A stretch of DNA of 64,000 nt from Amphiscolops sp. MND2022 (Eukaryota). The stretch is from the NCBI GenBank assembly GCA_964187785.1, contig OZ076409.1, forward strand, positions 7,752,001 to 7,816,000. Reading direction: 5' to 3'. Under the pieces are notes generated by a model, which had not been told where the DNA came from, searched no databases, and saw only the letters and a program-made list of their open reading frames with translations. A program made the translations under genes and the position numbers. Positions 1 to 64,000 of this stretch are shown piece after piece; positions within the stretch are counted from its first letter, which is position 1, and every line of letters starts with the position of its first letter.

Positions 1-13
1 TTACTACCCATGT

Positions 14-1471
14 ATGGCCAAATACATAAAGAAATGGGTCAGTAATTGTCAGATTTGTATACAAACAAAACGTATCAACAATGATCTCCTCAGAACCGAA
101 CTACTTAATTGTCCCGAATGGGACCTTGGACCGGAAGACATCTTACAGATGGATATTTTGCCAAACCTCCCCCCAAGCGGAGGCTACGATCACATCATCA
201 CAGCAATAGATGTCTTCTCAAGGTATTTGTTTGCCTATCCTGCGACTCGAATTACCGCAACAGCAGTTTCAAAAGTCATAATGGATATCTTATGCAAACA
301 CACCTACCTTCCAACAACTATAATCACGGATCTAGGCACTCAATTCAACGCACAAGTCACTCATGAAATTGCAGCAGTGCTTGGAATCGAAATGAAACAT
401 GCCACAATGAAACATGCACAAACCATAGGACTCTTAGAAAGAACCCATGCCTCAGTTAAAACACACCTAAAAGCCGCCACAGGCGAATTCAGGAACAACT
501 GGCACAAATATCTTCCTCTAGCAGTCCTTAATCATAACACAACATACCATGCATCACTCGGTTGTGAACCCTCACGAGTTTTCCATGGCCGCATACCACA
601 CAATATCCTTGACTACAAACTTGGATACAATCCAAATCCGAGGTATCAACCACAAACTGACATTGCAGAAGAAATTCAAAAGCGCATGAGAACACTTTTA
701 GACCAAACCAAAAAGAATATCATGCAATCTTACCTTAAATACAAGGCCTACTACGATAGAAAAGCAAAAGCAGCCCCGTTGGAGACAACAGATTACTGCT
801 ATATTCTTAATCCAAAAGCCGATACACAAGCAACGAAAATACCATTCCGAGAATTCAGATAGTGTGGACCTTATAAAGTTGAAAAAGTGCTCCCTAACAA
901 TAACTACATTGTGAGGAGACTTGGCACAAATAAAACTCAACTACTACATCGGATTCGTTTGCGGAAATTCACACCGCAGGCCCCTTTAGCAGACATTTTT
1001 GTTCGCGAAACCGACTGGCAAAAAGATGATCAAATGACTATAGCAAATGATGATCTATATGCCCAATCATGGAACACGAATTTTGGAGCAAATCCGTTTG
1101 ATGACATTCCCTCAGATGCAATACACAATACTGAGGATACCGAATATGTCCCAATGCAAATACCCGACAATAGCCGCCCATCCTCCCCAGTATCTTCAAA
1201 AAATAGTGGGGGGAGCCCAGTGGATCAGACCACTGAACCAGATCAAAATCACGGAAATCATGCTGATGAAAACCCACAACAATCAAATGATGATAATAAT
1301 ACCCAAAAAACCCGAAAAGATGTAAATAACGCAACAGACAATGATAATCAAAAAACCCCAGAAAACTCCCAAAATACCCCATTGCAAGAAGAACCCATAA
1401 ATACCCGTGGTGAAAAATACCACCTATGTCCTAACCCCAACCCAAATTACTCTGACACTTATAGATACTAA
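14..1471 (+). pseudogene. Retrotransposon integrase (C-terminal part of pol) with one in-frame stop
   Basis: CQIC end of the HHCC finger. DDE motifs LQMDIL, ITDLGTQF, GLLERTH. ORFs 14-862 and 887-1471 share a frame and are separated by TAG at 860-862 in EFR*CGPYKV (W to stop just before the GPY motif). Low-complexity acidic/Asn-rich tail. Confidence 0.93.
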
Positions 1472-1689
1472 AAACAACTGACAATCCCTGACTCATCACT
1501 AGTACTCAGAAAACAAATACAGAAGAAACTCTCTTTTTTATCCTTCCTTTTTCAAATCAGCACTACGAGTGCGTTTCTTCATCCTGTTCTCCGATTCCTT
1601 TAACAAATAAATACACAGGATACAGAGTAACTCAACAATCAGAAAACTAAAAGAAGATTATAAATACAACAAGATAATGCAAACAACAG

Positions 1690-4600
1690 TCAGTTTTTCT
1701 TGCTTTTCGGAGCTTTAGCAACCACTCTCTTTGAAGTGCCCTCTTGGGTCGGCTCTGAGCAACGACTAAGACTAACATTAAGTGTACCCAATGAAGGATC
1801 AGGGGACGGGGAACTATGTACACTGCTGCGGCGACTCACACTTGGAGTTGTTGAAGTAGAGGAAACGGTAGGTTTCCCAGCACGTAGCACAGCTTGTCGG
1901 TAACCAGTTTCCAATTTACCTTGGAGAGAAGTTTTCCGGGCATTGCTTCCCTTCAGGAAATTCCAAACCGAGAACTTTTTGTCCAATAACAAATCAGTCC
2001 CACGTCCCAACAGGCGAAAAGCACGGCTGATCGCCTTGGAATTTCGAAATAAGCTGGAGACGTGTGGCACAGTCTGATATGCTACCTGAAGACTAAACAC
2101 ACAAGATTCAAACGTATGTTTATCCGACTCAAGATCTGGCATAGGTACCTTGAATGGTGGCGGTATTTCCACGAATGGAACTAAACAAAGACACGAATGT
2201 TTGAATAGTCGCATCAACTCGGGTCGACACTGGATTTCATAATGTTCAACGACAAACTGAATCCAATCATCATGCTCTGGTACGGGACTTGTCCTCAGCT
2301 TGGTTACGAAGGAACGATACTGGCTTATCTGCTTCACCTTGTCACTAGAAGAGAATAGTCCGGTAGAAACAAAATGTGAAGACAACTTTTCAATCGCATC
2401 AACATACACGTCTTCTGGGCTCTCGAGCATCACCGAGGAATCAAAAGCAGAGAGTCCCCGCAACAACTTTGACTTTACAATCCCGTGACCCACCAACTGT
2501 TTGCAATAAGCCTTGCAGAAACTCACTGACTGGTCAATGAATTTGCTTGGCCGAGGGAGTTTACTTGAATACACCAAACGGTGAAAATCCTCATTCAAGA
2601 CGAAGTCGTCTGCTGTTTTAAACGGCAAATTAGTTGAATCCAGGTCCAAATTAAGATAAGAATCCCATTCCGAGATATTTCCCAAAATGCTGTCAGGAAG
2701 AATGTTCTGCATCTGACTGTAGATAAAAACCGCGAATTGGTTGTATATGCGGAACCCTCCATCAAGTCGTTTCTGTATGTCCGAAAACGCCGAAGTATCT
2801 AAAACACACAAAAATCATCAATTATAGAAATCACGCATGCTTTCATGAAGAAGAGAACTAATCACGCATAGTACACGCTTTTGATAAGCTTGATTAAACA
2901 CATCATATAGCTCAATGTATAAACACCAGGGCTATACGGCTTTACGCGGTTCAGAGAACAATGAATACTCGACACTATGTTGAGTAGGAGATATTGACTA
3001 TGCGGCACTATGCGGAATGTGTAGTAGTGACTCTGCGTCACTATGCTGAACGAGTAGTAGTGATTATACGTCACTATGCGGAATCAGCAATGCAGCTGGA
3101 TTTGGAAGTTCTGAGCAAATACGATTGGTCATACGCAATTATGCGGATTGAGAACTGATGATTACTCGTGATTATTCAGAAGAAAACAAAAAGCACGTGT
3201 CACTTATGATGAGCTAAATGAATGACAATCCTGATGTTCGAAGTTTTGGAATGAGATGGTGCTTATAGTACATTACTCCAAAAAGAGGAAAACAACGTAA
3301 CAAAAGATGAAACCGCTGTTATAATATAAAGATAAATTGACTAACAATGGTCAAGGACACTTCTGATAATGAATAGACGGGCCAGATAAGCTGTGTCTAG
3401 ACGAAAACACTCGTCTAGCGTATTGGGCTGAAAAGGAAAAGATTAAGAAATGGATTCAGATTACAATGGAAGGAGCTGGGATAATAATACCTACCTCTCT
3501 CATATGGAATCGATAGATAGGAAGGCGGGCAACTTGTTCTAGGTGATCCTGCACGTGATTCCAGTTGTTGGAAAGCTGCTCAATCAAAGAAGAAGCTTCA
3601 GAAAGGGAATAGCTCAAGTTTGTCACACACTAAACAAAATAGGGGAAGATGTACAAAACATCACAATGGAAAAGAAAAAAACCAAAGTTGAAAACCTACT
3701 TTGTGCAGAAGGGGTAATTTCTCCAGCCAATCTCTGTCTAGCGCAGTCCGCAATTTCATCAATATATAATCCAAGATAGAACGGAAATCGTGTCGTTCTA
3801 TGACCTGAGCGGTAGGGCCTGCTAATGTTCGCTCAAATTCATTCGGTCCAAATGGGTTGACAGTCGAAGGGGGCTTTAATCCGGGCAAACAAGACGATAG
3901 ACAATCATTTAATTTGTCACTGAATCCAATGAGGGATACACAATTTGGGAATGTTTCGAACAGACTGAGAAAGGAAGCCACAAGAGAAAGGACCTTCCTT
4001 GGTATTAACATTCCCCGAGGGGCGCCCCCTATGCACACTCGATACAGCACATTCTCGGCCCAAAAGCAAAGAATAACGTATGTGGCAACCGGAGTATGTT
4101 GTATGGCCAATGAATAGTACCCCGAAGAAGATATAGATCGTACACAGTAGTCCATGAGTTCTCGGAACATGTAGACTATGATACCCTGCAAACAAAGAAA
4201 GTGTTAAGGTATTGGAAAATGGTGAAACCTTCAACTTATAGTGTAACTTCAAGGTAATTGAAACCTTTAATGAGGGAGAAAGAATATGGTTAAACCATTG
4301 TGTGTTAAAAAAATTCACAAAGAAACTTACGAAAAGACGTTCATTGCTCCAGTTTTGAAACGATAGCCGATCACTTGCTGTAAGTCTGACCAACTCGTCA
4401 TACATTCCGGTCAAACTGGCGACGTTACCTCCGTGCCTTAACCCAAATTCCAGAATGTTTATCTGCGAAAATATCTTCTCAGTTGGGGTTGTGGAAGCAC
4501 TAAAATCGGGTACTGAATCTTGCCCCACTAGAGGTCGGTACGTATCCAATTGAGGAGGAATTGGGTAGGTGTCCTTCGCCTTCTTTTTGGCTTCCTGCAG

Positions 4601-6033
4601 TGAAATTCCAAGCAATTCATGTTCGTCTTTGTCGTAAAGGGGCATTCCTGGAATCTCCATTCGGATTCGGTGTTCCCTTACAAGGTGAGATTCGGACCTG
4701 TAATGGGATATCAGTTCCAGACTCCCACGACTCATTAACGATAATTCAACACGGCACACCCTACACCACCACTTGAAAGGTGATAACTCTTGATCCAGTG
4801 GACCTGTGGCAGAGAATTTCAAAACTGGGTGTCTTTTAAACATACTACCAGTTAAGGAGTATCTAGGGCGGCGTCGTTTCCCCCGTACTTCAGGGAGATT
4901 ATGCTCTGAGTAAGTCGGCGCAGTTCTTGAAGTAGATTGGACAAGTGCTTCTTCTTGGCTTGATGTAGTTAATAAAGCAGATTGCGGTACATCATCTATC
5001 AAAGTAAGTGCCATAGTGTCTCCACATCCAGTCTCTTCTCCGGTGATGAAGGCTTGTGGGATCCTCCCAAGGAAATTGTGGAGAAATAAGACCTCCTGTC
5101 GAGTAACACTAACATTGGGGAACTCTGATCTGGGAATGTTACCCAAGCCTTCTGTGTCCTGACCAGTTGTTTGTCCTTGGTCATTAGCCGTGCTAAGAGA
5201 AACCGTGGTTTCGGGTATCTGCCCGGTGGTGAATCCTGTTGCACCATCCTCACTAGGAGTGACGTACTGTTCAAACTGAAGAGAATGTATCTGAGAATTA
5301 CCCTGCGTGATGAAATCATCAAGTACCCCTTGAGGGAATGTCGTCATTGGCTCATTCATAGCTTTCCGTTGGGGTAACGTTCACAAATGGCGGCGAATTA
5401 CTTCGTGAAGCTAAATCCCATTTTTGACTTGGGTTACCCTGGGAAGTAACTTCAGGAGGCTCTGTGGATGTATGTCCACTCGGTGGCTCACCTGCTACTT
5501 CTTCGCTGATCTGCAAAGTTGGGGTATTGGGGGTATCCACTTCCTCTGTAACCTTAGAAGTCTGTGGAGTCACAACGTTCAAAGATGTGTAGACTTTGGC
5601 AGGAGAGTTGTTTGGAGTGGTTTGGACGTTCTGGGACGATCCTTGTTCAACTGAAACAATTGATCTGTTGATTAACAAAGAACAAATTTCACAAGCAATA
5701 ACCGTTTTTAACTGCCTTGAACCGGACGCGGGGACAGGAAATAAAATTGGAACGGAAGTTGTTTAAAAATTGGAAGCGGAAACGTTTCAAAAATTTGAAC
5801 TTGACAAAGATAATAATCTTGTCATTTTATTTTTGCTAGCCTGGCCAGCTTTGCAAATCAACCAAATTCAAAACAAGTCAAAATGAAACAGAATTAAAAC
5901 GAAATATGTTGAACTTACGGGATGACGTCTCAGGCGGCGGATCACTGTGCCAGAAGTCGTCACGTTGCAAAGGATCATAACTTTTCCGGGATCTTCTTTT
6001 CCCTCCGGGGCTTCCCTCTTGTGGTGAATCCAT
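1690..6033 (-). CDS. Spliced antisense cargo gene; zinc-finger protein resembling an inactive hAT transposase
   Basis: Exons 6033-5919, 5650-4331 (frameshift near 5360), 4185-3700, 3629-3495, 3427-3346, 2798-1690. All five introns are GT..AG with matching phases 1,0,0,0,1. From ATG 5359 the spliced CDS is 2841 nt (946 aa + stop). Zn finger WWCRVC..ELISHYRSESH. Confidence 0.8.
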
Positions 6034-7473
6034 TCTTTTTTACAGAACCAGGGAGTAATTCAGGAAAATTCTGATGCAAGCTCAAAGTATTTGTTCCAGA
6101 AGTGAACGAGGAGAAAATACAATAGATCAGAGTAAGGAAATTGAAAACAGATAAAAGGGGAACTAAAGATGAAGAATCCAAGATTTGGAAGATTGTGTTT
6201 AATATACTAGAACTTTAACTGAACAGACTAAATGAACTGGTAAGAGACTTGAAAATTCAAAAGAAACATTAAAAGGCGTGGCGTAACGTTAATGCAATAG
6301 ACAAAGGCAAAAGAGCAAGTGAAACAATTGTGCGCAAATATGCGTAGAGAATACTGCAATATGATTGGCTGTTCAAATGTCAATTACGTCTGCCAGCGTA
6401 ATTGATTGACTCATCTGACTTCTGCCAACAACGTTGGTATACATGTATGCTGAATGGAATGAATTAGAAAGCGAGAGTATGCGGCAGTATGCGGATCTAC
6501 CACTAACGACTACTCGACAATATGCGTATTGCTGATTTAAATTATGCGGCAGTATGCGGATCTACCAATGATGGATATACGGCAGTATGCGGATCGAGCA
6601 TTGACGTATACTCGACATTCAGCGGTTTTCGCTGTATGCATGACAGAGATGAATTAACACCGTAGATCAACAAGAATGGGCAAATGGAGTGATATTACGT
6701 AATGGAACTGAAGAAACTGTGTGTTTACCACAACTGAAAGTTGAGTGGCAATATTGATATACTGTATACTTGCTTAGTTACCCTTTTTAATGATGTTTAG
6801 CCTGTGATACCAATGCTCATTTGGAACCAATATGTATGTAACAATTTGAACTGTTGGCGCTTTCTAAGACCCATAAATCATTTACCAAGAGATACTGGAA
6901 TTCACCCGGAACATTAATTAACTGCACTTGCATTTTAAATGCAGGACTAACATTACTGGATGTCTCTCCTAATGATAAAATTCAACTCACTAACGGACCT
7001 TAGATTAGATTGGAACATGTTTATTAACATCCTTTTCCTTTTATAAAATAGTCATGTAAAATCAAATAAATTGATTCTGAATTACTTTATTGAATATTTT
7101 CATGAAAGTATTTTGTTTCAGCATCCCTAATATCAAGTCAAATTTGTTTATGTACGATTTAAATACTGGTGAAATGTTAAGAAGGGTGATGATAAAAGGA
7201 AATCAGTTGAAGTGCTAAACTTGTTACCTTTTATGGAAGTTGTTTATGATCGACTGTAAAAGGAACTCATGATATGAGTCTAGGTGGAAACCCTTATAAG
7301 GATGTTTAGGGACCTGAAATCATGACACTCAATTTTTCCGCGGGTTTTCCACTGAAAACGAAAAGTGAGGGAAACTCCATCACCATATGGTCTATATTAA
7401 ACTGTGATTCAGTTGCTTTCAATTTCAAACTCTATTTCTGTTCACCTATAAATTTCCAACTAAAACCTGGAAA

Positions 7474-8446
7474 ATGGACTCACTACAATTCAATCTCGAC
7501 GAGGATCTGGGCTACTCACCCATCTCCCCTGGCGTGATAGACATCTCCAGTGAATCTGGGGAGGAGTTCATTGTTGAACCTGGCAACATTGCCCAGCTGG
7601 ACGAAAGGTTCAGGGTCAATACAATGGGATCAAACATGATGACAGCTTTCGTGGGCTCTGCAACTGCTTCTTTGTTTCCCCCTTCAAATTGCATGGGACA
7701 ACAAGAATCCATCGACACTGCTGGAACCCACATCGAAAGGGAAATCATGGAGTTGATAGAGGAGGGTCCTTCCTCTTCTCCAGCATCTCCGCTGTCTTTC
7801 ATTGATTCAGAGTTCGAAGGACCAGGTATTTCTCCAGTAGCAATTGTCACAGAACCCAGAGTACAGCTTAATAATTATGGTCGGCCAACTGCAGCAATAC
7901 TGCCCACACCAAGGGTCTCATTGCAACCACCAAATGAAACTGTTAGACCAGTGCCGACTTACCTTTCGAATTATGTACAGAATGTCCCTAATTCTCATCA
8001 AGTACAGACAGTAGATACAAATACAGGAGGGGCTACTGACGTACCAACATATGAACTAGAAGACGTTTATCCGCAGGCCGCGTTCATCCCAGAAGAATTA
8101 ACACACCCTGTTGCAAATGACATCACACCAGTAGTGATACATCTGCCCCCTAGAAACATGGGAATTGTCCCCACCAACTTCAATGGTCAATTCCACCAGA
8201 TTGTTCCCAACAGTTATGCCAAACGTCTCCGGATATTGTGACTGGTGTGGCCGTACCTTTGATCAAGTCGCACTGGAAACATTGGGGGACTATCTTGGCG
8301 CTACCGCTTACAACGAGGAAACAGTCAGGGATCGCGGGGTGCGTTCTAGAGCCTTCATAGATGGTTTTGAAGCTGCGTTGTTTATCTTCAAAAATGCAGG
8401 ACTGTCGCGGCCACAGCGTTGCGATGGGTCCGGTGTGCACCAGTAA
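7474..8446 (+). CDS. LTR-internal ORF: acidic/Pro-rich N-terminus and C-terminal CxxC domain; one frameshift near 8207
   Basis: ORFs 7474-8241 and 8165-8446 overlap. Removing one C from ATTGTTCCCAACAGTTATG gives IVP-TVMPNVSGYCDWCGRTF... as one reading frame. Confidence 0.55.
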
Positions 8447-8714
8447 GAAAACAAACAACGCTTGTTAAAAACTTCCAAAACCCAAGGACTCATTTGCAAG
8501 TCATGTAGTTTGTTTGTTTTGTAAATATTTGTCGTAATCAGGGTCATTTAGTTGATTTATTTTGTAAAACTGATGTCTTAAAATGATTTGCCAAACCTTA
8601 AGAGGATTTAATGATGTTTTTAGTTACTCCTGATGATCTTAATGCAGTGCTAGTAGTTCATTTTAATCAAGCAGTACCAATTGTATACGACATTGTGCGT
8701 TTTGAGTGCTAATG

Positions 8715-8945
8715 AGTATGCGGTACTATGCGCATATGCATCTTTCTGACTTTCACTATACGTCACTATGCGGTTTGAGCAGTGACATTTACTCGACACT
8801 ATGCATCTTTCTAACTTTCATTATACGTCACCATGCGGTTTGAGCGGTGACATTTACTCAACACTATGCATTTTTCATTATACGTCATCCTGCGGTTTGA
8901 GGAACAATGAGTACTCGGTACAATACGTTTTTCGCTATGCTTGCT
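8715..8945 (+). repeat. Degenerate tandem array with TATGCGG / CACTATGC core (related arrays at ~2960-3150 and ~6475-6630)
   Basis: Units such as TATACGTCACTATGCGG and ACTCGACACTATGC recur in all three places. Confidence 0.75.
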
Positions 8946-9364
8946 TTAATATGAAGAATTAACTTTGCTTTTCCATATACAGTAGTATAAGTCCATGATA
9001 TATCGTTGTTTAACACCTTTCTAGGGTCTTATAAGCCTCGTTATCATTTCTGAATGTCATGGAAAGTGACTCATGAGATATAAATAGGATGACAGTATTC
9101 TGACGAAGTGCTATTATTAGTTTTCCTAGGAATGATGCTTGTAAAATTGCGTGTCATCTTTTTGTGATTTTGTACTTTCTAGAGGAATAAAGGAGCGAAC
9201 ACAACTGATATAACTTTCTTCAGAACCAGTTTGTTCTCTGATAACTATTGCAACCTTTGTTCTACATTTTGGGATCTTTGAACATTTCAAATTGATTTCC
9301 TTTGACTATTTGTCTTCAATTCAAATTCTTGACCCTGCAAATCGATCGTTTTCACTTGAGAAAG

Positions 9365-9918
9365 ATGGGGAATAAGAGAAACAGGAGATCTAGAAGGCTA
9401 GAAAAACCGTCTCCAGACAGAAACCCAATTGAGGCACAAGTAGATACGTCAGCTCAAGGTAATGAGACTTTGACTAATTTTAACTCAGTTTTACAGGAGA
9501 ATTTAGGTGAAAACGTCTCAGAAAACCCAATGGTTGAACCAAGCCAAATTAGTAATGAAATCCAAGCTTGGACCCAGATTATAGAACAAAAGAATAATGA
9601 TAAAATCGAGAGAATGAGAGAAGAAATAGACAACAAGTTTGAAGCAATTCTGAAAGAAATCAAGTCAAACAAAAGTGCATCGACAGTAACAAACCCAAGA
9701 TCAGAGCTTAATGAAAATCAGGAACCCCAAGCGTCGGGGTCTAAAACTAACAAGTCTATAGGAGTTCACGCATCTATAAACAAAAACCCAGAATCAGAAA
9801 ACGACGATAATCCTCTCAGAGCTTCAAAAAAGAAAGACTTGAAACATCCAGCCAAATCATTGTACCAAAACGAACTGAACTTAGAAGACGGAATAATAGC
9901 TTCAAAAGAGGATTATCA
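9365..9918 (+). CDS. Gag-like N-terminal segment encoded at the 3' end of the LTR (truncated at the LTR boundary)
   Basis: ATG 9365, MGNKRNRRSRR..., coiled-coil-like IERMREEIDNKFEAILKEIK. The frame is open to the LTR end (EDYH) and then runs into unrelated flank. Confidence 0.55.
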
Positions 9919-10199
9919 CATTGTCAGTTTCTGCTTTCCTAAACACCTCCCGAAAACAAAGTTCTCGAAACAAAATGTACAGCACCAATTCTCATTAAAA
10001 CATAGAACAGCCATCATACCCAATATCAAAACATGGGACAGGGGGAAAGTTATAAGTTTCAATTCAGAGTTACCGGAGGAGTATTCTCACAGAGGCATTT
10101 TTTGTTTCATCAAGAGAAATGTTCAGCAAAACGTCACAATTTTGTCGAATTTTGTTACTTACATGGACTCTTCAACTTCATGAATCCGATAGGAATCCT

Positions 10200-12230
10200 G
10201 TAAGGTGTCTGGTTTTGCTGAAAATCACTATTGTTTTACAATCGGAGAGGTTTAAATTAAGTTAGGTGGACATTTTTTCCGTTAAAGTTTTTTAACGTAT
10301 TCACGTTTGAAAGGGGTTTCTATATGATAGAGTGGACCGTTGTTCTCATGTTATTTAGTGATTGGTGTAAAACTTCGGTTAGTTTACAATGGCCCTCCAA
10401 TTTTCCGCGCATGCAATATTCCAGTTTTCATTCTTTTTTTCGACTAGTCCCGTTGTTGTATGCATACATGGTGTTCCTTTCATAAATTTTCTGTGTAGTG
10501 TTTACTACTTCCAGAATGTACGTTTAGATTTTAGGTAAAGGCTGTTCCATCAACACTTCTGATCGTATGTTGAAATTAGTATTGCGTGTCGTTCTTTGAA
10601 AATTTAAACTGGTTTTCCAGTGGGCTTTTTGCGGATAAACGCCGATCAACTGCTGAACCTGTCTATAGAAATTCCTGAAAGTTATCGCCGAAAGATTAAA
10701 TCTTTTTGGTCCCATGAAACTAAATTAGATTTCTTGGTTCAGTTTTTCAACCGTTGGTGATTAATCTTTTCTGTCATAGTTAACTGTTACGCAATGCCCC
10801 TACCTGAAATTTTGCATGCAATAATACTTCAGTCTTTTTGTAATGGTTTCACAATAAACGTCATCTGGTTGATGTCCGGATTACCTCAATGTAAAAGAAT
10901 CATGATTCGATAATCTGTCAAATAAATCGATAAATTTTTTTATGTAATCTTTGTACGCTTTCTACATCTGTACGGTCATTTGAAGAGGCAAGTTATCATT
11001 TTTGTGATTTGAAGTCGTTGGTTTTTTCCGTGGCAATTATTTTCAAGTCCGTTGATTTGTTTTGTAGTGCTTGCATGTCTGTTTTCTCGAGGACGCGTTG
11101 TGCATCAGACTCAGCGTGACTTGCTCGTCCCATTAGAAACTATCGCACACCGGTCGCTCCTAGATACTCTCTGAAACTTATTACAGGTACGTTTATCGAA
11201 TCATTGGAGTTTGTAGACATTGTCTCGATTGTTTCTTCTAGGATTTTAATTTGTTTCGTGTTGTGACTACGCGTTCTCTGTGCGTTGGTTTGTTCCTTGT
11301 TGGATTTTTAAGATGGACATTGGTGTGTTTGTTTGTTTTTTAAAAAAAACACGAGATAGTTCATCTTTTCGTTGAAGGTTTTGTTCCGCTACTCTGTTTT
11401 GCGTTCAATACGACTCTATGTTTGTCTATATCTTTTTTGTACAGTTGAATCTCGAGTCGCTTGGTTTATGCCCTGTGTTGCCTTGGCAGACTGTACCGTT
11501 TCCACAATCAGTTGAGCATCGATCTTCACTTTCGATTGATTCGGCCCTTCTCATGTCCTTTTCAATTTGTTCAGATTGTGCGTTTTTGTTATTTATGTTT
11601 TGAACTGGTAGTTGGTGTAGTAGCAAGGAGCTGTCCTTTGTTTTTCTGCTTCCTCCTGACTTCGTTTCGTTCATTTATCTGGCTCTGATCTATCCATTCC
11701 CGGAAAACGGTTGATGGTTATGTCGGCCAGTCCGTAAAATTTTTTCAGGAAACGGTAGGATCCAGTGAAGTCCCCACCAGTAACGGTAAAGATGCACAAG
11801 TTTTTTATTTTAAGTCCAGGGTTTTTTCATCCTAAACGTACTAAAAAAAGTTGTGTACCATGAATTTCTTCATATATTTTTTTGAAGTTCTTGAAAATTT
11901 TCCCTCTATGTTCGGCATCTTGTTTTTTCTGGTTTTTGTTTCTCTATTAGATTCTTCTTTAGTCGAGAGCACTTTTGTTTGTTTTTTTTTTCTGCCTATT
12001 GTTTGGCTTGTGAAACAGTCTTCGATAATTTCTGTTACTCTTCCCGTGTTTATCAAGTGTTTTAGTCCTTTCGTTACTTGATCTTGATGTAATGGCATTG
12101 GTGAACCTTTCTGTCGTTCATCCAAACAAATGTCCTCAACCGCGATGTTTTTATTCGGCACTTTTCCTAAAGAACGTGCCCGACTCTTACAGTAGGTAGT
12201 ATTCACTCTGGAAGGTGCACTTTTTTGTTT
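10200..12230 (-). pseudogene. Heavily decayed Ty3/Gypsy pol remnant (RT to integrase)
   Basis: Minus-strand fragments QKGSPMPLHQDQVTKGLKHLINTG (RT start), LLH*GNPDINQM (integrase Zn finger-like), TPCMHTTTGLVE and MRTTVHS (integrase core). Many stops and frameshifts. Confidence 0.6.
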
Positions 12231-12234
12231 GTTC

Positions 12235-12530
12235 AAAAGTTTCGAAGTTTTCGATATTCGGGTATAACGTTTCAAAGTTCGTATGAAACGTTTTCAAAGG
12301 TCGGATGTAAGGTGTTTGATTTTCGGATGTAACGTTTTCGAAGTTCGTATGTAACGTTTTCAAAATTCGCTTGTTACGTTTTCAAAGTTCGGTAATGAAG
12401 TTTTCAAAGTTTGGATGTAGCGTTTTCAAAGTTTCATTGTAGCTTTTTCGTGTTTCGGATATAACGTTTTCGAAGTTCGGATATAACTTCTTCAAAGTTC
12501 GGAAATAACGTTTTTTGACACTTCGAAGTC
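12235..12530 (+). repeat. ~21-bp tandem minisatellite (AACGTTTTCAAAGTTCGGATGT-like)
   Basis: More than ten degenerate units are visible. Related reverse-complement units occur at ~43895-43995 and ~44215-44260. Confidence 0.85.
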
Positions 12531-14747
12531 CTTTTGCTATTTTTTAGCCTGAGATATGGAGCCGACTTGGGCCTTTCCCGGCTTGTTGCTTCTATAATTA
12601 GTAATAGTAACTCGATTGGTTCTTTGCTTGGTTTCACTGTTTCCTTTGTTTTTCCCGCAAACTCGATTCTGTTCTTTTGTACATCTTGATGAGTGATCCA
12701 AATTATCATTTTGAACATACTACTGGAAATTAATTTGATTCGCGTTTCATTATTGATGCTTGAGTTGATTGGTACGTCATTAACTAATAGTGTCGCGTTG
12801 TTACTTTCCGACCCCACAATTTACAAATGGCGGAGGAAAATCATGATCTGTGATGCTTTTTTTCCAAATTTTGCCAAATCTCCAAAATCTCCACCTTTTG
12901 ATTACTTGACTATTACTTGACTTGATGAACATAATTAACCCGGAATAGAGGTGGAATTTTCTGGATCCATCGTAAAATCGGCTGCTTAAATTTTGAACCG
13001 CAATATCTCCTTAACTATTCAAGTCCGAAAACGATCTATACAGCGTTCGAAAGAGGAGCATCAGGGCTTTCAAATCAATTTTTAAACTGCTGCGCTGGGG
13101 GCCCTTTTGTATCTTTTGCTTAAAGACAATGCTATGTTGTATACTAGCATATGTTATATGTGAGTCATAGACACTGTCAAATCTGGGAACTGAGTTTTTG
13201 TCTATAGTTGTACAGAATTTTTTAGTCTTGCTGATAAAAAAACTTGTCTCAACTTTTAAACCAGTTACCAAACTGAACTATCTTCCCGCACCTGTGCAAT
13301 GATTGTAAACAAATTCGGTCGCATTTTCAGACCGCAGACCTTTCTAGAATCGCTAGGGTGTTCAGACATCAAGCGTTTCTTTTTGGCAGACCAAGCTTTT
13401 TGTTTGAAAGGTCAGATGGAAAAAGTTTCGAATTCAATTTTGGATTTTTAATCGCGCAAACGTTGCTGCTGTTTTAAGCACACAGGTTATATTATTATAT
13501 AAGAGGATGATTGTTTTTGAAATTAGTACAAAAAGTTAAAACTTGCCTATATTCACAGCTACCAGGTAGGGCTACAAACTGCTAAATTTAGGATGAATCC
13601 TTCAGACCGCCTGATCAAAATATATGGTTGTCACGTTTCATGAAAGATTAATGGAAGCATGATGAAAATGCTGGTCAACCTACAAAATGACCAGGAAAAG
13701 TTGAACAATTTCAATTAGGGTGAAAAGTTCAAAGTTGTGCTCGAAGGATCAAAGAGCGCTGGAACAGATGTTTTTTCGAATGAAAGTGCTTCAAATATTC
13801 GTATCAAAGAAAGTGATAGTATTCAATCCACAAGTTAAATTAAATGGCATCTTTGCGGCAAAAAAGACTTTATACTTTTTTGAACCGATAACTCTTTCAT
13901 TTTCATACTTTGAACTTCGTCGGATTGAAATTACATAGAAGGTTTTCAAAGAATGACCAGAAATCAAGTGACATTTCGAAGAATTCACTTCGCCGAATTT
14001 CAAAAGAACCGTTGCCTACTCCAAATTTACTCAATTCACATCTCAAGGCTAACGTTTGTTCGATGATACCAAACTTGAAAAAAAACTTGTAAATGTGCAT
14101 CCTACATCATGAACTTTTCGCGTCCTTATTTTACGTACAAGATACACCAGGGTCCTAAAAAGCTGAAGACTCTCACTTTCGCTGATAACAAATTTCAAAT
14201 TGAATTAAAATTTCACATATTCAATTGACAGAAAGTCCCAGAGATAAAACTTTCTCGAACTTCAATCAAAATAACACCGCCGAAATTTTTCATTTTGGAT
14301 TCAAGACAAAATTATAAACGTAATAACACTTCGCTTGTTTTTGACTTCGACAATTTCTGGAATTTATCACGCAATATCTCGAAAACAACGGTTCGTAACA
14401 AAAAAATCTAAAACAAACAAATCTTTGAATCGAATCTCTAAGTTTTGAAATTATTTTTCTGAAAACGCCATCCTTGAAAATTTACACCGCAAAATGACAG
14501 TCCTAGGTGAAGTTTTACAGGCACCTTCAAAAAATGCCGGCTAATTTTTTATAACACATATAAAATTCAGGGATCATGCATGGAAACATTTTGTAGGATT
14601 ACTATGCTGCTTTCACTATTTGAGTTAAAACTGAAAACATTTCCACTTCTTCACTACCGCGATCACTTTGTTTTCACGCGTGTTTCTCGAGCAACTACCT
14701 TATGTAAGCACCATTAGTCAAATATGGCGCTACTTGGTGACTGAATA

Positions 14748-15463
14748 TGTAACGTCAAGCAAGTAACGCACATACTAGAACTGGGACAATACTTAGGTTG
14801 CCTAGACAGGAGACAATAGTCCTACAACAAGCCTAAATACCAGTTTTTCGTCCCTAAAGGTCTCCTAGGGACTTTTCCAAAACACCGTGGAGACTCCTCT
14901 TATTAGAGCTCCGTGGCGACGTGCCGGCACACTCAAAGTCCGGACACGTCCCACAAGCGTGTAAAAACGTTCCTAAAGGCTTCCCGCGGCTCTACATACT
15001 TCCGAGGTCTGAAAACAGGGTTCTAGCTGAAGTGCATTTTATTTCAGAAAATAACGTCTAAATACTCCATTACAAGGATCTGGCAGATCCGACATCATCA
15101 TAAATCTGTAAATCAATACTAATGACATCTGAATCAATCAAAATTGGCCTTTCTGACATGTTTCTATTGAATTCGCGATTCTCTTCATCTTCTTCGCTGT
15201 GGGATATCGGAATCTCAGAACGTTTTCGTATTAAAAACGCACTTTTCTGGGGAGATGACACAAATCCGAGCATTTTTCTTGTTCTTCCACATCGTGTCAG
15301 TGTCTTTTCTTCTTTTCTGGGTCGGGGTTGGGTTCGTCTGTCTTTTTGTTTGCTTCCTTTTTGGTTTCAACGACCTGCCAGGTCGGCCATTTTGATTCGC
15401 ACACTTTCTGGTTTTTGATCGAATTTTTTATCGAAAATTTGGTGCTGACTGGTGGACGTTACA
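14748..15463 (-). repeat. 3' LTR of element B (716 bp)
   Basis: Near-identical to 33185-33896 (about a dozen substitutions and three small indels by eye). TG...CA termini. Confidence 0.97.
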
Positions 15464-15471
15464 TCCTCCCC
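15464..15471 (-). promoter_or_regulatory. Polypurine tract of element B
   Basis: GGGGAGGA on the minus strand directly abuts the 3' LTR start TGTAAC. Confidence 0.7.
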
Positions 15472-15946
15472 GGGCCACTGTTTGTCGTCCTCGGCAAACG
15501 GAGAAGGATGCATCATTACTTACAAATGGTTTTAGCAACGTGATTTTCAGTTTTTCTCTTAGATCTTACTGCTTCAAAATTTCGATTTAGCACTTTTCAT
15601 TTTAGCACTTTTTGATTATCCTGGGAGAATAAAAATCAGTTTGTTTAAAAACTCTTACCATTCGTTCCAAGCTAGTTTAAAAGTTCTTTTAAGGGTGGTT
15701 GCACTTTTGAGACACTTTTCGAGCCAGAGAAGCGGAGAAGTTTTTACGAAAACTTTAATTGCACTTGTTTTGGCAGTTAGGCAGGCACCAAGCTGGGACC
15801 TACCCACCGGGTAGTTACATTAGCAAAATAACCAAAATAATGTTAATACTTTGTTAACTAAAATAGCACTTATTGTTTTGATAACTGCTGAGGCATAATA
15901 CGTTCTTGGTTAGTTTTGGTTTGATTAGCCAAGTTCAGTACTTGTT

Positions 15947-18900
15947 TCATTCATCGCCAGTGTCATCCATAGTAGTATCGTCATCTTGTAGCACTTCATT
16001 TAATGATACGGCCAATACTTCCGATGGCGGCAGATCTTGCTGATTTAAGCTTGGTAGTTCATACAATTCTAATTCAATATCGGCTGTTAGTGTTCTCGTC
16101 AACGACGTGGGCGTGACTTCCAAAGCTTCTAGCGGCACTGTCTGATCATTTGAAGTAGCATTGGTGGTGATGACCGTGGTTGAGTTAGCTGTTTCAGAGT
16201 CATGGATGGATACATCGGTGTTGGTTGTTGTTGCAATGCTGATTTGACTTGAGGTTGACATCATGGAAGTTGATGTATTTTCAGCAGTAGAAGCCTCCTC
16301 GTGCCCTGCTGCCTGTCTTATTGAGGTCGAGCCCGCTGGGCTTAGTTCTGGCAGCTGGTCTGCGAGGTCTTGGCGTCCATATCGGAAAAATATTTCTTTG
16401 AAAGTCCCAATTGCATTTAAATAACTGTCATATACGGTATTTCCTTCGTCCCTCTGCTTGGCTATCAAATTCATGAAGATTTCCATGGCCATTTGTGGAT
16501 TGTTCGGTATCTCTTCATTCAGGGGCAAGGTCTTTCTATTGGGTTCTCTTGCGATTTTCGGAACCGTCGCTTTCAGAGTTTGAAACCCTTGGTAGATCAT
16601 TCTGTCCACTATCGGCGGGTCTGTCCAATGCGTAGTGTCGGACAGGATTTTGGCTGTATTGGCTTGCGGTGTCACTCGGGGGTTGTACATTCGGGATACA
16701 TCTTGTATTACTCGATGCTGGAGTCTTTCTGGTGTGGAACCTTTTCTTCGTCCACCCAGGCGTCGTTCCGCATTGGTTAGTACTCGGAGAATACCTGGCT
16801 CATCCCAGCTGGCAAAGCCTTGCAATGCTCCAGTGCTGGGTTCTATAGGAGCGTGCAACCATTCTACTGGATGAAGTTCTAACTACATAGGAACAGCGCA
16901 CCGCGCTCTGGCTCGGATTAGGGCACTGAAATTGTACTCGACCTGTTTCTTGTCTTTAATAATCGTGTATGCCATCGGTGGTCGGAAGTTGGCAAAGGTG
17001 CGCACTAGCATTAGAAAATCCGGTTGTCTGGCGTCGTCTTCAGGGTCCACAAAATGTAGAATAGATAATGTAGGTGCTTTTGCGGCAACTCTAAGCGGCT
17101 GTGTAGGGTATCTCAGGGCCATCATTGAACCAAATATAGGCCAGACTATGGGTGCGATCATGGGGACTAGATCTTCAGTTTCTACCAACATGAGGCTGGC
17201 TACTTGCGAGGGTAATAGGAAACCTGGCAGGTTATTGCTGTTGGGTTTTTGACTTAGCGAGTCGTCTAAAGTGCTCATCACACCAGAGACATTGACCCAG
17301 GCTGAATAAACCCAAACCAATAGTGTTTCGATATTCTCGGCGAGCTGGGCGCGCAACTTCAAAGCGCCTGCAGGGTCCAAAGTGTTTAGAATGGCGTTAA
17401 TCCAATTCCGCTGGTTCTTGGCGAATATGAGAAAACTGAGTAGACAGGAGTTGGCTTTAGCTAGGACTAATCTCTGCACCAGGTGCACTGGGCCTTTGTA
17501 GACGGCGCCTAGACCAACGGCCATCAGGTATGCCAGGATTTCAGCAATTGTGGCCCTCTGCATTGCTTCTACATATAGTCTAACTTGCTGCTCATCTAGG
17601 CTGTTTTCACGCTGTACCATCGTTGGTACCCAAAATGGCGAGATATTATACAAGAATATGGGGAAGGGAATTCCATGGCTTTCTGCTGTTTCATTCAAGG
17701 TCACCTGCAGCGTCTCATGCCAAGATTGGTAAGTATGCTGTGGGTTCATTCGGTTTTCTTGCGCTGTCTTTTGAGCTAATACTGTCAACAATACTAGGGT
17801 GGGGGAAACCATGTTGGGCTTTGCGTCGATCGCTTGTGTTGCCACTGGAAAAACAGTCGCGTCGGTCCGAGTTTGTTTTATTCCTTCTGTCTTCTTGAAG
17901 AGAGCTAGCAGCTCTTTGTGGAATTTAGCGTTGTGTGTCCTCTCGTCTAGCGTGGACTCGTCTCTCATTTCAAACCATCCGTTGTCAATCATGTTTGCCC
18001 GTTCTTTTTCATTAGGTTCCTTAACTCGGCGTACCCCATTCTCATCAAAGGTGCGATGCGCCATTTGCATGCCAAATTCAAAGGCAGTAGCATCATCGGC
18101 CAGTAACTGAGAGTTTCCCTCGTATCCTGTACAAGCCTGCAAGGCTTTCGAGATTTCTGCCAAGAGTGCAGAATAAGAGTTTTCACCCGGACGCCAGGTT
18201 GTGGCACTCACTCTCAGGTTCGGTGCTATTATGTAAAATGACAAATTCTGTGAATATGATGCTTCTGATACTAGATATAACAGTTGCTGGAGTGGTTTAG
18301 GTAAGTATACGTATCCTGGGGGCGACATAAAGACTACCCCTACGACGGGCTTCATTCGCTGCACCCGCCTGATCACATTTCTCATTGCTTCGACGTACGC
18401 AATTACCTCTCCTGTCATCACTTCTTCCGTCAGTCTACGGTTGCCTCCTTCAAAGTATTTTAGCGTTCCTCGAAGAGCCAAGTGGTCGATCATGTTGCTA
18501 TATATTAGGATCGGAGGGAATGGAATTGTCTCTGTGTGGTTGACGGTGGGACCGAAGACCTTGCAGGTCACCTCTGCCATTTCCTCTAGCGATGTGCAGG
18601 GCAAGTTCATCACGCGAACATCCATCAGGGTGTTGTTCATGTTCGCCGTTGCTTTCATCGTGGAGTCCATGAACAAGGCAATCCTTTTCTTTTGCAACAT
18701 CTCTTTGCCCATGGGGAGTAAGGTTGTTATGTCCCTCATGAAATCACGGCTTCTCATCAGTTGGTCATCGTATCTTGCCGGTCGTTGTATGGCTAATTTT
18801 ACTTTGGAGGGGAGTGATCTCACCAATGATGACTTGTCTTTATGAAGATCTTCCCTCACTCTCTCGAACCAGGGAGGAATGCGGTCTAGAAGGAGTGTTG

Positions 18901-20185
18901 GCTTCTTTACGGGCCTCAAGTAATGCACTCCGATCGTTGCTTTTTCGAGGTTTTCCACATCCTCTGGGCTTCCTTTGCTGGTAGCTGTTTCGAATTTCTG
19001 CACACCCAATTCTGAGTCTGGATTCTCTGATTTCGCTTCTCGCTGCAGACGCACCGCGTCTCTGGCAGCAATGTCAAGCTGTCGTGCCTCTGTCTGCGAT
19101 AGGAGCTCCTTAGAGAATCGCACTCGCCTAGGCTCCGGCTGTTGCACTGGGGATGGATTCGGGCTGGAGTTCGTTGCATCCGAATTAGCTAAGTCTCTGG
19201 CCCTTTTCTTTTGAACTAGCTGTTCGATCTTGCTTTGTTCCTTTCGATTCAGTACGTCGCGGAGATCGATAGGTGCCTTGGCTGCTTGCCTTTCTGCTAG
19301 TTCTTGCTGTTTCTGTTGTTCTTGGCGTTCTAGGTCGGCCTGAAAACCTATTAGGTGATGTGGGTCCTGCGACGTTGAAGGTAGCAAGGCATCGTAAGAG
19401 TCTTGAAATCCGATCATATCTGTCATGATGGGCACGTCGAGCGGGTTCCGCATCATTATGGTTCTCGGTCTTTGGCTTGTATTTTGGGTGGCATCTTCAT
19501 CGTTCTGCGCGCACGTGTGCGCTTCTTCTACCCCTTCCCCCCTGAAAGAAGAAGGGAGCATGAGTTTGTTGTTCTCTTCCAGGCGCCTGACACTAATTGG
19601 GGCGGATGATGGTGGGAGCGTCAATATTGGCGGAGGCACTGTTGGCAAAAGGCATGTGAATTGCTGTGTGGGCGATGGTTGCGTTGATTGATAGTCGCGG
19701 GCGCTCTCAGGGGCAGTTGTCGACGATATTGCTGATGCTTGCGTTAGGTTCGTTTGAAGACGTCGTTGCTGCTCCATGGGAGGCCTATTAGGCTCGTCAT
19801 ATCTCAGGTGCGATCTGTGGTCATCAAAATGGTGGGTGAGATCGTGACCTTGCCACGCGCCATTGTGGAATTCCGCAGTTCTGCGGTAAGATCCAATTCC
19901 AATTGATATGGAGAGGGTGAAGTCCGGATGTATTTCGAGAGATTGCATTTGAGCAATTAGTATGGCCATTCCGGTCACCAGTGATGGGGAAGGGTCCTCT
20001 TGTAGGGTCGATTGGACCAGACCAAGCTGGTCAATTCTGGTTTGAGATTCTTCGACAGGCAACGAGGACACGGGAGCTTCTTGCATGGCAATCGTCAGTG
20101 GTTGTGATTGGTCCATTCTGCTGGTGGTCGGTTGCGAGCTTGTTGTTGATGGAGCTGGCATGCGGGTTTTAGCCGATTGATCCAT
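15947..20185 (-). pseudogene. Third ORF of element B (env position), ~1,400 aa, SGNH-hydrolase-like central domain, one in-frame stop
   Basis: ORFs 16883-20236 and 15947-16858 share a frame, split by TAG at 16883-16885. First ATG at 20185. Motifs IALFMDS, ILIYSNMID, VVFMSPP, WRPGENSYSALLAEI. Confidence 0.75.
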
Positions 20186-20487
20186 TAAAGAGATAGGTAG
20201 CGCCTTGGATAAATAACTATGGTGGATATATTGCAAATGTGATGATATATGACTGGCTGCGTCAAGTGCATAGGAATTGACAGGACTGAACTAGAAAGAA
20301 GAAAACAATAGACGTCAATATGAGTTAAAATATTATTGCTGATGAATGCAATTGATATGATAAACATTAAAAGACAAGATAAAACAGATTCGACAATTCA
20401 CGTTAAAAACTAGTTCAGGGATTACTCAAACAACACATATGCTAAGAACAGGACGAGTGGCCTCCCTTTTTTTTGTGCCACAGTGAT

Positions 20488-23400
20488 TCAGTCAAATTTG
20501 TATTTCACATGGTTATGGTGTGTCCTCACTAACGCAATTGATACATACACCCTATCATGGAGGACTATGTCAATATTGGAATCAATGAAATGATCTTTCA
20601 ACATTAAATACCAAGCTGGTAGCAGGTTGATTGATCTCTCAGGGTCATAGATGGGAAAATGGATACGGGTGATCTGTGCTCGTATGAGCTTCTGCACCAG
20701 GTCTATTAGGCACAGATGTAGCACATCATGTAAAATGGGGTGTTTGCTAGAGGCTCTGGTGATTAACAGGAACATTTCGTTATTCCACGGCGTTGCGGGT
20801 GATCTAGTGAGGTGAATACCCTTTCCTACGGCTGGGCGTAGTCGAAAAATTTCTTCCTGGCCATATTCCCTGATGACGTAGCGCGCCATTGCTGAATGTG
20901 ACAAAAGATCTGCCGGACAGCATATTACTACGATACCCATGGCTTGCAAAATGTCAGTTCTTTGTAATAAATCCATGATAGATAGTTCGGTTTGATCTTC
21001 GGATGCGTTATCAATAGTTTTCCCGTGATTGTGCTTTGATTGTCTTGACTTGGTGAGATGATCCAGAATGGCCTTACGGTCTTGCCACACTGTTCTGCGT
21101 AAAGGTCTGTCTCCCAAGTTGGTGCAAGACCAATCGTGAACTACGGAGAGTGCACCCAGCACGGTCACTGAGTTCTCGAATGTATACGTGTGTTTGTCTA
21201 ACAGGCGTATTTTGGCTTGGCGACAGAAGATGATAGCTAGTAGCTGTAACCAATGTTGACTGAGGAATTTCCCACGATAAATATCTGCTAGATGGAAGCA
21301 TAAGGTGTCCTCGAACTCTACAAGCGTACGCAAATTTTCTAAACAAATCAGTAGAGTTCCTGGAGTCACTGGTGATGTCTCGTCCAAAGAGGTGACCAAT
21401 AGCCACCAACCAGCCGTTGGGTGATACACATCTCCAGGAGGGGAGGTTACACCATATTGCTGCCATAGTCTTCGCGCGGTGATACAGCGGACCATTGCTA
21501 TTCGTGTGTCACTTGGTTCTATTTTTCCAAACATCATCGATGGTGGGAGTGGGGGTATGATTGCGGTCAACGTGAATTCTAATCCACTCTTTTCGTGCCA
21601 TGTCCATTCCTTAAATCGGTAGGTGGGGCAGTCTGATGAAGATGTTTCTTGCATGGCTCTTAGTGTGGTTTCCAGGGGTGGGACCACGGTTGGTCCAATG
21701 CTCGAGTAGGTCTTTTCCACGGTAATCACAACGTGATGTACTTGTGGAACCTCTTGGTCCTTAGCTTGTATGTTTCGGATGTATTGCATGTGGTCTTCCG
21801 TTGTTTCAGTAACAGCTGTGTCTGGGGCAGGAGCGTCTACTCCCCGGGCCAATCGCTTGTTCTGTGGTTTTCCACTAATTAGGTTGACGCAACTACAGTT
21901 ACGGGAACCACATGTTCCGCAGCGATATCTGGGAGTTCTATTGCGTCGCAGCAAATAGGGTGGTGCTCGTGAGGTTGTTGTTTGTTCCGCCTCTGGTTGC
22001 TCTGATGATAAACTTTCTGCAATGTTGGGTAGTGTCATTGCACGTTCCAGGGTTTGAGATTGTGCTCTAATTCGCAATCTGCCTCTCGATCTGGCGTACG
22101 GTCGGTGCGTGCTTGCAAGTGCTCTGCTTGATGAGTTGGCACTTCCTCTTCTACGATTTGGAGGTCTGCCTCTTGGTCTGCCTCTTCTACTCACGGTTCT
22201 CCCCGATGATGGCGATGCTTCCATGCTGTGTCTGGGTTCTGGAATTTCTCTGTCGGTTCTTTCTGGGGGTTCGGGTCTCTCGAAAGTTTGTAGTCCTGTC
22301 AAGCTACCAGCTCGAGAGCTGAATAGTGGGAAATTGCTCAATGTGTCGGTTAAAGCTGGGTTCGAGAGCAATGGTGCTGATGTTCCTGATGGCGAGGGTA
22401 TCAGACTTGGTGTTGGTTCTGGCCTGACTTCCTCTTGGTCTGAATACAGTGGTTCCAAATCATCGATATCAGGGTAGGTCATTGGTTGTTGTGGCTCTTC
22501 AATGGGTTCTTGGTCGGATTCCGACTCAGAAGGGTATCCAAATTGACTGAATCGTCTTCGAGGGATTCCTCGTTCTAGAGCAGACTGAGTACGTGTTTGA
22601 ATCGTGCTTGGGGGAACGGGCGCGGTCGGTTCCATCTCGAATGATGCCTCTGGCAGTTGTTCTGGAAGAAATGAGTCACGTGAGATGTCTGACGTTATCT
22701 CCTCATTACTTTCCTCCACGTATGGGTCTGCGATGATGGCAACATTCTGGTCTAACCCAAAGGGTTGATGTGCCGCCCAATCCCACGGCGCAGGCACATG
22801 CTTCTTCAGGCGTTCGGATTGAACCTTTTGTCCTGTATCCAAAACGTATAATCTTCCATCTTGTAATACATCTGTGACCTTGTGAGGTCCACGCCAGGCA
22901 CGAAGGAGTTTGCGGGTGCCACCTTTAGGAATTATGTGGCAGAAAACCCAAACAGCATCACCCACCGCGTGAGCTTTTGCTTTCAAATGCTTGTCGAACT
23001 TCTGTTTTTGTCGTATTTGCGCCTGGTGTGTGTTTCGGCGAACAAGTTCGTGGATTTTTTGTTGTCGAGCAAGTAGGTGCTCCACAAATTCTTCTTTGGA
23101 CTCAAACTCTCGCGCTGCGAATTCTGGGTATAAAAACGAGAGTGGAATGGATTTTTCTGCGCCATGTTGGAGCATATACGGGGAAAATCCGGTGGTTGCA
23201 TGTATGTCTGGTTGAATTATAAGCACCCAAGACTCCGTCTATGTGTTCATCCCAGTCAAGCATTCTTCGAGACGTATAGACTCGGAGCAAGGTCAGTAAT
23301 GTTCGGTTTTGACGTTCCACTAAACCATTACCTCTCGGATGAGTTGGAGTAGACGTTATTTTGGTTACTTGCGAAGCTTTCATCAGTTCTTGAGCAATCT

Positions 23401-26400
23401 CAGCAGTAAAGTTGGTGGCATTGTCCGATTGCATCCTGGCAGGTGTGCCGTGTCTTGCAAACCATTTGTTCAGAATAATCTTTGCAGTCGTCTGGGCGTC
23501 ATATTCGTCGTGTGCACATGGGATTGCCTCTGCAATATTAGTGAAATAGTCGATGATGACTAGCAATCCATTATTTCCTGATGTTGTTTTGCACAACTTC
23601 AAATGGTCGAACTGCACCAGGTCAATAAAATTGCTGCTGTTGATACTTTGTAACGGATAACAGGGATTCCCAGCGGGATGTTTCGTCTGTTGGCATGTTA
23701 GGCAGTGCTTAATATGATTGACAACATCACGCTTGATGCCTGGCCAAGTGTGGCGCTCCTGGATTCTTGTTAACACTTTACCAACTCCTTGGTGTCCTGA
23801 TTCGTCATGCGCTCTGTACAGGATTTCGTGTTGGTATAGCTGGGGCATGACGATCATACACGGTCGTATGTGCATCGCGCGTTGCTGCGGAATGTAGTTG
23901 ACACACAAGATATCGTTCTGATTCAGGAACAGTAAGTCTTTCTTCTGGTGAAAGTACCGTTTGGCAAAGTCCTGCACGTCTTCGGGAAACAACGTATCTT
24001 CTAATGGCTCGTTCTTCATGAGTTTCTTCAGCGCTAGCAGATGTACATCTCTGTGTACATCTCTGTTTTGAGCTAGATGAAGATCTTTCAATCCGCGCAT
24101 TGTTGACTGATGCTCGTGAAGCTCAGTCCCGACTAGCCGGAGGACGTCAGCTTGTTCCTGACACGGCGTAGGCAATCTATGCAGTGCTGGGTCACGTTGG
24201 ATGGTGTCCAGACGTGCCGCCGGTACTTTGGTTGTTATGCTAAGGATACAATTCGGTCTGTCGTCTTCGGTCGAAGTCGGAGTTGTTTCCCATTGCACCT
24301 GTGGGTACCATGGTAAGGAACTCAGGGACGGGTCTGCGGTTAGGTCTTTTTTTGGTAGCCTTTTCAAAATGTACAGCACTGGAAGTTGTGCTCGAGCTTC
24401 CGGTGGAAGCTCTGGATGGTTTGGGATAAATTTTCCATGTTTGTCGATATAGGGCACAGTGGGGAGTTCTTCGTAGTCTTTCTAGGACATGAAGCTGAAT
24501 CCCTTGCTCACTTCTGGTAGAGTTTCCACAATCTTCTCCCGATGTACGTAGTCATTGGTCCTTTTGCTAAGACCATCCACATTTCTATGTTGTGTGCGCG
24601 GTCTGTGGATCGTCTTGAAATGATATTGGTCAAGGCGCGCAATCCAGCGTCCAATCATGGCTTGATCCATTGAATATGTCTTCAGCCACGAGAGAGCCTG
24701 GTTATCCACGCGCAGCGTGAATTCTCGACCTGCAAGGTAGGAATGAAACTTCTCGATGAAATAGAATACTGCATACATTTCCAGCTTCGGGGCGCCATAT
24801 TTCATTTGTGTTTTAGTCAGTGACTTGCTGCCATAAACAATAGGACGAAGAATGGTTTTCCCATTGTATTGTTGCTCTTGGTGCAGTATGCCGGCTATAG
24901 CAACTGCACTGGCATCCGTGTCTAGAACGAAACGTCCTTCTTCGTTAGGCGCTGCCAAAGCTGTGGCATCGACCAATGCTTGCTTTACTGCATCGAACGC
25001 TTCTTGGTGTCTTTCTTTCCAGTAGAAGTGTTGGTTCTTCTTTAACAACTCCTGCATAGGTTGCACCTTAGCAGCATGGAAAGGAATGAAATCTCGGTAG
25101 TAGTTCGCAAATCCAAGGAAGCTCTGTAATTCTTCTCTGTTTCTGGGGCATCCATTCTTGGATTTTGCTGACAGCAGCCGGGTCAGGCTTTATGCCTTCG
25201 GCCGAAACTACTCTTCCAAGGTACTTGGTTTCAGTGCGCATGAAGTCACATTTCTCTGCTCGCATCTTGAAACCTGCCTCTCTGAGACACTCGAACACTT
25301 CTCTAATTCTTTCCAAGTGGTCTTCAATGGTTTCTGTCGCAATCACTATGTCATCTATGTATGCCATGACAACGCTTACATGTCGTTGTTGGATCTTCTG
25401 TAGAGCTCTCGTGATCGATCGCTGAAAGGTGGCCGATGCATTGCATAGCCCGAAGGGCATGCGCCGCCATTCGAACAGGCCAAGTTCACACGCGAACACC
25501 GTTTTTCTGCGATCACGCTTCTTTAGTGGAATTTGCCAAAAGGCCCACGCCAAATCGATGCTCGTGAAGATCTTTGCATTCCCAATCCTCGAGAGGCTTT
25601 CATCGATTCTGGGTAGTGGAAATGCGTCCTTCACTGTTACATCATTTAGCGGGCGGAAGTTACAGCAAAAGCGAAGCTCGCCTGATTTCTTTTTCACCAT
25701 GACTATGCCACTGGCCCACGGAGAGTAGGAGGGTTGTATCAGACCAAGGGCCAGCAAATTCTGCACTTCCTGATTAGCTTTCGCCGCCTTATTAGGGGAC
25801 ATTCGCCTAGCTCCTTCTCGGTGTGGTATAGCCTCCGGCTCTAGCTCTATCTTGTGCTTTGCAATCTTACACCTACCTATGTCAGACTTATTTTTCATGA
25901 ATAGGTCTTCGTACTCATTTAATATAGTTTCTAACTTGTTTCTCGCCTCTTCCCCCCATGAAGAAAGGACGGAAGAGAGGTCGGGGCCTGGGATTGCTTT
26001 TAACAGCTGTGGATCTGTCCTTTTGCGCTTTTCATTATCTGATAAACCTGCCTCAGACGGTTCGGTCGACGATAAAAAATTTCGGGCAAAAGAACTGATT
26101 TCTGAACTGGTGTCCATATCAAAGTTTCTATGTATTTGATTTACATACTCGGCAGAAAGCTTCGAAGCTTCACCTTCAGTTTGCATAAGAACAGAGTTCA
26201 ATACAAAAGTGGTAAGCGCCGCTTTGCCAATTACAGTTTGTGCTTTGATTTTCACCCGTTCTTTATCAGTTTGGTTTCGGATGGCTAAAAATACTATACC
26301 TCCTTCTCCCACAGAAGTTAGTGTATCTTCTGAAACAAAGACTGAAGTGGACTTTATGCTACATGAGTGGACCGTTACATTTCGAAACAGGAAAGTGTCT

Positions 26401-29400
26401 GGTTGTGGCGTGATGATTTTCGCACGCACTATCTTCCTTTCGAATGGACCTAGTATTATGTCTTCAGTGGAAACTACAAACGATGGTTCGTGGTCGCTTA
26501 CCTCATGAGTGGCTTTAAAGATTCGAGGTGTTTTGGGATCGCGGATCGTCACTTTCATTGCTGTTAGGTCCACCAACACGTTGTATGTGCGCAAGAAATT
26601 GCGACCCAGGAGGAAATCCTCTGACCCAATATGATCGGCTATGACTACAAAGTTGGTCTTCAGAGTGTATCCGCCGAGCTGAAAGTTTACATCTTCGGCT
26701 ATACCCACGGTGGTGATGTTTTTGCCATTGGCAGCGAAGAGTTAAACGTCATATGGTGATAGGCTCAGCATATGCTGGGAAGCAATCTTTTTGTACGCAC
26801 TCAATGAAAGGATGGAAACTCCCGAACCGGTGTCAATCATGCCGAAAAGTGGTATCGGCTTTTGCAGAGGAGTTCCGAACGCTACTACTAGCGAGGCTCG
26901 CTCATCAATCTGGGCCTCTCCTTGTGCATCTTGCACTCCAATGCTATAACAACGCAGTTCTTGCCTGCCCAGATATAGGCCTTGCGGAAAGTGTCCTTCC
27001 AGGACAACAATCGCATCAAACCTCATGTCCACACCATCAACCGTGATCGCTACGGGGACTGGCGCGATTGTCTTCACTCTCTGTAACTGGGCCAGCTTGG
27101 TCTCATCATTCCTTGTAAAGTGGGGCAGTGGTCGCGAAGCTATCGTCAAACTGGTATTGCGGCACAGTTCTTCTTTCAATTGTGCTAATGTGAGATTTGG
27201 ACGCGCCTTTTGTTCCACGGATAACAATAGATGGATGGATATTAGTGTTTCAGTACAGTCAGGCGCTGGTGCCTCAAGTGTAGTCAAGATTTGTTTTTCG
27301 CCACAAGTTACAACCACAGGGCGTGATGGGCCTCCGTCTTCTGAAGTCGAGATTACCCTTATTTGATCCTCTGAATCGCAAAAGTCTGTTGAGTTTGCGA
27401 CCGGGGCGTACCACGCCGCTTTTACTTGTTCTTCCGTTGCAACATTGTGAGGCGTCATACAATCAGATGCCACGTGGCCTACATGACCACAATTAACACA
27501 AAATGCTGATGTTCCTTGTTCTGGTAGGGTTGCGGGCATTAAGTCATCATTCATGCCGCGTGGGTTCGATGGGCACATCCATTCTCCAGCTGTGTTCTTG
27601 CGACACGAATTAACTATTTGCTGTACTGGTTTCCGTGCTCGGTCTTTCAAAGGACAATCAGCTGCAAAGTGTGAAGGATCTCCACAGTTGAAACATGTTC
27701 GCTGCGGTTGTTGTCGGAAAGTTGGAGGCTGCTGTGGGAGTTGCTGGGCGTTGGGCGCTTGAGGGGCTTGTGCCTGTGCTTGGTTTTGCGGGTTCGTTGC
27801 GACAGGCGGCTGTTGTTGTTGTTGTGGTGCAGGATACTTTTCTGAACGTGTCGAACCACGCATACGCAGGTTTTGTTGTACCGTGAATCGTAAGGCCTCC
27901 ACAGTTGGGGGTGTGTCTACATACTGTTCCTGTGCATACATGAGTGCAAGGTTTCGTTTCAACTCATAGCTTCGTACCCCTTCGATGAACTTCTGCATAA
28001 TTTCATAGCGCCTCACCGCAACTTCCCCGTTGGGAAAACCTTGGCTGCGCAAACCTTCCAATGCGTCAAGGTATTGCATGTAGTCTTCATCTGGGGACTG
28101 ATTACGTGTACGGAACTGTTGTTGTATTTGGATCTTATTAGATCCTGTTCCAAATCTTCGTGCTAGCAGCGCGAAGACTTTTTCATCAGTATCGCGTTCC
28201 GCTTCTGATTTATTCGTAATATAGTCTCGTGCTTCATTTTCTAGGAACTCCACAATGGTCCATGCTTTGTCTAAAGGAGTGTCTTTTGCATGGGCTTTTT
28301 CCAGGTAACGCCTCATCAGCATTAGCCAGCCATCCACTATTCCATCGCGTGTGCCACGATACTTGGTAGGTTTGTTCTTGGATTCTTTGGCTGCCAATAA
28401 TGGCTCCAGACCTTTGGACATCGCGGTGGTTATTGCTTCCGCCAACGCTTGGCTGTGTATAGCGTTCGGAGCATTGTCCTTGCCCTTGGCAGCTCCCTCC
28501 ACCGTTCCAGTGTTCAGGTTCCTTCTCGAGATTGTCTTCCTTTGCGTGCTAGAGGCCAATGGCCGTAATTGATCGTTACTATGGGGTAACATTGAGCGTT
28601 TTGTGCCAAGCATTGACGAAACAGCAGTTTGATATTCGATACTTCCTGATGCTGTTTTCATATTACTATGCATTTGGTCACTGGCCGCTGAGTAATAGTC
28701 TCTAGTCGTTGAGGCACCTCTAGCATAAGGGTCGAATGAAGGGGGGCCTGATATGTCACAGCGCTGTACTTCAGTTTGAGTGGTTGTTGACAGTTGGGTT
28801 TTCATCGGCACCTGCTTGTACGCTGCGGGTGGTTGTAACTTTGGCTGTTTTGTCTGATCCGGTTTCGTCACACATTGGCGTTTGGCAACTTCTCGGTAGG
28901 AGGGGTGCTGACTAGGAGACGCACTCGTAGATGGTATGTCGGCAGAGTTTGGTGCCATCGGCACGGGTGAGGAACGGTTTGGTATCGTCGCCACTACGGT
29001 CTTCACCCCTAGGGTTAAATCTTGAACCGTAGTCATGAGGTCCACCATGCGTTTGTCGACATCTAAATCTCTGTGGTGCATCATTTCGGACATGTGTTTT
29101 AGGCGCTCATCCGCTTGTCGATCTCTTTGCACCATTATTGCCGTCATCTCCGATATACGTTTTTCCGTCAGGTCCTTGACTGATGCTACGGACGTTTCTA
29201 TCTTGCCCTGGTTGACTCGTCCTTCCATCTTGATCTCACTCACCTCCTTTCGTAACTCTTCTACTTCCATCACCAAAACTTCTGCCCGACGGACATGGTC
29301 AGTGTTTTCCTGGGCTAACTTTACTTGGACTCATTTCTATTGTTCCATACTACGTCCAAAATCTTCTCGTATGGCTTCAGTTTCTTTGATACCTCTGGCG

Positions 29401-30092
29401 ATCGTCGAATTTGGGGATGCTGCACTGCCGGCATCGGAATGTTGGAGCGTTGCCGTGCGTTCCAGTCGTAAGGTGCTGGGACCCAGCAATGGTGGTGTAG
29501 TGGAGGCATAGTTCTGGAGAGTCACTCCTTTTCTGGTCTTCCGCTTTCCCGGCTGACTTTCCGAAGGAGCAATCGCAGTGTCACCCAGTGTATTTCTACT
29601 ACTATCAAGCACTGGTACTCCGGAACCCAGCGGGTCCGCATTCGTGCCCAGGTGAGGGGTGATTTCTCCCAAAGTCATGCCTACATTCATATTCTCAACC
29701 CACTTACTGATATCCGAGCTAGTAGCTACTTCTCTGTTCGAGATCAGCCAGTTCCCGGTAACAATCACGGAAGTGTTCAGAGGAGGCCATACGTTGGTAT
29801 GGTTCATGGGAGTCGCATTAGCTAATTCGGTGCTATCAAAGGACATCTTTGAGGAATTTGCTTGGCTCGTACGCGCAATTTGCGAATTCTGCTCAATGTT
29901 AGACACGTTATCTGACATTACGTCGTCTAAAAACAGGTCGGCGATTATATCTAGCGGTGCTATTTCAGCTTGTGTACTCAGGGTATGCAACTCTTCTATG
30001 TTGTTCGCGAACGGGTTGGTAGCATGAAATTCACTAGACTCCAATGATGTCTCACTCGCGAATAACAAATATTCCCACTCACTCAAACTCAT
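20488..30092 (-). pseudogene. gag-pol polyprotein of element B (~3,200 aa when repaired)
   Basis: CCHC knuckles CFNCGDPSHFAADC and CVNCGHVGHVASDC. Protease IDTGS. RT MPFGL..YIDD. RNase H LDTDAS..VDNQAL. Integrase HDESGH..CLTC, QFDH/QSDNA/VERQN, WRGPH. Lesions: stops at 29337-9, 29331-3, 26742-4 and 24482-4; frameshifts near 25145 and 23205. Confidence 0.95.
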
Positions 30093-33000
30093 TTTTACTT
30101 GCACTGTTTTTGCAGATCAACTAAATTAGATTTTCTTTCGTCTTTCACTCACTCCTTCTCTTCAACAAATTGAATTAAAGGCAACTCAAAATGGAAGTTT
30201 TGATATCCCTTTCTCAGATATTCTAACTAGATTGTCGTACTATTAAGTTCTGGAGTTTGTAGCTCGTGATCGCCCTCTTGATTCTATTTCGAGATCAGCT
30301 GACTGTCATAAACTTCACACTCCTAATTACATGCACTAACTCAAGATTACATGCACTGGTGTTAGTCACCACTAATCAGAACAGAAAGGTTTGTATCCCC
30401 ACTAACTGGAGATAGTTATTCTACACAAATTCAAAGTTAAGCTTTTTAAGTTTTTTTTAAACAGTTACTCACACTAAACTATGCTTTATCCAGCCACAGG
30501 CTATGTGGTCGGGATAACTAAAGGTTTTGGCGCGCTATCAGAACTTTGCAGAGATTTTTTCAGGAAATCACCGCGCTTTTCTTCTGGGAGCGTATACTAT
30601 GCCACTCGTACTGACTTTCAATAGGGGAGCACCTGGGGTGTTGCTACAACAAGGGGTGTCAGGAACTAGACCTTGGGGATGAGTTGATGTTAGGACACTT
30701 TCAAACAAGAGAGTTATCGTAATCTGATCGTAGCACGGTCAATGGAAACACAGTTCTTCACTATTTCGAATGCTACTATACTCAATTTTCTGTCTCGAGA
30801 CGCACCGCGTCCACTATCCACGTCTTCTAGAGAACTCCTAATTGCGTTCTAGCTCTCTCGCGTCACTTCTCAGTCGAGGCAAACGTGAATGCACCTAACA
30901 GTTTGCACTTAGGTGACCCTGGTGGCCGTTGGGATAGGAAATACAATCTTTGCGTTTTGCACTCCTATGTCTCGTAGACAGCTTTTTGACAAACCCAAGA
31001 TTTTAGGGTTGAGCTAGCTCCATTCTGATTACTTCAACGGGACGTGCTATGGATGCCTGATGTAGAACTAGGGTCGTTTAAACCTTCACTCTCAACTACA
31101 CCTACGAAAAGTGTACAATTTTTCGCAAAATTTCTCAAAATCGGCAATTCTTTCGCCAAAGTGCACGCCTGGGGAAGGTGAAGATCACTTCTAGAGCTAC
31201 TAGCGACCTGAAAATTTAACACGGTATATTACTGTGACCAAGTCGTGGGAAAATTACCGCCGATTGCGCCAAAATTGATTATACGTGACTTGAGGTCGCT
31301 TCAGAATGTTGTTTGAAGAATCGACTATGTTGTGAAATTTACAAAAGTCTGTCAAACTCGCCTTCTAGGCTTCCTAGCTACCTGAAATTTTGTATGCGAG
31401 CGTGAATTATGCCCACGTAACAGAAAAACTAAATAGCGGGGTGCTCAGGTCAATATTCCGCAATCCGAGTTGACAAAACTATGATGTACCCTATTAGTCA
31501 CTTCCTGGGGCCAAAATTCACAAAAACGTCAATTTCTCCAAATTGGATAGTAGCAAGCTGCTCAAAATGCACAAATCGTCGGGATCTAGTGCAGTGTGTA
31601 CGAAAATGCAAGAATTTTAGTGCTGGGATACTCCGAAGGTATTGCACTATGCTCAACTAAAATTCGATTTTTTTTGACAGTTTCGTACAATTTTTGAGCA
31701 AAACTGCGGCTAAGATTTCTCAATCACTAGTAATGGTAGCGCTACGAAAAATACACCACTAACGTAACGTTTTGCGGACTACACGATGGTGCAATCCGTT
31801 TTGAGCTACTCCTACTAGGAGAGATTTCGACCTATCTTGGGGACACTACTCCAGTGTTCCGAAAATGTCGCAAAAACAACGCGTTTTCGGCTATTTCTCA
31901 GCAACTACTGGTTGGAATTACTCGCGGTTTTCTGCGTTTGCAACGTTATACCCTATACTGACGGAAAATAGGCGAGCGAAACCTGGCAGGTTCCAAATAA
32001 GGTCTCTCAAAATAACTTTCAAGTTGCACCTTTGACACTCTGGGAACAAGGTGAAAAATACGTATTTTCCCTAGGAACTTTTTATTTCTCGGTTCCCCGA
32101 TGTTGGGGATGGTTCTAACAGTACGGTAAGAAGGTGTGACAACTTTATTTAGGGGAGTGGGGTCATTTCAATTATTACTTTTGATGTTATTACTCTCAGG
32201 TCTATGGGGTCCTCTACTCAGGTCTATGTATATCAAAGAAAATCAGAAGTTAAAGTGTCAATTCATATTGGGGAATGCTAACAATCGTCTTGGCAGTAGT
32301 GTTTCGTACTACCAAGCTTGGGAACAACGTTTTTGGGCTGATCTCAAAGCTTGGGAACAAGTGCCCAAGGCTTCGCCCTCACCAATTTTGGTCTTTTAGG
32401 CCAAAATTGATGTTTTCTCTATAAAAATCGCTAATTTTCTCAATGTTTTAACAATTTAGCCCAGGAAATTTTTCGGTTCCTGACCTAGCAAGTCTGATGG
32501 AACGTTTTTTTTATTCCCACTGGCCGTATCCTTTTCCACTAGATTTCAACTTTCAACACCTCAAAAATCGGTATTTGAGCTATATATGGTGTTATTTTCA
32601 AGGTTTTCGCGCTCAACTTTTTATTCAACTGGTCTAAACACCCACAGGGTATTTTCCCCAGTTAATTTTAGTGGGAACAGGCCTGGGAGTATGCTTTTTG
32701 GGCCGATTATTAGCAAGAATTAGCAATATAACCCGATTGACGTGGGTATACGGCAACTGCAGGGGTGCTGGAGGTGTGATGTCGGAGGTGCTCACACACT
32801 GTCGTCAGCTAATTGGGGCCTTCAGCACTCGTCCTCCCGGTCCCCATACAATGCTAATTTACTGAAACGGAGCTACAAAACCCATTATAACCAATTCCGG
32901 ATAGGCCGGATTAGCATTTTCAACAGGTATTATCAAAATACAAGGGGTACGCTGTCTGAAATCGTCGATTTTCGGTTTCAGACCTCGGAAATACGCAGGA

Positions 33001-33150
33001 CACGCAAAACAAACACTAGTACAGGGCCCACAGGGCTAGAATAAGGCAATAAAAACAATCTAGGACTCTTCAACCAGTTTTCCTAGATCCAGACCTAGCA
33101 GGGCCGGAAAGCAGGAAAAACTCCAATTATGGCGAAAAGATGGAAAAAAG

Positions 33151-33168
33151 GTCCCTTGTGGGGCGCCA
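33151..33168 (-). promoter_or_regulatory. Primer-binding site, tRNA-Lys-like
   Basis: TGGCGCCCCACAAGGGAC matches the known tRNA-Lys3 PBS TGGCGCCCGAACAGGGAC at 15/18, but lies 16 nt inside the 5' LTR end. Confidence 0.7.
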
Positions 33169-33184
33169 TAAAAACTACTCTAGA

Positions 33185-33896
33185 TGTAACGTCAAGCAAG
33201 TAACGCACATACTAGAACTGGACAATACTTAGGTTGCCTAGACAGGAGACCATAGTCCTACAACAAGCCTAAATACCAGTTTTCGTCCCTAAAGGTCTCC
33301 TAGGGACTTTTCCAAAACACCGTGGAGACTCCTCTTATTAGAGCTCCGCGGCAACGTGCCGGCACACTCAAAGTCCGGACACGTCCCACAAGCGTGTAAA
33401 AACGTTCATAAAGGCTTCCCGCGGCTCTACATACTTCCGAGGTCTGAAAACAAGGTTCTAGCTGAAGTGCATTTTATTTCAGAAAATAACGTCTAAATAC
33501 TCCATTACAAGGATCTGGCAGATCCGACATCATCATAAATCTGTAAATCAATACTAATGACATCAGAATCAATCAAGATTGGCCTTTCTGACATGTTTCT
33601 ATTGAATTCGCGATTCTCTTCATCTTCTTCGCTGTGGGATATCGGAATCTCAGAACGTTTTTGTAATAAAAACGCACTTTTCTGGGGAGATGACACAAAT
33701 CCGAGCAATTTTCTTGTTCTTCCACATCGTGTCAGTGTCTTTTCTTCTTTTCTGGGTCGGGGTTGGGTTCGTCTGTCTTTTTTTGCTTCCTTTTTGGTTT
33801 CAACGACCTGCCAGGTCGGCTATTTTGATTCGCACACTTTCTGGTTTTTGATCGAAATTTTTATCGAAAATTTGGTGCTGACTGGTGGACGTTACA
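33185..33896 (-). repeat. 5' LTR of element B (712 bp)
   Basis: Direct repeat of 14748-15463. Confidence 0.97.
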
Positions 33897-34366
33897 ATAT
33901 GACACTACTTTGAAACTTATAATGTGACTGAAAATTATTTGCATTCAAACCGCTGTAAAATTGATGAAGGTCTCAGCTGCTTTCAAAATTAGAACGGCGT
34001 CTACATGGGACCTGCAAAACTTCGCGGCTCGGAATTTCCGCCAATTTTAAGATGCATCCTTTTGGCAGCTTGATAAATTCAATTTACATCAGTGAAGTTT
34101 TACTGCATGGACGTTTCCTTGAGAATTTTATCAAATCATGAAAACTTAGCTTGGTAGCCTACAAAAACTTGTAAAAAGTTCAAGAAGTTCCAACCAGGGA
34201 GCGAAATGCGAATTTCTCAATTTTCAGTCCATAAAATATCATTTTAACGGAATTACAACAGTTTTTGGCTGTTGAACATTCAAGAAAAGCGTTTCCAGGA
34301 AAAGCGTTAAATGAAAAAAGTAACGAATGGTGTAAAGGCTACAAAGATGATTACTTCATTTCGTTA

Positions 34367-34727
34367 TTTTCCGCCCTCATACAATGGGGGAAGAAAATCA
34401 TGATCTGTGTCGCGTTTTTTTCCAAGATCTGCCAAATCTCCTCCGAGGTCTTTATTGACTATTTGACTATTTTGTATAGCACCTTGACTATGTTAGTTAG
34501 TAAGTAAATAAAACAGCTTGGAGGTAAAAATTGGAATAAGATCTAAAGGGAATAAGATCTAAAATTTCATGACAGGGATAATATTTAAAGGGAATAAGAT
34601 CTAAAATTTACTGATCTAAAATTTACTTATACTTTAAATCCTGTTTCCCCCTCCCAGAAAACCTACGGCTCAGTTGGTGAAGGCGAAGAAGGCGGAAAAC
34701 ATCCCGGTGCTTAGCGGGCGTCTTGTT
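34367..34727 (+). mobile_element. Short Helentron/DINE-like non-autonomous repeat (related copies 43759-44100 and 58153-58442; partial ~12803-12920)
   Basis: Subterminal inverted TTTTCCGCC...GGCGGAAAA, then a small GC hairpin (CCCGGTGCTTAGCGGG) and GTCTTGTT at the 3' end in each copy. Confidence 0.5.
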
Positions 34728-35028
34728 TTCATCTCAAGTGTTAAAGAGCATCCATTTATCTGTTTTTTTTCGACCGGTTAAATGGTCAGTGGTCTACTTG
34801 CTTGATTCTGGTAAGAATCTCAAAAATTTTGTGTCCAAGCTATCTTCAAATTGATATAAAGTGGTCGAATGTAACAAGAATTTTTTAAAAATGTTTTATA
34901 GAGACACATGGAAACTTCTGATTGATGTTTTTTGTTTTGTTCAATTTTCTTGATGAGTGGAAATTTCAATTTTTCACACTTGTTCTTTCCGGTCATGAAC
35001 CAACATATTCAATATTCGGAAGTGATTA

Positions 35029-35587
35029 CCCTGGTTGGAACTGCTTGAACTTTTTACAAGTTTTTGTAGGTTACCAAGCAAAATTTTCATGGTTTTATAA
35101 AATTCTGAAGTAAACCTCCATGCATTAAAACTTCACTGATGCAATTTAAATTTAAATTTATCAAGCTGCCTATAAGATGCATCCTAAATTTGGCGGCAAT
35201 TTTGAGCCGCGAAGTTTTGCAGTTTTCATAAAGACGCGGTTCTAATTTTGAAAGCAGTTGAGACCTTCATCAATTTTAACGCGATTTCAATGCAAGTAAA
35301 CTTCAGTCACATTATAAGTTTCAAAGTAGCGCCATATTCAGCGTGCTATTTGACTAACGGTGTTTACATAAGGTACTTACTTGAGAAACCTACGCGTGAA
35401 AACAAAGTGATCGCGGTGGTGAAAAAGTGGAAATGTTTTCACTCTTAACTCAAATAGTGAAAGCTGCATATTAATCTTACAAAATGTTTCCATGCATGGT
35501 CCCTGAATTTTCCATGTTTTATAAAAAATTAGCCGGCATTTTTGGAAGGTGCCTGTTAGCCTTCGCGGCAACTTCGACTATTACGGG
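35029..35587 (-). mobile_element. CCC-ended MITE copy, reverse orientation
   Basis: Reverse complement of 48363-48911. CCC...GGG ends flanked by TA on both sides. Confidence 0.82.
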
Positions 35588-37777
35588 TACAGCTGTGAGA
35601 AGATAAATGGAGGTCATTTCCAGCACCTAATGTAAATGAATATACTTTTAATGTATCAAAAACCAAAGTTCCATATATTGTTGAAAATCTGTTGAAAAAG
35701 TTACGTTATGAATAGTATTTATTGAGATCTTTGAAATTAAAGTTGGTGCATAATTTCTGAAAGACCCTGTAAATTCGTGGAAGATTTTTTGATAGGAGAT
35801 GTTTCAAATTTGAAATTAGCCAATTAGAGGAGACATGAAATGTTATATGTTCCATCGAGTCTGATTCATTGTAATCAAAAATCGACTTCTTTTCTATTAT
35901 ATCCGACAGCTCAAAAGGTTTTATTATCGTCCTTTATAATAAACTTTCCATAAAAGACGATTTGCTCGAATTATGATAGAATTCTGTAAGATGAAACATG
36001 TTGCAGTCAGGTTCAGCGATAAACATCGTAATACGAGTGTTGAGAAATAAATGAAGCTGTAGCCATAAATTTTTTCGCAGCCGTTAAATTTTTTTCGAGG
36101 CAGGAAATGTAATTTTTGCATGAACTTTGTAAGATTTATTCATTTTTTGTAACCTTCTGAGCAGAAAAATGCAAATCTTGCAGGATTTTTGTAAGAGTTC
36201 TAAGAATTCTAAGAATTCTTGTAAGAATTTTGCTAGAGTTGTGATTTTTGTAACCTTGTGAATCTCAAGACAGATAGAACAAGCCTGAAGAAGTCCTTCT
36301 GGTCGACGCAATGGATTTGAAAAGTTGTCAAAAAAGTTTCACAATTTCGAAAATATATTTTTTTCATAAAGTTATTTCATAAAGTTTTTCATAGTTTTTT
36401 CATAAATGTATTTTTTTTCATATATTTTTATCACCCAGTTTTCTAAAAGACAGCAAAATTTGCGCACGAGTCGAAAGAGAAACCAATTGTATTCGTTCTA
36501 GATTTGCTATATGACAATAAACTTCTTCTGATAAACGACAAAGTGATATATCTTGACTCTTTCATTTTTTTTCATTTGAGGACTCTAGCCTTTGAGAAGC
36601 AGTTTCGCAGAAAATAATAGGATTCAGTATTAATAGGATTCAGATAATAGGATGTTTTGCAGTGTCTGAGTTAAATTTTCAGTTGTTTCCCCGCTCCTAA
36701 GTTCTTTCACTTTTTTTTAAAGTTGCAGGGACTTTTTTTCAAGGTGCAGTGAAAAACATCGAAGATTTTTCAAGATGCAGGGAAGTTTTACAAGAATTTT
36801 CCCTGCGCGCAGTCTGAATTTTCTAGGTTTTATCAAAAATTTCCCTGCATGCATGTAAAAAGTTCAAGCAGTCTCAACTAGGACAATCGAATAAAAGACG
36901 GAATTTTCAATGAAGGCAAAAGGGAAAAGCAATCAAAATGTTGTGAAAATAGTCGCTTAAGGCTCAAAGAAAACAAAGCCTTTTTGATGCTCAGTTACAA
37001 TGAATAAGAAAACGTTCATAAACTTGAAATATTCCAACACTCAAAGCTTGCAAAACGTTTTTTCCTTGCTGAAAAGGGGAGATCATTGATTGCGAAAAAA
37101 AGTGCCAAAAATCTCAATGGGGGCTTTCGGCCTCCTGTTTAATGGAAGTTATCGGAAAATCATTCATGTTTCATCAATGTTCATGATAACATCAGCCAAT
37201 TGAAACGTGAAAGTGAGAGCAAAACTCAATTGAGAGCAAATTAATTGATAAAACAATACCATCTAGAAAACTGTGGGGGAAAGGAAAAAGTTCTGCTTTT
37301 TTGAAATCTTCAATTTCCCCAGAAGAAACATAATTGTACTTCCCTTGTTGAATAACAGTAGTTTGGATGAATTGATTAGATTATCAACTAAGTATTGCCC
37401 TAATCAACTTCTTAACATATTAACCTGTAAGCTAGTTGTATTATGAATCCCCAAACCATTAAATCTTCAAGAAAGATTTCGTATTTCTGTTGACTGAATT
37501 TGGCTCATGCTTTCTGGTTTCCTGATAACTTTTCCTGCCATGATACAAAAATTCCGGATTCATTTATTGACCTTTGAAATCAAACTTTATCAAATTACGT
37601 TACGAAACGAGATAGGAGAACAAGTGGATTTGAATTAAAACGAATAATTCTATTTACAATATATTTCGAAAGGTTGAAAAGTCAACAACTGACGATGAAT
37701 TAGACCTCCACTCTTTTTGCTGATGCATCGAACATTTTAAATTTCTTCTTCTTTTTCCATATTTGGAATTCAGCAGC

Positions 37778-40700
37778 TTAGTTTCCGCCCATCGCTGCTC
37801 TTGCTTGTTGCAGAAAGTATTCAGCTCCCCGGCGGGAAAAAGGGTCAGTGTAAGATGACCTGAGGTCAATGTCAGCTGGTTCCAGAGATTGATATCTGAA
37901 ACACCAAATGTTGTGTGGCAATATGATTGAACTAAAACCGGTAAATTTAACTACAGGCTGGCCATATAGGATGAGCGCTAGCGCACCGTTATTAAGATCG
38001 AACGAAAAATACATTTTTCTAATACTATTCAATAATTTGTTGCCAATTTCAGATCGAGATATATAGAGTATTCGTTTCTTGTTTTAAAATAAAAGTATCC
38101 CTGTATTCAACGAATTACAGTTTCTCTACCAAACCAAAAGTTTGGGATTCATTAAACATCCATGTCTTGAATTTGTTAGAAGAAAAGGGCCGTTTTTTAT
38201 TCACCCCAAGTGGCCTCGGGAGGAGATAAGAAACAATATTCAAATACCATTATGTCGACATCATTTGAAATTTTGGTCCAATAAGGTAATTGATGTCGAC
38301 ATAACCCTATCTTTTACATTGACTGCCAGTTAAAAGTTGCTCATTAGGTTTTCTAGCGGAGAAAATTTGCATTAAAACAGGGGCCCGTCCTGTTTGTACG
38401 ATTTTAGCTTGTTCTAAGGGTGAATTTTTGCTTTTTTGGACAATAATATCAAAAAATTGGGGTCATTTTCGCTGGAAGTGTCGACATTTTTTAAACAGCC
38501 GTAAAGAAAATCTTCCGAAGCAAAAGTCTGAGTATTTACATTCAGATTATGTTCTCTTATTAGTGAAATAACTTTCTTTAAGGATAAAATGTTCATTCGT
38601 GTTGGGGGGATTTCGGAACAAGGTGTACCGGGGGGTGCGGTTTAAGAAACATGGTCCGAAAAAAAATGATAACTTGTTTTTCCTTGTTTGCTCGACTGGT
38701 TATGTTCTTATTATAGGAAAAGTTTTCATCCTGAATTCCTGAAAAGATCTAAAAAGTTTCGGAGACAAAAAACACGCTCTTAATTGTTTGTTGCAACCTA
38801 TTTCACCGCTGCAATCCATTGAAAAATCTCTATTCAAGAAAACTTTTCAAAACTGATCCTAAATTGCTCAGCCAAAAAGAAATCGAGGTTCTGTTCAGTT
38901 TTGTCTGTACTACAGATTGTGTCGTCAAAACTTCAAACAAATGCAATTTCCCATTTTCTTTGTTGTGGAGCGGAAAATTATTCCCACTTGGGAAAAAGGA
39001 CGCAGAATCTATTATTAACATTTTACTCGAGCAAAGCAATTGTTTTGAATTGCAAATCGATATTTTGAGAGAAATTTGTTATTTTGGAAAATATATTGAA
39101 TGATGCAGTTTTTTTCTTTCAAATCCATCATGTTATAAACGGCTAATATTAAAGCGGCCTAGATACCCAGGTTTTTCCGAAACGTCCCAGAATTGCCAAG
39201 AAATGTCGGTTTGTTTGAAAGCACGTTGGAATCATTTCAGTAAGACAACTGGACTCTATTAAGTAAATTTACTTTCCATTAATAAAAGTAAATGCATTTA
39301 TTTACTCTAAACGTACCTAGTCACTATTTAAAAGAAAAACAAACGAGGAAAAATTCCTCCATGCAAATATTTTGATTTTCAGTGGACGGAAGAAAATGGG
39401 AAACATCGGTCATTTTTTAAACAACTAAGAAACAATAATTAACTGAAAGGCTTCCTCGTGAAATGACGTCTTGTTATTTTCTCAAGGAACTCCAGGAATA
39501 AAAGTGATGGTACTATGCACAGAATAACCGCATTTATGCTCAAACAATGTTAAAAAGTCTTTTTTCGTAGGCGCGTTTTCCTTTCAAGGTCGGTCTACTT
39601 TTTAGAAACATTCCTGAAACCAACTAAGGCCAAGTTCGGCCAAGGCAAACTTAGTCCAAAGGGTCCACCTCTCATTTTTTACTTTTTCAAGGTAACCTAC
39701 TAAACCGGACAAGCCTAGAGGGTCACCCCTTTTGGATTTTTTCGGCACTGGGCGACTTTTTTCGATTTTTTTAAGTCTCAAAAGGCTCCCCCTTCAAGTT
39801 TTTTCATATTTTGCAGCTGAATGTATGTTAATTAATCCCAAAGGGTCCCCCTTTTTACATTTTTTGGCACTATGCGACATTTTGAAGAAAAAAATTCAAA
39901 AATTTCAAATTTTCAAAAAAAATGTTTTACGCTTTTTGAGCCTTAGATATAGCGCCGACTTTAGACGTCTTGTTTACCTGAACGATTTCTGGGTTTATAA
40001 AAAGGTAATTATTATGGGTTGTTTTGAAAACTTTTGGCCACTTTTTCGTGAAATCATCGACTTCATCTTGGAATCGGAGTTTTCTTTGCGCGCAAAACGG
40101 TTTCCTCAGAGTTGGGCATTTTTGGGCAAGACTTTTCAATTGACCTAGATATATGTTCTCAACAAAAATAACCTTTTTCACTTGCACAGTTTCACAGAGA
40201 CAAAAGATTTCAGAATTTTCAAAACCTGGAGTTAGATATTTTTCTCAACTAGCGTAAATGGCCCATTTTATTTTGTGTAATCAAATATTCTTTTTGCATG
40301 ATTCTTATTGGAAAGGCAAAAGAACTTGAATTAATACATTTTTATATCAATGGAAAATGTTTTGATTGACACGAAAAATCCCAAAGAACGAATAGAGATA
40401 CTCATGACTGGTACCAAACTTGCAGCATGTCATCAAAAAATGGCTGATTGTGATGATCTGACCGTTTGTTCAAAACTGGTACTAAACTGAAAAATACGAA
40501 TATTTGTGTAGTATAATATTCATTTTGCATGATCATTATTAGAAAGGCAGAAGAACTTGAATTAAATCAATCTTATATCAAAGGAAATTGTTTTGATTGA
40601 CACGAAAAATCCAAGAAGTACGAATAGTGATACTCGTGACTGGTACCAAAAATGAAGCATGTCATCAAATAATGGCAGATTGTGATGATTCGGCAGTTTG

Positions 40701-43700
40701 TTCAAAACTGGTACTAAACTGAAAAATACAAAAATTTTGTGTGATATTGGTGTTTGTCTGAATCATTTTGAGTTAATATACGAAAAGTAGTGCATAATAT
40801 TATGTTTGTTCAGTCTTCCACTTGAAATTAATTCAACAAGAAATGCCGCGTATCGCGTCAAGCATAAAGTCGTGGAATCCAGGAAATTTATGATTTCTGC
40901 AATCTGATTGGTTCGTTTTGCAAAACTTACGTTTTTGTGGAATCCGGGACACAGCGGCATGCCGACAGTGCGCACAGCTAAGCATTTGTTACTAGAATCC
41001 ACGACGAAATCCGTGGAATCCGGGACTTATGACGTAACTTGCCAATTTTGCACGGTTAAAAGTATGGTCGTGGAATCCGAGGTATTGAAAGCACAAAGTT
41101 GCGCTTTGAGCAAATTAAGCTTGCCTGTGCACTCTAATGGGCTAACAACAAACACTGCAACTTTTTGGATGATTAGTTTTTTATCTCTTTTTTTTATCTC
41201 TCAAGAAGACGGTAAAAATGAAGCTATCAGTCCTGGTCGAAAACTATAGCTAGAGTCTTCGACCAGCAATGATAGCTTCATTTTTATCGTCTCCTTGAGA
41301 GATAAAATGATTCAGAATGTTGACTTCCTTTCAATTTTGTTCTGGCCAAATAGGATTCTACATTAAAATTGTTTTTTTGGAACATGGGTCTCTTGGTAAG
41401 ATCTTACCATGGCAAAATGAATACCATGGCAATATCTTGTCAAGATCTTAGCTAAGATTGTTTCAAGATCTTACTAAGATGTCCACGGAGGGTCAACCCG
41501 GGCACTTCACCAAAATGTGTGACCACTTCATTCAAGATTCCATTTGAATTTAATCTTCTATTCAAAATTTATAAAAGCAGACAAAATATTTAAAAACAAA
41601 AATTCTAAGATCGTAATTTGTGGGAACCCTCAAATTTAGGAATGGTGAAGTTCGTTATCCTTTTGACCTTGAATTGAAAACAAAGTTAGGATTTGACGAA
41701 ATAAAAACATCACTTCTGTTGAAGACTTTGATGAAAAGTTTACCAGTTACTTCATGTATTCAAGGCTGATTTTTGTGTACAGGGCATAAAAACTCCAGGA
41801 GCCATTGAGGAAACACTTTGTAGAATGACAATTCAGCGTACCCTGTTTAAATCAAATGAATAATTTCCGCTTCGTTATTGACTCGATCACTTTGTTTTCA
41901 CAACTTAACTGCTCAAAAACCCACCCAAGATAACCACCATTTCTCAGAGAGACCCTGAAAGATTTTAAGACCCTTATAAGGGAGACTTAAATTACTTCGC
42001 TTCTAAATGGCGGTAAATTTGACAATCTCAGTAGCATGTAAAAATAGAACTTAGGCAAAATGAAACCTGTAAAATTTCGCTGCATCTTTTAATGGGCGCC
42101 AAATTTAGAATAATGATGCTTCTTGAAAGCTTGTTAGATGTCGAATAAAACTTATTTACGATTTCAAACGATAGCTTGACATAATGATGTACTATCTTTA
42201 CCAAAAAAGGAAAGTTTTTCTTTAAGTAATTGTAACGCTTCTTCTGTAAAATCAGCGTCCTAGTTAGAATTCCTTCAAAGGTGGTTTTGTGTTGAACTAA
42301 ATTTTTGAGAATATTGGAATCGCTGTACTTGGTTAGAATGGTTTGGTTGTCAAAAGAAAGTGTCAAATCTATTTTTAGATCGGACCATGTGATCTATTTC
42401 CCCCCCAGGTACACCTTGTTGGGAATCCCCCCCAACACCAAAGCACATTTTGTTCTTGAATAAAAATATTTCACTAATAAGAGAATATTATTAAATTAAT
42501 ACACTTAGAGAATTGTCTCTACAACTGTTTGGGCACTTCAGGTAAAAAAAATACCATAATTTTTTATTATTACTGTCCAAAATAGCAGAAATTTACGTTT
42601 GGAACAAGCTAAAATCATATAAAAAGGCCCAACTTCAGCGCAAAGTTTGTCCGCTAAAAAATCTAATGAGCCACTTTTAACTGTCAATGTAATGGATAGG
42701 ATTATGTCGACATCAATTAATTTATTGGACAGAAACTTCAACGCAAACGATGTCGACATAATGGTATTTGAACTTTCTGTCTTATTCCCCCCGCCGCAGT
42801 TTGTTGGGGGGGGATTCCCAACAAGGTGTACCAGGGAAAATAGATGACAGGTCCGTCGATCATTCACATGAGTTCAAAAACAGGCAAACCGCAAAAAAAG
42901 TAAATCAAAAGCACATGGTTTTTAAAAATCTACTGTGCTTTGCAATCACTTTGTGATAATGCTTGAGGCACTTTCATTTTATGCTGACGTTCGACTTATT
43001 TTCACTTTCCTTTCGATGCGTTGACGTTATAAAGGTTCCAGCGCAAAACGCATGAATATCATACCCCAATTCATCACAAATTGAAGCCTTCAGCAAATTT
43101 AGATGAAACTTCTAATATAGGAGAAAGTATAATTATAATTAAACTTTTTCCTATATTAGAAGTTTCATCTAAGTTTGCTGATGGCTTCAATTTGTGATGA
43201 ATTGGGGTATCATATTCATGCGATTTGCGTTGGAACCACCAGTGAATAATGTAAACTATAAATGACGCAAATAGTTAATTTAGCGAGTAACGCGTTCGTT
43301 TAGACCAGCTAAATAACTATAGTTTTTTAGCGGGTCTAAAAGAACGCGTCTCTCGCTAAATTAACTATTTGCGATATTTATAATTTACATTATTCACTGG
43401 TGACAGGTTGAAAATTTACGAAGTCAAAGACTCCTGGGTTAAAAATTTCTGAAACTATAAAAATGATTAGTTATGTTGCCACATGCTTTTCACTTTAAAT
43501 ACTAGAACGAAGCCACATGCCAATGCTGATCCAACGGCTTCTTTTGAAAAAAAAACGATCTAGAGGAGCGCAAAAAGTTTTCTTTTTTCAATTCATCTCA
43601 TTCAGGAAGTTTCAACTGGCGAAATCTGCAGGGGTAAAAAAGTAGCAGACTTGAGGCTCAAAAATAGCATAAAGACTTCAAAGTGTCAAGTATTCTATTC

Positions 43701-46700
43701 TCCAGTACCCGAAAAACCCAAGAGTTGGACCGAATTGGCGCGCCCTTTTAGATTTTTATTTTTCGCCCACATAAATGGAAAATCATGATCTGTGTTGCGT
43801 TTTTTTTCCAAATTCTGCCAAATCTCCATTTCATACTTGCACCATTCACCTACTCACATGTAGTTACTTACTCACATGTGTCCCAGCACGCTATATCCGA
43901 ACTTTTGACGTTGTATCCGAAGTAAATTGTGTTTTTCGAAGGAGGACGCAGAGTTTCAAAATTATTGCGCTATGTCCGAATTTTGACGTTATATCTGCGG
44001 TAATTGCGTTTTTCCATTGCGGAGGTAAATTTTTTATTAAGCGTCTATAGTTAGCCAATTGAAGGCGGAAAATATCCCGGTGCATAGCAGGCGTCTTGTT
44101 CAACATCCATTCTGTTGCAAAATATCAAACAATTTAGAGGGGACCCCTTGAAGACTTTAGAAATTTGAAAATAAGTCTTTCAATGCCGAAATAACACCTA
44201 AAAATTCTCCAAAAAACGTTATATCCGGTATACGTCATATCCGGAATTCGTTATATCCAGTTTGCGCTGAATCCGGAAAGGGTTGTGTTATAGTCGAAGG
44301 GGACTCCTTTGAGTTGTCATGTTCATATTGACAATTGACAGTCCCAAAGATATCCCATTTGAAGATGTGTTGAAAAAAAATAACTTTCTGAACAGAATTT
44401 TGGGGGTAATCGTTGCAGCAAGTTTTGAGTGGTTTATTGGTTTACCACCTTCATCGACTAACTGCTTTCAAAGTTGTGAAGAAAGAAGTTTGGACCAAGT
44501 TCCTTTTTCCAATAACAACCCCCCTGTTTCTAGCCCCCCACACACGAGAACAAATTTATGCATGAAAAAAATTCTTGGGCGAACAAAAAAATTTGCAGCA
44601 AAGAATAATCGGACTTTTTCATTATTTTCGAGCAAAAAAGCAAAAATTCAAATCAGGAATAAGCTAAAATTGTATAGGAAAGCCGTTATTTTATCGCACA
44701 TTTTCTCTGCAAAAAATCAAGACGAGCAACCTCAGAAGATAGGTTCATATCGACAACAACTATTTTCTTGGAACGAGACATCGTCGACATGACGGTTTTT
44801 AGTCTGCGCCTTTTCCCTTAAGGATAAAAGCCAGACTATTACAGTGGCTAGATTTTTTTCAGCTGACAATCTCACTCCGAATGGTCCACTTTTTTACAAT
44901 CTTTTGTTCATTTGTTCAACTAATTTTCTGAGAAGCAGGAGATCGTGGGTTCGATTCTCGCACTAGACCACAATTTTTTCAAAAATACTTTTTTTCGAAA
45001 AAATTAATTGTTTCCAAACGTTTCCAATAGTTGTTCCTTGAATATTTTTGAGTCCTAGATATGGCGCCGACTTGGGACGTTCCCGTCTTGTCGAATCTTG
45101 TTCCTTATCCTCCCGCGACCAGTTGGGGGATAAGAAACATTGCCCCAACGTTTTGTGAAGATCCAGCCAGGATGTTTGAGTTGAAGATGCTACGAAGTTT
45201 ATGGACCATGCAAGGTTTTACAAGGTTTCAGGCATCCACAAAATCTACCTAGTACACTGTATTTACATTTTGACGACATTTGATCTTCCCAAAACTTTTC
45301 TTCCTCTGAAGCATGCAACCCGAAAACCAACAACAGAAAACCAGAAAGCGAACTGCTAATTACGTTGAGATAGAAACTTAATCAAATCTCGCGCACTCCT
45401 TAGCATGCTGATGCTGCTATGTATAGTAAAGAACTCTTTTCGCTTAGTTTTGTATACGGTGCATGTGACAACATTCTTGATGCTGTATTACGCCAATTAT
45501 GTTGTAAATTACCGTAAAGCTGCTGCGTCTTGACTTATGAGCTACTATTCCTTGTTTATCATTTTGAGCTGCTCTTTTCTCGCACCTGTGATCAGAGGAA
45601 AAACACAGATTAGCACATATCCCAGTGTTCGAAGCCATGGCATCCTTGCCAAGATCCATGGCAAGTTCCTTGGTAGCCTTGCCAAGATCTTGCCATGATC
45701 TTGCCATGATCTTGGCAAGGATGCCATGGCCATGCAAGATCGTGCAAAGGCTAACCATGATTAACCATGATCTTGGCAAGGGTTCCATGGTAACATTAGC
45801 GAAAATTTTGGAAAATTCAGAGCTCTTATTTTCAAATTGTAACTAGTATCTAAAAATTTATTGGGACCAAAAAACAGACATCTATAGGGTTAAACAGAAG
45901 AAAAATTGGTAGTCAAGACATTAAAGGAAAAATGTTTTTGCTCCGACCATTTTGAGTTTTTATTGCATTCTCGAACTTCAGTAATTAGAACCCGTTACCT
46001 CAATAGATCAGGTAATAGCATGATTTGCATAATTCTAAACAAATCATAGCTAGAAAAGTTGGTTTTCACACCGATATCGCAAACCCGCAAGTTGCAATAA
46101 CTTGATTCGGAGTTTGCTTGGTATGATAAGTCATGTTAGTAGTAACAATGCCGTGCTCTCAAGTAACAAAACGCGGTCAATAGGTGCAGCAAATTATTGA
46201 GCAAATTTTGGATAATTTTCAATTAAAAAACTATTTTCAATCAATAAATATTATGTCCAAAGTTATTACAATGGCTAATTCAAAAATGGCAGACGACAAA
46301 GAATTTTTGCGAAAAGAATAAATTATGCACAATTAATACCAGCTTACATGTCTTACCATGGTTATCTTGTCAAGATCTTGCCATGATCTTGCCATGATCT
46401 TGGCAAGCGTTCCATGTATCATGATTAGCTATGATCTTGGCAAGGGTACCATGGTTAACCATGATTTAGCAAGATTAACCATGATCATGGCAAGCGTTCC
46501 ATGGCTTCGAACACTGGGATGTTACACGTTTCAAAAGACTATCTAGGGGATAGTCCTGAAGGAAATTGGTAGGAGTAACATACTGGGAGTTAGGTCAGCA
46601 AGGGTCACTAGGCTGAACTTCCTCCCTTGCGGGACATGTTTTACCTCGTGAGGCAAAATGTACTCAAGAAGATGTGCGCCTGTTAAGAGCACATACCCCT

Positions 46701-49700
46701 TCCATGAGTTCTTCCACCTATATTGACGAACGAAGGGACGGTGACTCCTTGTTGTTACAGAACTCTCACGCAAACAACGCTGATAAAGATTTTTCGCTAA
46801 TTTTTGTTCCGTTTTCAGCACCGCTTCCTATATAAGTCAGCAAAACACCCTCTCCGCATATTTCAGAAACCTGCATATTTTATTAAAACTATTGCGACCG
46901 AAGGGTTCCTTCCCTCTTGAGGTTTCTTGTCAAATTCATAGGTTTTCCGCCGAAATTCTTCAATTCACTGAAAGGCCCAAGTTTTCTCGTTTTCTCGGGA
47001 TATACACTGGAGAAAATCATTTTCATCATTGGTTTTTTTGGCACCAAAAGTTTCTTAGCATATCCAAGAGACTTTACACTTTCTAAGGCTCCAGCAGGTG
47101 CTGACTCGGCCCGGTCTCGTTTTTTGAACTTTTAGTGGGGCTCTTTTCGGTGTGCTAGTTTAAAATGGTGAAAGCGATTTTTTGTCTGCTCGAAAATTAT
47201 CAGCTTCGGATTCCCAAAATTTTTGATGCATGCATTTTCGAAAAAAAAAATAATGCGCTTCCCGTTTCAATTTCAAAGTACAGACAATCTTTATTTAATA
47301 TTTTCCCAATTGATTTGGACAATGCCGACTTTCACGATGAAAATTTATCGTCTTGATTACTTACTTCAATGACACATGAATTTTTGTTTACGAAAGCGAT
47401 GTCGTAAAATATTTTGAACCAATTTTCCATTATACTAATTTCAGCATACGTCGTGTAATTCAACACCACATTCTCATGTTTCTTGAAACTCATTTCTTGA
47501 TGTATTTTTAAACCCCAAATGAAATTACACAAATGGTGATTAAAATTGTTTTTGGTATTTTAATCAGAAAATGAAAAGTCTAGAAGATGGAAAATTTGCA
47601 GGTCGAATAATCGTGATTATCAAAGCGATAGTTTTCTTTTTCTATCTCTCCTCTTAAACTGCATAACTTTTATAATTTTATTGCAATTGTATTTTTTATT
47701 TGTATAAGTAGTTTTATAACTTTTCTTCAACTACATATTCAAGCTAAAAGTGAAGAATATCTGCGGATACAATTCTGTGAAAAATGCATGGGATCTCATT
47801 AATACATTGCATTCAAGTTTTTTTCTCTGAAATGTCCTGTTCAAGAAAGTTTCTTCCTTAAATTTTGCAATGAAATTTCATTATCAACTTAGGTTATCGC
47901 AGTGGACAATTCTGTTGAAAACGCATCACAAAGATTATAAAACTTGAAAAAATACCTTTCAAAGCTGTTGAAATTTGAACTTAACTAAGAACAAGCGAAA
48001 TTAGTTTTAAAATCACTTCTAAGTTTTTGTATGTTGATCTCAGAGTTGTCAAAGAAAGATGTTTGTAATCATAAAAATCAGTAAAGATTAATTTTGCCGT
48101 TTTTGAAATAAAATTTTGTTCAGATTTTTCAAAAGCGTTATTTCTCTGAAAAACTAATACATGTTTGAATTCAAGAAATTTTTATATATAAACGATAACC
48201 TAATTCATTTTTTCCAGAAAAACTACTAGAATTTCTCATACTGTGTGAGATCTACAAGTGTAAGAGTTGAAACTTTTCGAAATTCATTTTGAAACTCCGT
48301 GTAATTTCCGAGGGAAATTTGAATTTGGACAATCAATTTTTAGGCGCTAATTTGAATCGCTGCCCTAGTCAAAGTTGCCGTGAAGTTTTACAGGCACCTT
48401 CAAAAAATGCCGGCTAATTTTTTTTTATAAAACAGGGAAAATTCAGGGACCATGCATGGAAACATTTTGTAGGATTACTATGCAGCTTTCACTATTTGAG
48501 TTAAAACTGAAAAGATTTCCGCTTCTTCACCGCGATCACTTTATTTTCACGCGTAAATTTCTCAAGCAACTACCTCATGTAAACACCGTTAGTCATATAG
48601 CACGCTGAATATGACGCTACTTTGAAACTTATAAGGTGACTGAAAATTATTTGCATTGAAACCGCGGTAAAATTGATGAGGGTCTCAGCTGCTTTCAAAA
48701 TTAGAACGGCGTCTTGATGAAACCTGCAAAACTTCGCGGCTCGGAATTGCCGCCAAATTTAGGATGCACCTTATAGGCAGCTTGATAAAATTAAATTGCA
48801 TCAGGCTAGTTTTAATGCATGGACGTTTCCTTGAAAATTGTATAAAATCATGAAAAAGTAGCTTGGTAGTCTACAAAAACTTGTAAAAAGTTCAGGCAGT
48901 TCCAACCAGGGTGGTAAAGGTGAATCAAAAATTTAGCGCGGCCGCTAAATCGCTGATTAGAGGTGTCAAAACTCAGCCATCCACTGAAAAGATTTAATGA
49001 AAAAAGTGTAACATAAAAGTGAAAAAAAAAGGAATTTGGTCCGTAGAAAAAGCTTGAAAAAATTGAAATCTGTTCAAGTTTTCAAGCTTGATATAAAACA
49101 AAATTCAGGCGTAGAAGTTGTCAATTTGAGGTCAATTTCAAATTGGTTTCTGAAAAAGTTTTTCCGAAAAAGTGTGACTAATGGTTCTATTAACAATGGT
49201 CATTGTCATTGAAAACAGTCGTTATTTTCCGCCCATATTCCACATTGGAAAGGAATGCCGCTCTTCTCAGCCGCGTTTTTAGTCGGCGCTCTTTGTCAGA
49301 AAAATTTCCGGATTCTCACTATTGCAAGTTCATTTTTTTTCAAATGACAATTTCTACTCTGAATAGTGCACTTTTTACAATCTAGCTCAAGGTCGAAAAA
49401 GTACTCTGCTGTGTGTCAAAACTCTGCTCACAACTATATACTTTGAACATCCAATCTGTTGCCAAATATTAAAAAAATGAAGGGAGACCCTTTGGAGACA
49501 CTGGAAAATTTTCGAAAAAAAGTCTCACAATGCCCTTTAGTCTCGCCCGGTATTGTATGTTACGCTGAAAAAAGGAACAGCTTTTATAGTCCAGTTCTTT
49601 GTGCCTAATGGCCCAATTTGATAACTTAAAATGTCGTAGAACTTTGTGGAAATATTTTGGCCAGTTCGTGTGGTTTGAAAAAAAAGTTTCGATTATAGTC

Positions 49701-50473
49701 GCGTTTCACTTCATGAAGCGCCGACTAAAAAATCTCGGATATGTGTACTTTGCCCAGCCAAGATAAATTAAATCATTAGTCGGTGCTTCATGGAATGAAA
49801 CGCGACTATGCTTGTGCCTCTCTTTTTCAATCCACACGAACTGACCAAAATAGTTCTACAAAGTTCAACGAAACTTTAAGGTGTCAAATTGGACTATTTG
49901 GCACAAGAAACTGAAATATAAAAGTTGTTCCTTTTTTCAGCGTACCTTTCAAAACCGGGCGGGGCGAGACTAAAGGGTCCCCTTCAACTTTTTTGATATT
50001 TTGCAACAAAATGGATGTTAAGAAAAATCCCAAAAGTCCCCCTGCGCGCCAATTCGGTGCAACTTTAGGGTTTTTCGGGTACTGTAAAAGCGAAGACTTT
50101 ACATAAAAAATTTTACATGGAACAAAGATAAAACTAACTGTTGTTGGATTTCGTTGTTGGCACCCGAGGGGTGTTTCCAGGGTGAGCCCACCATCTGTTG
50201 AGGGGGGAGACCCACCGCATCCATTGGTGCCCCCAACGGAACCCCCCCTTGGGGTGAGTCTCCTCTCCTTGCGAACGAAGGGTACATTCTCCTCTGTAGT
50301 CGATGGGCTACTGCGTCCTGTTCGTCAGTCCACTTGCTTTTCCAGAATGCGGAAACTGGACTACTGCCTATTTGGGCGGCGACACAAACCAGAGCGAGGA
50401 CCAAACACACAACACAAGACGACCCCTGGCCCCCGTACCGCTGGTTCTTCTTGGCTATCATTCTCAGTTCCAT
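37778..50473 (-). CDS. Putative secreted neuropeptide-like precursor, 2 coding exons (50473-50139, 37895-37778), 150 aa
   Basis: Hydrophobic signal-like segment CVVCLVLALVCVAAQIGSSPVSA. Dibasic sites RR-MYPSFA-RRG and R-SSYTDPFS-RRG. Donor CA|GTTAGT at 50138 and acceptor TTTCAG|A at 37896, both phase 2; 453 nt in frame. AATAAA at 37568-37563. Confidence 0.68.
40287..40745 (+). repeat. Two-copy tandem duplication (~230-bp unit)
   Basis: TTTGCATGAT..GAAAGGCA..GAACTTGAATT..TGACTGGTACCAAA..AAACTGGTACTAAACTGAAAAATAC occurs twice in tandem. Confidence 0.85.
41191..41307. repeat. Imperfect palindrome / hairpin MITE (~115 bp)
   Basis: TTTTATCTCTCAAG..AAAAATGAAGCTATCA..TGGTCGAA and its reverse complement, centred near 41248. 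Confidence 0.8.
42393..42844. mobile_element. MITE with ~30-45-bp TIRs (partial reverse copy ~38190-38635)
   Basis: GGTACACCTTGTTGGGAATCCCCCCAACA near the left end and TGTTGGGGGGGGATTCCCAACAAGGTGTACC near the right end. Confidence 0.8.
43034..43402. repeat. Two back-to-back long palindromes (43034-43237 and 43237-43402)
   Basis: GGTTCCA..CATGAATAT..CCCCAATTCATCACAAATTGAAGCC folds onto its reverse complement. CACCAGTGAATAATGTAAA..folds onto TTTACATTATTCACTGGTG. Confidence 0.9.
45621..46518. mobile_element. CCC-ended non-autonomous DNA transposon with repetitive subterminal arms (EnSpm/CMC-like)
   Basis: TIR CCCAGTGTTCGAAGCCATGG / CCATGGCTTCGAACACTGGG, AT on both flanks, and arms built from GATCTTGCCAT / CATGATCTTGGCAAG units. 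A related fragment is at ~41385-41502. Confidence 0.8.
48363..48911 (+). mobile_element. CCC-ended MITE, intact copy (~550 bp)
   Basis: Termini CCCTAGT...ACCAGGG with TG on both flanks. Further copies are present in the window. Confidence 0.85.
49449..50017. repeat. Two inverted copies of a dispersed repeat separated by ~45 bp
   Basis: CCTTTAGTCTCGCCC..GCTGAAAAAAGGAACA..ATAGTCGCGTTTCA..CCGACTAA (49535-49728) is mirrored by 49776-49978. Confidence 0.8.
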
Positions 50474-50517
50474 CGTTCGTTCGTTCGTTCGTTCGTTCGT
50501 TCGTTCGTTCGTTCGTT
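50474..50517 (-). repeat. (AACG)n microsatellite directly 5' of the ATG at 50473
   Basis: About eleven perfect CGTT units on the plus strand. Confidence 0.95.
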
Positions 50518-52312
50518 GCTTCGCTCCCAATTACCAACAAACACAGTTATGACCCATTTTAGAAGCAAAAATGATTGATTTCAAAGGAAAGTTTTCTCAA
50601 AGATATTGCCGAAAATTCACAAAATTCTTGATCAGTTTTGAGTTGGAAAAACATTTCCGAGGTTTTTGACAGATTTTGGAGGCAAAAATGATTGATTACA
50701 AAAGAAAGATTTGAAAGATATTGCTGAGAATTCTTCAGTTTTCCGTTGGAAAAACATTTCCGAGATTTCGTGGTAATCGATATAAAATTACTGTGCAAGT
50801 TGCTGTATTTTTATGAAACGACGAAATTCGAAATTTTTTGTTTCCAACTGCCGTAAAAGTTATAATTTTGATCAAATTTGGGAAGAAACCGGAATCATTT
50901 TCACATAAGACTTTCACATACTCAAAATTTCAAAAAGTATGTGTTCAATATTTTAGTTATTGGCGGACTATTGTCATTTGTTCTGGCTATCAACAATAAA
51001 AAACTCGGCAGAAATTCGTTGAATTATTTAAATATTTATCTGCAATTTTGGATTATAATTTGAAAAAAATGAAAAAAGTTGGAATAAAAATAATTCTGGT
51101 CATTACCGCTCCGGGTGCTTAAGGGATCTCTGAGATTGATCGAAACAGAATTGACTAGCTCTAGGCTCAAAATGACGGCGTGATCAACCGTTGCTGCAAA
51201 TGCAGTGAAAACGTCTTGTTTTTTCCTTTCTTCCAAAATTTTAAGCGCAAGGCGGTTGGAAATGTTTTATCAAAAAATCATTCGTTGAAGACGATTTAAC
51301 AACCAATCGCTTCTCAGCTTTTCAGCAAACATTTCTATAAATTCATTGAAGGAATTTTTCCCGCTTCTGATTTCATAAAAATTCAAGCTTGTCGAGCAAA
51401 CTTCAAAAATTAACCAATTATTTGCTAAATGGTTCAAACTTCGTGTTATACCTGCACCGAAAAATATCTAAAAAAATGTATCTAAGAAAAAAAAGCGAAG
51501 AAATCAGAGTTTTGACGCCATCAAACAGATTTGTATGAGGAGTTTTGACGAATTCTGTATTCAACTTTGAAGCAATTAATGGTTTTTAATGAAGTTGGTA
51601 AAAATGAACCAAATTTTTCTACCGAAGTACTTGAATTTTCGAAAATTTTTCTTTTTCGTCTTCTTGAGAGAGGATAAACTGTAATCTAGCGCGGTTCTTT
51701 TAGTGCCTAATGATTCCTATTGCAGAATTGCGTCATTGAGCAGTTTTTAAAAAAAGTTCCTCAATTCTACTAAAAGAGTCTCCGTTTCGTTTCATCTTTA
51801 TGTATTTTCAGCAGTCTGTCACTTTGTTTTTAACAAATAATTTTCACAGAGGGATCTTATTGTAATTATTTAATTATCTCTTATGATTACTTATAATTAT
51901 TTCTTGTCTTTGGGAAGTGTTGGATTTTTTCCAAGCATTTCAAGATGCATGCTGGATAGTTTTTCGAGCACAAAATGTACCGTGTTTTTTTCGGCACTGT
52001 GTAGTTTTTCTTCGAGAAATGTTTTTGGAAAACTTTCCAGACCCTAGTTGAAACAATTCACATCTTTTGCAAAATTCTTACAAAAACTCTTGTAAGAAAA
52101 TGCATTATTTGACACTAAATCTTACGAAAATTTGCGATTTTCAGCTGAAAATGGTTCAAAAAATGCATAAATCTTACAAAACTCTTACAAAATTTGCATC
52201 GTTCCACTAAAGGAAATTCTGGAAAAAGTCGTTCCTAATCAGAAAAATTTATGCGAGCGATGAAAGATACCATTTCCAAATTCTCAGCCTTAGCCTTTCG
52301 CAACGAAAGGAT

Positions 52313-52512
52313 NNNNNNNNNNNNNNNNNNNNNNNNNNNNNNNNNNNNNNNNNNNNNNNNNNNNNNNNNNNNNNNNNNNNNNNNNNNNNNNNNNNNNNNN
52401 NNNNNNNNNNNNNNNNNNNNNNNNNNNNNNNNNNNNNNNNNNNNNNNNNNNNNNNNNNNNNNNNNNNNNNNNNNNNNNNNNNNNNNNNNNNNNNNNNNNN
52501 NNNNNNNNNNNN
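52313..52512. other. Assembly gap (200 N)
   Basis: Run of N. Confidence 1.
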
Positions 52513-52955
52513 ACGTTATTCCCCAAAAGGGCGATTTTAGACGTTATTCCCAGAAAAAGTGATTTTAGACGTTATTCCTGAAGAATGGTGATTTTAGACG
52601 TTATTTTACCGGAATACGGGTTCTTTTAAACGTTATTCCAGTAGAATACAGTGTTTTTAGATCTTATTCTACCAAAATACAGTGATTTTAGACGTTATTC
52701 CACGAAAATACGTTGATTTTAAATCTTATTCTACCAAAATACAGTGATTTTAGACGTTATTCCCCAAAAAGGCGATTTTAGACGTTTTTTCACCAAAATA
52801 CGGTGATTTTGGATCTCATTCTAACAAAAATTTAAAATATAGACCATCTCCATCTAAAATTTACGACAATATTCCAAACTTGGACCATTTTCATCTAAAA
52901 TTTACGACAATATTCCAAATTTGGACCATTTTCATCTAAAATTCATGACAATCTA
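52513..52955 (+). repeat. Tandem minisatellites (~28-31-bp GTGATTTTAGACGTTATTC units, then ~39-bp GGACCATTTTCATCTAAAATTTACGACAAT units)
   Basis: Directly visible arrays abutting the gap. Confidence 0.9.
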
Positions 52956-55900
52956 ACCCAAAATCTAAACCCAAAATCCTACCTACAAGCGGCTTCGGGA
53001 AACGCGGTGCAGAAAAGCGTCCTTGATGCTACCCGGGTCATTAAGGTAACCCTGTTATAGATACAGACTTTTAATTCAGATGTTATTCAAAAAAGACACA
53101 AAATGGGTCCTTGACGAAAATCTTGAACGAATTTTTGGTCGAAATAACACATCGCATTATTTGTAAGAATTTTTTACAAATAGATACAAATTTTGCAAAA
53201 ATGTTATTAGACTCTTGTAAGAAATGTTCAACGTGTACCAAACTTGCAAAATTTGCGATTTTTGTACAAACTCGTAAGATTCTTGTAAAAAATGCATAAT
53301 TGGTAAGAATTTAGGACCAATTTTGCAAAATTTGTGATTCTGAAAAACTAGGGGAATCTATTTGGGGCTCGAGCTCTGCGAGGTGCCCAAATAGTGAAGT
53401 TTTATTTTTTTCGCAGATTTCGTGACATCTGCCAAGTTTTCAAAATTCTGAGGGAAATTTCTTAAAACCGATAATAGATATGGATACCATGTTTTCGCTA
53501 AAAGTTGGGCAAGATCCTATGCTACATTTTCGCCGGAAAAAATTTCAAAAACAAATTCCGCTTCATGGTTTTGAAGTTTTGAGTTTTTTCATCTTTGATC
53601 CCTTATATCTCAGAACCGAGACCAAATACAGAGTCCATTATTGCGTAAATTGTACAAACATTTCATAGGCTACGTTTGAGGCTAAACGTCATAATTTTTT
53701 GTCATACTTGTTTTTTTGAGCAAAAAAGGCATGAACAAAAAGGGCTGATATTTTTTCGTATTCGTAGCTCATATTTCTCAAAATTGAAAATAAATACCAA
53801 AACCATTCTTCCTCACAAAGTGAGGCAAGGATGTACGCTAGTTTTTGACGATCTAAGTTTCCGTCACGAAGTTTGACGCCTTCGGGTTTCTATCAAAATT
53901 ACATTTTTCCTTGTTCTCAAAAAATTTTTTACTCATCTTTCTAGTTCTTTCGTCAAATTTTTCTTTATCTGTGACTAGATAAGTTCACTAAGTTTTGGGC
54001 CCTGGAATATATACTATTTGTAGCACCTTCTGCAAACCATCGAATGTTTCTGCTCGAGGCCAAGCGCGACATGCCGTCGCGCCTATCGGTTTTTTTGTTT
54101 TCAGTTTAGAAATCTTTTTTGTAGGATCTTTGTAAACTTGTGTCATTGTACGACTTTTTTGACCTTCAAGTAGTTCAGTCAGATTTTCTCTCCACAAAAT
54201 AACATCAAATACATTTTCTTCGGAACTAAAATATTAGTTGCTAAATTTGTTGGACTTACCTGCTGTATTTTTTCTTGAAAACCAAAATCATAGTTTTGGC
54301 ACTGTTCTATCAAAAACTTTTCCACTACCAATTTCCAGCTGCAACTACTAGATGCTGCTGGGAAATTGGAAAGACATTCCCTTGGCCTAGTGATAAGCGG
54401 ATGTGTCTATGTAGCGATTGGCGCTGGGACAACAGGTATAGGTTACAATCACGCGCTGAATATGGTTTTTAAATGTCTAATTGGTACTGTTTGGAACTGG
54501 GCGACGTTGTTTCACACTTTTTCATGACTCTGCACTTTTCTTGAGGTTTCCTGTTAGTGAAAAAATGTTTTGGAGCTTGGAGGGTCTCCCATTTTGTTTC
54601 GGTTTTTAACGACATTTCTAAAAACAACTTTAAACCAAATAGTCCCCCGGGGCGAGAACATGCTTCCAATCGCCGTCGAATTTATGTTTTTTTTTCCGAA
54701 ACAAAGAATGATTCTTTCATCGTTGAAAAATGAACTGCTTCCTATTTTTACAAAATGAGCCCGACTATTACAGTGGCACGTTTTGTTTTCCTTCTTTTCG
54801 TCAGATAACAGAATTTATGCGTAGGGAACAGAACTACTTTTAACAGAACTACTAAACACTGGACCGGCAAACGGAAACGCATCTAAGTTAGCCCTAAGAT
54901 ACAAAAATCACAACTGTTGCAAAATTCTTACAAGAATTCATGTAAGATCTCGTAGGAAAATGCATTTTTAGAATCTAACTCTTGCAAAAATCTTGCATGA
55001 TTCGCTTTTTTCTGCTCAAAATGTTACAAAAAATGCATAAATCTGACAATTTTTTTTTCATTTCCTGCCTCAAAAAACGTGAACGGCTGCAAAAGAAAAC
55101 GATCTGTACGCGAAAAATGATACAATTGGCCATATTAAAGCTTAGCTACTCTAGAGGAACAACCTCCCTATATCTAGACTAGAGCATCTAGATCTTAAAT
55201 TATCGGAATACCTTATGAGCATTGTTTGTTATGTTGTTGCTGTAAAGCTCTAAGAGAGCAATGTCCTCCATTCTCAAGCAGTCTCCTGACTAGTTGAATT
55301 GGGCTGGGGAAGAAATGAATCCAATGGTTGAATTTTGCTAGAATTTTCGGGTTTTTCTAGTTTTCAATATGACATTGCACAGGTGGTTTTGAGGTATTTT
55401 TACTGATTTTCTCCATCACAGCAGCTGACAGCAGGTTTGGGTTAAAACTGTTAGAAAGCCCTCGAGTAGTATTTTCATTTGTTACCATGTTCATTTTCTT
55501 ATCATCATTAGCTGAAGAGTTCTCGGAATTTTTGTCCGCAGTTTCATAGCTGGAATACATTATAATAATTTATGGGGTAAAATTGCATGTAAATGCTTCT
55601 TGCTCAAAAATAACAATTTGGACCCTTTTTCTGGGATACTGGGACTGTTTGTGCATTGTAAACGGCAACCGTCGCTGTTGTTGCTGGTAGTTTGATGATT
55701 TTTGAAATTTGAAATTTTTGTCGAATTAACACATCACATTTTTTGTAAGAACTTCTTGCGAAAAAAATGCATTTTTTGCAAAAAATGTTATCAGAATCTT
55801 GTAAGAAATGATCGACATTGTAACAAATTTGCAAAATTTGCGATTCTTGTACAAACTTCTTGTAAGATTCTTGTAAGAAATGCAAAGTTGACAAGAATTT

Positions 55901-56479
55901 CGGAAGAATTTTGCAAGATTTGTGAATCTTGTAACCTAGGGAGTGCAGAGGGTCCCCCTTTCATTCACTTCTTTTTTAACGCAGGATACAAAACAGGAGG
56001 AGACTATAGGATCCCCCCTTTGATTTTTCCGGCACTGTGCAACTTTTTTCGAGTTTTTTGTCGTCCAAGTGTCCCCCTTCAAGTTTTTCGGCACTATGAG
56101 ACTGTTTGAAACTACTCATTTTTCGTTTTTCATGTTTTTTCTAATTGTCTCCAAAGGGTCCCCCTTCATTTTTTTTCGAGTTTTTTCTAATTGTCTTCAA
56201 AGGGTCAGCCTTCTTTTTTTAAATATTTTGCAACAAATTGGATTTTCAAAAAGTCCAAAGTGTCCCCGTTTTACAATTTCAAAAGTTTTGGGCTTTTTGA
56301 GCCGTAGATATAGCGCCGACTTCAGACGTTCCCGTCTTGTTTCAAATTATACTATAGCAAAACTGTTTTCTGATATAACGTCTGTTAAAATCGTGGTTCG
56401 AATCAAAACAAAACATTTTTCCAATAAAGTCTGCTGAAGTGGTCAAAGAGTTGGATTCATACGTTGTTTGCAAAATTGT

Positions 56480-57860
56480 TACTCTTCACGAATTAGGTTT
56501 ATCATACAAAAACAATACACAAAAATGTGTTATCAGCGCTTTTTGAAAACGAAATTTTATGCAGCGATAAACCGTCTAGATCGGTCAAAAAAGTTCAGCA
56601 AAAAAGAGCAAAGACAACTTGTACGAAACGTAGAAAAAGTCCTAAAAACAACATCAGAACGAAAAAAGTTTTGCACAGCTCTTTTTTAACGTCAAAGCCA
56701 ATTCCTTGATGTATATTCGAAGAACTCTGAAGAAATATGGACCTTATGGTTTCTGGAAAAGCTGCCAAAATTTCAATTTGAACAAAACGCAAAGCTTTTT
56801 CAGAAAATATTGGTGCTCGAGAATTGATTTTGATCCAGCATCAATTTTCCCACAAAAAACTGAACACAACAATTTTGGCAATATTCATTTAGAAAAAAAC
56901 TCCGGCAAAATTCTCAATTTGCCGAAAAAAAACAGAACTAAATCAAAATCAATGAATCTTTTTCATCGCTTTCATAGTTTCGTTATAACGCTCTTAGTTG
57001 TGCTCCCAAGGGAAAAACTGACTTTAACACAGTGGTAAAGTGATTTCGTCAGATCACAGAGCTCGTCCTATTTGGCCCTCTTTAGCGACTTCTTGAGAGT
57101 TTTCCCCCAGTAAAAATGATGCGACCCAAATGTAATTTAAATATCTGACCAAGTCATGAGATTTGATTGCAACTCTTGTTTTTTTCGGCGCTGTGAAACA
57201 TTTGTGTCCGTGAGATTACGTTTAGAAATCAAAGTTCCGAATTTTAAACTTCAACAATGCCTAAAGTATTCAATAGTTTTTTTTTCACCTTTTTGCATTT
57301 TTGGTCTAAGTTTTGGCTGGAGGGAAACTCAGTTTCTGTGAAAAACGTTTTATTACTAGACGATACCCGCGTTCGTTTAAATAGTGACGGTGTTTTGCGG
57401 GTGTTTGGGAAAAATGGTGGTCATCTTTGTCCCAAAAACACCCACGGACTAAGCGCAGACAAACGATCTATTATGTTTTGGGGGCCATCTGATCAAGTGG
57501 CAGGAACATGCTGGTTAAATGTCCAGCAACTCTTAACAGTTTTGGATATTTTGAGATTTTGAAACAATACGATAAACATTTGATATTTCAGGACTTGGTG
57601 TTCCAGCAAGACAACGCTCTAGTACACAAAACACAAAAGTGAAGTTGTTTGCCTTTTTCAGGCCCAAATGCAATGGTTGGTGAGTCATTTGTCAGCTTAC
57701 AGTCCTGACTTGAGATTGCAAATATTTTGGACGTTTTCAAAAAAGCTTTCGAGGTCAAATTGTTACCTGAGAGAACTTAGAAGAAAATGTCATGGAAGTG
57801 TGTAACAACCGAAATCCTCTAGCACTGTATTAAATGAAATTAGTATTTCACGAAGTCTTG
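56480..57860 (+). pseudogene. Decayed Tc1-family transposase, interrupted by a ~500-bp insert
   Basis: HTH/linker-like QRFLKT..RSKKFSKKEQRQLVRNVEK and IRRTLKKYG. Catalytic-domain fragments VLLLDDTRVRLNSDGVLRVF, SIMFWG, LVFQQDNALVH, AYSPDL. Confidence 0.75.
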
Positions 57861-58289
57861 TTAAGTGGGAATTGACCGAGTTTTTCTTCTCATTTTAGAT
57901 CCACTTTGCGTTAACATCTAGTCGTACCAATTGAGGGCAACTTTGATCGTGATCACAAGGGGGGGGGGTATTCCGATATTTACCCGAAGGGGGGGGTTGC
58001 CAGCCATAAAGTGAGAGCCAAAATGTGCTCATCGGGATTGGCGCTAACAAGTATTTTCATCGCCTTAAATTTTTTCCTCTAAGTTTCAGACTGATTGGTC
58101 GATAATTCATTTGAAGTCAAAGTTGATACCATATTTGGTACTACTCTCATTATTTTTTCCGCTTACACAATTCATTGCGTAGGGGAAGGATAATCACCAT
58201 CTGTGTAGCGTTTTTTTCTAAATTGCGCCAAAAATGCACTTAAGTGATAATTATAAGTAATCCACTTAGTTAAGTTACGATGCAAGAGT

Positions 58290-58360
58290 TCCGGAGGAAC
58301 AGTTGATAGCGCGCCGGCAGCAAGGCAGTAGATCATGGGTTCGAACCCGGGTTTGAGACT
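58290..58360 (+). pseudogene. tRNA-derived sequence (SINE head or tRNA relic); similar 3' half at ~44930-44968
   Basis: A-box-like GGAACAGTTGATAGCG and B-box GGTTCGAACCC, but no clean acceptor stem. Confidence 0.5.
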
Positions 58361-59651
58361 GGTTTCTTTTGTTTTTTTTTTGGAAGCCAGACCTGAATAC
58401 TTAAGGGCGGAAAATATCTCGGAGAATAGCGGGCGTCTTGTTGATATTACCATTATGTTCTGTTTATACCAATAAGTGGAATAAATTCGAAAAATGTTCA
58501 TACAAATTAAATTATTTTGAGTGTTTTGAAGTCTAATTATCCTTTCCAGAAATAACAGGAAGTTTCTACAGGAATCAGCATTCAAACTAGCATCCGTTGA
58601 ATGACTGGTAAGGAAATGTATTCTACGCAATAATATGATCTACTAGAGTTTTGCTCTTTCCGTTTTCCGTACACGGTTTTCGAATTGGGGGAATCAAAGC
58701 TCATAGAATGCCGTGACCAGCAAATAGAAAATATGAATGGCGGTCAAACCTTTTTTTAACCTCGACAGTGATTTCATCCTCAAAATATTTATGCTGTATA
58801 TTGTTACTTATGTCAATATTGTTTTTTCCGAGCCACGGTGGAAAAGTTACAAGGAAAATGTGAAATTTTGGAAAAAAAATTACATTTCAAAAATTTTGCT
58901 TTATCTCAAAAACTGAGAGTCTATTTGCTAGGTTATTGTCCCAATCTAGTAGCACAGTAGGCCACACTTGAAAACGCATTTGGCAGTTTTTCAAGGAAGA
59001 TTCAGTTATGAATTTGACCGGCATTTGAAAGGTCGGCGAAGCCTAACTAGTGTGCATTTGAAAGCTAATGTAAAAGGCTTTCAGGAGCAGAAAACTGATT
59101 TGAGCTGCGGCTAATATTCGTGAAGAACTTTGTTTTCAATTTTCCTACTTCTCAGTGTATTGTCGAGGTTAACATACTGTAAAAAAATTATCACTCATTG
59201 TTATTCAAGAAGACCTAGTCTAGTAATGACTATTTTGAAGCATTTTCTCTCCTTCGCAAATTATTTTTGTCAAAAAATTAATTAGGGTATGTCATTAGGT
59301 TTATAACATTTACTTTCGTCGAAGTGTGACATGCAATTTAGAAACGTCACTAAAATTCGAATTTTCCCATTTTCAACCAATACAGAGTATCAACATTGAA
59401 ACTCTTTCGAAATGACAACTTCTTGTAAAGTCACATCTGGTTTTTAGCGCGTTTTTTGTTCATTTTTTAATACCGCTTCCTCAAAAAATGGTTTGTTTTC
59501 GATGAAGTTGTTAAAACCCGTCCATTTGCCATAAAGATTTTTGCTTGAAGATTACAAACAGCGTACTTTTATTTTTTCAAAGTTTGATTGTTTAAGAAAA
59601 AAGACAGTTGACTATGAAAAAAACAAGATGACTTGCTGAATTGCCATACTT

Positions 59652-59709
59652 TTTTGTTCAAAAAGCGTGTTGGTAAACACGTGTTTACCAACACGCTTTT
59701 TGAACAAAA
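59652..59709. repeat. Perfect 58-bp palindrome without spacer
   Basis: TTTTGTTCAAAAAGCGTGTTGGTAAACAC|GTGTTTACCAACACGCTTTTTGAACAAAA. Confidence 0.95.
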
Positions 59710-61814
59710 CTGAACTGATTATTTATGTTTTAATTAAAATCGGTGTCGCTGAATGAGAAACTTGACTAGCTTCAAAGCTCTTTTGATTTCGTACTTCTAA
59801 TTTTTTAAATTTGTTTCTATTTTGATTCACTTCATTATGAAAAATATCGAGTTGTCTTGAAATTATTTATTGAAGTTGTTAATCGTGAATGGGTAAGAAA
59901 CTTATTGAGTTGAAAAAAAAAGAAAATCTAGAATCACCCGAAAGCTTAAAAAGAAAAAGTCTGTTTGATGACTTCAGCAAAAATCTAATCACAGCTTGCT
60001 ATGCGGCTTTAAAAAATTGGATGGCATGGATTTAGTAGTTTTAAAACTACTTCGTAAGAAAATTCCATGAACGATTGCAAACCTGGAAGCAAACATTTGA
60101 AAAAGCTGCAGTGTTGCCAGAAATTTTTACGTAAATTTTTATTTTTGAGAACGCATTTTTTTCACATTTTTTCCTCACGAAAGGCGCTTTTGAAGAAAAT
60201 TGTCCGACTCTTACAGTGTGTAGTTTTTTAGACGCGTAAGGTCCACTTTATTGTTCATTTGTTCACCAACTTGAATTACGGAGGTTCAAAACACTCGAAC
60301 CTCAGAAGCTCGTCCAAAACAAAACGAAAAAAGCAAAACCAACGTCCAGAACCTCGAAAACACACTAAGAATCCCTCCCCCTTTGGCTATCTGGGTGTTT
60401 TTCACTTAAATTTTTTACGGGACTATGAGAAATTTTTCGGATTGCACCAAAGGGTGCCACCTTCAGTTGTTTCTATATTTTGCAGCAGAATGGATGCTAA
60501 AAAATCCGAAAGGGCCCCCATTTTACATTTTAGGCACTGTGACACTGTTCAAAAACCATATTTTTTGATATTTTTTGCTCAATTTATACAAAAGCACTTG
60601 GTTATTAGTCAGCGTGTTTTCTTTAGAGGAAAAAAGTCCGTCTATTACAGTGACTAGTTTTTTTTCACCTGACGACAGAATGTATGCTTATTGGACACTT
60701 TTTACAGAACTACTAAACTACTGGACCGCCAACAGGAAACGCATCTAAGTCAGTGCAAAGAGTCCCGCCTTTCATTTATTCCATTTTAACGTAAGATACA
60801 AACCCAAACGGTACTATAGGGTCCCCCTTTAATTTGTTTCGGCACTATGCAATTTTTTTAGACCTTGTCTCCAAAGGGTCCCTCCTTCGAGTTTTTTCTT
60901 ATTATCCAACAAACTGGAGTTTCAAAAGCCCAAAAGGTTCCCCTTTTTACAATTTTAAAAACTTCAAGCTTTTTGAGCCTTAGATATAGCGCCGAATTTG
61001 GTTGTTCTCGACTTGTTGATGTTTGTGATGTTCGAAGTTGAGAAAAATTTTTCATGTTCAAACTTTTTCATGTTCATGCTTCTCAGTACTCCTACAAAGT
61101 TGGAAACTTGAAGAGATAAGAAACATAGGCGCGACGGCACGTCACGCTTGACTTCGAGCCGAAACGTTCAATGGTGTGATGACGGAAACTTTGATGGAAA
61201 TAAACTAGCCAAAATTCTAGCTGTACTTTCTGAGGGAGAGTGAAATTAGGTAATTTCTGTATCTATTTTCTGTTCTGAGAAAAATGAGCTACAAATTGTA
61301 ACAATTCCTAATGAGATAATTTGCATAATCTGTATTGTTCAACTTGCGAATGAAAGTTGCCAGGAGTGATTGTGCATTTTGCTCATGGTCAAGTGTGCGC
61401 AAAAATACGTTATGATAGAATCCTAATGAGAGAATGGACTTTCATATTATTACACAATCATGCTGATTTATAAAATCTTCTCATGTCACAAAGAAAATTG
61501 AACAGTTAATGAAAAAAAAGTCAGCTGTTCCTTAGCCTGAAGTCAGCGTGACACACAAAAAACATGATGTCATGTAACTGTTTTTTCCCGGTGGGGGATA
61601 AGAATTGTGGTTAGACAGACTTTTGCCAATGCACCTGAAAAACGGTTCGTGCATTATACCTCGTTCAACTTGTGCAATACATTACCTTTGCGATAACGGC
61701 TCTCATTTCACTTCACTTCTTTCGAATCTAATTTTGTATTTCCAACTTGAATAATTTGTTTAAATTGGAACATTTTCTCACTCCGAAACAATTTTTCATC
61801 CAACTGAAGATGGG

Positions 61815-63961
61815 TGTCGAGCCCTACTGTGTGGGTCGGCTTTGAAGGACCTTTCGAGGTTGACTGTCGGTTTTCGGTGTCTGTCTTACTTATGACAGCC
61901 ATCATTAAGTCCTTCAGTTGACTGAACTCATTCTGTAGTTCGTTTATCTTTCTCTCATAACTCTCTTTTATTTCAGATAACTGAGACGAGATATCGGAAA
62001 CCTCGTTGCTATCAGAATCATTGGCAGAAGACTGAGCCATGTCTGGGTCCGTTTGAACGGGTGTTTCTGATGAGGAACTAATAACTCTTCCGCTTCTGAG
62101 TTCGGTGCCTAGATCTGGGTTCATAGAGGTGAGAGAAAAGGAATTATGAGTGAAGACTGGATTCTGGATGATTTTCGATTTATTTTACTATTTTGTGCCT
62201 TTATTCGAACTCAAATTCACTATTTCTGAACTTGAGATGTAAATGCGATGAGTCTTACAGTAAGACAAGGATACTAGTATAGAATGAGAATAGTTAACGA
62301 GGATTAAGTAGAGTTCATCCAAATTTCATCGAACAGGTATCAATCAAGAAATTACTCAAGAGTTGTGAAGGTAGCGTTTTTACGATGAATAAGAGATATG
62401 TTTTCTAGTTCAAATCTGTCGTAATTCGTCCAACTGGACAGTAGCTAATCGCAATTTCGGTCTGAGTAATCTCTAATGGCGGTCCAAAATACAGCAGTTC
62501 ACGTGTCTTTTCAGGCTGGTAAGACGCTAAATCTCTTACCAGCCGACTCTTATTGGCTATTGCCAGTTGGTGCTAATTGGTAAGTCACGTGACCGGTGTT
62601 GTGAACTGCCGCAAGTTGGCCAAACCACATGGTACATCTACATATGTTAATTATGACTAATCATCACTTTACAATGTCGCAATTGCCTGCACACAGTGTC
62701 ATGGTTTCCATAGCAACTCAAATCATTCAATAATGTACTAATTTCAAGTCAAAACAGAGTAAACTGCATCACAGGATGAGAAAACGATGTTTTTCCAACT
62801 AATTCTAGCATTAAAATCAATACTTCAAAAACAAAGATGGAAACGCGATGAATTCGTCAGAATATTCGCTGATTTTCAAGTCTAGTTTAGCTCTGGATGA
62901 AAATGCGATGAATGGTGGTCTTTTAGCTCGAAAATCAACACGATATGAACTGACGATGATAAAAGGATGAACTCGTCTTCAAAATGAATGATTTCCAGTA
63001 CAATTTAAATCAACGATGGTAAAAGGATGAACTCTCCTCGAAAATAACTAATTTCCAGCACTAGTGAAATTGACGATGAATTCAGGATGAATTCAGCCAA
63101 TAAAACAGGTGAAACAGCTAATCCTGCAGTGAAGACAAATATACGATGACTTTAGGATGAATACATTCAATAAAACAGCAAAATCTAATGAATGAAATTC
63201 CAACGATGGGTTTAGGATGAACTCAACTGAAAATTCGGTTAATTCTAACGTAAGTCGAACTAGCGATGGATTTACGATGAACTAGTGATGAGTTAATCTA
63301 ATAAAACAGATATCCAGCACTTCACTCTTTTTTAGGATGAATTAAGGATGTACTTTCTCATTTCTTGCATTTTCTGTTCAGGGCGATGGAATATAGATGT
63401 GTTATGCTCTTTTAAGAAATGAGAAGCACATTGAAGGTTAAAAATCACAAAACGACGATGAGTATAAGATGGTTTTCATGCATTTTAAAGTCCCGTGAGA
63501 TCCGCTGATGGATCACTAAATGAAATCAACTAAATGTCCCAAATTTTGTTCACCCGCAATCTTGGCGATGTGATTGCGATGAACCTTGATAACATAGCAC
63601 CGTGATTTCACTAGTAAGTGAAGTTAAAGGATCACTAAGTCCGCTGATGGATTAGTGATGAACTTTTCTGAAAATCGTCACGACTACAAGTCCTGAGGCG
63701 AGGGAGCTAGTAGAAGTTACATATTCCATTATTTCTACATCTCTCGGTCCAGTCTGACCGGAAAACTTCTCTCCCTCATCGTGACAAACCAATATTGAAT
63801 AAGATAGCACATTAAGAGCTATTGGCCAGATCATTTGTGCGGACACCGGAATTAGAGCGCTCAGTATTAAGTAAATATATATAGCTCAAACTCAGGGGGG
63901 ATAGGGATTAAAGTACAAGTAACGTAGGGTTGCTCACAACCATGGCTCTTATTATATGACA
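61815..63961 (-). mobile_element. Probable LTR (~2.1 kb) of a third LTR element, with Gag-like ORF start (62124-61815)
   Basis: Inverted termini TGTC...GACA. ORF MNPDLGTELRSGRV..coiled coil ISSQLSEIKESYERKINELQNEFSQLKDLM runs to the boundary. No PBS after the left end and no TSD match, so likely a 3' LTR of an element continuing rightwards. Confidence 0.55.
62890..63350 (+). repeat. ~60-bp-period degenerate array inside LTR C, core CGATG-N5-AGGATGAA
   Basis: Cores near 62954, 63014, 63074, 63144, 63204 and 63264. Confidence 0.75.
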
Positions 63962-64000
63962 TCATATTGCCCATATCTAAGTACATAAGACATAATATTT

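Follow-up and report, generated by a model that had tools for sequence, protein, structure and literature searches.

Can an LTR retrotransposon carry a gene with introns of its own on the strand opposite to gag-pol, and keep it as part of the element? The question is raised by a locus in Amphiscolops sp. MND2022 (assembly GCA_964187785.1, contig OZ076409.1, positions 7,752,001-7,816,000 of the forward strand). The window is this whole stretch of 64,000 nucleotides, and all coordinates refer to it, negative ones lying upstream. An earlier note, made from the letters alone, had joined the scattered minus-strand reading frames behind the integrase into a single gene with five introns. Its gene model and its suggestion of an inherited accessory gene are examined here by comparing copies of the element, by modelling the predicted protein and by searching for shared sequence motifs.

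The host element

The stretch in question is the accessory region of a Ty3/gypsy-type LTR retrotransposon of about 15.9 kb, laid out as 5' LTR, gag, pol, an antisense gene of six exons, a sense ORF3 and the 3' LTR. Its sense-strand parts within the window are as follows.

2..1471, plus strand: 3' end of pol, the integrase (H2C2 finger, rve core and p58-type C-terminal domain; Pfam)
7474..8241, plus strand: sense ORF3, placed behind the antisense gene and ahead of the 3' LTR
8402..9849, plus strand: 3' LTR, 1448 bp, with motif copies at 8717-8733 and 8757-8773; self-BLAST partner at -6078..-4631

The two 1448-bp LTRs are 98.55% identical, and such long direct terminal repeats characterise Ty3/gypsy-type (Metaviridae-like) elements, as do the zinc knuckle of gag and the pol order PR-RT-RH-IN found here. 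Gag and the remaining pol lie upstream of the window, in ORFs with Pfam matches to zf-CCHC, the protease (gag-asp_proteas), RVT_1 and RT_RNaseH, the last three on one ORF. The integrase matches rve (1.6e-10) and Integrase_p58_C (1.2e-4), with Integrase_H2C2 also present. In the window copy it is interrupted by an in-frame stop at 860-862, and its terminal stop falls at 1471, as the earlier note had it. The same note had placed the PPT and LTR at 7179/7190, a boundary that proved to be off by about 1.2 kb in the self-BLAST. Because the 3' LTR begins at 8402 and not at 7190, the region behind pol measures about 6.9 kb and holds a conserved sense ORF besides the antisense gene. The end contexts of one copy put the LTR start at or beside TGTCGCGG, preceded by the purine-rich AAAAATGCAGGA.

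The sense ORF3 was recovered by tblastn at 42-57% identity in eight of nine diverged elements, element C8a being without a match, and is intact at 342-362 aa in C8b, C3a and C1871. A Pfam search with ORF3 returned no known family.

Structure of the antisense gene

The antisense gene runs on the minus strand from an ATG at 6033-6031 to a stop at 1690-1692, in six exons separated by five GT-AG introns. It lies between pol and the 3' LTR and antisense to gag-pol, which is the placement described for the class aORF-3R (PMC7264820). Its parts, in the order of the minus strand, are as follows.

5919..6033, minus strand: exon 1, 115 nt, which carries the ATG
5651..5918, minus strand: intron 1, phase 1, 268 nt, donor GTAAGT
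4331..5650, minus strand: exon 2, encoding the N-terminal part, a basic stretch, a zinc finger and the helices before the RNase H-like core
4186..4330, minus strand: intron 2, phase 0, 145 nt, GTAAGT..TTGCAG
3700..4185, minus strand: exon 3, 486 nt, 162 aa, the core of the RNase H-like fold
3630..3699, minus strand: intron 3, phase 0, 70 nt, GTAGGT..GTTTAG
3495..3629, minus strand: exon 4, 135 nt, open
3428..3494, minus strand: intron 4, phase 0, 67 nt, GTAGGT..TTTCAG
3346..3427, minus strand: exon 5, 82 nt, open
2799..3345, minus strand: intron 5, phase 1, 547 nt, GTTAGT..TTTTAG, with motif copies at 2999-3015 and 3065-3081
1690..2798, minus strand: exon 6, the last 368 aa and the stop, encoding an all-helical domain and a basic tail rich in Ser and Thr

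These are the introns that the earlier note had proposed, and the proposal holds in each respect: all five begin with GT and end in a pyrimidine-rich acceptor with AG, the donors are of the kinds it had named (GTAAGT, GTAAGT, GTAGGT, GTAGGT and GTTAGT for introns 1 to 5), the phases are 1, 0, 0, 0 and 1, and the two small exons missing from its ORF list (3629-3495 and 3427-3346) stay open. A single frame is open from 5380 to the stop across introns 2-5; in the window copy exon 1 and the start of exon 2 stand in a different frame, with a frameshift near 5360-5370. The break near 5360 that had been noticed before is thus real, and it is private to this copy, being absent from all nine siblings. 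Just past the stop, no canonical AATAAA was seen on the minus strand when it was read by eye.

Two of the introns hold conserved sequence. Intron 1 is unusually conserved (71-79%, above exons 1 and 2), with a palindrome at about 5857-5832. Its GC-rich blocks, at about 5745-5715, are also visible in the read-through N-terminus of P0190, a relative from another assembly. Intron 5 has a conserved island of about 74% identity among diverged elements.

Inheritance with the element

Two sets of copies were compared. The young set comprises 10 copies, including that in the window, which are 99% identical over 7.3 kb; the diverged set comprises 13 elements (nine and a further four) whose pol is 75-96% alike. 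The antisense gene was present in all 10 young copies and stood beside the integrase in all 13 diverged elements, an occurrence in most copies, and not as a one-off transduction, that is also characteristic of aORF-3R. The earlier note had asked whether sibling elements always carry the gene with its splice sites, and had suggested its stable inheritance; its presence in every copy examined bears this out. The nine diverged elements are all collinear from LTR to LTR, and in each of the four further copies a plus-strand integrase is accompanied by exons 6 to 2 in minus orientation.

The reading frame and its splice sites are kept at both depths. Six of the 10 young copies have a single ORF of 3246 nt and 1081 aa from the ATG at 6033, GT or AG is retained at 50 of 50 intron ends in the young set, and indel columns number two in 3247 exon bases as against 18 in 1097 intron bases. 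Splice-site dinucleotides are kept at 85 of 90 places in the nine diverged elements and in all 16 introns of the four further copies; the donor of intron 4 in C8b is GG at the aligned place, yet its projected ORF has no interruption. Two diverged elements, C8b and C3a, have an intact spliced ORF of 1079 aa each. The view that five matching phases are unlikely to have arisen by chance is strengthened by these open frames and by the mostly intronic indels.

Exon lengths are nearly fixed, the exceptions being confined to degraded copies. Exon 1 measures 115 nt in eight of the nine diverged copies (109 in C9a), and the start ATG stands at the aligned place in eight of nine (ACG in C1871); its motif GGKRRS..YDPL..DDFW is retained between subfamilies. 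Exon 3 has 486 nt in most diverged copies. Exon 4 has 135 nt in seven of nine (133 in C2b, 111 in C9a) and exon 5 has 82 nt in eight of nine (C9a projects to 84), and both lengths recur in all four further copies, where exon 5 is 88-100% identical by tblastn. Introns 1 to 5, on the other hand, range among copies over 268-285, 80-148, 59-75, 66-82 and 547-755 nt, and identity among the diverged copies is 60-79% in exons as against 34-64% in introns 2-5.

The copies suggest that the gene has diverged along with gag-pol, although the two modules do not keep step, since in the four further copies the integrase is 87-96% identical to that of the window and exon 6 only 62-65%. This mismatch in pace could reflect recombination or faster evolution.

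A genome-wide first look for exon 6 gave 6732 candidates, that is, thousands of candidate copies; among the 111 that were scored, at 62-100% identity, 95 are without a stop. Database ORFs from other assemblies stop or read through at the same junctions. In P0190 and P0258 an insert without conservation, beginning with V (GT) and ending with Q (CAG), is part of the ORF exactly where intron 2 would lie, and in relatives that read through intron 4 the end of exon 4 (..MRE) is followed by V (GT). Taken across these copies, the comparison shows that the antisense gene is an integral, long-inherited part of the whole element lineage.

Selection on the protein

The folded parts of the protein show pN of 0.07-0.15 against pS of 0.7-0.9, in agreement with the dN/dS below 1 that the earlier note had proposed as a check. 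Between L002 and C8b, pN/pS is 0.072/0.848 in the finger region, 0.104/0.747 in the middle and 0.125/0.681 in the exon-6 fold, and other pairs are similar. The corresponding values for pol are 0.03-0.09 and 0.6-0.85. Judged by these substitution patterns, purifying selection constrains the antisense protein about as much as pol. Its N-terminal third, with pN of 0.31-0.36, is fast-evolving.

Predicted fold of the protein

Exon 2 encodes a fast-evolving, probably disordered N-terminal part, followed by a basic, putatively nuclear-import-like stretch, GKRRRPRY (4882-4859), and by a zinc finger C-x2-C-x16-H-x5-H (about 4774-4670) that is modelled as a hairpin and a helix. The finger part has 114 relatives in the database, and exon 6 has relatives in 208 representative clusters. 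In exon 3, strand 1 lies at about 4119-4096, strand 4 with an acidic residue at about 3942-3916, and the invariant ERHD / KLRTALD helices begin near 3801.

The AlphaFold2 models cover pieces of the protein, namely exon 6 alone and the relative P0190, whose ORF reads through an intron. Residues 525-690 of the P0190 model have the order b1-b2-b3-a-b4-a-b5-a with pLDDT above 90, an RNase H-like core of the kind found in the hAT superfamily by topology and by Foldseek. With this model the best Foldseek matches were the hAT transposase Hermes, 4d1q_G (E 8.1e-4) and 8sjd_D (9.1e-4), both at a probability of 1.00, with retroviral integrase cores next in rank. For the exon-6 model, which is all alpha (pLDDT 73), Foldseek returned nothing at E <=0.001. 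In VIA-align the P0190 model aligned with Hermes 8edg_A at Z 6.8 (model 307-638, chain 23-265) and with 8sjd_C at Z 6.5 (rmsd 3.9 over 115 residues, model 520-640, chain 143-267), and the exon-6 model found Hermes 8edg_A 367-593 (Z 5.1, rmsd 6.0) as the sole chain with Z of at least 5 among 48,161. Scores of 5.1-6.8 are, however, equalled by RNase H-like and actin-like folds of a generic kind, and they lie in a range that the tool describes as common for helical models. A language-model lead also points to hAT dimerisation clusters.

Searches at the level of sequence gave no such likeness. Pfam has no family for the antisense protein, with no match to zf-BED, Dimer_Tnp_hAT (PF05699) or TRP28 and no finger family above threshold; family profiles run against PDB sequences found no transposase; and a canonical 697-aa hAT transposase encoded in this genome reached hhalign probabilities of 0.1% and 0.3%. 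Homology to hAT proteins in sequence or profile was accordingly not detected by hhalign or the PDB profile searches.

On strand 1, where the first catalytic Asp would be expected, the window copy has Gln and 43 relatives vary (Q, M, E, D, H, L, N), while most of them retain the acidic residue behind strand 4; a conserved DDE triad, as in hAT transposases, was not found at these places, which were assigned by topology and not by a residue-level structural alignment, and no third residue could be placed. The models suggest that the zinc finger (BED-like C2H2), the RNase H-like core and the large helical domain are weakly collinear with Hermes at fold level, the finger falling inside the part aligned with Hermes 23-265. 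Proteins encoded by hAT-derived host genes include BED-finger proteins. Given the variable residue at the place of the first Asp, the most likely product, as far as the modelled fold can tell, is a DNA-binding protein of transposase origin and not a nuclease.

The upstream region and a shared motif

Upstream of the gene, the alignment of nine copies shows a further conserved segment.

6034..6720, minus strand: conserved upstream region, presumed internal promoter

It contains a strongly conserved block at about 6410-6300, upstream of the antisense start codon, and an array of a 17-nt motif, CCGCATA..CCGCATA, at 6478-6494, 6543-6559 and 6576-6592, with a spacing of about 33 bp in relatives. With those in the LTR and intron 5, the motif occurs seven times in the window, always in one orientation, as against 0.05 expected. 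It recurs in the LTR and the upstream region of six out of six diverged elements, and in intron 5 of five (all but C3a). Short binding motifs in several copies are typical of hAT ends. A host factor could also be what binds the motif.

Proposed function and alternatives

Taken as a whole, the evidence makes it probable that this is an integral, selected antisense gene, whose product would have a hAT-like fold and might act in trans as a regulator of its element. Comparison of the copies suggests that a conserved internal promoter region (about 6300-6700) would drive leftward transcription of the gene, and that the host would splice and translate the transcript. In the most speculative step, the protein would bind in trans to the 17-nt motif in the LTR, in its own upstream region and in intron 5. 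Such putative binding would couple the LTR promoter with the internal promoter, much as transactivators do in complex retroviruses.

The same selection and inheritance would be expected if the gene is real but its protein serves another step, such as bringing the pre-integration complex into the nucleus or tethering it to chromatin, selecting the sites of integration, or shielding the element from silencing by the host. The basic stretch and the zinc finger would suit such a role, as would the fast N-terminal third, in a gene that outpaces the integrase, if it is an interface with host factors; for plant antisense ORFs, roles in nuclear import and in regulation are both left open in the account given in PMC7264820. 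A regulator agrees slightly better with one motif recurring in LTR, upstream region and intron 5, and the role in another step, though a possible one, is rather doubtful.

It is very unlikely that the protein is still an active transposase, by which all or part of the element would have a second way of moving, as DNA. The RNase H-like core, the position of Hermes as best structural match for both halves and the acidic residue kept after strand 4 in most relatives would agree with activity, but the place of the first Asp is Gln here and variable among the 43 relatives, and all copies examined occupy one and the same position within an LTR element. No TIRs beyond chance level were found either: the best flanking inverted pair, out of 87, is one of 17 nt with two mismatches (88%) at 1551-1567 / 6525-6541, of which about two are expected by chance in 7 kb by our estimate.

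Nor were the TIRs or the 8-bp TSD of hAT elements found around the gene. That such a transposon landed antisense once and is now passive cargo without function might be supposed from the fold-level likeness to hAT transposases, from a genome rich in canonical hAT elements (146 PF05699 matches) and from the commonness of nested insertions. Passive cargo predicts dN/dS near 1, however, which is far from the excess of pS over pN observed, and it does not explain a spliced ORF intact in six of 10 young copies and in diverged subfamilies, splice sites that are kept, or an exon 6 open in 95 of 111 scored copies. The earlier note had itself named, as the finding that would speak against it, a single insertion bounded by TIRs and a TSD of its own, and no convincing flanking inverted repeat came to light. 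Passive cargo is therefore very improbable as the present state, though a hAT landing may have been the origin of the gene.

Very little weight can likewise be given to the suggestion that the antisense RNA is what matters, with dsRNA or small RNAs tuning the element and the reading frame incidental. Regulatory antisense transcripts of retroelements are indeed among the matters discussed in PMC7264820, but the 5- to 10-fold synonymous excess, the fixed exon lengths and the mostly intronic indels point to the protein; roles of RNA and protein could also coexist. Finally, although the gene model is drawn from a comparison of genomic copies, the idea that the exon chain is a run of chance ORFs and GT/AG dinucleotides with no spliced gene behind it can be practically dismissed, as the same chain is open in copies 25-35% different in sequence, intron lengths change with exon lengths fixed, and the ORFs of relatives from other assemblies are interrupted at these very junctions.

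Comparison with known systems

A selected antisense gene within the element has its nearest counterparts in the antisense additional ORFs of plant Ty3/gypsy elements, among them gene23 of maize Grande, rice RIRE2, and Silene and other Retand elements (TRP28 / PF04195), for which the accounts in PMC7264820 and PMC11963269 suspect a nuclear, DNA-binding and regulatory role and report that the Grande ORF has been shown to possess its own promoter. As these accounts portray them, the plant ORFs also lie between pol and the 3' LTR in antisense, occur in most copies of a family and are old within their lineage, and Retand has tandem repeat arrays in the same region, as here the motif array. They differ in being described as single ORFs, as against the five conserved introns found here; the word 'intron' appears nowhere in PMC7264820 or PMC11963269. 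The gene studied here differs further in its predicted RNase H-like/hAT-like fold with no TRP28 match, its non-plant-looking Ty3/gypsy lineage and the extra sense ORF3.

The hAT transposases, represented by Hermes (PDB 2bw3 / 4d1q / 8edg), appear to share with the modelled protein the order of finger, helical DNA-binding part, RNase H-like core and helical domain. They differ from the retrotransposon-borne gene here, which has no sequence similarity to them, does not conserve the first Asp and is without TIRs or 8-bp TSD.

Among retroviruses, HBZ of HTLV-1 is a spliced minus-strand gene with its own promoter and one intron, which starts in the 3' LTR and encodes a bZIP regulator. The antisense promoter of HTLV and the nuclear HBZ are mentioned in the same accounts of antisense ORFs (PMC7264820, PMC11963269). 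Both HBZ and the gene here are minus-strand protein genes of a retroelement, HBZ being spliced, driven by its own promoter and nuclear and regulatory in its product, but HBZ has its one intron, 3' LTR start and bZIP where the present gene has six exons, a presumed internal promoter and a transposase-like predicted fold. Tas of foamy viruses is a transactivator that acts on the LTR and on an internal promoter. By analogy, one motif common to the LTR and to an internal promoter-like region is the wiring that such a factor would be expected to have, although Tas is encoded on the sense strand and has an unrelated fold. Spliced antisense transcripts are described for the Drosophila element TART (PMC1636488), a retroelement with antisense transcription and splice sites according to that source, but a non-LTR one. 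The arrangement here is a variant of the plant antisense accessory ORFs, with conserved introns and a different predicted fold.

How the introns could persist has a parallel in the antisense-intron reporter cassettes of retrotransposition assays and in the reverse-orientation intron cassettes of retroviral vectors, where the intron is not spliced out. The principle is the same, the cassettes being engineered and the present case natural, multi-intron and old. On the genomic RNA of the element the introns of the antisense gene read CT..AC and are invisible to the spliceosome. As they are unspliceable on that strand, reverse transcription copies them faithfully, and a host-like exon-intron structure passes from copy to copy. 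The earlier note argued that antisense introns outlast the passage through RNA, a sound argument that agrees with the same intron places found across subfamilies. Over many cycles of reverse transcription, a copy-and-paste element has thus retained a putative helper gene together with its introns.

Structure of the antisense gene and its host element

The gene model was rebuilt independently from the raw window sequence, and the structure proposed in the earlier note was recovered. The antisense gene reads on the minus strand from an ATG at 6033 to a stop at 1690-1692, and its six exons are separated by five introns, all ending in a pyrimidine-rich ..AG:

5918-5651, minus strand, intron 1, phase 1, starting GTAAGT
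4330-4186, minus strand, intron 2, phase 0, starting GTAAGT
3699-3630, minus strand, intron 3, phase 0, starting GTAGGT
3494-3428, minus strand, intron 4, phase 0, starting GTAGGT
3345-2799, minus strand, intron 5, phase 1, starting GTTAGT

The two small exons (135 and 82 nt) are open, and a single frame runs from 5380 to the stop across four introns. The break noted near 5360 is genuine in this copy, with exon 1 and the start of exon 2 lying in a different frame. The window is C1:7752001-7816000 of the 1.07-Gb assembly; the integrase of its copy, the end of which at 1471 was confirmed, also has an in-frame stop at 860-862.

The PPT and LTR had been placed at 7179/7190, which proved wrong. Self-BLAST of the window together with 10 kb fetched upstream of it (negative positions) located a single LTR pair of 1448 bp with 98.55% identity. 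Upstream of the window are gag, which has a zinc knuckle, and the protease, RT and RNase H parts of pol, which runs on into the window integrase; this domain order is that of Ty3/gypsy elements. The element measures about 15.9 kb, and its pol-to-3' LTR stretch about 6.9 kb.

-6078 to -4631, 5' LTR
7474-8241, plus strand, sense ORF3, between the antisense gene and the 3' LTR
8402-9849, 3' LTR

ORF3 has tblastn matches of 42-57% amino-acid identity in eight of nine diverged elements of the same genome (C8a being the exception), and three of them have it intact, at 342-362 aa; no Pfam family matched it. Since ORF3 points away from the antisense gene across conserved sequence at 6300-6700, a bidirectional internal promoter serving both is possible there. 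An Rfam search of window 1-10000 returned no match at E <= 0.1.

Conservation of the gene among copies

Counting the window, the genome contains 17 full-length matches to the 4344-bp stretch, at 95-100% identity. Nine fetched siblings align with the window copy at 98.5-99.6% over the whole 7.3 kb from window 189 to 7533, which takes in the integrase flank. The gene and its splice sites had been expected to persist in such copies, and among these ten young copies all 50 intron ends are GT or AG. The frameshift at 5360-5370 is private to the window copy, being absent from all nine siblings. Six of the ten have an uninterrupted spliced ORF of 3246 nt and 1081 aa from the ATG at 6033, two are frameshifted (the window copy and L009), and two have one premature stop each. 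Two indel columns occur in 3247 exon bases as against 18, representing roughly nine events, in 1097 intron bases.

Nine diverged elements were obtained by fetching 20 kb around places where the match is exon by exon (67-78% identity), and each is collinear with the whole reference element, in the order LTR, gag-pol (75-82%), antisense gene, downstream region and LTR. The splice sites are kept here too, at 85 of 90 dinucleotides, with the five departures in five different copies. Exons 1, 3, 4 and 5 measure 115, 486, 135 and 82 nt in most of the nine, and departures are confined to otherwise degraded copies (C9a, C12a, C8a and C2b). Length differences in exons 2 and 6 are all multiples of three in copies with an intact spliced ORF, while intron lengths vary freely. 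Identity is 60-79% in exons as against 34-64% in introns 2-5. Two of the nine have an intact spliced ORF of 1079 aa, and a third has a late frameshift only.

An exon-6 protein search of the genome gave 6732 first-look candidates; the 111 that were scored are all 62-100% identical, and exon 6 lacks a stop in 95 of them. From the low-identity end of this search four further copies (L030-L033) were picked, each carrying exons 6 to 2 on the strand opposite its integrase. The 16 introns examined in them are without exception GT..AG, and introns 2-5 span 80-145, 59-73, 67-82 and 547-755 nt, respectively. The protein identity of these four copies to the window is 87-96% for integrase, 62-65% for exon 6 and about 44-51% for exon 2. 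On sequence comparison the antisense gene may evolve much faster than pol, or subfamilies may exchange modules. Between the window copy and the diverged element C3a, pS is 0.34 in gag and 0.72 in pol.

Exhaustive and word-based database searches for relatives gave 208 representative clusters matching exon 6, 114 proteins matching the part of exon 2 that encodes the finger, and 95 proteins matching exon 3. Nearly all came from ENA assemblies, with a few from MGnify or JGI, and all were unnamed and exon-sized. Exon 6 had no match among proteins of more than 644 aa, and no full-length annotated relative was found. The clusters of 10 representatives, when looked up, contained only unnamed fragments from ENA, MGnify and JGI. 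The relatives' ORFs start after ..Q (CAG) and stop before V (GT) at the junctions of the window gene, and where a relative reads through intron 2, 3 or 4 the insert is unconserved and both flanks are conserved, indicating that the intron positions are common well beyond this family. Metagenome contigs were scanned for relatives twice, with two different queries, and none was confirmed.

Selection and the persistence of introns

Nei-Gojobori proportions were calculated for three mutually diverged intact genes (65-71% protein identity). Constraint on the exons, as anticipated, is evident between two of these genes, those of L002 and C8b: pN and pS are 0.072 and 0.848 in the zinc-finger region, 0.104 and 0.747 in the middle region, and 0.125 and 0.681 in the exon-6 fold. 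The N-terminal third is much freer (pN 0.31). The remaining gene pairs give similar values; for the folded parts pN/pS is about 0.1 or less, with pS saturated. In the same copies gag and pol show pN of 0.03-0.09 and pS of 0.6-0.85, so that the accessory protein is, by these proportions, constrained about as strongly as pol.

Selection of this kind is the strongest argument for a protein that would be made and used, since retrotransposon lineages retain only what propagation needs and the pN/pS values are purifying; constraint about equal to that of pol implies that the element needs the accessory protein. Two alternatives fare poorly beside these values, namely that the gene is passive cargo, or that its function lies in RNA only.

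A one-off insertion with its own TIRs had also been considered, and an inverted-repeat search around the gene gave chance-level pairs only. The antisense gene belongs to the element, in which it is old and under selection. The suggestion that antisense introns survive passage through RNA is likewise borne out, the five introns having been kept through retrotransposition across copies, as expected of introns that lie antisense on the genomic RNA and cannot be spliced from it. The view of a stably inherited accessory gene inside a retrotransposon holds, and its expression and splicing at the RNA level are predicted from sequence.

Fold of the encoded protein

Sequence searches gave nothing on the identity of the protein. 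Pfam returned nothing on any exon, on 26 relatives, or on P0190 and P0258, two database relatives whose ORFs read through an intron; PDB sequence searches gave chance-level rows or none; and hhalign comparison of the family profiles with a canonical 697-aa hAT transposase of the same genome showed no similarity. Two AlphaFold2 models were built, one of exon 6 with 26 relatives and the other of P0190 (exon 2, read-through intron and exon 3) with 90 fragments.

The exon-6 model is an all-helical domain with a mean pLDDT of 73. Foldseek against the PDB gave nothing at E <= 0.001 for it; in an all-against-all structural scan the top match was the Hermes hAT transposase 8edg_A (Z 5.1, rmsd 6.0, 167 residues, chain 367-593), the sole chain of 48,161 with Z >= 5. 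A protein-language-model look-up of exon 6 led to hAT dimerisation clusters with low feature overlap and is a lead only. In the P0190 model a zinc-finger hairpin-helix is predicted with confidence, together with helices and a core of topology b1-b2-b3-a-b4-a-b5-a; the pLDDT of the core exceeds 90. Foldseek ranked Hermes chains first for this model (E 8.1e-4 and 9.1e-4, probability 1.00); retroviral integrase cores and the PIWI domains of Argonaute came next. VIA-align matched P0190 model residues 307-638 with Hermes chain 23-265 (Z 6.8) and residues 520-640 with chain 143-267 (Z 6.5, rmsd 3.9), Z scores that equal those of generic RNase H-like and actin-like folds. An RNase H-like core is well supported by the modelling. 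A hAT-like architecture is plausible, since two independent halves each best match the corresponding part of Hermes. A genome search with PF05699 began from 2215 candidates and gave 146 scored matches, of which several have frames open over 600-700 aa; the window copy was absent from the matches listed. Canonical hAT transposons are thus abundant in the genome, which offers many potential sources for a transposase gene.

Conserved non-coding sequence

Alignment revealed a strongly conserved block common to nine copies at about 6410-6300, upstream of the start codon, which holds putative sites that we take to resemble those of AP-1/CRE, CCAAT and C/EBP. An upstream repeat array is also common to the nine, its repeat number varying by subfamily. 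The 17-nt repeat core has two CCGCATA-like halves and occurs seven times in the window as against 0.05 expected, always in the same orientation:

6478-6592, three copies, upstream of the antisense gene
2999-3081, two copies, in a conserved island of intron 5
8717-8773, two copies, in the 3' LTR; the 5' LTR has the same pair at -5763 to -5707

Among six diverged elements the motif is present in the LTR and upstream region of all six and in intron 5 of five. Its spacing upstream of the gene is 32-33 bp. This 33-bp-spaced array was found by alignment and pattern search; Tandem Repeats Finder reported for 6000-8500 one 10-nt, 1.9-copy row only.

Intron 1 (5651-5918, minus strand) is 71-79% conserved, above its adjoining exons, with a palindrome at about 5857-5832 and GC-rich blocks at about 5745-5715. 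Palindrome and blocks can be recognised even in a database relative with no more than 46% identity in exon 2, within its read-through N-terminus.

Elsewhere the window contains another LTR-type retroelement, distinct from the first:

15900-30200 (approximate), minus strand, second retroelement
26742-29330, minus strand, gag with zinc knuckle
25068-26741, minus strand, RT
24482-25189, minus strand, RNase H
23102-24481, minus strand, integrase
20488-23238, minus strand, long ORF after the integrase (916 aa)
16883-20290, minus strand, long ORF after the integrase (1135 aa)
15947-16882, minus strand, long ORF after the integrase (311 aa)

The three long ORFs have no Pfam match, leaving about 7 kb of extra coding capacity unexplained. 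A run of 200 N at 52313-52512 may be an assembly gap or a withheld stretch.

Proposed role and significance

The antisense gene would be transcribed from the internal conserved region and its transcript spliced by the host; the product would then enter the nucleus and bind DNA, the 17-nt motif arrays being candidate targets. Most likely it acts as a catalytically inactive, transposase-derived DNA-binding regulator, with binding to the motif putative. The protein could instead be a targeting or import cofactor, a role in which the zinc-finger fold and its constraint would also have a place. Another alternative is that it keeps residual transposase activity. Catalytic positions were placed by topology, using what we take to be the Hermes catalytic residue numbers; the acidic residue after strand 4 is mostly retained among 43 relatives, and the position of the first catalytic Asp (strand 1) is Gln in the window and variable among the 43.

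The inactive regulator may be taken further, in a version that we consider rather unlikely as a whole: a catalytically disarmed hAT-like zinc-finger protein would be the element's trans-acting regulator, binding the CCGCATA..CCGCATA arrays in the LTR, its own promoter and intron 5 and so joining the sense and antisense promoters in one circuit. If true, an LTR retrotransposon would have arrived on its own at something functionally equivalent to Tax/Tas-type transactivators, and a class II enzyme would have been domesticated by a class I element.

Complex retroviruses have spliced antisense genes (HBZ). According to two studies (PMC7264820, PMC11963269), most known cases of accessory ORFs lying antisense in LTR retrotransposons come from plants, where additional antisense ORFs lie between pol and the 3' LTR in Ty3/gypsy lineages (Grande, RIRE2, Retand); both function and origin of these ORFs are given as unknown, their proteins are thought to be nuclear, and in Retand tandem repeat arrays occur near the antisense ORF. 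The gene described here shares their place and orientation, but differs in its five conserved introns, its different and recognisable fold and its very high copy number; the word "intron" is absent from both papers (PMC7264820, PMC11963269). Full-text literature searches, with subscription journals and Repbase notes outside their scope, yielded no account of an LTR retrotransposon with a multi-exon antisense gene or with a hAT-like protein.

For annotation, repeat masking conceals the antisense gene, and homology searches return unnamed exon-sized ORF fragments only. With one well-defined protein and an obvious candidate DNA motif, the role of antisense accessory genes becomes directly testable. 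The element also provides a natural demonstration, over long evolutionary time and in thousands of copies, that antisense placement lets a retroelement carry an intron-bearing gene, and it probably links the two great classes of mobile elements, with a transposase-like fold working for a retrotransposon.

Follow-up and report, generated by a model that had tools for sequence, protein, structure and literature searches.

The third open reading frame (ORF3) of a Ty3/gypsy LTR retrotransposon carries a predicted SGNH-fold domain that appears to be a pseudo-esterase rather than a hydrolase. Alignment of its relatives showed that four of the five catalytic and oxyanion positions are lost, that the block I Ser is kept and that this pattern is conserved to ~30% identity. 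The element is 19.1 kb long and spans positions 14748-33896 (minus strand) of the 64,000-nt stretch of Amphiscolops sp. MND2022 DNA analysed here (contig OZ076409.1; hereafter the window).

Judged on its sequence, the element is of the Ty3/gypsy type by its LTRs, its gag, the order of protease, reverse transcriptase (RT), RNase H and integrase, and its Ty3-like RT. The LTR pair was identical in 701/717 columns of a pairwise alignment. Pfam placed the gag knuckles, RT, RNase H and integrase in gypsy order, with pol matches to RVT_1 (E 5e-35), RT_RNaseH_2 (4e-27), Integrase_H2C2 (3e-17) and rve (2e-6), and the closest solved relative of the RT in a PDB sequence search was the Ty3 RT (E 1e-46). 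The target duplication is not clean, because only 3 nt (ATA) are exactly common to the flanks of the element. The window copy is defective, with stops and frameshifts through gag-pol and an in-frame stop in ORF3. From its 5′ end, the element comprises the following features.

33185..33896, minus strand: 5′ LTR (TG...CA), 712 nt, by alignment to the other LTR
33151..33168, minus strand: primer-binding-site-like sequence starting TGGCGCC, 16 nt inside the 5′ LTR, which we take to resemble a tRNA-Lys site
26742..30116, minus strand: gag with two CCHC knuckles, stop-interrupted (PF00098, E 5e-9)
23102..26741, minus strand: pol (protease, RT, RNase H, integrase), with stops and frameshifts in the window copy, by Pfam
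20488..23238, minus strand: long C-terminal extension of the integrase with a macrodomain-like end (macrodomain part about 20520-20980)
20291..20310, minus strand: splice-acceptor-like site (pyrimidine tract and YAG) immediately ahead of the ORF3 frame
15947..20290, minus strand: ORF3, in the env position; its first Met is at 20185 and, in the window copy, an in-frame stop lies at 16885-16883
19811..20053, minus strand: small conserved N-terminal domain of ORF3, aa 80-160, by identity to the relatives P0330/P0331
18125..18688, minus strand: predicted SGNH-fold pseudo-esterase domain of ORF3, aa 535-722, by AlphaFold2 model, structure matches and residue tallies
17288..17803, minus strand: predicted globular all-helical domain of ORF3, aa 830-1001 (block pLDDT 60-94)
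17114..17170, minus strand: conserved uncharged hydrophobic helix of ORF3, aa 1041-1059, the only membrane-anchor candidate
14748..15463, minus strand: 3′ LTR (TG...CA), 716 nt, with a purine-rich tract ahead

Several parts of the element outside ORF3 were also unusual. The integrase extension is ~900 aa long, and its macrodomain-like segment scored 0.89 to PF01661 Macro and 0.90-0.91 to unnamed phage clusters in the ESM Atlas, with zero matches in Pfam, PHROG, NCBIfam and PDB sequence searches. We treat its macrodomain identity as a lead only, presuming a TARG1-like look, and found no published example of a gypsy element with a macrodomain in the literature searched. Ahead of the active protease, at ~26870-27320 (minus strand), lies a possible degenerate second protease-like copy (27% over 49 aa, pairwise E 0.002). 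The ~230 aa between protease and RT (~25850-26560, minus strand) have a beta-rich look and were without a match in Pfam and PHROG searches; we assume that they are perhaps a decayed dUTPase. The leader (30117-33184, ~3 kb) has no ORF longer than 106 aa and no tandem array. The element apparently interrupts one copy of a different dispersed repeat, which recurs in both orientations. Elsewhere in the window, the following features were recorded.

14509-14681, 33896-34199, 35028-35564 and 48421-48912: pieces of the dispersed repeat
863-1471, plus strand: ORF reading like a gypsy integrase tail
1690-5762, minus strand: long ORF with a zinc-finger-like stretch
7408-8241 and 9296-10183, plus strand: further long ORFs
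12248-12536: 22-nt tandem array
43034-43402: abutting perfect-spacing inverted repeats
52516-52837: 28-31-nt tandem array

An earlier note on this DNA had placed ORF3 in the env position, and its location after pol in the Ty3/gypsy order bears this out. The end of the ORF at 16883 did not hold. The open frame in the window copy (16883-20290, minus strand) is stopped after codon 1135, and of 127 relatives in which the motif occurs at the stop position, 123 read on for more than 30 aa, the relatives being single chains of 1277-1435 aa (~1,400 aa). Among 580 YAG sites in the internal region of the element, the acceptor-like site ahead of ORF3 ranked first, sites in the leader at 33036 and 32040 ranked 4th and 5th, and three had at least 15 pyrimidines in 17 nt. 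Ten relatives that read through the acceptor place carry Gln there, compatible with CAG. This suggests that ORF3 may be expressed by env-style splicing. In comparison to P0330 and P0331 (relatives of ~30% identity), the conserved parts of ORF3 were aa 80-160 and aa 474-1149, with 37-43% identity in the former versus 18-20% in the linker. ORF3 also contains long low-complexity regions, including its ends. An ORF on the plus strand (18237-18845) was rejected as an antisense shadow of ORF3, its DUF5985 match (E 0.0013) being below the cut-off.

The proposal of an SGNH/GDSL-hydrolase-like domain in ORF3 came from three quoted sequence blocks, all of which lie in the minus-strand frame 16883-20290, and the limits then given agree with aa 535-722 (nt 18688-18125). 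That proposal hinged on an SGNH alpha/beta fold, which structure prediction returned. An AlphaFold2 model of aa 500-780, built from a 65-row alignment (64 relatives picked for coverage and spread), had a pLDDT of 82.8 and a pTM of 0.81, with five strands alternating with helices. Against a target set of 48,161 chains, the best VIA-align match to this model had Z 12.6 and rmsd 3.5 over 174 aligned residues (model residues 19-227), and a second comparison reached Z 12.8 (across both, Z 12.6-12.8, rmsd 3.5-3.6, 174-177 aligned). Most of the best 50 VIA-align rows, which were those considered, carry GDSL/SGNH esterase names; the remainder we assume to be SGNH-fold proteins. Foldseek gave seven PDB matches at E ≤ 0.001, in line with the SGNH assignment, and Foldseek on BFVD agreed. 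The modelling thus confirmed that the predicted 18125-18688 domain belongs to the SGNH-fold superfamily, with blocks I, II, III and V in order. No nearest SGNH family can be named, because the structural matches share 6-17% identity with the domain and the top rows are tied.

Sequence profiles did not detect this fold. None of the 65 alignment members matched the SGNH/GDSL Pfam families (Lipase_GDSL/GDSL_2) at E ≤ 1, Pfam gave an SGNH match in 0/44 distant relatives, and PHROGs, NCBIfam and PDB sequence searches left the SGNH fold undetected, one PDB search returning solely repeat-driven PPR design matches. The best ESM Atlas score for the domain was 0.78, to unrelated helical families. Since Pfam misses the domain, ORF3s of this sort may have been catalogued as ‘unknown’.

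We then examined the active-site residues, using the block numbering of PMC10792757 Table 2 and setting the register of blocks II and III by motif comparison with that table. Block I Asp542-Ser543 lies at nt 18667-18662, block III at 18505-18478 and block V Arg700 at nt 18193. In a wide tally of 174 aligned rows, drawn from 172 proteins that include many decayed fragments, block I was well kept (Asp 61/68, Ser 61/67), as were the Asp of block III (75/84) and the His right after it (74/83). The block II Gly occurred in 2/82 rows, the block III Asn in 7/84 and the block V His in 2/86, the last site being Arg in 67/86. Among rows below 45% identity, Ser was found in 21/24 and the His after the block III Asp in 38/41. 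The near-full-length set (38 rows from proteins of at least 1250 aa, out of 306, falling into few 90% clusters and so not independent) had Ser in 35/36, Cys (28) or Leu (8) at the block II Gly site, Ile at the oxyanion Asn site in 34/37 and Arg at the block V His site in 37/38, with Tyr in the other; the replacement of the block V His by Arg, first read in the window copy, is therefore a family trait. The block V acid (Asp) is also replaced family-wide. The Ser/His register was taken from structural alignment, read from the ends of the alignment ranges and assuming no gaps near them. Residues 1-178 of TesA (1u8u/1j00) align to model residues 35-222, so that Ser10 falls at model Ser44 and His157 at model Arg201, and residues 21-216 of PAF-AH (1es9) align to 19-222, setting His195 on Arg201; in ORF3 numbering these are Ser543 and Arg700. 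Because Arg fills the His site in nearly all near-full-length rows, the residue loss is family-wide and not decay of the window copy, and because Gly, Asn and the acid are also lost family-wide, the domain reads as a pseudo-esterase. In comparison to an active SGNH/GDSL hydrolase, the predicted domain has the Ser and is without the Gly and Asn of the oxyanion hole and the Asp-x-x-His motif. Basic and acidic residues are about equal in number (pI 5.7-8.8).

The hydrophobic helices noticed earlier at 17100-17800 fared less well as membrane segments. A second AlphaFold2 model (aa 730-1135, 48 rows) had a mean pLDDT of 56.5. Four of five hydrophobic stretches had a mean hydropathy of 1.0-1.2 and lay within its well-predicted globular part, where they look like core helices, and a multi-pass membrane protein was rejected on this basis. 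One candidate membrane helix, aa 1041-1059, was retained. In the 48-row alignment it had a mean hydropathy of 2.04, 0.1 charged residues per row and a hydrophobic moment of 1.26. It is amphipathic, and it may be buried because of its three prolines, high moment and low pLDDT (about 33). A structure search with the helical domain (aa 830-1001) gave a best Z of 3.7 and BFVD none at E ≤ 0.001; given the mean pLDDT of the model, the missing fold match shows neither novelty nor absence of a known fold.

Searching 1.84 billion representatives with phmmer gave 159 relatives at E ≤ 0.001, reaching down to about 25% identity, of which the best 150 were taken. The SGNH part was 60-61% identical to P0006/P0203, compared to 37-38% in the linker. 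Relative clusters held 51-581 members (P0331, 581), with many equal-length full copies, and mostly came from long contigs, as repeats in one or few large genomes would. A search of metagenome and viral contigs for loci of relatives confirmed none. In P0089, a stretch with 97% identity to the P0330 domain is fused to a homologue of the integrase extension (E 2e-8), which indirectly suggests an element of this kind as the setting of the distant clade too. In P0215 (1540 aa), a coiled-coil-like N-terminus is followed by an intact GDSL domain (PF13472, E 1e-7) and then by a degenerate SGNH domain; the cluster representative of the latter, P0154, matched the window at E 3e-5, and block III Gly-x-Asn-Asp is kept. 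The separate intact domain of P0215 is the only one among the relatives to match a Pfam GDSL profile, and P0215 links the family, at the level of predicted domains, to a working retroelement-type esterase. Tandem duplication is not proven, since its two domains share just a 9-residue match (E 0.26). Another relative, P0001 (1402 aa), consists of the C-terminal half of ORF3 twice over, in tandem.

Partly by analogy, we give about even chances to the pseudo-esterase being a lipid- or acyl-ligand-binding module, housed in a cytoplasmic accessory protein by which particles or RNPs are tethered to membranes. The third gene of a Ty3/gypsy lineage would have acquired a retroelement-type SGNH esterase, as the intact domain ahead of the degenerate one in P0215 would favour, and the captured domain would have lost catalysis and stayed as a binding module. 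A spliced subgenomic RNA would yield ORF3 as an accessory protein of the cytoplasm, whose old acyl pocket, with conserved Ser, Asn, His and Arg along its walls, would hold a lipid or acylated ligand. The SGNH domain and the one hydrophobic helix may then anchor particles/RNPs at membranes during assembly, trafficking or the loading of vesicles, the protein being a non-fusogen. The fold match, the family-wide residue loss, the better conservation of the SGNH part than of the linker, the many full-length copies in clusters and the first-ranked acceptor-like site are consistent with this, and the retention of the domain at 30% divergence without the canonical triad points to binding over hydrolysis. 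The ZfL2-1 esterase binds liposomes despite active-site mutations, according to the sections of PMC3905857 available to us. However, that binding is described there as charge-driven, via an arginine/lysine-rich face, whereas the domain here is near neutral. Moreover, the ZfL2-1 esterase ranked only 49th by Foldseek (E 0.011, 16% identity), so no special kinship is shown, and the candidate helix may be buried. The near-invariant Ser and block III Asp-His would also be unneeded by a pure scaffold.

Those same residues are the main argument for a rewired enzyme, in which the block I Ser and the His after the block III Asp would work together in a new geometry and keep the domain active as an acyl hydrolase or transferase. 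In the rows seen of PMC10792757 Table 2, known SGNH enzymes can do without the Gly, the Asn or the acid, but every enzyme there keeps the block V His; here both oxyanion donors are also replaced, and the block I and III Asp are structural in that source. We regard this reading as distinctly unlikely. Its extension, in which such an enzyme from a spliced env-like RNA would remodel membranes and allow cell-to-cell movement of a high-copy gypsy lineage without a fusion protein, the Arg holding an anionic head group, has a lower probability still. Rather unlikely, in our estimate, is an Oskar-like role, in which the dead SGNH domain would have nothing to do with lipids and would instead bind RNA or protein, as a scaffold for RNP granules or for the assembly of particles. 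The OSK domain is itself an SGNH fold without the triad that binds RNA (PMC10792757, as far as available), and the long low-complexity regions and the Arg at the His site would fit. Yet the domain is not basic overall, and its residue pattern is opposite to that of Oskar, where the Gly is retained and the Ser is gone. Oskar 5a4a did not appear among the best 50 structural matches per search (Foldseek PDB, VIA-align).

A host-directed accessory protein, acting for example against silencing or innate defence with the SGNH part as a protein-interaction surface, is improbable to nearly the same degree as the rewired enzyme, and slightly more so. The macrodomain-like segment on pol of the same element and the host-regulatory domains of giant Burro elements, described in the accessible text of PMC6431247, speak for it, but no target or motif was identified and the macrodomain is a lead only. 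A true Env substitute, a surface protein driving membrane fusion and infection, we regard as very improbable. The env position, the acceptor-like site and the hydrophobic helix near the C-terminal part would suit it, and a spliced leader exon outside the frame could supply a signal peptide. Against this, the window ORF3 has no RxK/RR furin site and no hydrophobic N-terminus after Met36, which upholds the earlier view that it lacks a classical Env layout. Cys numbers 5-8 in closer relatives (19-20 in the distant clade), and BFVD gave no viral fusion protein match at E ≤ 0.001 with a model of moderate confidence. Of the class I Env features (signal peptide, furin site, fusion peptide), the predicted protein thus displays none, and its one helix is marginal.

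The family bears on the role of non-Env third ORFs in LTR retrotransposons. It adds a Ser-only SGNH residue pattern and a helical domain without a structural match found, and its SGNH domain is a compact, well-predicted unit suited to assay. We found no published description of this ORF3 family, and by titles and the starts of abstracts only PMC5408684 concerned an SGNH ORF3 in an LTR element (Repbase, subscription journals and supplements being outside the literature covered). The words ‘esterase’, ‘hydrolase’ and ‘macro’ are absent from the main text of PMC13524379, on env-carrying gypsy elements.

The earlier note had cited non-LTR ORF1 esterases as precedent. This stands for ZfL2-1 (PDB 4C1B), where an SGNH fold occurs in a structural/accessory protein of a retrotransposon, although that esterase belongs to a non-LTR ORF1 and is an active, coiled-coil dimer with a basic surface (PMC3905857, available sections). 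A closer precedent was missed. In the bdelloid rotifer Vesta LTR retrotransposons, a GDSL ORF3 replaces env and a membrane role was proposed (PMC5408684, in the text available; echoed in that of PMC5718144), so that in both families the ORF that follows pol, where env would be, holds an SGNH domain. The Vesta ORFs, from 1.3-kb amplified clones, are described in that text as keeping the invariant catalytic residues and having no CC/TM domains, whereas ORF3 here is about 4.3 kb, catalytically degenerate and equipped with extra domains; the likeness drawn here is one of arrangement. The same source left a lipolytic or fusogenic role of the GDSL ORF3 to future work. It also describes GDSL derivatives in Athena-L (Terminon) elements, which resemble the family here, by description, as retroelement-borne SGNH domains without catalytic residues, but Athena-L is Penelope-like, not LTR. 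The Oskar OSK domain (PDB 5A4A) shares a non-catalytic SGNH fold and has the residue pattern [-+---] versus [+----] here, the latter being absent from the groups examined in PMC10792757 Table 2. The giant Burro gypsy elements of planarians are likewise oversized, with many accessory domains, but have env homology inside a single polyprotein, and an SGNH domain goes unmentioned in the accessible text of PMC6431247. As far as these sources go, an SGNH domain in the place of env was already known from Vesta, and an inactive retroelement GDSL domain from Athena-L; the Amphiscolops element presents a new version of this arrangement.
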